Positions 1 to 35,142 of a stretch of 35,142 nt of DNA are shown here, one piece after another; within the stretch, counting starts at the first letter, position 1, and every line of letters begins with the position of its first letter. The position numbers were made by a program, and so were the translations under genes. The notes under the pieces are model-generated. The model was given only the letters and a program-made list of their open reading frames with translations, did no database searches and had not been told where the DNA came from. The stretch is taken from the sequence record SRR20825006_752, one strand, 5' to 3'.

Positions 1-29
1 CACTGGTTCGAATCCAGTCGGGTGCACCA
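1..29 (+). tRNA. 3' end of tRNA-Arg(CCG) (T-arm, acceptor 3' strand, CCA); attL side of the prophage
   Basis: CACTGGTTCGAATCCAGTCGGGTGCACCA has a T-loop GGTTCGAATCC and ends in CCA. It joins via CACTGGTT to the anticodon-arm fragment at the window's right end, which carries anticodon CCG. Confidence 0.9.
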
Positions 30-71
30 TAAAAATAAGGGGTTTGCGCAATCCCAATTTTTCCGAATATC

Positions 72-85
72 TGTTACGCGTAACA
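72..85. repeat. Palindrome TGTTACGCGTAACA; 12-bp core repeated at 35020-35031; candidate att-arm binding site
   Basis: GTTACGCGTAAC occurs within about 45-85 bp inside both att ends. Confidence 0.6.
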
Positions 86-92
86 AAAACCC

Positions 93-1162
93 TCATTTCC
101 GGCGTGTTTCCATTGCTGTTTTTGCGGATTCCATGAAGTCCGGTGCGTGGTGCCCGTAGACCTTTTCTATGGTCTCTTGGCTGGTTGCAAAGTATCCCGC
201 CGCCTCCCACGTCTTGACGCCGTTCTGCAAAGCCCATGTGATCGCTGTATGCTTGAGCGTGTGCGGAGAGACGCCGGAAAGGCCTGCTGCCTTTACCGCC
301 TTGGCGAACCCGCGCTTGGGGTCTTTGATCAAACCTCCGTTGTATTCAACCGCCCAAACGCACCCTTCGGCCTTCCACCGCCGTAAATGGCAAAGAAGCT
401 GTCGTGGGATCGGCGCTTGTTTGTTACCCGCTCGCCTTCGGACATGCGAAACATGATACCGGCGTCGAGGTCGAACCACCCGCCGATGGTGTTTTTCTCA
501 AAACCCATGCGAATGATCGCGTCCTTGCGCGTTCCAGTGTAAAGGCCAATCAGGATAAACCGCGCGATGTGCTTTGACTTATGGCCGCGATATGCCGCCC
601 AAAGAAGGTGTGCAGCTTCGTCTCGGGTCAGCCACCTTTCTTTGGGTTGCGGTTTGGCTGGAAGGGTCACGATGGGGGCGCTGGTCAGAAAGCCCTCTTT
701 GTGGCAATAATTCAGCGCAGCTTGCAGTGTGCCAAGCTCGCGCCGAACGGTTCCGGCAGCAACAGGTTCCCACGCAACCGGTTCTCCGGCATCGTCCCGC
801 GCGGTGACCTTCTTGCGGTATTTCGCATATCTGCGACACGTCTCGCCTTTGACATGCGCCACTTTTAGTTCAGACCAAAACGGAATTAAGGCATCGAGCG
901 CGTAACCGATGCGCTCAGGCGCGGCGACTGTTGGCGCATATTCCTCAGCATAGACCGCAAGAGCCTCACCTACGGTTACGTTTCCCGGCTCATTGGCAGA
1001 ACCTTCGCGGCCTTTTGTGGCGATGTACGCTGCGAGGGCTTTTTCAGCCTCGTCGCGGCCAGTGTAACCCGTGCTCCGGTCTGGCTGTCCCGTGTCTCTG
1101 ATATACCAGTGCGGGCGGTGCTTGAATTTGTGGAGCCTTGCTCCTTTGGCTGGTCTCGGCAT
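93..1162 (-). pseudogene. int: Tyrosine recombinase/phage integrase split by a frameshift near 411-416
   Basis: ORF 329..1162 has the arm-binding N-terminus and catalytic Arg motif LYTGTRKDAI. ORF 93..479, in another frame, has HTLKHTAITW and the catalytic Tyr (KVYGHH). The frames switch at ...NKRR / APIPRQL. Confidence 0.85.
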
Positions 1163-1353
1163 TTTTTCACCAAATCTGAAAGGCGCTCGCTTTCGAGCAT
1201 AACGGCCCGCCCCATGCGGACGATAAAGCCGTGCGTCTCGGCTGCGGTGCGAAGGCTCGCCTTTGGCACGCCAAGCGTTTTTGCAGCTTGCTGGATCGTG
1301 CAGAGAGGAGGCAGGGCGTCCACCGCCGATATGTGCGTGTGTTTAGCCATCAC
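976..1353 (-). CDS. Excisionase-like HTH protein; its low-complexity tail overlaps the int 5' end
   Basis: TIQQAAKTLGVPKASLR HTH pattern, immediately upstream of int. Confidence 0.6.
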   Translation of the reverse strand: MMAKHTHISAVDALPPLCTIQQAAKTLGVPKASLRTAAETHGFIVRMGRAVMLESERLSDLVKKCRDQPKEQGSTNSSTARTGISETRDSQTGARVTLAATRLKKPSQRTSPQKAAKVLPMSRET

Positions 1354-1712
1354 TGCATCCCCAAGGCGTCTTTGTACATGTCGAGAACGGCCTCGAATTC
1401 GGCGCGTTTGTCGGGGTCTTCTTTGCGCAATTTCATGATTTGACGCATGACTTTGGTGTCGTATCCGCGCGCTTTGGCCTCTGCCATGACCTCCTTTTGC
1501 TGATCGGCAATAGCTTGTTTCTCCGCCGCTAGGCGCTCAAAGCGTTCGATGAATTGGCGCAGCTCGGCGGCGGCGACACGATAAGCGTTGTCGGCGGCTT
1601 TTTCGAATGTCGGGTCATGTTTCATCGGGGGCTTTCCCTGTTTGCGTCGTTGGTCTTCATGCCGCTCTCGCATGGCTCTTGAAATTTGGTCGTCAGGATC
1701 GTTCTGCGCCAT
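1350..1712 (-). CDS. gapR: GapR-like nucleoid-associated protein (DUF2312); alternative start 1625
   Basis: ELRQFIERFERL..EK..IADQQKEVMAEAKARGYDTKVMRQIMKLRK...EAVLDMYKDALG matches the DUF2312 signature. Confidence 0.9.
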   Translation of the reverse strand: MAQNDPDDQISRAMRERHEDQRRKQGKPPMKHDPTFEKAADNAYRVAAAELRQFIERFERLAAEKQAIADQQKEVMAEAKARGYDTKVMRQIMKLRKEDPDKRAEFEAVLDMYKDALGMQ

Positions 1713-1715
1713 GGT

Positions 1716-1982
1716 TCACCTCGGGGTCGCGATTTTGCCCAACCACGCGTCGAATTCTGTGCGCAGGGTTGCAAAGCGTGTCTGGGCCTCGGTGTCCGTC
1801 GATAGGTCGCGGCGGCTTTTGATTTTGCAGACGTCACGCATGTACTCGGCGGCGGCTTCGATCGTTAGGATTTGACCGGGCAAACCGATGCGGATCGCCG
1901 CGAATTCTTGAAAGCGCGGATCATTGCAAATGATCCCGGCTTGCTGCGAGAGGGGCAGGGTGTCGAGGGGGCGTTTGGTCAT
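1716..1982 (-). CDS. Phage hypothetical protein
   Basis: 88-aa ORF in the tightly packed early-left operon. Confidence 0.75.
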   Translation of the reverse strand: MTKRPLDTLPLSQQAGIICNDPRFQEFAAIRIGLPGQILTIEAAAEYMRDVCKIKSRRDLSTDTEAQTRFATLRTEFDAWLGKIATPR

Positions 1983-2068
1983 TCATCCGCTCCCATCCGA
2001 TAGCGGATTTCGAGCCATGCCCAATGGGAAGCCGCGCCGATGGCGAGGCAGGCAAGGGCGCAGATCAT
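1979..2068 (-). CDS. Small hydrophobic peptide (29 aa, MICALACLAIGAASHWAWLEIRYRMGADE)
   Basis: ATGA overlaps at both ends fill the operon gap; below the ORF-track length cut-off. Confidence 0.45.
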   Translation of the reverse strand: MICALACLAIGAASHWAWLEIRYRMGADE

Positions 2069-2340
2069 GCGGCCACCTCACCGATTTGGGCGGCAAGGGT
2101 GCGACCTGCGCTTTTGATCCAGTTGCCGATTGCCTCCTCCTCAGAGGCTCCAAAACCGGAAATCCCGTGCAACGAAATCTCGGCCATGTGCGAGGCGGGC
2201 CAGTTTTCGCCGCGCGGGATCGTGTATGTGCCGCCGCTCTCGATCGTTTCGTTGAAAAACGCGTCTTTGCGGTCTTCCCATTCCAGATCAATGACGCGCG
2301 CGAAAAAGCGGGCAAGGTGGTTTTCGATGTCGGCGATCAT
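2065..2340 (-). CDS. Phage hypothetical protein
   Basis: ATGA-coupled ORF MIADIENHLARFF... ending EVAA. Confidence 0.7.
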   Translation of the reverse strand: MIADIENHLARFFARVIDLEWEDRKDAFFNETIESGGTYTIPRGENWPASHMAEISLHGISGFGASEEEAIGNWIKSAGRTLAAQIGEVAA

Positions 2341-2588
2341 GCGGTGATCCCTCCCCAAAGCAATTGCATAGGCGCGGCGGCGGCTTTCGCGCGACGGCTC
2401 AGAATGGCGCGGCGGCGATGTGTTGCGCGGTGGCGCGCCAAGTCCGGGCTATCTCCCCAAGTGGCAGCGCAAATCCGATTGAGGATGTAGTGAGCAAGGG
2501 GTTTGCCGCGCTGGTCTGCGATCTCGCGCAGCGCGGCGAATTGGCGGTCGAATGGCAGGGCTGCAAGGCGGCGGATCAGGGCAATCAT
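2337..2588 (-). CDS. Phage hypothetical protein
   Basis: ATGA overlaps with both neighbours; GGAGG RBS upstream. Confidence 0.65.
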   Translation of the reverse strand: MIALIRRLAALPFDRQFAALREIADQRGKPLAHYILNRICAATWGDSPDLARHRATHRRRAILSRRAKAAAAPMQLLWGGITA

Positions 2589-2824
2589 GTTTTGACCTCC
2601 GGTGTTTTTTCGTCGCTGGTTGATTTTACTTTGCGAGCATCAATCCATTCGCGCAGATCGCCCACACGATAGCGGACAGAGCGGCCAATCTTGATCATCG
2701 GCGGGCCGTCACCGCGCACGGCGGAGACTTCGAGATAGCGCTGTGTCAGGCCAAATTGAGTATGAACTTCCGAGCGAGAAAGCAGGCGGTCATCTGAGGG
2801 AAAAGGCTGTTGCGGCTGCATCAT
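2585..2824 (-). CDS. AlpA/excisionase-like HTH regulator
   Basis: LLSRSEV...GDGPPMIKIGRSVRYRVGDLREWI is typical of the AlpA/HTH_17 type. Confidence 0.85.
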   Translation of the reverse strand: MMQPQQPFPSDDRLLSRSEVHTQFGLTQRYLEVSAVRGDGPPMIKIGRSVRYRVGDLREWIDARKVKSTSDEKTPEVKT

Positions 2825-2970
2825 TTGCGGCCTCCTTTCCCGAAGGGGCTGGCCTGTTTCACTTTCGGGCCTTTGCTTTTGGCGCTGTCGAGTTCGCTTT
2901 GCAGGTGCGCAAGGCCGATGGCCAAGGCGAGGGCCGCGCTAAAGCCGATGATGATGGCGAGAGTGGTCAT
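2821..2970 (-). CDS. Small membrane protein (49 aa, MTTLAIIIGFSAALAFAIGLAHL...)
   Basis: N-terminal hydrophobic segment; ATGA overlaps at both ends. Confidence 0.55.
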   Translation of the reverse strand: MTTLAIIIGFSAALALAIGLAHLQSELDSAKSKGPKVKQASPFGKGGRK

Positions 2971-3140
2971 GCCGAATGCCCCTTTGATGTTTCGTTGGCG
3001 TTGGTGATTTTTCTCAGGATGCGCTCAAGGACATTTGCGACATGTTCATCGCTGCCCATAAGTGGGTGGCCGTGCGCATTGGGAATTTCACTTTGAACAA
3101 TGTTGGCGCAGCGCTTGCGCTCGCTTTCTGTTTTGCCCAT
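2967..3140 (-). CDS. Hypothetical protein (57 aa, MGKTESERKRCANIV...)
   Basis: Fills the operon gap; GAGG RBS; stop overlaps the next ATG. Confidence 0.5.
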   Translation of the reverse strand: MGKTESERKRCANIVQSEIPNAHGHPLMGSDEHVANVLERILRKITNANETSKGHSA

Positions 3141-3141
3141 G

Positions 3142-3417
3142 TCAAACAGCCTCTTGGATCGGCGCGGTGGGCTGCACCACGCGCAAGCGGGATGCGGCCA
3201 AGGTGGTGGCGATCATGCGGGCGCGGTCGATGGTTTCGCCGCGCGCTTCTTTGAGCGTGGCAAATGCCAGAGTGCGGCGCATGGGGGTGTGGGCTTCTGG
3301 GGTGTTGATGATGATCTGCGCGTGATCGACGCGGAGCGGATCAAGGCCGTAGATCAGCGCGCGGCTGTGCGTTGCGGCAAAGGACGCGCTGTCTGGGTTG
3401 GTGGTGTGGGTTTGCAT
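3142..3417 (-). CDS. First early-left hypothetical protein
   Basis: AAGGAGG RBS just downstream of the PL-like promoter. Confidence 0.75.
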   Translation of the reverse strand: MQTHTTNPDSASFAATHSRALIYGLDPLRVDHAQIIINTPEAHTPMRRTLAFATLKEARGETIDRARMIATTLAASRLRVVQPTAPIQEAV

Positions 3418-3443
3418 AGGTGTGCCTCCTTGTGATGGGAGGC

Positions 3444-3495
3444 AATAGAGGGGGAAATATCCCCTTAGTCAACATTAAAGGGGAAATATTACCCA
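3444..3495 (-). promoter_or_regulatory. PL-like promoter with two 17-bp operators (3449-3465, 3479-3495)
   Basis: Minus strand TTGACT-17 nt-TCTATT. Operators AGGGGGAAATATCCCCT and AGGGGAAATATTACCCA match the three sites between cI and cro. Confidence 0.8.
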
Positions 3496-3535
3496 TTATA
3501 TTTTGCATGGAGATTCGGGGCGTGTTGAGCGGGCA

Positions 3536-3560
3536 AGAGAAAACCCCGCACGGGCGGGTT
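3536..3560 (-). terminator. Rho-independent terminator of the cI-DUF3800 transcript
   Basis: Minus strand CCCGC-CCGT-GCGGG followed by GTTTTCTCTT. Confidence 0.7.
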
Positions 3561-3594
3561 GATCCAGTGGCTTATTGTGATAGGTTAATCTTCA

Positions 3595-3707
3595 GCAGGA
3601 TCGCTTGGTAACCGCTGCCCTGAACGCAAGATGAGGGGCGGGCTGACGGACGTCCGACGCATAGGATATTGGACTAAAGCTTTCAGTCAAAATGGCCCCG
3701 ATCCTGC
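3595..3707 (-). ncRNA. Candidate DUF3800-associated structured RNA
   Basis: A perfect 9-bp closing stem (3595-3603 / 3699-3707) encloses internal hairpins GACTGAA-AGC-TTTAGTC, CGGACGTCCG and GCCC...GGGC. It overlaps the DUF3800 stop and precedes a terminator. Confidence 0.6.
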
Positions 3708-4556
3708 GCCTAGTTCAGCTCTTGAGTATCCGTAGTGTAGGAAGAAATTGGCTTGTAGGTCCGTTAGTCCGATTATGCGGTGGTTTGGTGGCTGTAGTGC
3801 GATTCCAAAATCTCTTCGAGTGCCAACCTCGTCTTTGCAAATGATTGGTTTCAAGGCGAGGCCTGGCTCTTGTGTCCATCGCGGGCCTCCTGGATTTACC
3901 GCTTGGTACGCTGCGCTTGCTACAATGTCCGCAAACTGAAGTCCTGGCTGTGTGTAGTGAGGAACGTAATCAATCAGGCGAAATCCAATAAATCTGAAAT
4001 CAATCGCCCGCTTGTTCAATACGGGGTTGTGTTGGTAGCGAAGCTTCTCGAAGTATGCTTTTGTTTGTCCATAAGAGTGCCCGCCTCGCTGACTGAATAT
4101 AATTTTTATCTTGTTGTTTTCTTCGGGGTGGCCCTTGCAATCTTTGGCGCAAAAGTCAGTGACGCGCTCGAGGAGTAGGCGGACAATCCAGTTATAGAAC
4201 CATTGCTTCCCACCGGCTTGGGCTGCTCGCTCGTTGTTGTACCCTTCCATGTTTTTCTTGTTGGATGCTACGATAAAGGCACGTGCAGGGTATTGCGATA
4301 GCAGTTGGACGGATCTGAGTTGCTTGCTGGGGCTGAGCTTTCTGTAGTGAAGCGCGCGCGACTTGAGGTTGATGTCTGTAACAATTTCGGCGAGTTTGGC
4401 TTCGCATTCGTTCTCTTGATTGGATCTGATAAGGTAGCCTGCCAATACGAGCCACTCCGAGGCGCCATTCGGGCTTAAGGGGTAGACGCGTTTTAATCCG
4501 TCGTCCCCTGCTTCGTCTATGTATAGGATATAACTATATTTTTGTGTGTTGCTCAT
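3687..4556 (-). CDS. DUF3800 domain protein (predicted RNase H-like fold)
   Basis: N-terminal LYIDEAG and C-terminal GLQFADIVA motifs; AT-rich; ATG directly follows the cI TGA. Confidence 0.85.
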   Translation of the reverse strand: MSNTQKYSYILYIDEAGDDGLKRVYPLSPNGASEWLVLAGYLIRSNQENECEAKLAEIVTDINLKSRALHYRKLSPSKQLRSVQLLSQYPARAFIVASNKKNMEGYNNERAAQAGGKQWFYNWIVRLLLERVTDFCAKDCKGHPEENNKIKIIFSQRGGHSYGQTKAYFEKLRYQHNPVLNKRAIDFRFIGFRLIDYVPHYTQPGLQFADIVASAAYQAVNPGGPRWTQEPGLALKPIICKDEVGTRRDFGIALQPPNHRIIGLTDLQANFFLHYGYSRAELGAGSGPF

Positions 4557-5195
4557 TCAAATTCTCTTCACCAAATCCCGCCCCAAATGCATCTTGATTG
4601 GCGCAGCCCATTTGATTGCGACGTCATACATCGGTGGAGTGTCAGTGTGGAATGAGATCAGGTCAAACAGGCCCTCGGGCTGGCCTTCGCGGCGGCGTAA
4701 TAGCTTGACCCAGACCATGCCGTTCGCATCCTCGACAATACAGCGTCGACCGATGGTCTCCGCTGGGACGCCCAGAGCGTCGCGGGAATAGAACAGGATG
4801 TCGCCCTCTTCATAGGCGGGTTCCATGGAATTGCCCTCGACCTCGACCGCCACGATGCCATTTGGGCCAATCTGTGGTGGGCAAGCGACGTGATAGAGGC
4901 CATCGCCCTTGGAATAGGGATCGGAAAGCTGGACCTGTGCGCCAGCTCCTACGCGCCCGGCGACGGCAATGGTTTTTGCAGCGTCAGCTAGGTTTCCATT
5001 GAAAAAGTCTTCTACCGAAACGCCGAAGGCGGATGCAACTTTTAGGCCGTCGTCCACGTTGGTGGTTTTGGCTTTGCCTTGCATTAAGCCCTTGAGTTGA
5101 TCGTATGAAACATCTGCGACAAGGGCGACGCTCCTGAGGGATCGGCCTGTTTGCTTGAGGGCATCTTCGAGGGCGTCTTTGAATGTCTTTTGCAT
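4557..5195 (-). CDS. cI: CI-like repressor (HTH + S24 peptidase)
   Basis: N-terminal HTH, VGAG cleavage site, VEGNSMEP catalytic Ser and WVK Lys; divergent from cro. Confidence 0.9.
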   Translation of the reverse strand: MQKTFKDALEDALKQTGRSLRSVALVADVSYDQLKGLMQGKAKTTNVDDGLKVASAFGVSVEDFFNGNLADAAKTIAVAGRVGAGAQVQLSDPYSKGDGLYHVACPPQIGPNGIVAVEVEGNSMEPAYEEGDILFYSRDALGVPAETIGRRCIVEDANGMVWVKLLRRREGQPEGLFDLISFHTDTPPMYDVAIKWAAPIKMHLGRDLVKRI

Positions 5196-5196
5196 G

Positions 5197-5276
5197 TGGG
5201 GAAATATACCCTTTTATCCAAAATTCTGAATGGAGCAATTTTCCCCTTGCTTTGAGGGGGATATATCCCCTAACTG
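5197..5276. promoter_or_regulatory. OR region: three 17-bp operators (5197-5213, 5231-5247, 5255-5271) with PRM- and PR-like promoters
   Basis: Sites TGGGGAAATATACCCTT, TGGAGCAATTTTCCCCT, AGGGGGATATATCCCCT. Minus strand TTCAGA-16-TATATT; plus strand TTGCTT-18-TAACTG. Confidence 0.8.
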
Positions 5277-5283
5277 TCGAGCC

Positions 5284-5499
5284 ATGGAGCAGTTTATTTC
5301 AGACATTCAGGCTTATGCGTCGGCTGTTGGTCGTTCGCCGCAATCCGTTTTGCGGTCTGCGGTGAATGCGAAGTGGGGCACATGGGATGCGTGGGGGGCG
5401 GGTACGTCCAGCCCAACGTTGATCGTTGCTGATCGTATTCGGTCCTACATGGCTGACAATCCGCCGCGTGGAACCGAGGCTGCGGAGAAAGCGGCATGA
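5284..5499 (+). CDS. Cro-like repressor
   Basis: 71 aa, divergent from cI, with SSPTL..ADRIRSYM typical of alphaproteobacterial phage Cro-like proteins. Confidence 0.8.
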   Translation: MEQFISDIQAYASAVGRSPQSVLRSAVNAKWGTWDAWGAGTSSPTLIVADRIRSYMADNPPRGTEAAEKAA

Positions 5500-5559
5500 G
5501 CAAGAAACCTTTCAGTGTCCGTGATGTGCCCGCGCTTTGTGCGCAGTTTGACCGTCTTC

Positions 5560-5940
5560 TCAATCAGTCTTTCGAGCGGGTGCTTTTAATGCAGCAGTCT
5601 CCAAGGCAAGCCGTTCAATCTGGGCTTTTGCCTGCTGGTATCCATTGGCCAGATCCTCGAACTGAGCGCCTTGTTCGTCTTGAACGTCAGCTGCGTCGTC
5701 CAGTTGGGCAAGGAGGCGCAGAATGAAACTTTGCGGGTCGTCTTTTTCTGCCGCGACGTGGCCGAGTAGTGTGGCGAGGACCATTTGTGTGGCTTTGGTT
5801 TCTGCGCGGGCCTCAAGGGTGATTTTGGAAAGCGTCTTTATGGCGTCAGGCAAGTCGATTTCGACGGCGTCTCTCAGTTCATCTATGCGCGATCGGATTT
5901 CTTCGATTTCAGCGCGTGTGTTTTCGGAATTGTCGGTCAT
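5560..5940 (-). CDS. Acidic coiled-coil hypothetical protein (antisense moron)
   Basis: 126 aa with helical composition; GAGG RBS upstream; opposite strand to the early-right operon. Confidence 0.7.
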   Translation of the reverse strand: MTDNSENTRAEIEEIRSRIDELRDAVEIDLPDAIKTLSKITLEARAETKATQMVLATLLGHVAAEKDDPQSFILRLLAQLDDAADVQDEQGAQFEDLANGYQQAKAQIERLALETAALKAPARKTD

Positions 5941-6065
5941 GGTTCAGGTTTCCTCTGACGTGGCTGGCATGGGGCGGGCTGCAACTGTGGGGATGGGTGC
6001 GGCCCGTCTGCAATTTGGCATACTGAAAAGTCGGCGTCATGTGAAACCCTTGGGGGATTTTTGAC

Positions 6066-6539
6066 ATGCGCGGGGTTCGGGCCGGGTCCATTCAAAGCGC
6101 GGTGCGCGCGACCTTCACCGCCGTGGGCGGGTTGGAAAATGCGTCGGTTGATTTGGGCGTGTCGGTTTCAACGCTGTCCTATGGCACCTCTGTCGATGAG
6201 GCGCGGCCCGGTGGGCTTGGCGTCAATTACCTCGACCGTCTGGGCCGGATGCATCGCGTGGCGGCACTGCCTGTGGCGCAGCATTTCGCCACCTTGGCGG
6301 GCGGTTTTTTCCAACCTGTCGATCTGACCGGGTTCGAGGCGGTCGCGATCCACGATCTGATGCGCGAGTTTTCCGACCTGTTGCGCGATCATGCCGCCGC
6401 TCATTCAGAGGCGTCCGAAGACCCAACGGGGTACACGGACGCGGAAAAGCGCACGATGATTGATGATCTCAACCGGCTCTCCAAATCCGCCGCCCGTTTG
6501 CGCGCGCGGTTGCTTGAGGATTTGGAGGGCCGGGGATGA
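6066..6539 (+). CDS. CII-like phage regulatory protein
   Basis: Downstream of cro; HTH-like GGLENASVDLGVSVSTLSY and helical C-terminus. Confidence 0.6.
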   Translation: MRGVRAGSIQSAVRATFTAVGGLENASVDLGVSVSTLSYGTSVDEARPGGLGVNYLDRLGRMHRVAALPVAQHFATLAGGFFQPVDLTGFEAVAIHDLMREFSDLLRDHAAAHSEASEDPTGYTDAEKRTMIDDLNRLSKSAARLRARLLEDLEGRG

Positions 6540-6541
6540 GG

Positions 6542-7528
6542 TTAGGTGTTTGCGATCAGGCGCAAAAACTCGGATTGGCCAATGATGCGAATGGGCTGGC
6601 CGTTGGAAATATATTCCTCGGCTTTCCTGTGTTTGGAGCTTTTGTCGTGCCCGGCCAAGATTTTGAGGTCTTGGTCGCCGACGATCAACAAGGTGGTTTT
6701 CTTGGTGACGCCCCCGGCAACTGTGATGCCCGCCGCTGCGGCCAGTTTGGCGGCGTCAGCTCGCGAAATGGTCAGTTCCCCGGTGAACACGGCGACATGT
6801 CCGAAGAGGGGGCCGTTTTCATCGGCCTCGGCGGTGACGTGTTTTTTGGCGTATTTGCGTGGCGCTTTGCTGGCCGAAATCCAATCGGTTGCGGTTTTTC
6901 CAGAATGGGCAAAGGCGCGGAGCATAACCTCCGCAGTCACTCGCGCATCTTCGCCGGCGTCGTGGTGATTGAACGGGATGTCGAAATGTTGGCTCAGGTT
7001 TGCAAGACCATAGCCGCGTTTGCTGAATTGTTCCGGCCATGTTCTGCGCACGACAAGCATACTGTCCAGCCATTGATTGAGCGGGTTCGTGAGGTTGGCG
7101 ACGGCGCAGGCGTCGGTGATGGCTTTTTTGTCGAACGCACTGTGGCTGATCGCGATCGTAGCACGAAACAGGTCCTCAAAAGGGGCAATTGCTTCGGCAA
7201 AGTTGGGGCATCCGACAATGCGTTCCGGGGTGATCCCGTGGATGCTGATGTTTCCAGCCGAAAAGCGACATGCCGGGTCCACATCGACGGCGTGCGTTTG
7301 AGTGACGCGGTTGCCCTGGACGATAGAGACGCCGATTTGGCAAATCGAGCTGTGGCTTTCGTTTGCCGTCTCAAAGTCGAAAGTGAAAAACTCGACGTCA
7401 TGCGGATCAATTCGCAAAGCAGGGGCCGAAACCGTCATGATTGGCGGAGCTGTGAGCGGATTTTCAACTTTGATAGTAGGGCTTTGGGCAGTCACGGGCT
7501 TGGAAAAAAGCCTCTTGATTATGCTCAT
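6542..7528 (-). CDS. DEDDh 3'-5' exonuclease (DnaQ-like) fused to a C-terminal BRCT domain
   Basis: Exonuclease motifs FDFETAN, HSAFD, HHDAGEDA; BRCT VAVFTGEL...GGVTKKTTLLIVG...SSKHRKA; GAGG RBS. Confidence 0.9.
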   Translation of the reverse strand: MSIIKRLFSKPVTAQSPTIKVENPLTAPPIMTVSAPALRIDPHDVEFFTFDFETANESHSSICQIGVSIVQGNRVTQTHAVDVDPACRFSAGNISIHGITPERIVGCPNFAEAIAPFEDLFRATIAISHSAFDKKAITDACAVANLTNPLNQWLDSMLVVRRTWPEQFSKRGYGLANLSQHFDIPFNHHDAGEDARVTAEVMLRAFAHSGKTATDWISASKAPRKYAKKHVTAEADENGPLFGHVAVFTGELTISRADAAKLAAAAGITVAGGVTKKTTLLIVGDQDLKILAGHDKSSKHRKAEEYISNGQPIRIIGQSEFLRLIANT

Positions 7529-7636
7529 CTTGAATTTTCCTCAGGTCCAATACAGGCGCAGCGTAGCGCGGGGCGGTTGCCCTGTCGAGACACGCGCCGG
7601 GTTCCGTGGGTCGGCGTGGGCGCGCCGGTTGATGGT

Positions 7637-7675
7637 GGCGCGCGGTCTCGCTCCTCCTCCCAGAGATCGCGCGCC
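7637..7675 (+). ncRNA. Stem-loop presenting CCUCCUCCC (cuckoo/anti-Shine-Dalgarno type motif)
   Basis: 13-bp stem GGCGCGCGGTCTC/GAGATCGCGCGCC with loop GCTCCTCCTCCCA; other GC hairpins nearby. Confidence 0.5.
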
Positions 7676-7781
7676 GGTTATTCGAATGCGTTGAGCGCGC
7701 AGAGTTGCAGCGCGCTCCGCCGGCGCGGTGGGGCTTGGGGACGCCCTGCCGCGCCCTTGGTTTTCAAAAGGAGAGTATCCA

Positions 7782-8231
7782 ATGGGGTTTGATGTCGTGT
7801 CCGCGGTTGTTGCACGTCCGTTTTCGGGTGGTGGTGCGGGGACCGGAGCGGTGTCCGCCGCGTGGGCGGCGGTTGCTTCGCAGCATGAAGAAGAGATCGC
7901 AGACCGGATGTTGGCTCATGCGGTTGCGGGCAAGCACAGGCGGGCTTTGCCTGTTACGCGCCGCGCTATCGGCCAGTCGGCTGTGAAGCCGGGGAGCATG
8001 GCGACAAAAGCCCTTTCCTTTCTCACGCGCGTGAGTGGGGCACCTGTTGGAGAAATCGCGCAGGTGATTGGCGTCGAACGCATTGAACTGGTCTCTTGGA
8101 CCACTGTGGACATGCAGGTGCGTGGCCTCGTCAAGCGCAGCGCAGGGCAGGGTGCGGGGGTCTTCGTGATGATCACAGACAAGGGCCGGGACGTGCTTGC
8201 AGCCTGTGAGCGTTTGGAGCGACGGGCGTGA
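7782..8231 (+). CDS. Hypothetical protein with a C-terminal winged-helix (MarR-like) region
   Basis: AAGGAG RBS; VGEIAQVIGV...RGLVKR...VMITDKGRDVL. Confidence 0.7.
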   Translation: MGFDVVSAVVARPFSGGGAGTGAVSAAWAAVASQHEEEIADRMLAHAVAGKHRRALPVTRRAIGQSAVKPGSMATKALSFLTRVSGAPVGEIAQVIGVERIELVSWTTVDMQVRGLVKRSAGQGAGVFVMITDKGRDVLAACERLERRA

Positions 8232-8524
8232 GTGCTACCGTCAAAATGATAGGCCCGGAGGCCACGGACCCAGACCGTTTGCGCCTGTTGTGGCTCTCTG
8301 TCTTGGTTGAAAACGTCAATATCGCGCTTGGGTTCGGGGCAAAGGATTCCATGTCTTTGCGAGAACAGGCCGAACGAACCCGCGATGAGGCGCGCGAGTG
8401 GATCGGCTCGGATGATTTCAACATGGTGTGTGAGTTCGTGGGCATCGAGCCGGTTGTGTTGCTCGTTCATATCTCGGCTTTGCGAGAGGCGGGTTTGCCG
8501 TTTGAAGTGGAGGTTTGGGGATGA
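8228..8524 (+). CDS. Phage hypothetical protein
   Basis: GTGA and ATGA overlaps with neighbours; EAREWIGSDDFNMVCEFVGIEP. Confidence 0.75.
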   Translation: MSATVKMIGPEATDPDRLRLLWLSVLVENVNIALGFGAKDSMSLREQAERTRDEAREWIGSDDFNMVCEFVGIEPVVLLVHISALREAGLPFEVEVWG

Positions 8525-9144
8525 CAGCTTTGAAGGTTGTAGGGGGGCGTGATGAAAATGGGCGGCCAGACTATCCAATTTCCTGCCAAGATCGTCTCGA
8601 CTCTCATTTCTTTCTGCAATGGAACCTTAAGCGTTGGCGTGGGAGCGAGTTCCGCAAAAAGGCACACAAAGACCCGGAGGTTGGGTTCTATGGGTTTGAG
8701 CTGTTTTGTTTGGCCCAAGATGAGACGCCTGTGGGGACGCTGCCTTGCGATGATGAAAGCTTGGCGTTCATGCTGCACTTGTCCTTGGAAAAGTGGCAGT
8801 CGCTGAAAGGGCGCAGTCAGCTCAACCCGATCCAAGGTTGGTTCGATGTGAACTGCGACAATGGGGAGGTGCGCTTGGCGCATCCTGTGGTGACCGAGGT
8901 CGCACTTGAGGCCCTGAATTCCAAGCGCCGCAACGCGGCCAAGAATGCCGATGATCGGATGCGCAAAAGGCTCGGTACGATCGAGAAACAGCTCACAGAG
9001 AGCGTTCCCGGCGGTAAGCACCTTGCGCAAAGCGAGGAGCGGGTCAACGCGATCAGCGATTGGATCGAACTGAAATATCCAGGCGGTAGCGCCACGGCCA
9101 AGCGTGTGAAGGAGGCCGTCAATGAGCTTTCTTCGCGCTCCTGA
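8521..9144 (+). CDS. Putative replication initiator-type protein (DUF1376-like N-terminus)
   Basis: GGAGG RBS; LFCLAQDETPVGTLPCDDESLA motif; followed by a repeat-rich, ori-like spacer. Confidence 0.5.
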   Translation: MTALKVVGGRDENGRPDYPISCQDRLDSHFFLQWNLKRWRGSEFRKKAHKDPEVGFYGFELFCLAQDETPVGTLPCDDESLAFMLHLSLEKWQSLKGRSQLNPIQGWFDVNCDNGEVRLAHPVVTEVALEALNSKRRNAAKNADDRMRKRLGTIEKQLTESVPGGKHLAQSEERVNAISDWIELKYPGGSATAKRVKEAVNELSSRS

Positions 9145-9311
9145 AAACCTTCCTGATTTCTTCCGCCGGAAGTTTTGGAAATATTTTTGGAAGATTTTGG
9201 AAGGTTTCATTTCTGCCAAAAACCGCGCGGCTGAAAGGAAACGAGAAGAAATTGAAATGAAAAAGACACTTGGAAAACGCGTCAGTTTTTAGCGTGTTTT
9301 CCTGTGGATAA
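9145..9311. other. Putative phage replication origin
   Basis: Three TTTTGGAA direct repeats (9173, 9185, 9195), inverted AAACCTTCC/GGAAGGTTT (9145/9199), an A-rich tract and a consensus DnaA box TGTGGATAA (9303-9311). Confidence 0.55.
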
Positions 9312-9339
9312 CTCGGATTTGCTGAGAAAGGGGGCTTTG

Positions 9340-9924
9340 ATGCAAGGGAATGAGAAAAAGGCGGAAAGCGGGCGCGCCAAGGTGCGGCGGGTTTTGATTG
9401 AACCTTTGGAAGACGGTGGAATGAGCCGCAAGCGAGGGGTGAGCGTGGCGGATCATGAGCGAAGAATGGGCAAGCTGGCAGATGGGTTGGGCTATATGAG
9501 CGAACACGGGCTTGAGGCGGTGAGGTTGTATTTTATTCGGTGGGCTGGGGAGAGGAATGTCTGGCCTGAGGTGAATACAGTTCTGTCTTATGCGTGGAGA
9601 ACTGAGACGCCGCCGTCCGAGCGCCATGAATATGTTTTGAGCTTAATGCGATCAAGAGCGGGCGAGGCGGCTCATGATGGCAGCTATGTTGTGGAATTGT
9701 ATTCCGCCGCGTTGAAATATGGCCCGCCACCATCGCGGCATCAGGTGTTCGAGCTACGCAAGCGCGCCGAGGCCAACCGTGATCGGGTCCAGTTGATCCG
9801 CGATCAAATCCAAAGGGGCGTGGCACGGGATGAGGATCGCGATTGGCTTGAGGGCTATCACCGGCTCAAGGCGGAGGCCGAGGCGATGGTGATGGAAGGC
9901 AAAGAAGAAAGGGCGGCGGCATGA
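9340..9924 (+). CDS. Phage hypothetical protein (replication module)
   Basis: AAAGGGGG RBS; 194 aa; ATGA overlap with the next gene. Confidence 0.75.
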   Translation: MQGNEKKAESGRAKVRRVLIEPLEDGGMSRKRGVSVADHERRMGKLADGLGYMSEHGLEAVRLYFIRWAGERNVWPEVNTVLSYAWRTETPPSERHEYVLSLMRSRAGEAAHDGSYVVELYSAALKYGPPPSRHQVFELRKRAEANRDRVQLIRDQIQRGVARDEDRDWLEGYHRLKAEAEAMVMEGKEERAAA

Positions 9925-10634
9925 AAAACGTGATGCGATTGAGGGCGCGCGGCTTGTTGACGGAGCAACAGGTTTTGTCAGCCGGGCGCTTTGCGCGAAA
10001 TCCAAATGCGTTTTCGATGGCTCCAACGCTGTTTCGGTTTTTGCATGATGTGATTGTCAAAGAATTGGATTTGGAAAAGATCGAAACGATGCGAGGTTTG
10101 CCCGCGCGCTCGGCCAAGGCGATTTTGTCACTGCTGTTGTTTGCGATCGAAGAGGTCGATGGGTTTGCTTGGATTGAGGGAGGCGATGCCACCTCTAAGG
10201 AAATGGTCGAATATCTCAAAGGCGAAAACAAATCAGAGCTTATGGGTGTCATGCGCGAGACAGGAATGACGCAGATTGAGGCGCAGATTTACCTGATCTT
10301 ACTGCATGAGAGAGGCCGTGTGCTCTCCAAGGAGACGCTTGCACGGCGGCTTTATGGGGGTCGGGCTTTGGGTGATATTCCAGAACTCAAGACCGTGGAT
10401 GTCCATATTTGCAGGGTTCGCAAAAAAATGCCGAAGGGTGTTGTGATCACCACCGTCTGGGGCATTGGTTACATGTGTGAGGTCAGCGCGATTGAGGAGC
10501 GCAACGAGATTTGGTGTGATCGGGTCGATGGTGGCGAAACGATCCGCGCGATTGCGCGAGAGTTTGGATGTGAGCCGTCCACGGTGATGCGGGGTGTTGA
10601 GGCTGCGCGTAAAAGAAAGGCGGTGGCGGCATGA
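9921..10634 (+). CDS. Transcription factor with a CtrA/OmpR-like winged-helix domain and a C-terminal HTH, no receiver domain
   Basis: GRVLSKETL..LYGG...PELKTVDVHICRVRKKM...ITTVWGIGY; C-terminal GETIRAIAREFGCEPSTVMR. Confidence 0.85.
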   Translation: MKNVMRLRARGLLTEQQVLSAGRFARNPNAFSMAPTLFRFLHDVIVKELDLEKIETMRGLPARSAKAILSLLLFAIEEVDGFAWIEGGDATSKEMVEYLKGENKSELMGVMRETGMTQIEAQIYLILLHERGRVLSKETLARRLYGGRALGDIPELKTVDVHICRVRKKMPKGVVITTVWGIGYMCEVSAIEERNEIWCDRVDGGETIRAIAREFGCEPSTVMRGVEAARKRKAVAA

Positions 10635-11305
10635 TGCGGGTGGTGTTTGTTGATGTGAATGAGCGGGCCAAGCGCCAAGTGCAAGGTGTGGAAGCGATCG
10701 AGCGAGTGCGGCGGTTTGGGTCGGTGCCGGATGTGTGCGGGCCAGAGGTGCCAGAGGCTCCGGCGCGTGGGCCAATTCGGTTGGTTGATCCTGTGTCGGT
10801 GCGCGTGGACGAAGCGGGGCAGTTGGAGCGGGTCTCGATGGGCTTTGAGGGCCGCAAGGTGGCCAAGGTCTGCGATGTGTTCGATCTCATGGAGGTGCGG
10901 GCCAAGCGTCAGATGTTCACCACGGCGCAGGTTGAGACGGGTCGCAGGTTTGCGGCATTTATCGAGCGGCATTCCAAAGGCGCGACCAAGTGCAGTTCGC
11001 TTGAGGCCTCGGGCGGTGGCGCAGGCGCGGGTGAGTTCATGGATGCGTTCTTGGCCGAAGGCGATGAAATTGCCCGGATGCGCAAGGCTGCGGGTCATGA
11101 TGCCACGGGCCAAGAGATCATCGCGCTTGAGGTCAGGTCAGGCGGCAAGCTGCGCCGGATCATGGCGCTTGATTTGGTTGAGCGGGTTTGCGTCGGTCAG
11201 CAAAGCCTCAGCTTTGTTTTGCGGTCCCTCGGCTGGCCTAAAACTGGACGCAACGTCGATAGGCTTACTCAGGCGCTTTCCGAGGCCCTAGATCGGATGA
11301 GCTGA
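10631..11305 (+). CDS. Putative late-gene activator/antiterminator (Q position)
   Basis: Last early gene before the late promoter/terminator; sigma-like C-terminal helices (LVERVCVGQQSL..VL..LGW...L.EALDRM). Confidence 0.55.
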   Translation: MMRVVFVDVNERAKRQVQGVEAIERVRRFGSVPDVCGPEVPEAPARGPIRLVDPVSVRVDEAGQLERVSMGFEGRKVAKVCDVFDLMEVRAKRQMFTTAQVETGRRFAAFIERHSKGATKCSSLEASGGGAGAGEFMDAFLAEGDEIARMRKAAGHDATGQEIIALEVRSGGKLRRIMALDLVERVCVGQQSLSFVLRSLGWPKTGRNVDRLTQALSEALDRMS

Positions 11306-11334
11306 GGCGCGGCAAAAAACTTTATCTAAGGGGC

Positions 11335-11364
11335 TTAACAGATCGCGACACCAAAGCTTATAGA
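11335..11364 (+). promoter_or_regulatory. Candidate late promoter (pR'-like)
   Basis: TTAACA-18 nt-TATAGA just upstream of a terminator, as in lambdoid late control. Confidence 0.4.
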
Positions 11365-11385
11365 TTTCTCCATCATCAAGAATAG

Positions 11386-11417
11386 CGCCCGCCGGAAACG
11401 GTTGGGCGTTTTTCTTT
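11386..11417 (+). terminator. Terminator preceding the late operon (tR'-like)
   Basis: CGCCCGCCG-GAAA-CGGTTGGGCG followed by TTTTTCTTT. Confidence 0.7.
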
Positions 11418-11464
11418 GTCTGGTCGCTTTGTGGCCGGAAAGGTTCAGCATGTGGGGCAAGGGT

Positions 11465-11728
11465 ATGACCAATCCTTTTACGGGACGATTTGTTGGGGCG
11501 AGTGGACCAGCGCGGGATTTGGTTCCAGTGCTTGCAAGTGATGCAATCGAATTGGCTGATATTGCAGTTGCGCTTTATATCGAGACTGGCGGCACTCTGG
11601 CCTTTGTCTCGGTGTCGGGTGAGGCACGCACGGTTGCGGTCGGTAACTTCGCGATCTTGCCGGTTGGCGCGCGTCAGGTGTTGGCAACGGGGACAACGGC
11701 AAGCGGCATTCACGCCTTTGTGGTCTGA
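11465..11728 (+). CDS. Head spike base protein (RcGTA Rcc01079-like)
   Basis: MTNPF...SGPARD..PV..SD..EL...AVALYIETGG.L.....SG...T......ILPVGARQVLATGTTASGI pattern. Confidence 0.75.
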   Translation: MTNPFTGRFVGASGPARDLVPVLASDAIELADIAVALYIETGGTLAFVSVSGEARTVAVGNFAILPVGARQVLATGTTASGIHAFVV

Positions 11729-12114
11729 TGGCGCGGCGGCTGATTTGTGTGGTCGCCGGGTGTGATGATCTGGCTGAAGAGGGTGGCAATCGCTGCGCGG
11801 TTCATGCCGAGGCACAAGCGCGCAAGATCGCAGCGCAAAAGGCAACGGCACAGCGTGGCGAGAACGCGGCGCGATGGCGCAAGCTCTACAGTGATCCAAG
11901 GTGGAAACAGCTTCGGCGCAGGTTTTTGGCGGTGCATCCGCTTTGTGCAGATTGCGCAGAGTTGGGGTTGGTCGTGACGGCGACGGATGTGGATCACATC
12001 GAACGCCACATGGGTGATCTGAGGAAGTTCTTTGATCAGAACAACCTGCAAGGCCTGTGTAAGCGGTGCCATAGCCGAAAGACCGCGAAAGAGGTGTTTC
12101 ACGGTCAGGTTTAA
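11728..12114 (+). CDS. Packaging-associated HNH endonuclease
   Basis: HPLCADC...VDHIERH.GD...FFDQNNLQGLCKRCHSRKT, upstream of the terminase genes. Confidence 0.92.
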   Translation: MARRLICVVAGCDDLAEEGGNRCAVHAEAQARKIAAQKATAQRGENAARWRKLYSDPRWKQLRRRFLAVHPLCADCAELGLVVTATDVDHIERHMGDLRKFFDQNNLQGLCKRCHSRKTAKEVFHGQV

Positions 12115-12239
12115 AAAGGGGGGGTGCCTTGAAAATCAGGGCGACGAACAAGGAACCGCACTGAGGACTGTTCTTTTCGCGATCCCGTAATTGAGGAAAA
12201 AAGCCCACTGGTTTTGAGGTTTAGAAGAGAAAGGGGGCC
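12115..12239. other. Probable cos/packaging initiation region
   Basis: Non-coding gap between HNH and terS beginning with a G-run, the usual location in HNH/P27-terminase phages; cut site not determined. Confidence 0.4.
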
Positions 12240-12683
12240 ATGATGAAAGGACCAAAGCCAAAGCCTAGCAACGTGATCCCGATGAAAGGGGATGCGCCGC
12301 GCCCTGTGCCTGATGCCCCGGCGTTTCTCTCGGATGAGGGGAAACAGGTTTGGGCGCGGCTTGCGCCGGACATGGTGAGGATGGGGCGGTTAGAGACGCA
12401 TTACCATGATCTCTTTGCGGCCTATTGCGAGGCGGCGGCGGATCTCATGCGCTTCACCATCGCGCTTGTGGATGGGCGCTATAACTACACGGTGGAAACT
12501 CGCAACGGCGCTCAGGAAAAGAAATCGGCGGCGTGGGGCCAACGCCAAGAGGCGATCGCAAACCTGCGCCAAATCGGGGCCTTGTTCGGAATGTCGCCGG
12601 TGGACGAACAACGCCTCTCGGATGGGGGGCAAGGAAGCCTTCTGGATGTGTTGCATCGGGCCATTAAAAATGGACCCGCTTGA
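12240..12683 (+). CDS. terS: Terminase small subunit, P27 family
   Basis: GPKPKP, PDAPAFLSDEGKQVWARLAP, FAAYCEA, FGMSP motifs. Confidence 0.9.
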   Translation: MMKGPKPKPSNVIPMKGDAPRPVPDAPAFLSDEGKQVWARLAPDMVRMGRLETHYHDLFAAYCEAAADLMRFTIALVDGRYNYTVETRNGAQEKKSAAWGQRQEAIANLRQIGALFGMSPVDEQRLSDGGQGSLLDVLHRAIKNGPA

Positions 12684-14337
12684 CCATCCGGTCGCGCACT
12701 ATGCCATTTCAGTTGTCGAGGGAAAAGAGATCGCGGGGGAGCTTGTGCGGCTCCAATGCGAGCGGCATTTACGCGACCTTGAAACCGCCCACGAACGCGG
12801 CCTGATGTTCGACTGTGAGGCCGCAAGCGCGATCATAAATTTTGCTGCGATTTTACAGCACACGGTGGGGCCGATGGCGGGGCACCCGCTTAAACTTGAG
12901 CCGTGGCAGGCGTTTCGACATGGCTCTGTCTTTGGCTGGAAACATGAGGACACCGGGTTGCGCCGGTTCCGCTCAACCTATCATCAGGTGGGCAAAAAGA
13001 ACGGCAAGACCACGGACACGGCGGTCCCGCTTTTGTACACGCAAATCCTTGATGGCGAGGCGGCCCCGCAAGCCTATTGCGCGGCGACAACCCGCGATCA
13101 GGCGGGGCTTTTGTTCAAAGAGGTCAAGCGGATCATCAAACGCAACGTGATCCTTGGGCGCTTGATGGTGCCGGGAACCTATACGATCACGACGCCGGAG
13201 GTGGACGGGCTGATCACATGCCTGTCGCGTGACGGCAACAGCGCGGACGGGATCAACCCGTCCTTTGTGGCCCGCGATGAAATGCACCGTTGGACCGATC
13301 GGGAATTGGCCGAAACGATTGTGCAATCCATGATCGCGCGGGCGCAGCCGATTGATTGGGTGATCACCACGGCGGGGCATGATCGGCAATCCCTGTGCGG
13401 TGAGCTGCGCGGCTATGCCGAAAGCGTTCTCACGGGGCAGGTCGAGGATGATCGGTTCTTTGGCTTTGTGGCCGAACCGCCAAAAGACTGCGATCCGATG
13501 GACCCGCGCTTTTGGAAAATGGGCAACCCAAATCTGGCCGTGTCGAAACCGATGGAGGCCATGTTGGCCGCTGGCAAACGGGCACAGATCATTCAGGCGG
13601 AAATGCCAAATTTTCGGCGGTTTCACCTCAATCAGTGGACCGAGGGCGCGCAAACTTGGATTGCGGGCGAGGTCTGGAACAAAGGCGATGCCGGCAAGCC
13701 GTTCGATCCTGCGTTGCTCTTTGGGCGCGAGGCATGGGTCGCGGTCGATCTCTCGAACAAGGTGGACACCACGGCGATCGTCGTCGCGGTGCCGGTCGAT
13801 GGTCTGATCTATCTGATCTGCTACACGTTCCTGCCCGCTGGGCCGGATGGCTTTATCGCGCGGGCGCAAAAGGAAAAGCGCGAATATGTCGGGTGGCGGG
13901 ATCAAGGGTGGCTTGAGGTTCATCATGGCGGCAGCATTGACGAGGAACTGATCGAGGCACGGCTGGTCTGGATCAAGGAAAGGTTTGATCTGCAAGAGGT
14001 GTCTTATGATCCGTGGGGCATGAAGTATCTGGCCGATAGGCTTGATAAAAAAGGATTTCCGATGATCGAACATCGCCAAGGCTTTGCCTCGATGTCGAAC
14101 CCAATGAAGCGGGTCGAGGAATGTGTCGCGCAAAACCGCATTCGCCACGGCGGCAATCCTGTCCTCTCATGGCAGGTCGGGAATGTGCATCGCGACGAAG
14201 ACCCGGCAGAGAACGTGAAACCAAACAAAAAACGCTCGACGGGCCGCATTGACGCGGCGGTCGCGACAATCATGGCGATCGGTCGCGCAGAGGCGGGCCA
14301 ACGCAAACGCAAATCAAGGGGGGTAGACTCGATATGA
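12670..14337 (+). CDS. terL: Terminase large subunit
   Basis: LEPWQ, Walker A GKKNGKT, Walker B DEMH, ITTAG coupling motif, nuclease VDLS/YDPW, RIDAAVA. Confidence 0.96.
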   Translation: MDPLDHPVAHYAISVVEGKEIAGELVRLQCERHLRDLETAHERGLMFDCEAASAIINFAAILQHTVGPMAGHPLKLEPWQAFRHGSVFGWKHEDTGLRRFRSTYHQVGKKNGKTTDTAVPLLYTQILDGEAAPQAYCAATTRDQAGLLFKEVKRIIKRNVILGRLMVPGTYTITTPEVDGLITCLSRDGNSADGINPSFVARDEMHRWTDRELAETIVQSMIARAQPIDWVITTAGHDRQSLCGELRGYAESVLTGQVEDDRFFGFVAEPPKDCDPMDPRFWKMGNPNLAVSKPMEAMLAAGKRAQIIQAEMPNFRRFHLNQWTEGAQTWIAGEVWNKGDAGKPFDPALLFGREAWVAVDLSNKVDTTAIVVAVPVDGLIYLICYTFLPAGPDGFIARAQKEKREYVGWRDQGWLEVHHGGSIDEELIEARLVWIKERFDLQEVSYDPWGMKYLADRLDKKGFPMIEHRQGFASMSNPMKRVEECVAQNRIRHGGNPVLSWQVGNVHRDEDPAENVKPNKKRSTGRIDAAVATIMAIGRAEAGQRKRKSRGVDSI

Positions 14338-15641
14338 CCATTCTGAGCCGTCCCAAAAATGGGGCCCGCCATATTGGCGAGCGCGTTACGTCCATTCCGG
14401 CGGTGTCCCGATCGCGCCCTCTGGCTGAGGCGTCCGTGCCGGTGTACAGCCATGCGGCGGCGTCGGTGTTCGATGGGATCGGCTTTGGGTATGCATCGCG
14501 GAGCAATGTCACAACCTTGCCTCGCGTTTCGCCGGAATTGGCGCAAAAACACGCGACGGTGACGGCGGCTTGTGCGGTGATCTCGGGCGATCTGTCGAAA
14601 CTGCCGTTGCAGGTGTTTCAACGCGGCAAAGATGGCCGCGAGGTTCGGGTGCGCGACCATCCGGCGGAGTATCTTTTGAACGTCGAAAGCTCGGTTGGGG
14701 TTCCGGCCAATGTGGCGCGGTTTGGTCTTGGCTATTCCTATTGTCTGCGCGGTCGGGGCTTTGCCTTTGCGCCGCGCGATGGGGGTGGCGAGTTGGAGCT
14801 GTTCGAGGCGATCCGCCCCGATCACATGATGGTCCTGCGCGCAGGCCGCGCGCGGTTCTACGAATTCGAGGACGGGGCAGGGTTGCGCCGCCGGGTGTCT
14901 GGCCGTGTCATGGTGCATTTGCGCTATATGGCCGAGGATGGTTGGGCCTCGCGTTCGCCGATCGAGGTCGCCGCCGAAAGCCTTGGGATTGCCCTTGCGG
15001 GCCAAGAGGCGGCGGCACGTCAGGCCAGTGGGGCCGCGTTCAAACAGGTCGCCAAAATCGGCGCTTTCAATGAGGATGATGAATCCTATGAACGCGCGCG
15101 GGGGCGGCTCAAAGATCACATGCGCCGGGATCGGGATAGTGGGGTTTTGATCGTCGGCGCTGAGGATGATTTCAAAACACTGGGGGCGTCGGCGGCGGAT
15201 TTGCAGCTTTTGGAAAGCCGCAAGTTTGACCGTGAACAGATCATCGCGCTTTACCGCGTCCCGCCGTCCAAGCTGCAAATGTTGGAGAACGGCGTCAAAG
15301 CCAACGGCGAACAACAGGCGATCGACTACAAGGCGGACTGTCTGACCCATTGGGGCAGCTTTGTGGAGGGCGGCTTGACCTTGGGGCTTTTGAGCGAACG
15401 CGAGCGCCGGTCTGGGATGTTCTTTCGCCACAATTATGACGCGCTTTTGGCCGCGACCACCAAGGAGCGCTATGACGCGCTCGCGAAAGCCGTGGGCGGG
15501 CCGTTCATGACGTGGCGCGAGGCGCGACGGATTGAGGGGCTTGAGGATTTGGCCGAGGGCGAAAGCCCTTATCCGCCGTCGAACATGACGCGCAAAGATG
15601 ACAGCGAAAAACAAGATGGCGAAAAGGAAAATGACGCATGA
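14334..15641 (+). CDS. Portal protein, HK97 family
   Basis: TVTAACAVISGDLSKLPL, HPAEYLLNV, SPIE, DLQLLESRKF..EQI..LYRVPP, EARRIEGL. Confidence 0.93.
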   Translation: MTILSRPKNGARHIGERVTSIPAVSRSRPLAEASVPVYSHAAASVFDGIGFGYASRSNVTTLPRVSPELAQKHATVTAACAVISGDLSKLPLQVFQRGKDGREVRVRDHPAEYLLNVESSVGVPANVARFGLGYSYCLRGRGFAFAPRDGGGELELFEAIRPDHMMVLRAGRARFYEFEDGAGLRRRVSGRVMVHLRYMAEDGWASRSPIEVAAESLGIALAGQEAAARQASGAAFKQVAKIGAFNEDDESYERARGRLKDHMRRDRDSGVLIVGAEDDFKTLGASAADLQLLESRKFDREQIIALYRVPPSKLQMLENGVKANGEQQAIDYKADCLTHWGSFVEGGLTLGLLSERERRSGMFFRHNYDALLAATTKERYDALAKAVGGPFMTWREARRIEGLEDLAEGESPYPPSNMTRKDDSEKQDGEKENDA

Positions 15642-16549
15642 AACGGACCGTTGAACAGGTGATCGCGCAGGGCGGCATGATGGCGCTCGATCGGGCTTTG
15701 TCGCTGGATCACTTGGCGCTGGACTGGCCGGAGGCAATGGCCGCGAGCGCGGCCACGGCAAACACGGTTGCGGCCTCTGTGCCTGAGCGGTTTCACGTTG
15801 AACGCGGGGTGGCCGTGGTGCCGATCCGGGGCGTCCTGACCGCAAACTCTCTGGTCTTGGAGAAATATTACGGTTGGACCACATATCGCGGGATTGAGGA
15901 AACATGTGAGGCGTTGAGTGCGGACGACACCGTGCAAACCGTGATCCTCGATGTGAACAGCGGCGGCGGGATGGTCATCGGCCTCAAAGCCGCCGCCGAG
16001 GCACTGGCACGTCTCGCCCAGGTAAAAGATGTTCATGCACTGGTCGATGTGGTTGGAGCGTCCGCCGCCTATTGGTTGGCGGCGCAAGCGGGTGAGATCA
16101 CGCTCACGTCGGGCGCGGTGGTTGGCTCGATCGGTGTCGGCGTTGCGAGCGTGGCTTATGTTCAACCGGGCGGCTCGGGGGCGCAATTCTATGAGTTCAC
16201 CTCGACCCATGCCCGCGCCAAATGGCCCGATCCCTCGACCGAAGAGGGCCGCGCCGAGATCAAGCGCGACCTCGATGTGACAGAGGCAGAGTTTCACGAC
16301 GCGGTGGCGGCGGGGCGCGGCATTCCACGCGCGGAGCTGACGGCGCGGCTGTCGGTGACGGATGATCCGCGTGACGGCGGCGCGGTCTTCGGGCCGCAAG
16401 AGTCGATCGCGCGCGGTTTGGCCGATCGGGCAGAGACGCGCAGCGCCTTCTATTCGCGGCTTGTCGGCTCCATGTCCATCGCACCAAAGTCAAAATCGCG
16501 GGCCGCACTGGCCCATGCGGGCGCGGCGCGGGCCGTCGCGCAATTCTGA
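15638..16549 (+). CDS. S49-family (SppA-like) prohead protease
   Basis: VAVVPIRGVL, LDVNSGGG, ASAAYWLA, VGSIGV. Confidence 0.9.
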   Translation: MKRTVEQVIAQGGMMALDRALSLDHLALDWPEAMAASAATANTVAASVPERFHVERGVAVVPIRGVLTANSLVLEKYYGWTTYRGIEETCEALSADDTVQTVILDVNSGGGMVIGLKAAAEALARLAQVKDVHALVDVVGASAAYWLAAQAGEITLTSGAVVGSIGVGVASVAYVQPGGSGAQFYEFTSTHARAKWPDPSTEEGRAEIKRDLDVTEAEFHDAVAAGRGIPRAELTARLSVTDDPRDGGAVFGPQESIARGLADRAETRSAFYSRLVGSMSIAPKSKSRAALAHAGAARAVAQF

Positions 16550-16587
16550 CCACGGATAACTGACCCGACCAAATCGCGGTCTTTTGT

Positions 16588-16612
16588 AACCCTGCTTTTG
16601 GCGGGGTTTTTT
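16588..16612 (+). terminator. Terminator-like hairpin between protease and capsid genes
   Basis: AACCCTGC-TTTTG-GCGGGGTT followed by a T run. Confidence 0.45.
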
Positions 16613-16658
16613 AGTGCCGCTTTGGCGGTGTGATTTTCTGAAAAGCAAAGGGGCAGCT

Positions 16659-17993
16659 ATGCCGAAACATCTCGATGACCTGCGCCGTGAGCGCAAAGCC
16701 GCGGCTGACAACATGCAAACGATCGCGGGCAAAATGAGCGATCTTGAGGGGGCAGAGACGCCAGACGCCGCTGCGATCGAAGCCGCACAGGCGGAATTTG
16801 ACGCCGCGCAAAAGGCGTTTAACGATGCAGACAAGGCGGTCAAGCGTGGCGAGGCCACCGAGGCCGCATTGGCGGCGTCTGCGGGGGCTGGTGATGATGC
16901 GGGCGGCGCAGGTGGCGCAGGTGGCGCATTGGGGGCCGTTCCGGCACAGCCGATCAATCCCGATCACGTTGGGGCCGAGGCGGCGCTCATGGTTCACGCA
17001 TTGGCCGCGACCGGCGGCAACAAAGACAAAGCCGCCGGTCGTCTCGAAAGTCAGGGCTACGGTGCAGTCGCTGCCACCTTGGTTGGCGCTGACGAAAACT
17101 CGGGCGGGGTGCTGATCCCGCGTGCGCAAGTGTCCAAGGTGATCCCGATGCTGCGCGCCAAAACCGTTCTCGACAAATGTGGAGCGCGCGCCGTTCCGGT
17201 GTCTGCGGGTGAAATGCGCAACGCCAAGCAAACGGGCCGTGCAAGCGCCGCCTATGCCGATGAGATTGGCGAAGCGCAGGAAAGCAACCCGACCTATGAG
17301 CCGGTCTCTGAGACGCTCAAGGATCTAAAGGCGCTGGTTCCGGTGTCGAACCGTTTGCTTGAGCGCTCCGATATTGCCGTGGCGATGATGGTGCTTGAGG
17401 ACATGCTGTCGGCCATGGCGCTCAAACGCGACATTGCGGGGCTGCGCTACGACGGCACGGGGCTTTTGCCGAAAGGTGTGCGTCACTGGATTCCGGCGGG
17501 CAACTGGCTTGCAACGGTTGACGCGTCCTCTGTCGCTTTGATTGATCTCGCGTTGCGCTCTTTGGTCGATAAGGTCGAAGACGCCGATGTGCCGATGTTC
17601 AAACCCGGCTGGGTGATGCGCGCGAGTGCCAAGAACTTCCTTGCCTCGCTCAAAGACGTGAACGGTCGGCCTTATTATCCCGAGATTGACGAAAAAGGGA
17701 TGCTCAAAGGCTATCCGATTTACACCACGTCGCAGGTGCCGAAAGACTTGGGTGTCGGTGGCGATGAAACCGAGATCACCTTTGGCGACTGGGCCGAGTT
17801 GATGATTGGCGAAGAGGAGCGGATTGTCGTGTCGCAATCGCGTGATGCCGCGTATCGCGACACTGGCGGCACGATGCAATCGGCCTTCCAACAGGGCAAA
17901 ACCTTGCTCTTGGCTGTGACGGCCAACGATTTCGCGCCGGATCATGAGGAAGCCTTTGCGGGCTTCAATGCGCAGGGTTGGACGCTGGTCTAA
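16659..17993 (+). CDS. Major capsid protein (HK97 fold, N-terminal delta/scaffold domain)
   Basis: Coiled-coil N-terminus, SGGVLIP, VPVSNRLL, GTG.LPKG, LKDVNGRP, LKGYPI.TTSQVP, FGDW. Confidence 0.95.
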   Translation: MPKHLDDLRRERKAAADNMQTIAGKMSDLEGAETPDAAAIEAAQAEFDAAQKAFNDADKAVKRGEATEAALAASAGAGDDAGGAGGAGGALGAVPAQPINPDHVGAEAALMVHALAATGGNKDKAAGRLESQGYGAVAATLVGADENSGGVLIPRAQVSKVIPMLRAKTVLDKCGARAVPVSAGEMRNAKQTGRASAAYADEIGEAQESNPTYEPVSETLKDLKALVPVSNRLLERSDIAVAMMVLEDMLSAMALKRDIAGLRYDGTGLLPKGVRHWIPAGNWLATVDASSVALIDLALRSLVDKVEDADVPMFKPGWVMRASAKNFLASLKDVNGRPYYPEIDEKGMLKGYPIYTTSQVPKDLGVGGDETEITFGDWAELMIGEEERIVVSQSRDAAYRDTGGTMQSAFQQGKTLLLAVTANDFAPDHEEAFAGFNAQGWTLV

Positions 17994-18058
17994 GCCCAAT
18001 CGGCGCGCGGTCTGGGGGCTGCGCGCCTCACTCTCTCACTCAAAATATGGATTTGGAT

Positions 18059-18577
18059 ATGGCAAAAATTCCTGTGGAATTTACGGGCGTTCATGGCTCG
18101 TTTGTGAAAGGCGATCGGGCTGCGTTTTCGGAGCAAAAGGTTGCGGCGCTGGTGGCAAAAGGCACTGCGCGCCGCATGACGGCGGGCGAGGTCGCGCAGG
18201 CTTATGCGGAGCGTGGCAAGTCGAGCGCGCCGCTTGATGAAGTGCCCGCATTGAAGGCGCGCCTTGATGTGGCAGCTCTGGAAATCAAAACCGCGCAGGA
18301 TGGCGAGGCTAAAGCGCTCAAAGACGCCGAAGCGGCGCGGCGCGAACGGGATCAAGCGATTGCCGAGGCGACGAAAGCCAAAACCGATCTTGCGGCGATG
18401 ATGGTCCAAGCCGTCGAAGCCGTGCCCGGTGATGCGGTGGATCAAAGCACCAACGAGGCGGCGAATGCTGATCCGGCGGCGACGGACAGCGCGGCGGCGA
18501 CCACCAAAGCGACCACCGCAAAAACCACCACCAAAACAGACGCAGGCGCACCACCTGCACAGGGCGCAACCAAATAA
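18059..18577 (+). CDS. Hypothetical head-associated protein with an Ala/Thr-rich tail
   Basis: GDRAAFSEQKVAALVAKGTA motif typical of small post-capsid proteins; low-complexity C-terminus. Confidence 0.7.
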   Translation: MAKIPVEFTGVHGSFVKGDRAAFSEQKVAALVAKGTARRMTAGEVAQAYAERGKSSAPLDEVPALKARLDVAALEIKTAQDGEAKALKDAEAARRERDQAIAEATKAKTDLAAMMVQAVEAVPGDAVDQSTNEAANADPAATDSAAATTKATTAKTTTKTDAGAPPAQGATK

Positions 18578-18589
18578 GGGGGCCAACTT

Positions 18590-19162
18590 ATGCAAGTGAT
18601 TGGCGGCGAGTTGCCCGTGGCTGTGGAGGTCGCAGAATTCAAACGGGCCACGCATTTCTCGGACGGAGATCAAGACGATGATCTTTCTCTCGCCGCCTAT
18701 CTTTCGGCGGCGCAAGATGTGGTTGAAACGGCGACAAACCGCCCGATTGGAGCGCGCACAGTGCGTTTTGAGGTGCCGCTCGAATTGGGCGCGCGTCGGT
18801 GGTGGTTGCCCTGCGCGCCGGTGTCCGAGATCGTTGCGGTTCAGGCCTTGGTTGATGGCGCATGGCAGGACGGTGATCTTTCCAATGTGCGGGTCGAGTT
18901 TGGTCATGATGAGCCGCAATGTGTCCTCGGGCCGGGGGCATTGGGGGCGGGGGCGACCGCCTTTGCGATCGAGGCCACGGTCGGGGCCAGTGATGGCGCG
19001 CGGATCGAGGCCATGAAACAGGCCATGATTTTGATCACAAAGGGCTGGTTTGAGGCGGGGATCGCGGTCGATGACATGTCAGAGCCGCACCTGAGCTTTG
19101 GCGCAAAGGCTTTGATCAAACAGGCCCGCTATCGCCGCCCGCGCATTTGGGGGGCGATGTGA
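18590..19162 (+). CDS. Head-tail connector (gp6-like adaptor)
   Basis: VEVAEFKRATH...DDDLSLAAYLSAAQDVVETATNRPI...LPCAPV...KQAMILITKGWFE. Confidence 0.85.
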   Translation: MQVIGGELPVAVEVAEFKRATHFSDGDQDDDLSLAAYLSAAQDVVETATNRPIGARTVRFEVPLELGARRWWLPCAPVSEIVAVQALVDGAWQDGDLSNVRVEFGHDEPQCVLGPGALGAGATAFAIEATVGASDGARIEAMKQAMILITKGWFEAGIAVDDMSEPHLSFGAKALIKQARYRRPRIWGAM

Positions 19163-19491
19163 TGCGGTTGGATCGAAAGTTTACAATTCTGCGCGACGTT
19201 GAGACCGGACGCGACCCCTTAAATGAGCCGCTGACAGAGCCGCAAGTGATTGCGGATGGCTGGTGTGGCGTGGGGCCGTTGTCGCGCGATCGGTTCGAGG
19301 CCTTGGGGATTTCGGCCAGCGTGGAGGCCGTGGAGCTGGTCACGCGTGACGCGTCTGCGCTTCGCAATTTGAACGTGACGGATCGGCTTTATATCGGCGG
19401 CGTCTCCTATCAGTTCAAAGCCATGCAAGACCGGGCCGGGGCACGACGCGGCTTTGTGGAGCTGGTCGCTGTGCGCGAGGTGGTGACATGA
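19162..19491 (+). CDS. Head closure / head-tail joining protein
   Basis: Position; RLDRKFTI...DPLNEP...DRL...G..YQF pattern. Confidence 0.75.
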   Translation: MRLDRKFTILRDVETGRDPLNEPLTEPQVIADGWCGVGPLSRDRFEALGISASVEAVELVTRDASALRNLNVTDRLYIGGVSYQFKAMQDRAGARRGFVELVAVREVVT

Positions 19492-19889
19492 ACGCGGCGT
19501 TTTTGACCCTGCTTTTGGATGCTGCGCCGCTTGTGGCGCTGGTTGATCAGCGGATCAATTGGGGCGTGCAGCCGCCGGGTAAAACCGCGCGGCCCTATGT
19601 GAACCTGCACCATGTCGGCGGCGGGCGCGATTATAGTCTCGACGGACCGCGCGCGTGGAAACGGGCGCGGGTACAAGTCGATACCTGGGCGGATCGCAGC
19701 GCGGCGGCGATTGATGTTTGGGCGGCAGTCGAAGACCTGCTTTCGGGCTTTTCCGGCTCGGTCGGAGGTGTCGCGTTTTCCATGATCCGCCTTGAGGGCG
19801 ACCGGAGCGCGAATGACACGGGCCACGATGGAACCCGCCTTTATGGGCGGTCTGGTGATTTCTCATTTCGGTGGAGGGTGGACGCATGA
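19488..19889 (+). CDS. Tail terminator (DUF3168 / gp17-like)
   Basis: LVDQRINWG..P....RPYV.L...RVQVDTWA. Confidence 0.8.
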   Translation: MNAAFLTLLLDAAPLVALVDQRINWGVQPPGKTARPYVNLHHVGGGRDYSLDGPRAWKRARVQVDTWADRSAAAIDVWAAVEDLLSGFSGSVGGVAFSMIRLEGDRSANDTGHDGTRLYGRSGDFSFRWRVDA

Positions 19890-20332
19890 AAATGGAGTTT
19901 CACGGCGGCAAGGACTTAGAGCAAGCGCTCAAGGAGTTGAAACTTTCAGCACGAAAATCGGTGACCCGGCGTGTGATGAAAAAGGCTTTGGTGCCTTTCA
20001 TTGTGCTTGTCCGCAGTCTTTCGGCGGTGAGAACTGGGGCGCTTGCTGCGTCCTATGGGATCACCTCAAAGCTCGCGCCGCGCGCGCGTCAAAGGGCGCG
20101 AGGTGTGCCCGCATCTATGGTCATGATGTACGCGGGAACCGCAGCGTCCAGAGGCGTTTGGAATGAATTTGGGACGGCGCATAGCGCGCCTGATCATGCT
20201 GGCCGTGATGCATGGGACCAGACTAAAGTTGAGGTTTTTGAAAACCTTCGCGACGGCATGGAAACCGAAGTCAAAAAAGCAACGGCGCGCGCACATCGCA
20301 AGGCTGCGCGCGCGGCGATGAAGCGTTCTTAA
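19886..20332 (+). CDS. HK97 gp10-like tail component
   Basis: G.KDLEQALKEL, RTGALAAS, EFGT.H..P....R.AWD. Confidence 0.8.
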   Translation: MKMEFHGGKDLEQALKELKLSARKSVTRRVMKKALVPFIVLVRSLSAVRTGALAASYGITSKLAPRARQRARGVPASMVMMYAGTAASRGVWNEFGTAHSAPDHAGRDAWDQTKVEVFENLRDGMETEVKKATARAHRKAARAAMKRS

Positions 20333-20352
20333 CTCAACAAAAGGGGGCCGTG

Positions 20353-20778
20353 ATGGCTGGTGATAAGGAATTCTTTGGCGGGTCGGTGCGCCGCTCGCCG
20401 GATGGTGTGACGTGGACAGAAATCCGTGGCGTCAAGGGCGTGAAAGTGCCGGATTTGTCGATCGACATGAAAACCCGCAAGTCGCTGGACTCGCCCGAAC
20501 GGGTGATCCGCAAGCGCGCGGGTTGGGCGGACCCCGGCGAATTCGAAATCGTTGTCTATGACGATGAGGGCGATATTGCTGCGGCCTATGCGGATCAAAC
20601 CCGTACTCTGTCGGGGGCGTCCACCTTTTACCAAATCGAATTTGCGAGCGGCAAAATGTGGGAATTTGAAGCCTTCCCGCTGGTGACACCGCCCGCACCG
20701 GGCGAGGTCGATGAGGATATCGAGTTCACCCTCAAAGGCGCTGTGTCGGGCCTGCCCGAATTCACTGCCGCCGCGTAA
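20353..20778 (+). CDS. Tail tube (major tail) protein
   Basis: WTEI.GV.....P, LDSP, GWADPGEFEI, FTLK..VSG.P. Confidence 0.8.
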   Translation: MAGDKEFFGGSVRRSPDGVTWTEIRGVKGVKVPDLSIDMKTRKSLDSPERVIRKRAGWADPGEFEIVVYDDEGDIAAAYADQTRTLSGASTFYQIEFASGKMWEFEAFPLVTPPAPGEVDEDIEFTLKGAVSGLPEFTAAA

Positions 20779-20805
20779 ATCCAACTCAAAACGAAAGTCG
20801 ATAAC

Positions 20806-21234
20806 ATGACGGATACGAAAAAAACTGTCCCGCTTAAAGTGGGAGAGACCACTCTTGCTGTGGCCTTCACCACCGAAGCGCAGGTCGCTTATGAGGAAAA
20901 CATGACCTGTGATTTCTCCTCTGTGCCGGAGTTCTTTGTCAATGCCTCAAGCGAGGATGCGAAGGGGCGCAAAAAGCCTGTGCGCCTGTCTGTGCGCACC
21001 ATGCGGGCGCTGCTTTGGGCTGGTCTGATGGGCGGGGACAATCCCGTTTCGATGAAACGCGCGGGCGAAATCATTGATGAGGCAGGCCATTTGCCCGTGC
21101 TGACAGCATTGAGCGAGGCCGTCGCACTGGCCTTTGGCGTGGAGGATAAGGGCGAGGCGGGAAAGCCTGCGACCGAGACACCCCCGGCGAAAAGCACAGG
21201 GAAAGCGCCCGCGATGCCCGTGCCCGCCTCTTAA
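20806..21234 (+). CDS. Tail assembly chaperone (gpG-like)
   Basis: Between tail tube and tape measure; RALLWAGL...AGEIIDE; contains in-register G GGA AAG at 21159-21165. Confidence 0.85.
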   Translation: MTDTKKTVPLKVGETTLAVAFTTEAQVAYEENMTCDFSSVPEFFVNASSEDAKGRKKPVRLSVRTMRALLWAGLMGGDNPVSMKRAGEIIDEAGHLPVLTALSEAVALAFGVEDKGEAGKPATETPPAKSTGKAPAMPVPAS

Positions 21235-21542
21235 GTCTCTGGATTGAGGCGGGGCAACCGTGGGCGCTGTTTTGGCGTCTCACGCCAGCCGAAATCTCCT
21301 TTGTTCTTGGTGCCCACGTCAAAAGCGTGGAGCGCCAAGCCAAGATGCGGCGGGCGGATATTCACGCGGTGGCCTCACTCATGGGCATAGCGTTTCACAA
21401 TCCCAAAAATCTACCGCGCGGGCGTGACTTCATAGAGGGGCGCGCCCGTTCGCGTTTCTCAAGTGAGGCGCAGATCGACGCCTATTTTCGCGGGCTGCAA
21501 AGCCTCAAGGCGTCACAAAGAAAACCACTGCAAAAACCATAA
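21159..21542 (+). CDS. gpT-like extension reached by -1 ribosomal frameshift (gpGT fusion 20806-21542)
   Basis: The -1 frame is open from the slippery heptamer to TAA 21542 and reads LWIEAGQPWALFWRLTPAEI. Confidence 0.8.
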   Translation, partial: GKACDRDTPGEKHRESARDARARLLSLWIEAGQPWALFWRLTPAEISFVLGAHVKSVERQAKMRRADIHAVASLMGIAFHNPKNLPRGRDFIEGRARSRFSSEAQIDAYFRGLQSLKASQRKPLQKP

Positions 21543-21554
21543 GGGGCGGGGCCA

Positions 21555-24554
21555 ATGTTCAAGGGGCTGATTGGGGCGCTGCGCGTCGATCTTGGCATGA
21601 ACAGCGCGGAGTTTGTCAAAGGCGCGGATAAAGCCCTTTCGACAACCCAAGCGATTCAAAAAAAGATGAGTGCGATCGGGTCCAAAATGCGCTCGATCGG
21701 CACCAACCTGTCCGTTGGTGCGACCCTTCCCCTTGTGGCTTTTGCCAAAAAATCCATGGACGCGGCGGCGGTACAGGAAAAATCCGTCGCGGCCATGGAG
21801 GCGGGGCTTGCCTCGATGGGGGCGGTCGCGGGCTTCACCTCGAAACAGCTTCAAGGCATGGCGTCCGATCTGCAAAATAAATCGCTCTATGGCGATGAAG
21901 AGGTTTTGCAAAAAGTCACGGCCAACTTGCTCACCTTTGGCAATGTGTCGGGCGATGTGTTTTCGCGGGCGCAACAGATGGCGCTCGATCTGTCGGCCCG
22001 TCTGGGCACGGATTTGCAAGGCTCGACCGTGATGCTTGGCAAGGCGTTGAACGATCCGGCCAAAGGGATCACTGCCCTGACGCGGGTCGGGGTGTCCTTC
22101 ACCGAACAGCAAAAATCTCAGATCAAAGCCATGGCTGAGGCGGGCGACATTGCCGGTGCGCAAAGCCTGATTTTGGATGAGCTGAACAAGCAATATGCGG
22201 GGCAGGCCGAGGCGTTGCGCAATCTGCCCGCTGGTCAAATCCAAGCGGCGAGCATGGCGATTGGCGATGCGATGGAAAAGGTCGGCTCGATCATCCTGCC
22301 CGTGGTGGCGCAGATCGCGACCCATGTGGAAGCGCTTGCGGTCAAGTTTCAAAACCTCTCGCCCGAAACTCAGAAATTTGTCGTCATCGGCGGGGCGCTT
22401 GCGGCGGCTCTTGGCCCGGTCACGATTGCCTTGGGGGCAACGGTCGCCGCCATTGGCGCGCTGATGACGCCGGTTGCCGGTGTCGTGTTGGGGCTTGGGG
22501 CATTGGCCGGGGGTGTGGCCTATGTGGTCACGCATTGGGATGCGCTTACGGCGCGTTGGCCCGCACTTGAACGAGTGTTCAATGCGCTCAAATACAGCGT
22601 TGGCTTGCCTGTCACGCTCATGGTGATGCTTGGCAAAAAGACTGTTGAGCTGGTCCAAAAGCTGGGCGGGTTCGGCGAAACGATGCAATTCCTGCGCGAC
22701 CTCTCCGCCGAAGTGTGGGAGCGCATGGGGCTTTTGGCCGATGCGTTTGGATCGCGCTTTGACGCAGTCGTCGCGCGGATCAAGGGCATTTGGGCCTCGG
22801 GTGTGTCCTATCTTGCCGACAAATGGGCCGGGTTCGTCGGAACCATCGCGCCCACGTTCAACGCGATTGCGGAAAAGGCCGGATCATCTTTGCGCATTGA
22901 CGCGATGGCCACGGCGTCTTGGGCGTCTGGGTTGGAAAACGCGGCGCTCAATGCCAAAACACTTGCCGCCAATGCGGACCTTGCGGCGGATGCTTTGGCC
23001 GCTGTGGGCAAAGCGCCTCTCGCCTCTTTGAGCCGTCTGAGTTCAAAGGTCGAGAATGTGGCTGATGAAGCCGAGGAGGATCTGGGCGGTGCGGCGGAGG
23101 CGGTCGAAACCTCAGTCAAACAGGTTGAGGATGCGCTCGATGATGCGGGGGACGCAGGCGGTGCGGCGGGTGGCAAGATTGCAAAGGGGCTTGAAAAGGC
23201 ATTGCCCGCCGCAAAGGCGCTTGCCGATACTCTTGGCGACATTTCCAAAACGACCTTTGGCAATATCGTAGATGGGTTTGCGGATGCTTTGGCCCATGGC
23301 GATCTTGCTGGGGGCGTTAAAGGCGTCTTTTCTGACTATATGAGCGGCGCGACGGACTCGTTTTCGGCGATCCTGAAGGATGCCTTCACAGGCGGTGGCT
23401 TTGCCTCGATCGGATCGAGCCTTTCGGGCGCGTGGTCTTCTGTGACGGGCGCAATCAAGGGCATTTCTTGGGGGTCGATCGGATCGGTCTTTAGTGGCAT
23501 CGGCGGCGCAATCTCCGCAGCCCTTCCGATTGTCGGCGCGGTCTCGGCGATCATTGGCATTTTCAAAGGGTTCAGTTCCAAAAAACTGATCGGGGCCGGG
23601 TTTGATTTCTCGTTTGAGGGCGGCGATCTTTTGGGCGGCACCTTTGAGACATGGAAGAAAAGTAGCTGGTGGGGTCTAAAAAAACGGACTTCAACCAAGA
23701 TCACATCCTTTGATGACGAAACCTCTGCCGCGCTGATGGAGCAAATCACGGCGGTGCAAGATGCCGTGTCCGCGACCTATAAGGCGGCGGGTGTGGCGAT
23801 CGAGGTCGGGTTTGTTGAGGGGTTCGATTATGACTTCGGCCAGATCGACACCAAAGGCCTCTCAGAGGATGAAATCGCCAAATTGCTCACCGAGGCTTTT
23901 GAGGGCTATGGCGATGCAATTTCGGAGGCGATCGGTGGCGTGACACTTGAGGTTGCGGCGATCTTTGCTCAGGCGAAATCTGTGCTTGAGCCAAGCGGCC
24001 AAGCCTTTCTTGGTACGTTCAAGGATATGGCCGAGGCGGCAAATGATTTGGCGGCGGGCTTTGGCGGCATTGGGGCGCTGACGTCCAGCGTGTCGGGATT
24101 TGTTTCGACCTATTTCTCGGCGGCAGAGCAATTCCAAATGGTCTCGGATCGGGTCGCGGGTGTGTTCGATGATCTTGGGTTCGCTGTACCTGACACGCTC
24201 AAAGGGTTTCGCGAGCTGGTCCTTTCGCAAGACCTCATGACCGAAAGCGGGCGTGATGCTTACACCGCTCTCATGGGGGTGTCTGATGCCTTTGCCTCGA
24301 TCAACGCGGGGCTGGATCAGAGCTTTGATGCCTCGGGAGGCTGGTACGCTTCGGAATATGAGGCGCGCCTTGCTCAGGTCGCTTCGGCGCGCGGCTACGG
24401 CGTCACAACTGAGGTCGCGCAATCCGCAGGCACCACGCAATACGGGCGCACCTCCCTTGGCGAGGATGGTGCGGCGGTGCAGCTCCTGCAAACGATGGTC
24501 GGGATTTTCAAAAACTGGGACGCCGAAGGCTATCCAAAAGAAAGGGATTTTTGA
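21555..24554 (+). CDS. Tail tape measure protein
   Basis: 999 aa, Ala/Gly-rich; IGALRVDLGMNSAEF start; LGKALNDP.KGITALTRVGV. Confidence 0.95.
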   Translation: MFKGLIGALRVDLGMNSAEFVKGADKALSTTQAIQKKMSAIGSKMRSIGTNLSVGATLPLVAFAKKSMDAAAVQEKSVAAMEAGLASMGAVAGFTSKQLQGMASDLQNKSLYGDEEVLQKVTANLLTFGNVSGDVFSRAQQMALDLSARLGTDLQGSTVMLGKALNDPAKGITALTRVGVSFTEQQKSQIKAMAEAGDIAGAQSLILDELNKQYAGQAEALRNLPAGQIQAASMAIGDAMEKVGSIILPVVAQIATHVEALAVKFQNLSPETQKFVVIGGALAAALGPVTIALGATVAAIGALMTPVAGVVLGLGALAGGVAYVVTHWDALTARWPALERVFNALKYSVGLPVTLMVMLGKKTVELVQKLGGFGETMQFLRDLSAEVWERMGLLADAFGSRFDAVVARIKGIWASGVSYLADKWAGFVGTIAPTFNAIAEKAGSSLRIDAMATASWASGLENAALNAKTLAANADLAADALAAVGKAPLASLSRLSSKVENVADEAEEDLGGAAEAVETSVKQVEDALDDAGDAGGAAGGKIAKGLEKALPAAKALADTLGDISKTTFGNIVDGFADALAHGDLAGGVKGVFSDYMSGATDSFSAILKDAFTGGGFASIGSSLSGAWSSVTGAIKGISWGSIGSVFSGIGGAISAALPIVGAVSAIIGIFKGFSSKKLIGAGFDFSFEGGDLLGGTFETWKKSSWWGLKKRTSTKITSFDDETSAALMEQITAVQDAVSATYKAAGVAIEVGFVEGFDYDFGQIDTKGLSEDEIAKLLTEAFEGYGDAISEAIGGVTLEVAAIFAQAKSVLEPSGQAFLGTFKDMAEAANDLAAGFGGIGALTSSVSGFVSTYFSAAEQFQMVSDRVAGVFDDLGFAVPDTLKGFRELVLSQDLMTESGRDAYTALMGVSDAFASINAGLDQSFDASGGWYASEYEARLAQVASARGYGVTTEVAQSAGTTQYGRTSLGEDGAAVQLLQTMVGIFKNWDAEGYPKERDF

Positions 24555-25444
24555 TGCTTGTCTGTGCGCCGATCGAGGTTTCGCTCGACAATGTGAGCGT
24601 GTCCTTGCCCGAAGATGATGCGCCGCCTTGGGCGGCTTTAAGCACCTTTGGCCTTGGCGACCGCGTTGTCCGCGATCATCGCATTTTTCAAAGTATGATC
24701 GCGGACAATATCGGGATTGATCCGGCGACTGTCGATCAATCGTTGGTCGGGGCGGAATGGCTTGAGGTGGAATACACCAATGCCTATCGCGCCTTTGACG
24801 GTGTGCTTAACAATCCAACGGTGGCCTCAGGAGGCCTAGGATTCAACATTCGGGTTGAAGAGAGTTTCGATACGCTGTTTTTGTTCGGGCTGCGAGGAGT
24901 GCAGGTCGGGGTGTGGTTCTACAATGCGGCGGATCAATTGGTTTCTGCGCGACCTTTTTCGCTTGGCGGGCGCACGGTGAATGGCTGGTGGCAGTTTTTC
25001 ACCAAAACACCTGAGCCGCGCCGCAATAAGGCGGTTTTTGATCGCGTTCCCGTGGCGGCACGGCGGGCGCAAATTTACATCTCGGGCGGGGATGTCCGCC
25101 TTGGTGAGGTGTTTCTGGGGCGCTCTTTCTATGTCGGAGACATGCAGGCCGAAACCTCTGGCCGTTCGGTCACAGCCTCGCGCTATGAGGTCAATGATTT
25201 TGGCCGCACGATCTGGACCAAACGCCCAACGCGGCGAGAAATGACCTACGTCGTCGCCGCCGACAATACCGCCTTTGAGACGATTGAGCCGCGCATGGGC
25301 GATCTGGCCGGAACGCTGGTCGCCACTGTGGGCGATCTCAAAATCCCATCCACGATCCACTTTGGGATTTTGGGCACGATCGAATGGGCCGAGGACAGCC
25401 CGGACGATTATCTTTTCTCGTTTACAATCAAGGGGGCCTCATGA
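24554..25444 (+). CDS. Tail tip / baseplate-associated protein
   Basis: Follows the tape measure gene; W.....F..GDRVV..HRIFQS small carbohydrate-binding-like motif; beta-rich. Confidence 0.6.
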   Translation: MLVCAPIEVSLDNVSVSLPEDDAPPWAALSTFGLGDRVVRDHRIFQSMIADNIGIDPATVDQSLVGAEWLEVEYTNAYRAFDGVLNNPTVASGGLGFNIRVEESFDTLFLFGLRGVQVGVWFYNAADQLVSARPFSLGGRTVNGWWQFFTKTPEPRRNKAVFDRVPVAARRAQIYISGGDVRLGEVFLGRSFYVGDMQAETSGRSVTASRYEVNDFGRTIWTKRPTRREMTYVVAADNTAFETIEPRMGDLAGTLVATVGDLKIPSTIHFGILGTIEWAEDSPDDYLFSFTIKGAS

Positions 25445-26112
25445 GCTTTACCGAAATTTTGCCCTTTAATGGGTTGTTGCCGACTGGCGATGATCCGGCA
25501 TCTTTTGATGCGCGCGCCGAAGCGCTCATGTCATGGTTGGTGGAAAATTTTGCGCCTGAAATCACCGCGTTGGCTGTGGAGATACAGACCGCCCTTGGAG
25601 GGTCGTCTGATGCGCTGACCGCCATTGCGGATTTGAGCGCCAGTTTGGGGGCCGCAGCGTATCGTGGCATATCTACAGATATGGATTTTTTGGGAGTCTC
25701 CCCGTCCGGCTTGGTCAATCGTGGGGCGATTGCGAGCTACGTTGGTGCACTGATCAAGACGATGGGCGGCAATCAATCTGGTGCGGCTCCGGTCTTTGCG
25801 GCGCGCGCTTGGGTTCATTTTTCCGGCGTAGGCACCCCGACCATCCTCGCCGGTGGGAATGTGTCGTCAATCACCGATAACGGAGTGGGAGATTACACAG
25901 TGAACTTCACCACGCCGATGCCTGATGTGAATTATGCTGTTTTGGGGACCGCAGCGTGGAATCAGGACAACGTTGCGGCGGCTGTGTTTTCCTATGCGAG
26001 AAACTGGACGAAAACCGTGTCCGCTTTTCGCTTCACCCCTTCGCAAAATATTACTGCTTCTGGAGCGTCTCCAGCGGATAGCCCGTCTGTGTCGTTGGCT
26101 TTTTTTGGGTAG
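25441..26112 (+). CDS. Short tail fibre / receptor-binding protein
   Basis: N-terminal P...DPASFDARAEA anchor; C-terminal ARAWVHFSG...NVSSITDNGVGDYTVNFTTPMPDVNYAV fibre domain. Confidence 0.75.
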   Translation: MSFTEILPFNGLLPTGDDPASFDARAEALMSWLVENFAPEITALAVEIQTALGGSSDALTAIADLSASLGAAAYRGISTDMDFLGVSPSGLVNRGAIASYVGALIKTMGGNQSGAAPVFAARAWVHFSGVGTPTILAGGNVSSITDNGVGDYTVNFTTPMPDVNYAVLGTAAWNQDNVAAAVFSYARNWTKTVSAFRFTPSQNITASGASPADSPSVSLAFFG

Positions 26113-26119
26113 GATCAAA

Positions 26120-26335
26120 ATGAACAAAAGAATTATTTATGAAAATGAAAGTGGTGGGGTCTCTGTTATAGTTCCTACCGCTTGCGGCTTGACGGTTGAA
26201 GAAATCGCGCAGAAGGACGTTCCGATTGGTGTTCCTTATAAGATTGTTGATGTGCTTGAGGTGCCGTCGGATCGAACGGATCGGGCGCTCTGGATGGTGG
26301 ATGCGGCCGATTTAACGGATGGGGTGGGAGCATGA
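26120..26335 (+). CDS. Tail-fibre-associated small protein
   Basis: IIY..E.GGVSVIVP...EEIAQKDVP.G.PYKIVD...PSDRT.R..W, commonly found after such fibres. Confidence 0.7.
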   Translation: MNKRIIYENESGGVSVIVPTACGLTVEEIAQKDVPIGVPYKIVDVLEVPSDRTDRALWMVDAADLTDGVGA

Positions 26336-26553
26336 GTATCATTTCCCTGCGCGCCAAAACCAACGATGAAATGGCCGCTGAAATTCGCGCCAAGCGCGCG
26401 CCGCTTTTGGCCGCGTCCGATTGGACGCAAATGCCAGATAGTCCTTTGAATGAGGCGCAGCGCGCGGCATGGGGCGAGTATCGCCAAGCCCTGCGGGATT
26501 TGCCAAACGCCGAGGATTTGGCAAATCTGATTTGGCCTGAAACACCAGGCTGA
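26332..26553 (+). CDS. Tail fibre assembly chaperone
   Basis: IRAKR..LLAASDWTQMPDSP...W..YRQALRDLP...WP..P. Confidence 0.85.
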   Translation: MSIISLRAKTNDEMAAEIRAKRAPLLAASDWTQMPDSPLNEAQRAAWGEYRQALRDLPNAEDLANLIWPETPG

Positions 26554-26582
26554 CACGCCGCTACAATGAGCCAACACTTACA

Positions 26583-26604
26583 CCGCCCGCTGGGCGGCTT
26601 TTTT
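26583..26604 (+). terminator. Rho-independent terminator after the tail genes
   Basis: CCGCCC-GCT-GGGCGG followed by CTTTTTT. Confidence 0.7.
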
Positions 26605-26620
26605 ATGCGAAGGGGGCAGG

Positions 26621-26947
26621 ATGCAAGATCCTCAAACGGGGTTGATCGAGGCGATCAATCGAATGGTGGGCGGGGCCGGTGTGACACTGATCGCCGCCTT
26701 TGTCGGGCGGGCAATGTTTCACGCGGGTGAGGTGCGGGCCAAGCGCCGCGCGGTGCTTTCGGTGGATCTCCTATGGGAGGTGCCGATTGCCTTCGGCATG
26801 GGGTTGGTCGGGGAGGGGCTTTCCGTTCAGCTCGATCTTTCTGACACGGCGGGCACCGCATTGATCGCGATCATCGCCTATCTCGGGCCGCGCTCGATCG
26901 GCGTGATGATTGAGGGGGCCTTGGGCCTTCGCAAGAAAGGGGGCTGA
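26621..26947 (+). CDS. Holin (LydA-like)
   Basis: 108 aa with 2-3 hydrophobic segments, LLWEVPIA.GM, AYLGPR, basic C-terminus; precedes the endolysin. Confidence 0.8.
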   Translation: MQDPQTGLIEAINRMVGGAGVTLIAAFVGRAMFHAGEVRAKRRAVLSVDLLWEVPIAFGMGLVGEGLSVQLDLSDTAGTALIAIIAYLGPRSIGVMIEGALGLRKKGG

Positions 26948-26948
26948 T

Positions 26949-27569
26949 ATGGACAGCAAAAAAGACGCGCGTCAAATTGCCGAAGAGATTGTCGCCCGCG
27001 AAGGCGGCTTTGTGAATGATCCCGCCGATCCCGGTGGGGCCACGAAATACGGTGTCACCATTGGCACCATGCAGCGCCTTGGCCTCGATCTCGATGGCTC
27101 GGGCACGATCACGGTGGCGGATGTGCGCCGCCTCACCAAGGCGCAGGCGGTCGAGATTTTCCTCGATCACTATTATCTGCGCCCGCGCATTGCAGAACTG
27201 CCAGAACAACTGCGCGCGAGCGTGTTTGATATGTATGTCAACGCCGGGGCGAATGCGGTGCGCATTCTGCAACGGCTTTTGTGCGACATGGGGCAGGTGG
27301 TGGAGGTTGACGGGGTGCTTGGGCCTCGGTCGCTTGAGGCTGCGCACAGGGCGGCAAAAGCCGCGTCGGATCACATTGCCGACGCCTATGCGATTGCGCG
27401 GCGCAACTACTATTTCCGGCTCGCGGATCAACGTCCGGCCAGTCGCAAATATGCGCGCACACGGGCAGGGGGCAAAGGTGGCTGGATATTGCGCGCCGAA
27501 GAGTTCATGTCACCGCGCTATCGTCTGACAGCGGGTGAATTTGCGGAAAGGGTCTCGGCATGGGGTTGA
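26949..27569 (+). CDS. Endolysin, glycoside hydrolase family 108 with peptidoglycan-binding domain
   Basis: REGGFVNDPADPGGATKYGVT, FDMYVNAG, VDGVLGPRS, GW..R. Confidence 0.92.
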   Translation: MDSKKDARQIAEEIVAREGGFVNDPADPGGATKYGVTIGTMQRLGLDLDGSGTITVADVRRLTKAQAVEIFLDHYYLRPRIAELPEQLRASVFDMYVNAGANAVRILQRLLCDMGQVVEVDGVLGPRSLEAAHRAAKAASDHIADAYAIARRNYYFRLADQRPASRKYARTRAGGKGGWILRAEEFMSPRYRLTAGEFAERVSAWG

Positions 27570-28135
27570 TTGGAAAAGCACTCGATAAGCTCGGCGGTGG
27601 GGCCGTGGGCAAGGTCTCCGGCGCGGTGCGCGATGTGGCCGAGGTTTGGACCGTCAACGCCGAAGAGGCGGACGGGCGCGACGCAGAGGCATTGCGGGCG
27701 GCGCTGACGCAGTACGGCGCGGAGTTTGGCGGGGCAGGGTGGTTTAACGCCCTGATGGATGGAATGAACCGCCTGCCGCGCCCGCTGATGACATTTGGCG
27801 TCTTGGGTCTCTTGGGGGCCTCGATGGTGGACCCTGTTTGGTTCGGCGCGCGCATGACCGGCCTCGCCTTGGTGCCCGATCCGCTGTGGTGGATCATCGG
27901 TGCGGTGGTGTCGTTCTACTTCGGCTCGCGCCACGTCGAAAAGCGCCTTGCCGTGGGGGCCGTCCAGCACGTTGCCGAAGTGGCAACGCGGGTTCCGAAA
28001 GTGGTGCAAGCCGTGCGCGCGATCGAGGCGCTGACACCCAAGGCAGCGGATTCGGGCGGTGATAGCGCCGCAACAATCGACGCGGTTCAGGTCGGGGATA
28101 ATCCGGCGCTTGAGGCTTGGAAGGTTGGAAAGTGA
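27560..28135 (+). CDS. GTA-type 3TM holin family protein
   Basis: DGMNRLPRPLMTFG...MVDPVWF..RM.GL.LVPDPLWWIIGAVVSFYFGSR. Confidence 0.85.
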   Translation: MGLIGKALDKLGGGAVGKVSGAVRDVAEVWTVNAEEADGRDAEALRAALTQYGAEFGGAGWFNALMDGMNRLPRPLMTFGVLGLLGASMVDPVWFGARMTGLALVPDPLWWIIGAVVSFYFGSRHVEKRLAVGAVQHVAEVATRVPKVVQAVRAIEALTPKAADSGGDSAATIDAVQVGDNPALEAWKVGK

Positions 28136-28140
28136 TTGGC

Positions 28141-28161
28141 CCGCCCGCGTGATGCGGGCGG
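28141..28161. terminator. Hairpin ending the lysis operon; boundary between phage backbone and cargo
   Basis: CCGCCCGC-GTGAT-GCGGGCGG; weak U-tract; base composition shifts after it. Confidence 0.45.
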
Positions 28162-28274
28162 ACAGTTTGCCTTCAAGGTCAGAGCGGTAAGAAGTACCTA
28201 GGAAAATGGACCACAACGCTTTCTAAAAATCTGCTCGGATTGCCAAAGGGCGAAGATGGCTCTAGAAATCGCTC

Positions 28275-28631
28275 ATGCTGATCATGGTTTGCGCTCTCAT
28301 TTCTGTTGTCGATGGTGATACCGTCAAATGCGATGGTCAAAGTATCCGTCTTATTGGCGACGGTGCTCCTTTTAAATCAGGCTTTGATACACCAGAAACC
28401 TACAGACCCAAGTGTCAGCAAGAGTTGGAACTTGGGCGCGCCGCAACTGCGCGTATGAGACAGCTTGTCCTTGACGCAGTGGGTATTGAGGACACAGGCC
28501 AACATGACAGATACGGACGCGTTTTGGGTCGTCTGGTATTGAAAAATGGCAAAACTGCTGGGGAAGTTCTTATTGAAGAGGGCTACGCAGTTCGTTGGAA
28601 GCCGAAAGCCAAAATTGATTGGTGCCGATAA
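28275..28631 (+). CDS. Thermonuclease (SNase-like) family protein
   Basis: VVDGDTV, IRL, FDTPET, DRYGRVLG, LIEEGYAV, C-terminal WC. Confidence 0.88.
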   Translation: MLIMVCALISVVDGDTVKCDGQSIRLIGDGAPFKSGFDTPETYRPKCQQELELGRAATARMRQLVLDAVGIEDTGQHDRYGRVLGRLVLKNGKTAGEVLIEEGYAVRWKPKAKIDWCR

Positions 28632-28721
28632 GTGTAGCTTTTAATACTCGTTAATGTCTTAATAGGCGCAGTTTTTAAGCTGATTGGTTTTCCAAATCGG
28701 CAGGATCAGGATTTTTAAACA

Positions 28722-29018
28722 ATGGCCAAGATAATAATCGCGGCGCTAATTGTGCTTTGTGGAATTGTATCGGCAACAGCCGAAACTCCGAATTTATCTC
28801 TGCCCACTGTAAGCACAGATGCCGTCGAATTTGTCGGCAACAGCGAAAGCGCTAGCACGTATTGGAGCGACGTGTTCGCCTCTTCAAACCAACAAGAAAA
28901 GATTTGGGCAGTTGCCTGCTGCAAAGTTTGCAAGAAGGGTAAGGCTTGTGGCGACTCTTGTATCAGTCGATCCTACAACTGCACCAAGGGCGTTGGCTGC
29001 GCTTGTAATGGATACTAA
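28722..29018 (+). CDS. Secreted protein with an 8-Cys C-terminal domain
   Basis: Signal peptide MAKIIIAALIVLCGIVSATA; CCKVCKKGKACGDSCISRSYNCTKGVGCAC. Confidence 0.75.
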   Translation: MAKIIIAALIVLCGIVSATAETPNLSLPTVSTDAVEFVGNSESASTYWSDVFASSNQQEKIWAVACCKVCKKGKACGDSCISRSYNCTKGVGCACNGY

Positions 29019-29020
29019 CT

Positions 29021-29089
29021 AAGGGCGGGAAGCCGACCTTCGCCGCGGGCATGATCTATGCACTGCCCCAAGATGAAGCGGACATTTGC
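29021..29089. repeat. Cassette-junction site family, left of the retron
   Basis: GAAGCCGACCTTCGC (29029-29043) and GAAGCGGACATTTGC (29075-29089), related to sites at 31845-32007 and 34139-34161. Confidence 0.65.
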
Positions 29090-29301
29090 AAGAGTGCATA
29101 ATGGCTAGTCTCTTGTGTTCTGTCTTAGACATTTTGCGAGTGTTTTGAACAGCATCGCGCGGCAAGGTACCCGGTCTGAATCTGCACGTTTTGGCAAAAG
29201 GAGGGTTGCAAACTTGTTGTTCCTATCAAAGGAATTAACTAAGTTGTTGCGGGCGAATGTAATTCTACTTAGCTTGGGCGAAAAGGTTCCAGCGTGAGAT
29301 T

Positions 29302-30174
29302 TTGTTTCTGCTGCGCCCTTCAGTTTACCAAGGGTCTGCGAAGGTGCTAGACGATAATCAGATCAATGAATGGTTGTTCGAATTGATGTTAAAACGCGAG
29401 GTTCTCGAAGGATTTGAACGACCAATCCGCGAGCTCGTCAAAATCTGTAAATCTGTTGAGGAATTTCATTTAGTCGCGCACACAGTGGAGAACTTAATTG
29501 TGCTGACGTCTGGTCAAATGTCCAAACAGCTCAACACAATGTCGGACTACATAAAAGATGAAATTGATGATGGCTCACCCCTAGCCATTGTCGCTATGGC
29601 TTGGGGGAACAGCCCTGATAGCTCTCAGGCTTTGGTGCAAATGCTTAAGCCGAAGTTTCGCCGTCTTGAAAATATAAAATTTTTTAACAGCGTCCCCGAA
29701 TACGAGAAGAAGTCATACATTGAAAAATATCCCAAGTTTGTTCTTGTCGATGACTTTGCGGGAACGGGGAATACCGTTTTGGGTCGTCTAGAACACATAT
29801 TGAAACACGCTAAAGGAAAAAAAGTTAATGTAGACCCGCACGTTTGCTTGCTGTTTGGGATGGCAAAAGCATTTGAGACTGTGTCCGCGCAGCTCGGAGC
29901 AACCCACTTTTGCAACAGGATCAAAGCTGGAATTAGCGGATACTTCGCGGGAGAGGAACTGACCCAAAGGATTTCCAACATGAAGCGGCTGGAGGAAGAG
30001 CTGGCTACAGACATAGACGGTCACCCCATGCCGTCTTTAGGCCATGGAGAGGCGGAAGCTCTGTTCTTTGTTAAGGACGGAAATGCTCCTAACTCCAACT
30101 TTCCGATTTTTTGGTGGCCAAAGGACGTCGACAACCTCGACCGTTACACCGTGATGGAGCGCGCAGAACTATGA
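29302..30174 (+). CDS. Retron-associated phosphoribosyltransferase-like effector (start may be GTG 29344)
   Basis: PRPP-binding loop FVLVDDFAGTGNT; C-terminal SLGHG...LFF....PNSNFPIFWW; operonic with the winged-helix gene and RT. Confidence 0.85.
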   Translation: MFLLRPSVYQGSAKVLDDNQINEWLFELMLKREVLEGFERPIRELVKICKSVEEFHLVAHTVENLIVLTSGQMSKQLNTMSDYIKDEIDDGSPLAIVAMAWGNSPDSSQALVQMLKPKFRRLENIKFFNSVPEYEKKSYIEKYPKFVLVDDFAGTGNTVLGRLEHILKHAKGKKVNVDPHVCLLFGMAKAFETVSAQLGATHFCNRIKAGISGYFAGEELTQRISNMKRLEEELATDIDGHPMPSLGHGEAEALFFVKDGNAPNSNFPIFWWPKDVDNLDRYTVMERAEL

Positions 30175-30542
30175 ACGAAGTAAAGCTGACTAGTGTAGAG
30201 ATCGTACTTCTTAAAGCTGCACTCCGCTTGCCCGATGGTGTCTTCGTAGGTGGAATAACGGCAAAAATGGGCATCTCCATGAGCGATGCTGTCTCCGCGT
30301 TCAGACGTTTAAGGCGCCACGGTTTTCTAAAGCAAAAAGGTGCTTCACTCCACCTTACCAGCCGTGGACGTGGCTGGATTATGGAGAACCAAAGCCTGTT
30401 CGCGTTCGCTGGCGAAAAAAACTGGCGCAGAGTGCCTGAGAGTTTTCGGGCCAATAAAATTCGCCCTTTTGAACCTTATGCGCCTCGCACCTCGAAGCTG
30501 TCGCGAACGGCTTTTGATGTTGGCGGGACTGGCGGAGAATGA
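30171..30542 (+). CDS. Retron-associated winged-helix protein
   Basis: ATGA-coupled to the PRTase; ITAKMGISMSDAVSAFRRLRRHGFL....SLHLTSRGR wHTH. Confidence 0.82.
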   Translation: MNEVKLTSVEIVLLKAALRLPDGVFVGGITAKMGISMSDAVSAFRRLRRHGFLKQKGASLHLTSRGRGWIMENQSLFAFAGEKNWRRVPESFRANKIRPFEPYAPRTSKLSRTAFDVGGTGGE

Positions 30543-30554
30543 TATGATTAGGCA

Positions 30555-30792
30555 AGAATGGTCGGCGTTAGCGTATAGAAGTGTAGTCGCTTCTACGGTT
30601 AAGGCTCTCGATAACCTGTCGAGAACTCGTTTTTTGAGTTACTCAAAAAGCCGAGTTCTCGTGAGCTCTTCTTCCGAAGGCTCCATATGGGAAACGAAGA
30701 AATTTTTGTTTTTTACTCAAAAACAAAAATTCTCCGATGCCCATATGGCAGCGATGCAAGCATCGAATTGAACAGGTAGCGTCGACCATTCT
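30555..30792 (+). ncRNA. Retron msr-msd ncRNA
   Basis: 16-bp terminal arms AGAATGGTCGGCGTTA (30555-30570) / TAGCGTCGACCATTCT (30777-30792, two G-U pairs); unpaired G30571 right after the 5' arm; msr stem-loops 30576-30595 and 30606-30624; long hairpins 30621-30660 and 30683-30748. Confidence 0.9.
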
Positions 30793-31833
30793 ATGAATTT
30801 TTCAACAGTAAACGCGTGGGAAGCTTACTTCCGAGACATCGGGATCCGGCAGGAGTTGTCCGCCTCCTACATGCCTTTTGTTCGATCATGTATAAAGCGC
30901 GGTATACCGCCGATTTTTGAGCATGAGCACTTGGCCATGCTGCTTGGGTTAGAGGTCGGTACACTGATGTCTATGGTAGAAGCGACTGACAGTTTCTACA
31001 GGACCTTTAAGTTAAAAAAAAGGTCGGGAGGCTTCCGCGAAATTAGAGCGCCATATCCATCCCTTCTTGAAGCTCAGCGTTGGATCAATGAGCATATTCT
31101 GAAAACGGTGAAGCTCCCCAATTGCGTGACTGGTTTTAGGGAAAAGTACTCGATCCTCGATAACGCCCGAATGCACTGCGGACGCGATGAGCTTGTGAAG
31201 ATGGACATTGAAGACTTCTTTCCATCGATTGGCTTTCGAAGGGTCATGTTTGTTTTTGTGAGCCTTGGCTACCCGCAGAACGTCTCCTACACCCTCAGTA
31301 AGCTTTGTTGCCTTGAAGACCAATTGCCGCAAGGAGCCGCAACCAGCCCAACATTGAGCAATATCATCTGTGGAAATATGGATCGGCACTTTTACAAAAT
31401 TTGCAAGAAACATAGGCTCCGATACACGAGATATGCAGACGATATTGCTGTTTCGGGCAAAGAGATACCATCGGGCATCCGTCGCTTACTTTTTGAAATA
31501 ATTGAGAGCGAAGGGTTTAGGGTAAACGAATCTAAGGTTAGATTTTTAGAAAAAGGCGATAGAAAAATCGTCACCGGATTGGATATTTCGTCAGGCAAAC
31601 CGAGGGTCACTCGTAAATTCCGTCGCGAATTGAAAAAGGATGTGTATTTTGTTTGGTCCGCCGGCCTGTCAACACATGTTGCTCGCCGCAAAATTTTTGC
31701 TCCGAACTACATCGATCACTTAGAGGGTCGCGTTCAGTTTTGGGCGAGTATTGAGCCTGATAACGTTCAGATGCAAAAAACCTTGGAGCGTGTCGAGCAT
31801 CTACGGTCCATCTACGGAAGATCAAGGTTCTAA
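30793..31833 (+). CDS. Retron reverse transcriptase
   Basis: KKRSGGFREI.AP, region X NARMH, MDIEDFFPSI, LPQGAATSP.LSN, YTRYADD, region Y VTG. Confidence 0.96.
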   Translation: MNFSTVNAWEAYFRDIGIRQELSASYMPFVRSCIKRGIPPIFEHEHLAMLLGLEVGTLMSMVEATDSFYRTFKLKKRSGGFREIRAPYPSLLEAQRWINEHILKTVKLPNCVTGFREKYSILDNARMHCGRDELVKMDIEDFFPSIGFRRVMFVFVSLGYPQNVSYTLSKLCCLEDQLPQGAATSPTLSNIICGNMDRHFYKICKKHRLRYTRYADDIAVSGKEIPSGIRRLLFEIIESEGFRVNESKVRFLEKGDRKIVTGLDISSGKPRVTRKFRRELKKDVYFVWSAGLSTHVARRKIFAPNYIDHLEGRVQFWASIEPDNVQMQKTLERVEHLRSIYGRSRF

Positions 31834-31844
31834 ACTTTGCGCGT

Positions 31845-32007
31845 GCGGCGAACGTCCTGAATGCGGGCTGCAATCGCAGCATCCAGATCTCATTGCGGAG
31901 GTCAGCACTGGGCCGAAAGTGACGTTCAATACCAAGGGCAGGAACTCTAAGCGCGTGAACAACGGCCCGCCTTGCCGATGTTCTGTTTTGCTGCGAATGT
32001 CGGCTTC
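31845..32007. repeat. Cluster of cassette-junction sites between retron and RM module
   Basis: GCGGCGAACGTCC (31845), GCGGAGGTCAGCACTGGGCCGAAAGTGACGTTC (31895-31927), hairpin GCCGATGTTC...GAATGTCGGC (31974-32004). Confidence 0.65.
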
Positions 32008-32603
32008 TATTTTCCGGCGACAAACGCGCCCGACTTAACAGCTATTACCAGTAGGGGGCATCCACCCGCGCCTCCCCCATCGATTTTAGGAATAAGCTTA
32101 TTAAGGTGCGTCGTGGATGCACCGTACTTGCTACCGATGTTAAGTGGCTTGAAAACATCAGCCTGCAAACCAGAGTCGCGAGTCACGATGATCCCGACAC
32201 TAATTGCGCCTAGCGTGTGGAGCATACGGAAGTTGTTGAGGTCACGATCATAGAACTCGGTCTTGTTATTCCATTCAATGTCGAGCGCGATGCGTCCCTT
32301 AACGCAATCAATCTTATGGGTGGGGGTCGCATAGGTTACACCATCAATCACCGTGGCTGTATCAAAGCCCTTTTCAGCCCAGCCTCGCTTGTACAGCGCG
32401 CCATCGAGGAAGCCTGAGACTAGGGACTTCCCTCCACCGCCTTGCGTAATGCTACTTTCCCTCAACTCAAATGCGCCGAGGACTTCACACAGGTCTTCGA
32501 ACTGTTCAGGGAATTCACCCTTCAAAATCGCCAAGGCATGACGCCATTCCATAATGCCGTATTTGTCCGAGAAACCTGCCGGGAAATAACTGTACGGGTC
32601 CAT
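32007..32603 (-). CDS. BglII/BstYI-family type II restriction endonuclease
   Basis: GGGKS, GWAEK, HKIDCVKGRIALDIEWNNK..FYDRDLNNFR, KYGASTTH..KL.P...GG.GGCP. Confidence 0.85.
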   Translation of the reverse strand: MDPYSYFPAGFSDKYGIMEWRHALAILKGEFPEQFEDLCEVLGAFELRESSITQGGGGKSLVSGFLDGALYKRGWAEKGFDTATVIDGVTYATPTHKIDCVKGRIALDIEWNNKTEFYDRDLNNFRMLHTLGAISVGIIVTRDSGLQADVFKPLNIGSKYGASTTHLNKLIPKIDGGGAGGCPLLVIAVKSGAFVAGK

Positions 32604-32604
32604 A

Positions 32605-32859
32605 TTAGCCTTCACTCAATTTCAGTTCTTGCTCAAACTGTGCGACGAAGTCGAGCAGGCTAACACCGCAGCAAAGAGCAATCTCTCGCACTTCGATCAA
32701 GGTTAACTTCCGTTGTCCAGCCTCATATTTCGAGACATAGCTTTGGGGATGCCCAAGCTTTCTGGAAAGCTGCGTTTGCGTTAGCTGCGCAGTTACTCTG
32801 ATACCGATCAGTATCTCTCGTTGAATTGTGTTCTGCACGTCTTGCTTATCGGTAGCCAT
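32605..32859 (-). CDS. XRE-family HTH controller protein of the RM module
   Basis: LTQTQLSRKLGHPQSYVSKYEAGQRKL; directly upstream of and co-oriented with the endonuclease. Confidence 0.88.
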   Translation of the reverse strand: MATDKQDVQNTIQREILIGIRVTAQLTQTQLSRKLGHPQSYVSKYEAGQRKLTLIEVREIALCCGVSLLDFVAQFEQELKLSEG

Positions 32860-32878
32860 TTTTCCACTTGACCCAGAG

Positions 32879-32933
32879 ACTCCGTCCGCATAGAAAACAC
32901 TATCCCGTTTTGGAATAGTGTTTACACCGGAGT
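32879..32933. promoter_or_regulatory. Palindromic operator between the divergent controller/endonuclease and methyltransferase genes
   Basis: AAACACTAT (32895-32903) / ATAGTGTTT (32915-32923) around TATCCCGTTTTGGAATA; outer ACTCCG/CGGAGT. Confidence 0.7.
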
Positions 32934-32977
32934 GCGAAGCCTTGCTCACAACTGTCCAAGACTCACCATGCCTGAAA

Positions 32978-34144
32978 GTGCAAGAATACCCAAGCCTCAT
33001 AAAGTACATGGGGTCCAAGTCCAAGATCATGGGATTTGTCCTTGGTGGTATCAATCACGTGCGCGACGACCGCCCTATATGCGACTTATTCTCTGGGAGC
33101 GGCTCTCTATCAGGTGCGATTGGGCAACAAGCTACCGTGGTGTCTAATGACATTCAGGCCTACTCCGGCTTGCTTGCTGATACATACAACCGGGCATATC
33201 GGGACCAGTCGACTCCTAGCGCCGATCAACTATTGGGTCTCGCTGCTGAAATCCTAGAGCGTCGTAAGCGCAAGTTGGTGGTGGACTATGGTAGTGATAT
33301 GCCCTTCGCGGTCTTCAATGAGCATGAGGAACGCCAGAGGGCGCTCTTGACCCAAGACTTCGATTATAGGTGGCACCTGTTCGCCAAGAACTACTCTGGA
33401 ACGTGGTGGAGCTATGAGCAATGCCTCTGGATTGATGCCCTTAGGGAAGTTGCTGAGGGCTACCGATCCAAGCCTATTTATCCTGCCATAATGTCTTCGC
33501 TGATGTTCGCAATGGCCTACGCAAGCCAAGGTACAGGGCATTACGCTCAGTATCGGGACGCCAAAACAAACTCGTCGCATAAGGACATTTTGATTTATCG
33601 GAAGCGCTCCATTGGTCAGTATTTCCAGAGGAAATACAACGACGTGTTGCAGTACATTCCTAACAAGCCCGTAATCGCGCGCCATCAATCAACGGCACTT
33701 GATTTTAAGGATTGTCTAAAAAACTTTGGTGGAGGCACAGTCTATGCGGACCCTCCGTATTGCTTCGTCCATTACAGCCGTTTCTATCATGCTCTGGAAA
33801 CACTAGTCTTGTATGACTTTCCGAAGCTTCAAGTCCAAAGGGGAAAAGTCGTCAAAGGACGTTATCGCGAAGAGCGCCACCAGTCTCCTTTCTGTATTCA
33901 GTCTCAAGTTCGCGGCGCATTTGAAGACCTTTTTAATGGCGTCAGGGCAAGCAACTCGTCTCTCGTGCTCAGCTATTCAAATACAGGTATGATTTCCTTG
34001 GACGAACTTCTTTCTATTGGCAGGAAAGCTCTGCCCAATTGGAAAATTGAAGTACTGACCACCGATCACGAGCACATGACAATGGGGCGAAAAGAGGATC
34101 GCCAACGCAGTGTAAAGGAGGGGTTACTTCTGGCACACGCGTAA
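32978..34144 (+). CDS. D12-class N6-adenine DNA methyltransferase (start uncertain: GTG 32978 or 32918)
   Basis: KYMGSK, DLFSGSG, SNDIQ, YADPPY, YSRFYH.LETL, LSYSN. Confidence 0.9.
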   Translation: MQEYPSLIKYMGSKSKIMGFVLGGINHVRDDRPICDLFSGSGSLSGAIGQQATVVSNDIQAYSGLLADTYNRAYRDQSTPSADQLLGLAAEILERRKRKLVVDYGSDMPFAVFNEHEERQRALLTQDFDYRWHLFAKNYSGTWWSYEQCLWIDALREVAEGYRSKPIYPAIMSSLMFAMAYASQGTGHYAQYRDAKTNSSHKDILIYRKRSIGQYFQRKYNDVLQYIPNKPVIARHQSTALDFKDCLKNFGGGTVYADPPYCFVHYSRFYHALETLVLYDFPKLQVQRGKVVKGRYREERHQSPFCIQSQVRGAFEDLFNGVRASNSSLVLSYSNTGMISLDELLSIGRKALPNWKIEVLTTDHEHMTMGRKEDRQRSVKEGLLLAHA

Positions 34145-34161
34145 GGTCGGCTCGGGGCCGC
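34139..34161. repeat. Cassette-junction half site between convergent stop codons
   Basis: GCGTAAGGTCGGCTCGGGGCCGC fills nearly the whole 21-bp gap; shares AAGGTCGGCT with the reverse complement of 29031-29040. Confidence 0.55.
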
Positions 34162-34165
34162 TTAT

Positions 34166-34678
34166 TTACTGCCTCTCCTCAGAAAAGGCCAAAGCTTCTA
34201 TCGCATAGTCCAGCGCGTCTTTTGTTGATGAGAAGCAATAGTGGACCTCACTCCATGCGGCGCTTGGTATGAGGAAACGAGTTTCGGATATTTCTATCGC
34301 TTGGTTCTCCAAGAAATGGTTCATGCCTTTGAAGCTGATGATCGCGTTTGCGATGATATCGACCTCATTAAGTTCTAGTAGCCCCAAGTCGGAAGAAAGG
34401 CTGTCAGAAAGAAGCCCACTCACTCTCCCAATTGAAATAGACTCATTGCTAGGGTTGCTTATTTCAAGGTTTTTCCCAAGCGCTCTGGCATAGTTTCTAA
34501 ACTCTGCCGCGAGGATACGGCGCAGCGCTTGCCGTTTTGTTTCAACCTGGCGAGCATGATCCTCTCTCGCATGTCTGGCGTTGGCGTTTAAGGTCCAAAT
34601 GACCCCAAGGAATCCGATGATCCCGACAAACGAGGTCTGAAAACGATCTGCAAACTCTATGGCTTCAGCAATGGTCAA
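34166..34678 (-). CDS. Hypothetical protein with one N-terminal TM helix and a helical soluble domain
   Basis: SFVGIIGFLGVIWTL followed by a charged coiled coil; 170 aa. Confidence 0.75.
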   Translation of the reverse strand: MTIAEAIEFADRFQTSFVGIIGFLGVIWTLNANARHAREDHARQVETKRQALRRILAAEFRNYARALGKNLEISNPSNESISIGRVSGLLSDSLSSDLGLLELNEVDIIANAIISFKGMNHFLENQAIEISETRFLIPSAAWSEVHYCFSSTKDALDYAIEALAFSEERQ

Positions 34679-34853
34679 CGCGACTTCCGTTCGTAAAAAT
34701 AGATTAGAAGGGAAGAATGCAAAATCCTGTAGGCATGAGCAAGTGTGTTCGCTGATTGAGGCTCTGCCAAATTTTCGTGTCTCTTGAGTAGTCCGATTTA
34801 CGAAGTGTCCCTAGGTTCCGTGAACCTGTTGAACCTAAACTATGCTTGAAAAA

Positions 34854-34892
34854 TGGCCCAAAGGAGCCGTTTAAAAACAGTCCCTTGGGCCA
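34854..34892. other. Imperfect inverted repeat / hairpin near attR
   Basis: TGGCCCAAAGGA...TCCCTTGGGCCA. Confidence 0.4.
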
Positions 34893-35019
34893 GAAAACAA
34901 TGGGTTGGCGGCTACTTGCTTCGTTTATACTGAAGGACGCTCAAGTTTGAAATGCGCACTCACACGTGCACGCGAAAATAGCAAGATGGGCACCGTCCAA
35001 GTAAGGGCGCGTCATTTCA

Positions 35020-35031
35020 GTTACGCGTAAC
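35020..35031. repeat. Second copy of the GTTACGCGTAAC palindrome
   Basis: Identical to 73-84. Confidence 0.6.
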
Positions 35032-35112
35032 CGAAACATGCCAAACCAACTCCTGCGAACCATGATCAAATTAGGTGTAAAGGGGGATCATTAGGCGAAC
35101 ATTGCACTTGGA

Positions 35113-35142
35113 GCTGCCCTCCGAAGGCAGAGGCCACTGGTT
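35113..35142 (+). repeat. attR: duplicated 3' part of tRNA-Arg(CCG), cut by the window end
   Basis: GCTGCCCTCCGAAGGCAGAGGCCACTGGTT is an anticodon arm (CTGCC-CT CCG AA-GGCAG) plus the T-arm start; no D-arm or 5' acceptor strand upstream. Confidence 0.88.

What the first reader, a model, noticed from the sequence alone, without database searches (positions are those of the whole stretch)
29302..31833. Complete prophage-borne PRTase + winged-helix + ncRNA + RT retron (type III-A-like)
Seen: four adjacent co-oriented parts. The RT has the retron-specific NAxxH and VTG motifs, and the ncRNA lies inside the operon, ending at the base before the RT ATG. Established: PRTase-like plus winged-helix effectors define type III-A retrons, and retrons act in anti-phage abortive infection. 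Inference: the winged-helix protein reads msDNA and gates a nucleotide-depleting PRTase. The trigger and chemistry of this class are poorly characterised to my knowledge. The 3' arm covers the RT ribosome-binding region, so folding or processing may control RT translation.
Basis: partly seen in the sequence, partly recalled or inferred. Interest (0 to 1): 0.8.

Follow-up and report, generated by a model that had tools for sequence, protein, structure and literature searches.

The report
Type III-A retron on a prophage
This is a complete, intact anti-phage retron of an already described type, with a reverse transcriptase, a structured RNA and a two-protein phosphoribosyltransferase effector, carried as cargo at one end of an integrated phage; it is real and well formed but ordinary.

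Summary
PADLOC gives PRTase_III-A 2.4e-63, WH_III-A 3.1e-17 and RT_III-A 6.5e-126. The RT has NARMH, YADD and VTG.

The 250-nt gap holds a structured RNA:
- Its MFE z-score is -9.7.
- A 16-nt a1/a2 stem (30555-70/30777-92) ends one base before the RT ATG.
- G30571 is unpaired, in an invariant TAG.
- Across five relatives, 31 of 90 pairs covary.

All 10 relatives with upstream DNA keep the order PRTase-WH-RNA-RT.

The element is bounded by tRNA-Arg-derived repeats, with an integrase at the left end. The retron lies in a low-GC cargo arm beside a BglII-like restriction-modification system.

It is a split-effector type III-A retron, probably III-A2. The fused sister type, Retron-Eco11 (III-A3), has been characterised: phage helicases trigger it and PRPP is depleted (PMC12746101).

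Two corrections or additions:
- The PRTase more likely starts at GTG 29344.
- A promoter-like site lies just upstream of a1.

Related III-A retrons already sit on IMG/VR phage contigs.

Verdict: a new member of a known kind, of modest interest.

The parts
29302..30174 (+). PRTase-like effector gene. The longest ORF starts at TTG 29302; the likelier start is GTG 29344 (276 aa). The PRPP-loop motif DDFAGTG is at 29749-29769 and PNSNFP at 30088-30105.
   Evidence: PADLOC PRTase_III-A 2.4e-63 and Pfam PRTase-CE 1.4e-18. Motif positions. Homologue lengths and starts. AlphaFold2 pLDDT 95.2; Foldseek top hits are orotate, uracil and purine PRTases at E 4e-5 to 4e-4. Invariant residues in 48 sequences.
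30171..30542 (+). Small winged-helix protein (123 aa). Its start overlaps the PRTase stop (ATGA). It has a conserved C-terminal peptide EPYAPRxSKL..F.
   Evidence: PADLOC WH_III-A 3.1e-17. The model has wHTH topology with pLDDT 80-91 over residues 11-70 and a low-confidence tail. Top Foldseek hits are MarR-type wHTH at E 1.7e-3 and weaker. Y103, P105 and F115 are invariant in 15 sequences. The family has 632 representatives at E<=1e-3.
30520..30548 (+). Promoter-like site (TTGGCG, 17 nt, TATGAT, with TG before the -10) ending 6 nt before a1. Tentative promoter for ncRNA-RT.
   Evidence: Consensus scan: 2 sites found against 3.6 +/- 1.7 in shuffles, so not significant alone. The same TTGGNN-17-TAnnnn spacing to a1 appears in the 5 close relatives (my reading of sequences printed). 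TTGACA-like boxes lie upstream of a1 in IMG/VR relatives.
30555..30570 (+). a1, the 5' arm of the ncRNA closing stem.
   Evidence: Inverted repeat I2. 16 pairs, 3 of them with compensatory change, 95% of cells paired.
30571..30571 (+). Predicted branching G: the unpaired G of an invariant TAG next to the a1/a2 stem.
   Evidence: Unpaired in the consensus fold. T-A-G is invariant in 14 of 14. Its position is analogous to the branching G described for Eco11 (PMC12746101, section 26). The branching itself was not tested.
30572..30618 (+). Conserved msr module: SL1 (30572-30597) and SL2 (30601-30618), with invariant G.G..TCGC and TnAGG.
   Evidence: Covariance model R1 hits only PRTase-linked loci: 16 of 62 sources, and 0 of the other 46.
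30620..30661 (+). Long hairpin HP3 (42 nt). Probably the third msr stem-loop; alternatively part of the msd.
   Evidence: 20 pairs, 7 with compensatory change. The apex sequence is conserved.
30663..30682 (+). Short hairpin or linker. Predicted region of the msr 3' end and of the RNA-DNA duplex.
   Evidence: 3 of 3 helix pairs covary. The role is inferred by analogy with Eco11.
30683..30749 (+). Long hairpin HP5 (67 nt). Predicted main msd stem-loop, comparable to the 69-nt DSLb of Eco11.
   Evidence: 28 pairs, 16 with compensatory change. Inverted repeat I1. The Eco11 comparison comes from PMC12746101, section 26.
30753..30767 (+). Small invariant hairpin SL6. Predicted msd 5' stem-loop, comparable to the 13-nt DSLa of Eco11.
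   Evidence: 5 pairs that never vary in 5 sequences.
30777..30792 (+). a2, the 3' arm of the closing stem. It ends one base before the RT ATG.
30793..31833 (+). Retron reverse transcriptase (346 aa). NARMH is at 31162-31176, YADD at 31432-31443 and VTG at 31570-31578.
   Evidence: PADLOC RT_III-A PDLC02943 6.5e-126. Pfam RVT_1. The closest solved chain is the Ec86 RT at 3.3e-41. Motifs.
1..29 (+). tRNA 3' end (T-arm, acceptor, CCA). This is the left copy of the attachment repeat, and the integrase gene 329-1162 (-) follows it.
   Evidence: Sequence printed. Integrase phrog_1 6e-23.
35114..35142 (+). Right copy of the attachment repeat: the anticodon arm (CCG), variable loop and start of the T-stem of a tRNA-Arg-like sequence. 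Its last 8 nt equal the window's first 8 nt.
   Evidence: In run X4 a contig carries a tRNA D-arm sequence directly before 35113 (table 7).
32007..34144 (.). Neighbouring cargo: a BglII-like restriction endonuclease (32007-32615, -), an HTH controller-like protein (32605-33054, -) and a D12 N6-adenine methyltransferase (32918-34144, +).
   Evidence: Pfam Endonuc-BglII 1.6e-36, HTH_3 4.3e-11 and MethyltransfD12 4.9e-13.

Best explanation
This is an intact split-effector type III-A retron, most likely subtype III-A2. It is carried as cargo in the low-GC right arm of a tRNA-Arg-integrating temperate tailed phage. The host is probably a member of the Rhodobacterales.

Shown here:
- The genes, their order and their family membership.
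- A conserved, covarying ncRNA with an a1/a2 stem, an unpaired invariant G and a family-specific msr module.
- The location inside an att-bounded prophage next to an RM system.

Inferred by analogy with Retron-Eco11 (III-A3) and Ec86:
- The ncRNA-RT unit is transcribed, possibly from its own promoter at 30520-30548.
- The RT primes from the 2'-OH of G30571 and copies about 95-100 nt, running from about 30776 back to about 30680. This gives an msDNA with a small hairpin and a 67-nt hairpin.
- RT-msDNA binds the PRTase and the WH protein, which together equal the 413-aa fused Eco11 effector in length, and keeps the PRTase inactive.
- A protein of a superinfecting phage that remodels the msDNA, such as a helicase, activates the PRTase.
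- The active PRTase consumes PRPP and stops nucleotide synthesis, so the infected cell aborts the infection.

Because a2 occupies the last 16 nt before the RT ATG, a1/a2 pairing probably limits RT translation.
For: Family models:
- PRTase_III-A 2.4e-63, WH_III-A 3.1e-17 and RT_III-A 6.5e-126, each matching nearly the full model.
- Pfam PRTase-CE scores above its cut-off.

RT and PRTase motifs:
- The RT has NARMH, YADD and VTG. The PRTase has the PRPP-loop motif DDFAGTG.
- F138, G140, G142 and the NAPNSNFPIFWWP block are invariant or nearly so in 48 homologues.

Folds:
- PRTase model pLDDT 95.2, with type I PRTases as the top PDB matches.
- WH model with wHTH topology and MarR-type top hits.

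RNA:
- MFE z-score -9.67.
- 90-pair consensus, 31 pairs compensatory, 92.5% of cells paired against 41-43% when slid, 0 of 500 shuffles as high.
- TAG is invariant in 14 of 14.
- The msr model hits 16 of 62 sources, all PRTase-linked, and none of the other 46.

Synteny:
- PRTase upstream of the RT in 10 of 10 relatives that have upstream DNA. WH was detected by tblastn in 8 of those 10.

Subtype:
- 7 of 7 PRTase-linked relatives and the window score best on PDLC02943.
- An Ec107-like (clade 2) RT scores next-best on a different model, PDLC02942.
- The nearest solved RT is Ec86, which is clade 9.
- Mestre 2020, Table 1, places the split effector with a clade 9 RT in III-A2.

PRTase-WH contact:
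- Complex prediction gave weak support only: score 0.43, best of 3 controls 0.02.
- That mark was reached by 51 of 78 solved complexes and 2 of 108 mismatched pairs.
- At 0.60 or under it was reached by only 5 of those 78 solved complexes and by all 4 mismatches that passed (of 180).
- The runs agree in at least 55% of contacts, and the partner's pLDDT is at least 65.

Prophage context:
- Integrase, CI-like repressor, terminase, portal, major head, tape measure and endolysin.
- GC falls from 0.62-0.66 to 0.40-0.55 at about 28,150.
- tRNA-derived repeats lie at both ends.
- A 17,881-nt contig in run X1 spans 17262-35142 without a difference.

Mechanism literature:
- PMC12746101 (abstract, sections 26 and 35).
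Against: - No msDNA or RNA evidence exists. No run listed as holding the stretch is on record as RNA, and only contigs could be laid.
- The retron-PRTase signature differs from the Gx14PNNxP given for Eco11. Here it is G-x15-PNSNFP.
- NCBIfam places the RT just under the retron_St85 cut-off, at 229 bits against 235.
- The Pfam hits of the WH protein are below their cut-offs, and its Foldseek matches are all weaker than E 1e-3.
- The complex prediction gives only weak support.
- The promoter-like site is not more than shuffles give.
- The mapping of PADLOC sub-models to III-A1 and III-A2 is my inference, not something any tool output states.
- The one split-effector III-A retron tested for defence that I found, Retron-Bpu1, made RT-DNA but showed no defence against an E. 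coli phage panel (PMC12548924, passages).
- PRPP depletion has been shown only for the fused III-A3 effector, whose PRTase belongs to another cluster (67_3, against 113 for split forms).
Confidence: 0.85

Rival explanations
1. The subtype is III-A1 (RT clade 2, sister of Ec107-like RTs) rather than III-A2. All else is the same.
For: III-A1 also has a separate PRTase and WH protein (Mestre 2020, Table 1). Pfam PRTase-CE was the commonest accessory domain listed for III-A1 in a 2026 survey (PMC13712802, passage). The RT_Ec107-like model still scores 250.8 bits.
Against: The best RT model, PDLC02943 at 417.6 bits, differs from the III-A model that an Ec107-like RT scores next-best, PDLC02942. The nearest solved RT is Ec86, which is clade 9. 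Clade 2 is reported mostly from Gammaproteobacteria, whereas the relatives here are Alphaproteobacteria, Bacteroidota and phage contigs.
Confidence: 0.2
2. The effector chemistry differs from that of Eco11. The PRTase-like enzyme might act on another substrate, for example by phosphoribosylating or cleaving a nucleotide, a cofactor or a nucleic acid, rather than killing by PRPP depletion.
For: The PRTase belongs to a different cluster from the Eco11 effector (113 against 67_3). It matches the fused-type PADLOC models only weakly, at 3.3e-11 and 1.6e-4. The signature motif differs by one residue. No solved relative was found by sequence.
Against: The PRPP-binding loop is conserved. The fold matches type I PRTases. 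RT, ncRNA architecture and WH partner are shared with III-A3.
Confidence: 0.2
3. The msDNA is longer and includes HP3. The msd would then run from about 30776 back to about 30620, roughly 157 nt with two long DNA hairpins.
For: HP3 behaves like an msd stem. The base of its stem varies with compensation in 7 pairs. Its apex shares a 31-nt stretch at 71% identity with the HP5 apex (repeat D1).
Against: Eco11 has three msr stem-loops and a 101-nt msd of 13 + 69 nt (PMC12746101, section 26). That fits SL1, SL2 and HP3 as msr, and SL6 and HP5 as msd. The HP3 apex is conserved in sequence, as msr elements are.
Confidence: 0.2
4. The retron is host DNA next to the prophage and was wrongly included in the viral record.
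For: GC drops at about 28,150. The closely related provirus record G001 stops at the position equivalent to 28,135. The retron's neighbours are not shared with its relatives.
Against: The retron lies between the lysis genes and the right-hand tRNA-derived repeat, whose partner and an integrase are at the left end. A D-arm junction seen in X4 shows that the repeat is part of a real tRNA. G001 is cut at gene ends, so it says nothing about what follows.
Confidence: 0.05
5. The cassette is present but no longer works as a defence system. It may be decaying, or kept for another role.
For: There is no expression data. Bpu1 showed no defence in E. coli. Relatives do decay: the Albidovulum RT has an in-frame TAG, and a Pseudoprimorskyibacter MAG keeps only the 3' half of the RT.
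Against: All three ORFs are full length against their models. The catalytic and signature residues are intact. The RNA structure is maintained by compensatory change.
Confidence: 0.07

Closest known systems
Type III-A2 (and III-A1) retrons of Mestre et al. 2020 (PMC7736814, Table 1): RT plus ncRNA plus a PRTase-like protein plus a separate C-terminal winged-helix protein
   Same: The gene set and order are the same: PRTase, WH, ncRNA, RT. The best PADLOC III-A models are hit for all three proteins. The msr module is conserved across relatives from Alphaproteobacteria, Bacteroidota and phage contigs.
   Different: Nothing structural differs. The choice of A2 over A1 is inferred. The Rhodobacterales subclade has a longer ncRNA, 229-238 nt against 160-194 nt between the core arms in five distant members. 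It also has a 42-nt third hairpin and an a2 that abuts the RT start codon.
Retron-Eco11 (type III-A3; PMC12746101)
   Same: It has a PRTase-like effector with a PRPP loop, a wHTH module and a conserved C-terminal Tyr/Pro peptide. Its ncRNA lies between effector and RT and overlaps the RT start region, with the branching G next to the inverted repeats. Its msd consists of a small and a roughly 69-nt hairpin. PRTase (290 aa) plus WH (123 aa) here add up to 413 aa, the length of the Eco11 effector.
   Different: In Eco11 the effector is one fused protein of PRTase cluster 67_3. Here there are two genes of the cluster-113 type. The signature is PNSNFP with one more residue of spacing than Gx14PNNxP. 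The C-terminal peptide is EPYAPRxSKL rather than YYPxxLRxx. Triggers and PRPP depletion are shown only for Eco11.
Retron-Eco1 / Ec86 (type II-A3)
   Same: It is the closest solved RT, at 3.3e-41 over residues 36-294. Mestre 2020 assigns it to RT clade 9. Its effector also carries a C-terminal winged helix, which the literature reports to contact msDNA (PMC12746101, sections 26 and 35).
   Different: Its effector is a nucleoside deoxyribosyltransferase-like protein, not a PRTase. Its ncRNA type is different.
Retron-Bpu1 and Retron-Ppe1 (type III-A with PRTase and WH; PMC12548924)
   Same: They are natural III-A retrons with separate PRTase and WH genes. RT-DNA production was shown for Bpu1.
   Different: Their hosts are Bacillus and Pseudomonas. 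Bpu1 showed no defence against the E. coli phages tested, and Ppe1 could not be transformed into E. coli (passages). I did not have their sequences to compare.
Phage-borne retrons in defence hotspots (for example the P2-like gpA-portal slot)
   Same: IMG/VR contig L061 carries a PDLC02943-type PRTase-WH-RT retron between a gpA replication gene and the portal and terminase genes. Retrons as prophage cargo are therefore established.
   Different: Here the carrier is a lambdoid-style siphophage-like prophage. The retron lies between the lysis genes and attR, next to an RM system.

Membership tests
Retron (general) | Reverse transcriptase of the retron lineage with YxDD and the retron-typical NAxxH and VTG motifs | tested here: met
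   The top 25 PADLOC hits listed are all retron RT models, the best at 6.5e-126. NARMH is at residue 124, YADD at 214 and VTG at 260. That these motifs are retron-typical is recalled knowledge, not a call result.
Retron (general) | Adjacent ncRNA with terminal inverted repeats (a1/a2) and an unpaired branching G at the inner end of the stem | tested here: met
   16-nt a1/a2 stem. G30571 is unpaired. TAG is invariant in 14 of 14. Covariation was measured.
Retron (general) | Production of msDNA branched from the G | not testable with these tools
   Only assembled contigs of public runs were available, and no RNA run was listed.
Type III-A retron | PRTase-like effector encoded next to the RT | tested here: met
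   PRTase_III-A 2.4e-63 and PRTase-CE 68.2 bits. The fold matches type I PRTases. The PRPP loop is conserved.
Type III-A retron | Winged-helix DNA-binding module, separate or fused | tested here: met
   WH_III-A 3.1e-17. wHTH topology in the model. MarR-type structural matches, all weaker than E 1e-3.
Type III-A retron | Retron-PRTase signature Gx14PNNxP, as given for Eco11 and cluster 67_3 | tested here: inconclusive
   A clearly homologous but shifted form is present: G233-x15-P249 N S N F P254. It is invariant or nearly invariant in 48 sequences.
Type III-A retron | Type IIIA ncRNA fold | tested here: inconclusive
   The architecture matches the text description of Eco11: three msr stem-loops, then a small and a roughly 69-nt msd hairpin. 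The curated IIIA covariance models were not available. Rfam has no retron match here.
Subtype III-A2 | RT of clade 9 with separate PRTase (cluster 113_4) and WH (cluster 1121_1) | tested here: inconclusive
   Separate genes: met. RT clade: the nearest solved RT is Ec86, and the best sub-model differs from the one nearest to an Ec107-like RT. No labelled reference tree could be built. Supplements of Mestre 2020 were closed.
Prophage cargo | Location between phage genes and the attachment repeat of an integrated phage | tested here: met

The most novel reading that the evidence does not exclude
A temperate phage of marine Rhodobacterales uses a split-effector III-A2 retron together with a BglII-like RM system as a superinfection-exclusion island. 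In this subclade the ncRNA-RT unit has its own promoter inside the end of the WH gene. RT synthesis is self-limited because the a1/a2 stem buries the RT start region. The extra 42-nt hairpin is a subclade-specific sensor or effector-docking element. If the III-A2 assignment holds, the cassette could also be an efficient donor-DNA producer for genome editing.
Probability: 0.2. Interest if true: 0.45.

Novelty: new member of a known kind. Interest (0 to 1): 0.3.

Why it matters
It adds a clean, apparently intact, phage-carried example of the split PRTase + WH retron class. I found no trigger or defence phenotype in print for that class. The nearest tested case, Bpu1, was negative in E. coli.

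It also gives a covariation-supported RNA model with a defined candidate branching G. That makes the standard tests straightforward.

The Eco11 paper states that III-A2 retrons supported human-cell editing at more than 50 times the rate of Retron-Eco1 (passage, citing a census I could not verify in its main text). Members of this family may therefore have tool value.

It does not change the picture of how retrons work.

Tried and rejected
- Rfam, E-value mode over 28000-33000: only four microRNA-family matches, all far below their gathering scores, caused by the long hairpin.
- blastn of 29000-32000 against GenBank phages: no match.
- tblastn of the PRTase against the same phages: no match.
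- tblastn of the RT against the same phages: 39 records, all under 60% identity, best 41.8%.
- The RT-only pattern scan of IMG/VR found nothing. The PRTase alignment scan did find loci.
- The window's own assembly is not held. The nearest record, G001, has no RT match, and its record ends before the cargo arm.
- No RNA holder was listed among 13 runs that hold the stretch or part of it.
- Run X6 holds a phage 90-95% alike up to about 29,164 and shows next to no cover over the retron and RM. No contig joins across, so this is not evidence that the cargo is variable.
- The 29-nt tRNA 3' pattern was not found, with up to 2 mismatches, in five relatives' genomes.
- Looking for fused PRTase-WH forms with the WH profile: the best 150 of 632 hits are all 98-153 aa stand-alone proteins. 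No fusion was seen among those listed.
- Pfam found no family in 9 of 10 early-region phage ORFs, so nothing can be said about a self-encoded helicase.
- The census preprint's main text has no usable mention of type III.
- Earlier notes of this scan held nothing on this genome, and nothing that changed my reading.
- Antisense ORFs inside the retron (29625-30014, 30089-30454, 31012-31413, 31607-32023) were considered and dropped, because they lie opposite conserved coding frames.


Full report
**Observation.** The region 29302-31833 holds three co-oriented ORFs and a 250-nt non-coding gap.

PADLOC models assign the three ORFs as follows:
- PRTase_III-A: PDLC02932, 2.4e-63, residues 23-288 on model positions 7-271 of 271.
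- WH_III-A: PDLC02975, 3.1e-17.
- RT_III-A: PDLC02943, 6.5e-126, model positions 2-319 of 322.

Pfam agrees for the PRTase (PRTase-CE, 68.2 bits, cut-off 27) and the RT (RVT_1). Its matches to the WH protein are below their cut-offs. The RT has NARMH (residue 124), YADD (214) and VTG (260). The PRTase has the PRPP-loop motif DDFAGTG and a PNSNFP block. That NAxxH and VTG are retron hallmarks is recalled knowledge.

One correction concerns the PRTase start.
- Homologues of the PRTase are mostly 275-278 aa.
- The start codons of three relatives align to window residue 14.
- GTG 29344, with AAGGG nine bases upstream, is therefore a better start than TTG 29302.
- The WH ATG (30171) overlaps the PRTase stop.

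**The RNA.** Folding of 30543-30795 gives -103.5 kcal/mol, against -61.1 +/- 4.4 for 200 shuffles (z = -9.67).
- A 16-nt inverted repeat, 30555-30570 with 30777-30792, closes the structure.
- Its 3' arm ends at 30792, and the RT ATG is at 30793.
- Rfam has no relevant family.

I collected relatives from one-per-species genomes, metagenomes, IMG/VR and samples of the order and family of one relative's genome.

In a five-sequence alignment (window, L001, L002, L050 and L051; RT identity 64-68%), RNAalifold predicts 90 pairs, 31 of them with compensatory change. Counting on that structure gives:
- 92.5% of cells paired, against 41-43% with partners slid by 1-3 columns.
- 31 pairs with a change on both sides, against 2-7 when slid.
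- 0 of 500 shuffles reaching any observed measure.

The caveat is that the structure came from the same alignment and the sequences are related.

The helices are:
- a1/a2.
- SL1 (30572-97) and SL2 (30601-18), both nearly invariant in sequence.
- A 42-nt hairpin (30620-61).
- A short hairpin (30663-82).
- A 67-nt hairpin (30683-30749), with 16 covarying pairs.
- An invariant 15-nt hairpin (30753-67).

G30571 is unpaired between a1/a2 and SL1. It sits in a TAG that is invariant in 14 of 14 aligned relatives, together with G.G..TCGC and TnAGG.

A covariance model of this 5' module was tested on 62 sources.
- It hit 16 of them, all of which have the PRTase gene. Fourteen were training sequences and two are copies of one of them.
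- It hit none of the other 46 RT-bearing sources.
- This shows that the module is specific. It is not an independent rediscovery.

**Synteny.** All 10 relatives with upstream DNA have a PRTase homologue upstream of the RT. tblastn also finds the WH protein in 8 of the 10. The retron's other neighbours are not shared with relatives, so the cassette moves as a unit.

**Proteins.**
- The PRTase model (pLDDT 95.2) matches orotate, uracil and purine PRTases, at E from 4e-5.
- No solved relative is found by sequence.
- The WH model has helix-helix-helix-wing topology, with confidence 80-91 over residues 11-70 and a poorly defined tail. Its best PDB matches are MarR-type wHTH proteins, all at E of 1.7e-3 or weaker.
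- The WH tail carries a conserved peptide, EPYAPRxSKL..F, with Y103, P105 and F115 invariant in 15 sequences. It is reminiscent of the C-terminal peptide described for the Eco11 and Ec86 effectors (PMC12746101, section 26).
- The WH family is large and stand-alone. It has 632 representatives at E<=1e-3, and the best 150 are all 98-153 aa.
- A complex prediction of PRTase with WH gave weak support only: score 0.43, best of 3 controls 0.02. The mark was reached by 51 of 78 solved complexes and 2 of 108 mismatched pairs. At 0.60 or under it was reached by only 5 of those 78 and by all 4 mismatches that passed (of 180). The runs agree in at least 55% of contacts, and the partner's pLDDT is at least 65.

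**Subtype.** Mestre et al. 2020 (Table 1 text) define the subtypes this way:
- III-A1: clade 2 RT with separate PRTase and WH.
- III-A2: clade 9 RT with separate PRTase and WH.
- III-A3 to III-A5: fused forms.

The evidence here is:
- The window and 7 of 7 tested PRTase-linked relatives score best on PDLC02943.
- An Ec107-like (clade 2) RT scores next-best on PDLC02942 instead.
- The nearest solved RT is Ec86, which is clade 9.

I therefore favour III-A2, at about three to one. The mapping of PADLOC sub-models to subtypes is my inference.

**Context.** The window is a prophage.
- It encodes an integrase (329-1162), a CI-like S24 repressor, large terminase, portal, major head protein, tape measure and endolysin.
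- The window starts with the last 29 nt of a tRNA (T-arm, acceptor, CCA). It ends with an anticodon arm (CCG), variable loop and the same 8 nt with which the window begins.
- In run X4 a contig has a tRNA D-arm sequence directly before 35113. The repeat is therefore the 3' two-thirds of a real tRNA-Arg gene.
- GC falls from 0.62-0.66 to 0.40-0.55 at about 28,150 and stays low to the end.

This 7-kb arm holds:
- an SNase-like gene;
- a small Cys-rich secreted protein;
- the retron;
- a BglII-like endonuclease with an HTH protein and a D12 methyltransferase;
- an unknown 170-aa ORF.

In run X1, which is not marked as a possible source of this DNA, one 17,881-nt contig covers 17262-35142 without a difference. 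It links tail genes, retron, RM and the right end.

'Prophage-borne' is thus supported. It is not new. IMG/VR holds five loci (three distinct) with PRTase-WH-RT of the same sub-model, and one of them lies between a P2-type gpA gene and the portal and terminase genes.

**Mechanism.** What is shown here is anatomy. The steps themselves are inferred from the characterised relatives. For Retron-Eco11, which is III-A3 with a fused 413-aa effector, the published findings are (PMC12746101; abstract, sections 26 and 35):
- ncRNA, RT and effector are all needed for defence.
- The T4 UvsW and T5 D10 helicases trigger toxicity.
- PRPP is depleted.
- The msd is 101 nt, with a 13-nt and a 69-nt hairpin.
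- The msr has three short stem-loops.

The window's RNA has the same layout. I therefore predict:
- The msd runs from about 30776 back to about 30680.
- SL1, SL2 and the 42-nt hairpin form the msr.
- PRTase and WH together (290 + 123 = 413 aa) act as the two lobes of the effector, held inactive on RT-msDNA.

In all 14 members the a2 arm ends from 16 nt before the RT start codon to a few bases past it.

A promoter-like site at 30520-30548 ends 6 nt before a1. It is no more than shuffles give. Its spacing recurs in the five close relatives (my reading), and clearer boxes precede a1 in the IMG/VR relatives.

**What is known, and novelty.** The type was defined in 2020, and a sister subtype has been worked out mechanistically.
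- For split-effector III-A retrons I found RT-DNA production but no defence phenotype or trigger (PMC12548924, passages; searches).
- Supplements were closed. The reference lists of Mestre 2020 may already contain these very relatives.
- This is a new member of a known kind.

**Against my reading.**
- There is no msDNA or RNA evidence.
- The PRTase signature is shifted by one residue relative to Eco11.
- The WH annotations are weak outside PADLOC.
- The complex prediction is weak.
- The subtype mapping is inferred.
- The only tested split-type retron that I found showed no defence in E. coli.

Noticed in passing
window 3687-4556 (-): A DUF3800 protein (Pfam 1.1e-14) is encoded directly beside the CI-like S24 repressor gene (4557-5195). 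Mestre 2020 lists DUF3800 as the effector of type VII retrons, so this may be a second defence-type gene in the immunity region of the prophage.
   Followed up: no
window 32007-34144: A BglII-like restriction endonuclease and an HTH protein lie on the minus strand. They face a D12 N6-adenine methyltransferase on the plus strand, a layout like that of a controller-regulated type II RM system. It begins 173 nt downstream of the retron RT.
   Followed up: partly
window 28275-29018: An SNase-like nuclease gene (28275-28631) and a 98-aa protein with a signal-peptide-like N-terminus and a Cys-rich C-terminus (28722-29018, no family) lie between the lysis genes and the retron.
   Followed up: no
window 1-29 and 35114-35142: The window begins and ends inside the two copies of a tRNA-Arg(CCG)-derived attachment repeat, and the same 8 nt stand at both ends. 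The window is therefore almost exactly one prophage unit.
   Followed up: partly
L003 4034-4555 (same place as L057): A Pseudoprimorskyibacter MAG keeps only the 3' half of this RT, 92% identical in DNA to window 31331-31832. Directly upstream lies a 424-aa ORF on the opposite strand whose sequence looks integrase-like by eye (no family search was run; recalled signature). This is a retron remnant cut by another mobile element.
   Followed up: partly
G002:C31:4518-5531 (= L001 RT): The Albidovulum copy of the RT has one in-frame TAG. It is either a pseudogene or a sequencing error.
   Followed up: no
L061 2494-10735: An IMG/VR contig carries a retron of the same PADLOC sub-model between a P2-type gpA replication gene and the portal and terminase genes, which is a known phage defence hotspot.
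   Followed up: partly
window 30630-30660 and 30704-30734: The apical parts of the two long ncRNA hairpins share a 31-nt direct repeat at 71% identity, including TTACTCAAAAA. Its meaning is unknown.
   Followed up: no
L002 517-2115: In Lutimaribacter the retron lies next to an HTH protein and a Mob_Pre-like relaxase (28.4 bits, cut-off 25.5). This suggests a mobilisable element rather than a phage.
   Followed up: no
window 34166-34678 (-): A 170-aa ORF with no Pfam or NCBIfam match lies between the RM system and the right attachment repeat.
   Followed up: no

What the first reader, a model, noticed from the sequence alone, without database searches (positions are those of the whole stretch)
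30621..30776. Multi-hairpin msd with a duplicated TTACTCAAAAA motif at two hairpin tips
Seen: instead of one long stem there are hairpin A (30621-30660, GAGAACTCG-TTTTTTGAGT-T-ACTCAAAAA-GC-CGAGTTCTC), a short stem (30663-30683), hairpin B (30683-30748, CCATATGGG...AATTTTTGTTTTT-TACTC-AAAAACAAAAATT...CCCATATGG) and a small CGATGC/GCATCG stem (30752-30765). The 11-mer TTACTCAAAAA sits at both long tips (30639-30649, 30713-30723), each with A-tract stems. Hairpin A overlaps the second msr stem by 4 nt. Inference: two equivalent docking sites for the winged-helix protein, or decoys for a phage DNA-binding protein.
Basis: partly seen in the sequence, partly recalled or inferred. Interest (0 to 1): 0.7.

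Follow-up and report, generated by a model that had tools for sequence, protein, structure and literature searches.

The report
Type III-A retron ncRNA hairpins
This stretch is the template RNA gene of a known kind of bacterial anti-phage retron; its row of hairpins is normal for the family, and the repeated 11-base motif at two hairpin tips is real but found only in this lineage.

Summary
The hairpins and the duplicated TTACTCAAAAA are at the stated coordinates and exceed chance. The locus is a type III-A retron with separate PRTase (29302-30174) and winged-helix (30171-30542) genes, an msr-msd ncRNA (30553-30795) and an RT (30793-31833). It lies next to a siphovirus-like prophage.

The multi-hairpin layout is the family norm. 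The same order of elements recurs in 24 non-identical relatives with 31-60% RT identity, with strong compensatory change: 91.5% of cells paired against 54.7% in shuffles, 0 of 500 shuffles as high.

The 11-mer duplication is private to this lineage. The nearest retrievable relatives keep 6 of 11 positions at the hairpin B tip. None of the 23 other relatives shares a motif of more than 9 bases between the two hairpins. The two copies also differ in context, stem in A and loop in B.

Whether hairpin A is copied into DNA is unresolved. Strand-symmetry statistics say it behaves like hairpin B. Analogy with the mapped 101-nt msDNA of Retron-Eco11 says it stays RNA. A conserved docking role for the 11-mer is not supported, but is not excluded either. 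Verdict: new member of a known kind.

The parts
29302..30174 (+). PRTase-like effector gene (290 codons from the first possible start, TTG; the true start is uncertain)
   Evidence: PADLOC PRTase_III-A 2.4e-63 and Pfam PRTase-CE 1.4e-18. The PRPP-loop-like motif FVLVDDFAGTGNT and a PNSNFP motif are in the translation.
30171..30542 (+). Winged-helix protein gene, 123 aa, whose ATG overlaps the PRTase stop (ATGA)
   Evidence: PADLOC WH_III-A 5e-17 on the longer ORF 30111-30542. ATGA overlap seen, translation. Relatives have ORFs of 92-149 aa at the same place.
30555..30570 (+). a1 arm of the terminal inverted repeat
   Evidence: 16-nt arm, 88% complementary to 30777-30792. Helix kept with changes on both sides in 15 of 16 pairs over 18 sequences.
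30571..30571 (+). Predicted branching G (TTA-G)
   Evidence: First unpaired G after a1, preceded by TTA, with G30775/30776 opposite. The census preprint 10.1101/2024.01.25.577267 (passages read) reports a TTA-G consensus. Inferred, not mapped.
30576..30595 (+). msr stem-loop 1 (core GAAGUGUAGUCGCUUC), conserved in sequence
   Evidence: Conserved U.G pair (UG in 14 of 18 lettered rows). RNA-only signature: 24 G.U of 179 pairs on the sense strand against 1 of 152 antisense.
30597..30617 (+). msr stem-loop 2 / conserved UUAAGG motif; pairing register uncertain
   Evidence: The minimum-energy fold pairs 30597-601 with 30612-16. The consensus pairs 30602-06 with 30613-17. This is the least supported helix, at 75.6% of cells paired.
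30620..30661 (+). Hairpin A: 10-bp lower stem, GC bulge, 9-bp A/T upper stem, loop UUA. First 11-mer at 30639-30649
   Evidence: Changes on both sides in 19 of 19 pairs, 95% of cells paired. Tip TGAG-N3-CTCA shared with L085 and L086. Whether it ends up as RNA or DNA is unresolved.
30663..30683 (+). Short hairpin of about 21 nt, with conserved length in relatives (12-33 nt)
   Evidence: Changes on both sides in 8 of 8 pairs. Candidate site of RT termination and the DNA-RNA duplex (inference).
30684..30747 (+). Hairpin B, the long msd stem-loop. Second 11-mer at 30713-30723 (loop TACTC)
   Evidence: Changes on both sides in 27 of 27 pairs. Same position and size as DSLb (69 nt) of Retron-Eco11 (PMC12746101, section 26 read).
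30752..30765 (+). Mini hairpin CGATGC-AA-GCATCG next to a2
   Evidence: Changes on both sides in 5 of 5 pairs. A mini hairpin of 12-15 nt sits at the same place in 4 of 5 III-A3-like loci folded. Matches Eco11 DSLa (13 nt).
30777..30792 (+). a2 arm, ending directly before the RT start codon
30793..31833 (+). Retron reverse transcriptase, 346 aa
   Evidence: PADLOC RT_III-A 6.5e-126, Pfam RVT_1 4.1e-18. Nearest solved chain is the Ec86 RT, 3.3e-41.

Best explanation
Window 30553-30795 is the msr-msd non-coding RNA gene of a type III-A retron with separate PRTase and winged-helix genes (III-A2-like). It lies between the WH gene and the RT gene.

The transcript folds with a1/a2 closing a multi-branched loop. 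That loop holds two small, sequence-conserved RNA stem-loops (presumably the RT handles), hairpin A, a hairpin of about 20 nt, the long hairpin B and a mini hairpin. This order of elements is the family norm, not a feature of this locus.

The RT should prime from the 2'-OH of G30571 and copy leftwards from about 30775. The mini hairpin and hairpin B are therefore certainly in the msDNA. Copying then either stops about 10 nt past hairpin A, inside the short hairpin, giving an msDNA of about 101-105 nt as mapped for Retron-Eco11. Or it runs on through hairpin A, giving about 146-156 nt. I put the first option at about 55%.

By analogy with Eco11, RT-msDNA holds the PRTase/WH effector inactive until a phage factor disturbs the msDNA. 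This step is inferred.

The duplicated 11-mer is a private, recent feature of this lineage. The two tips were already similar and A/T-rich in relatives, and became identical over 11 nt through a few substitutions or a local conversion. It is not a conserved docking element.
For: Gene calls:
- PADLOC RT_III-A 6.5e-126, PRTase_III-A 2.4e-63, WH_III-A 5e-17; Pfam.

Architecture:
- Seen by eye in 15 relatives.
- 24 non-identical loci of the 46 parsed fit the five-part size pattern.
- 21 of 26 loci checked have an ORF of 275-304 aa followed by one of 92-149 aa upstream. Four lacked upstream DNA and one had a 609-aa ORF (by size and position only).

Covariation:
- 37 of 90 pairs changed on both sides among 3 sequences.
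- In the model-fitted alignment of 21 rows, 91.5% of cells are paired against 54.7% in shuffles (0 of 500 as high) and 36-40% with partners slid.
- On the 18 sense rows, all 19 hairpin A pairs and all 27 hairpin B pairs change on both sides.

The motif is private:
- Hairpin B 11-mer positions kept: 6 of 11 in L085 and 6 of 11 in L086. Hairpin A: 7 and 8 of 11.
- Longest common substring between hairpins A and B is 11 in the window and 3-9 in the 23 others. Mean 5.4 against 5.1 in the cross-locus control.

Stop near hairpin A:
- Eco11 msDNA is 101 nt, made of DSLa 13 nt and DSLb 69 nt, with three RNA stem-loops (PMC12746101, section 26 read).
- The window's mini stem (14 nt) and hairpin B (64 nt) match those sizes.
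- 4 of 5 III-A3-like loci folded show the mini hairpin next to a2.
- In Eco11, replacing segments of the DSLb stem abolished neither helicase binding nor editing (same paper, passages read).
Against: - Hairpin A does not look like an RNA-only helix. G.U pairs are 8 of 440 on the sense strand against 10 of 439 antisense, the same as hairpin B (9 of 454 against 10 of 457). The RNA-only a1/a2 helix has 21 of 299 against 3 of 266 (Fisher p 0.006). Its 19-bp stem and its variable length (25-65 nt) are also typical of msd stems. Both points favour copying through hairpin A.
- The Eco11 analogy crosses ncRNA classes. RT identity to the III-A3-like loci is only 27-33%, and the Eco11 sequence itself could not be obtained.
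- The nearest relatives (RT 72-87% identical) could not be fetched. Conservation of the 11-mer at short distance is therefore untested.
- An 11-mer repeat is unlikely by chance (24 of 5000 shuffles).
- A WH protein reading msdDNA loop bases has a precedent in Retron-Kva2.
- The model-fitted alignment leans towards the structure.
- Sequences are related, so the counts are not independent.
Confidence: 0.75

Rival explanations
1. All of 30621-30776 is reverse-transcribed into an msDNA of about 150 nt with several hairpins. The repeated motif (TTTTTGAGTAA in the DNA) at the tips of hairpins A and B gives two docking sites for the separate winged-helix protein, for example to bridge complexes.
For: - Strand-symmetric pairing of hairpin A, like hairpin B.
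- The antisense DNA folds into the same four hairpins.
- The repeat exceeds chance.
- In type IX Retron-Kva2, the HTH domain of a separate WH protein hydrogen-bonds msdDNA loop bases of a neighbouring complex, and deleting the loop reduced or abolished defence (preprint 10.64898/2026.07.14.738597, passages read).
Against: - The motif is not kept at the hairpin B tip in L085 or L086.
- No sharing between hairpins A and B in the 23 other relatives.
- GAGT is base-paired in A but in the loop in B.
- Segments of the Eco11 DSLb stem are replaceable (PMC12746101).
- The Kva2 WH protein (245 aa, three domains) is unrelated in size to this 123-aa protein.
Confidence: 0.12
2. Hairpin A stays RNA (third msr stem-loop) and hairpin B becomes DNA. 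The RNA 11-mer (UUACUCAAAAA) and the DNA tip of hairpin B (TTTTTGAGTAA) are then exactly complementary. They form a tertiary RNA-DNA contact that compacts or locks the msDNA. Alternatively, in the precursor the 5' arm of hairpin A (30631-39) pairs with the loop of hairpin B (30715-23).
For: 9-nt perfect complementarity between 30631-39 and 30715-23 (pair I7). The 11-nt RNA:DNA complementarity follows directly from the duplication if hairpin A is not copied.
Against: Both partners are sequestered in stable stems, and only 3 nt (A) and 5 nt (B) are unpaired. No equivalent complementarity appears in relatives: longest reverse-complement matches are 3-8 nt in the 23 others.
Confidence: 0.06
3. The tips act as decoys for a phage DNA-binding protein, that is, a trigger-sensing site specific to local phages.
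For: Retron msDNA is the phage sensor in several systems: Eco11 helicases and the Kva2 exonuclease (papers cited above, passages read). A lineage-private motif is what an arms race could produce.
Against: No candidate phage protein or matching site was found. Known triggers recognise structure rather than sequence (Eco11). Nothing here tests this reading.
Confidence: 0.04

Closest known systems
Type III-A2 retrons (Mestre et al. 2020, PMC7736814; Table 1 passages read)
   Same: PRTase-like gene followed by a separate gene for a winged-helix protein, then the ncRNA and the RT. The RT is nearest to clade 9 enzymes: Ec86 is the best solved match.
   Different: Assignment to A2 rather than A1 is inferred from the best PADLOC models and the Ec86 affinity. 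The published IIIA2 ncRNA consensus is in a supplement I could not see. The host lineage here is Rhodobacteraceae-like (source names), beside a prophage.
Retron-Eco11, type III-A3 (PMC12746101)
   Same: PRTase + WH effector chemistry. a1 lies at the effector's 3' end and a2 abuts the RT start. A long msd hairpin plus a mini hairpin of 13-14 nt. msDNA is needed to tether the effector. Probably the same abortive-infection logic.
   Different: In Eco11 the PRTase and WH are fused. [quoted passage not shown] RT identity is only about 27-33%. The Eco11 sequence itself was not obtained.
Retron-Eco1 / Ec86, type II-A3
   Same: Closest solved RT (3.3e-41). UUA-G branching context (recalled). Effector with a C-terminal WH domain contacting the msDNA (as cited in PMC12746101).
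   Different: NDT-like effector rather than PRTase. Two msr stem-loops and a single msd hairpin (recalled from memory, not tested here).
Retron-Kva2, type IX (preprint 10.64898/2026.07.14.738597)
   Same: A separate WH protein is part of the complex and contacts the msdDNA stem-loop, including base-specific loop contacts.
   Different: HEPN effector, a three-domain WH protein of 245 aa, a single msdDNA stem-loop and a different RT clade (2.8e-32).

Membership tests
Retron msr-msd ncRNA | Terminal inverted repeats a1/a2 flanking internal stem-loops, directly upstream of a retron RT | tested here: met
   a1 30555-70 and a2 30777-92. a2 abuts the RT ATG at 30793. Covariation in 15 of 16 pairs.
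Retron msr-msd ncRNA | Branching G after a1 (TTA-G) with an opposing G before a2 | tested here: met
   TTA-G30571 and G30775/30776. The motif is as reported in the census preprint (passages read). Function not shown.
Retron msr-msd ncRNA | Production of branched msDNA | not testable with these tools
   No RNA holder was listed and only contigs were available.
Type III-A retron | RT of the retron type III-A models | tested here: met
   PADLOC RT_III-A PDLC02943, 6.5e-126, 417.6 bits.
Type III-A retron | PRTase-like effector with a PRPP-binding loop | tested here: met
   PRTase_III-A 2.4e-63. FVLVDDFAGTGNT in the translation.
Type III-A retron | Retron-specific motif Gx14PNNxP (as quoted in PMC12746101) | tested here: inconclusive
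   The translation has G-x13-PNSNFP, that is PNxNxP rather than PNNxP.
Type III-A retron | Winged-helix DNA-binding partner | tested here: met
   WH_III-A 5e-17.
Variant III-A2 | PRTase and WH encoded as separate genes | tested here: met
   Different frames with an ATGA overlap.
Variant III-A2 | RT in clade 9 and ncRNA of class IIIA2 | tested here: inconclusive
   Nearest solved RT is Ec86, placed in clade 9 by Mestre 2020. The clade tree and the IIIA2 consensus are in supplements that were not available.
Variant III-A3 (Eco11-like) | PRTase fused to the WH domain (about 400 aa) | tested here: not met
   Two ORFs of 290 and 123 aa. The III-A3-like loci L170 and L171 have ORFs of 382 and 404 aa.
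Any Rfam family | Match at the gathering score | tested here: not met
   0 matches at gathering in the whole window. In 30450-30900: only sub-threshold chance matches, mostly hairpin-like miRNA precursor families.

The most novel reading that the evidence does not exclude
The whole 30621-30776 stretch is copied into an msDNA of about 150 nt that carries two hairpins with the same tip motif. The small stand-alone winged-helix protein reads both tips, so one msDNA recruits or bridges two WH/PRTase units. That would be a bivalent msDNA scaffold not described for any retron.
Probability: 0.1. Interest if true: 0.6.

Novelty: new member of a known kind. Interest (0 to 1): 0.3.

Why it matters
No structure exists for any type III-A retron. 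The PRTase and the WH protein have no solved homologue by sequence. The only mapped type III-A msDNA I found in the open library is Eco11, of the fused variant. The split variant seen here carries two extra conserved hairpins whose fate, RNA or DNA, is unknown.

Mapping one msDNA of this class would show where the RT stops, and so what the separate WH protein can touch. That bears both on the mechanism and on editing uses, because donor placement needs to know the copied region. The repeated 11-mer is a convenient handle for such a test, but by itself it is probably a lineage quirk.

Tried and rejected
- **Rfam.** No match at gathering score in the whole window. With E-values up to 10 in 30450-30900: only sub-threshold chance matches, mostly miRNA precursor families.
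- **Closer relatives.** These were needed to test conservation of the 11-mer, and none closer than 60% RT identity was obtained.
  - The metagenome scan gave only L085 (60%) and L086 (54%) as close ones.
  - Viral contigs gave no relative with the single protein and at most 43% identity with alignment A2.
  - An exact stem-loop 1 pattern had 0 hits.
  - There were no phage matches by blastn. tblastn found 11 plasmid and 4 phage records, all below 60% identity.
  - The genome search found 2 of 401 genomes and 4 of 301, none closer than 46% apart from a truncated RT remnant (L083).
  - Proteins P0001-P0003 (87-72% identical) are known only as proteins.
- **Eco11 sequence.** The published primer found nothing in the loci or in viral contigs. 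L003 against the E. coli genomes gave no match. The III-A3-like loci L170 and L171 have 7 mismatches to the primer.
- **Sequencing runs.** No RNA holder was listed. Contigs of X4 and X5 are identical to the window over the ncRNA, and X6 and X7 cover only the flanks. This gave no variation and no ends.
- **G.U test by subgroup.** The split into 9 and 15 loci is underpowered and inconsistent, so I use only the pooled figures.
- **Automatic parsing of upstream folds without an anchor.** This was unusable because of spurious outer helices.
- **Earlier findings.** Nothing on record.
- **Supplements not seen.** Mestre 2020 (ncRNA consensus figures), the census (RT-DNA coverage for 54 retrons) and Eco11 (Fig. 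S1). These may already show where RT stops in III-A2 ncRNAs.

Full report
**Observation.** The RNA fold of 30540-30800 has these parts:
- a 16-bp closing helix, 30555-70 with 30777-92
- two small stem-loops, 30576-95 and 30597-616
- hairpin A, 30620-61
- a 21-nt hairpin, 30663-83
- hairpin B, 30684-747
- a mini hairpin, 30752-65

The fold energy is -103.5 kcal/mol against -62.5 for shuffles (z -7.71). The complementary strand of 30617-30776, folded as DNA, gives the same four hairpins (z -10.05).

TTACTCAAAAA occurs twice in the window and nowhere else, with 0.00 expected. In the A/T-rich region itself, 24 of 5000 dinucleotide shuffles reach an exact direct repeat of 11 or more. The similarity extends to 31 nt at 71% identity.

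The two copies are not equivalent in structure. In hairpin A the ACTC pairs with GAGT around a 3-nt loop. In hairpin B, TACTC is the loop. The reported 4-nt overlap with a 'second msr stem' refers to an alternative stem, TCTCGA 30606-11 with TCGAGA 30619-24. Neither the minimum-energy fold nor the consensus fold uses it.

**What the locus is.** PADLOC models call the three flanking genes RT_III-A (6.5e-126), PRTase_III-A (2.4e-63) and WH_III-A (5e-17). Pfam agrees for the RT and the PRTase. The WH gene most likely starts at ATG 30171, overlapping the PRTase stop as ATGA, which gives 123 aa.

PRTase and WH are separate genes. In the classification of Mestre et al. 2020 (PMC7736814, Table 1 passages read) that means variant III-A1 or III-A2. 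The fused III-A3 form of Retron-Eco11 is excluded. The nearest solved RT is Ec86 (3.3e-41), which that paper places in clade 9 together with III-A2. I therefore call the locus III-A2-like, as an inference. My initial memory that Mx162 is type III-A was wrong: the paper lists it as type XIII.

**Genomic setting.** The window is a virus record. It carries an integrase (329-1162, minus strand), large terminase, portal, major head protein, tape measure protein and tail fibre. The nearest provirus held (G001) is collinear with window 1347-28135 and ends there. It has no RT match. The nuclease-like ORF, the retron and a BglII-like restriction-modification pair therefore lie just beyond the shared phage backbone. 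They are either variable cargo or a neighbouring island.

**The layout is the family norm.** Folding the 300 nt upstream of the RT in 15 relatives showed the same order of elements.
- With stem-loop 1 as an anchor, 52 of 162 upstream segments parsed. These gave 46 distinct sequences.
- 24 of the 46 fitted the size filter for five successive domains. The other 22 were dropped, mostly because the fold merged neighbouring hairpins.
- Sizes: stem-loop 1 is 16-23 nt and stem-loop 2 is 12-24 nt. Hairpin A is 25-65 nt, the short hairpin 12-33 nt and hairpin B 30-64 nt.
- 21 of 26 loci checked have an ORF of 275-304 aa followed by one of 92-149 aa directly upstream, so they share the split gene order (by size and position only).

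Covariation is strong.
- Among the window, L085 and L086, 37 of 90 pairs changed on both sides.
- A covariance model built from these three found 18 sense-strand matches, plus 3 antisense matches to its own seeds.
- On that alignment, 91.5% of cells pair, against 54.7% in shuffles (0 of 500 as high) and 36-40% when partners are slid.
- On the 18 sense rows, every pair of hairpin A (19 of 19), the short hairpin (8 of 8), hairpin B (27 of 27) and the mini hairpin (5 of 5) shows changes on both sides.
- The alignment was fitted to the model, so it leans towards the structure.

**The 11-mer is private.**
- In the alignment of the three closest sequences, the hairpin A copy keeps 7 and 8 of 11 positions in L085 and L086. 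The palindromic tip TGAG-N3-CTCA is shared.
- The hairpin B copy keeps 6 of 11 positions in both. The B tips of the relatives read TTGATTCAAAG and TTGCTTCAACC, already partly like the motif. A few changes or a local conversion would be enough to produce the identity.
- Across the 24 loci, the longest string shared by hairpins A and B of one locus is 11 in the window and 3-9 elsewhere. The mean is 5.4, against 5.1 for hairpins taken from different loci. Tip sharing is not a family trait.
- The runs that hold this DNA carry the ncRNA unchanged, so they add nothing.
- Relatives with 72-87% identical RTs exist, but their DNA could not be fetched.

**Which hairpins become DNA?** Reverse transcription starts beside a2, so the mini hairpin and hairpin B are copied first. 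Two lines of evidence disagree about hairpin A.

(a) Strand symmetry. A helix that works only as RNA tolerates G.U but not A.C. A helix that must also fold as the complementary DNA tolerates neither, or both equally. G.U pairs, counted in the sense fold and in the fold of the antisense strand, were:

| Helix | Sense | Antisense |
|---|---|---|
| a1/a2 | 21 of 299 | 3 of 266 |
| stem-loop 1 | 24 of 179 | 1 of 152 |
| stem-loop 2 | 22 of 141 | 2 of 85 |
| hairpin A | 8 of 440 | 10 of 439 |
| short hairpin | 3 of 182 | 3 of 183 |
| hairpin B | 9 of 454 | 10 of 457 |

. Hairpin A differs from a1/a2 (Fisher p 0.006) and not from hairpin B (p 1.0). This favours copying through hairpin A. There are caveats:
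- The sequences are related.
- The G.U pairs of stem-loops 1 and 2 are single conserved pairs.
- Long, tight palindromes may be kept perfect by DNA-level processes whatever their function.
- The subgroups are inconsistent.

(b) Analogy with mapped retrons. In Retron-Eco11 the msDNA is 101 nt, with DSLa of 13 nt and DSLb of 69 nt. [quoted passage not shown] I could not obtain the Eco11 sequence. However, 4 of 5 III-A3-like loci that I folded have a long hairpin followed by a mini hairpin of 12-15 nt next to a2 (L171-L174). The fifth (L170) has a 13-nt hairpin on the other side. The window's mini stem (14 nt) and hairpin B (64 nt) match these.

In Kva2, the RT stops 11 nt after the stem-loop held by its thumb, with a 7-bp heteroduplex (preprint, passages read). 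If hairpin A is the last RNA stem-loop here, the stop falls at about 30671-30675, inside the short hairpin. The msDNA would then be about 101-105 nt. If stem-loop 2 is the last RNA stem-loop, the stop falls near 30626-30630 and the msDNA is about 146-156 nt.

The census preprint states that the RT-DNA position can at present only be determined empirically. I put the shorter product at about 55%.

**Function.** The following steps are inferred from Eco11 (passages read). RT and msDNA tether the PRTase/WH effector, and msDNA is required for that binding. A phage helicase acting on the msDNA releases toxicity. There, replacing segments of the DSLb stem left helicase binding and editing intact. 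This argues against a strict sequence role for the long hairpin in the related III-A3 systems.

The Kva2 structure shows that a separate WH protein can read loop bases of the msdDNA. The docking idea is therefore mechanistically possible, but it lacks support at this locus.

**Verdict.** This is a well-formed member of a known retron type. Its ncRNA layout is characteristic of the split PRTase/WH family, and it carries a lineage-private repeated tip motif. The open point of real interest is where the RT stops in this ncRNA class.

Noticed in passing
window 32007-32615 (-) and 32918-34144 (+): A BglII-like restriction endonuclease (Pfam 1.6e-36) and a D12-class N6-adenine methyltransferase (PADLOC MTase_II 4.1e-27) lie directly downstream of the retron. 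Together with it they form a small defence cluster.
   Followed up: no
window 28275-28631 (+): A staphylococcal-nuclease-like ORF of 118 aa (Pfam SNase 5.7e-10) lies between the phage tail region and the retron.
   Followed up: no
window 1347-28135 against G001 (L167+L168): The nearest provirus record is collinear at 71-98% identity up to window 28135, where that record ends. The retron and the R-M genes lie beyond this shared backbone, so they may be variable cargo or flanking host DNA. G001 has no RT match.
   Followed up: partly
L083 1396-1897 (-): Another genome of the same family sample holds only the 3' half of a 92%-identical RT gene (window 31331-31832). It has no homologous 5' half or ncRNA, so it looks like a truncated or recombined retron remnant.
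   Followed up: partly
window 30300-31100 in runs X4 and X5: Word depth of about 3,600-4,000 in runs of only 212-258 million letters. This would fit a small, highly covered replicon such as a phage genome, rather than a chromosome at ordinary depth. Depth elsewhere was not compared.
   Followed up: no
window 30636-30644; L085 and L086 hairpin A tips: The hairpin A tip palindrome TGAG-N3-CTCA is kept in the three closest sequences while the stems below it covary. It is not kept in relatives at about 40% RT identity.
   Followed up: partly
window 30597-30617: Stem-loop 2 has two competing pairing registers, and its G-C pairs hardly vary. The conserved UUAAGG may be a sequence motif rather than a helix.
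   Followed up: no
window 30552-30794 (-), L085 and L086 (-): The covariance model also matches the antisense strand of its own seed loci at 28-42 bits, because most of the ncRNA consists of near-perfect palindromes.
   Followed up: no
window 30063-30083 (PRTase residues ~254-260): The retron PRTase motif quoted as Gx14PNNxP reads G-x13-PNSNFP here.
   Followed up: no
L104, L114, L146, L132 and others (RT 31-36% identical): In the more distant split-type relatives, hairpin A (median 54 nt) is longer than hairpin B (median 41 nt). This is the reverse of the window's subgroup. The assumption that the longest stem is the msd would pick different hairpins in the two subgroups.
   Followed up: partly
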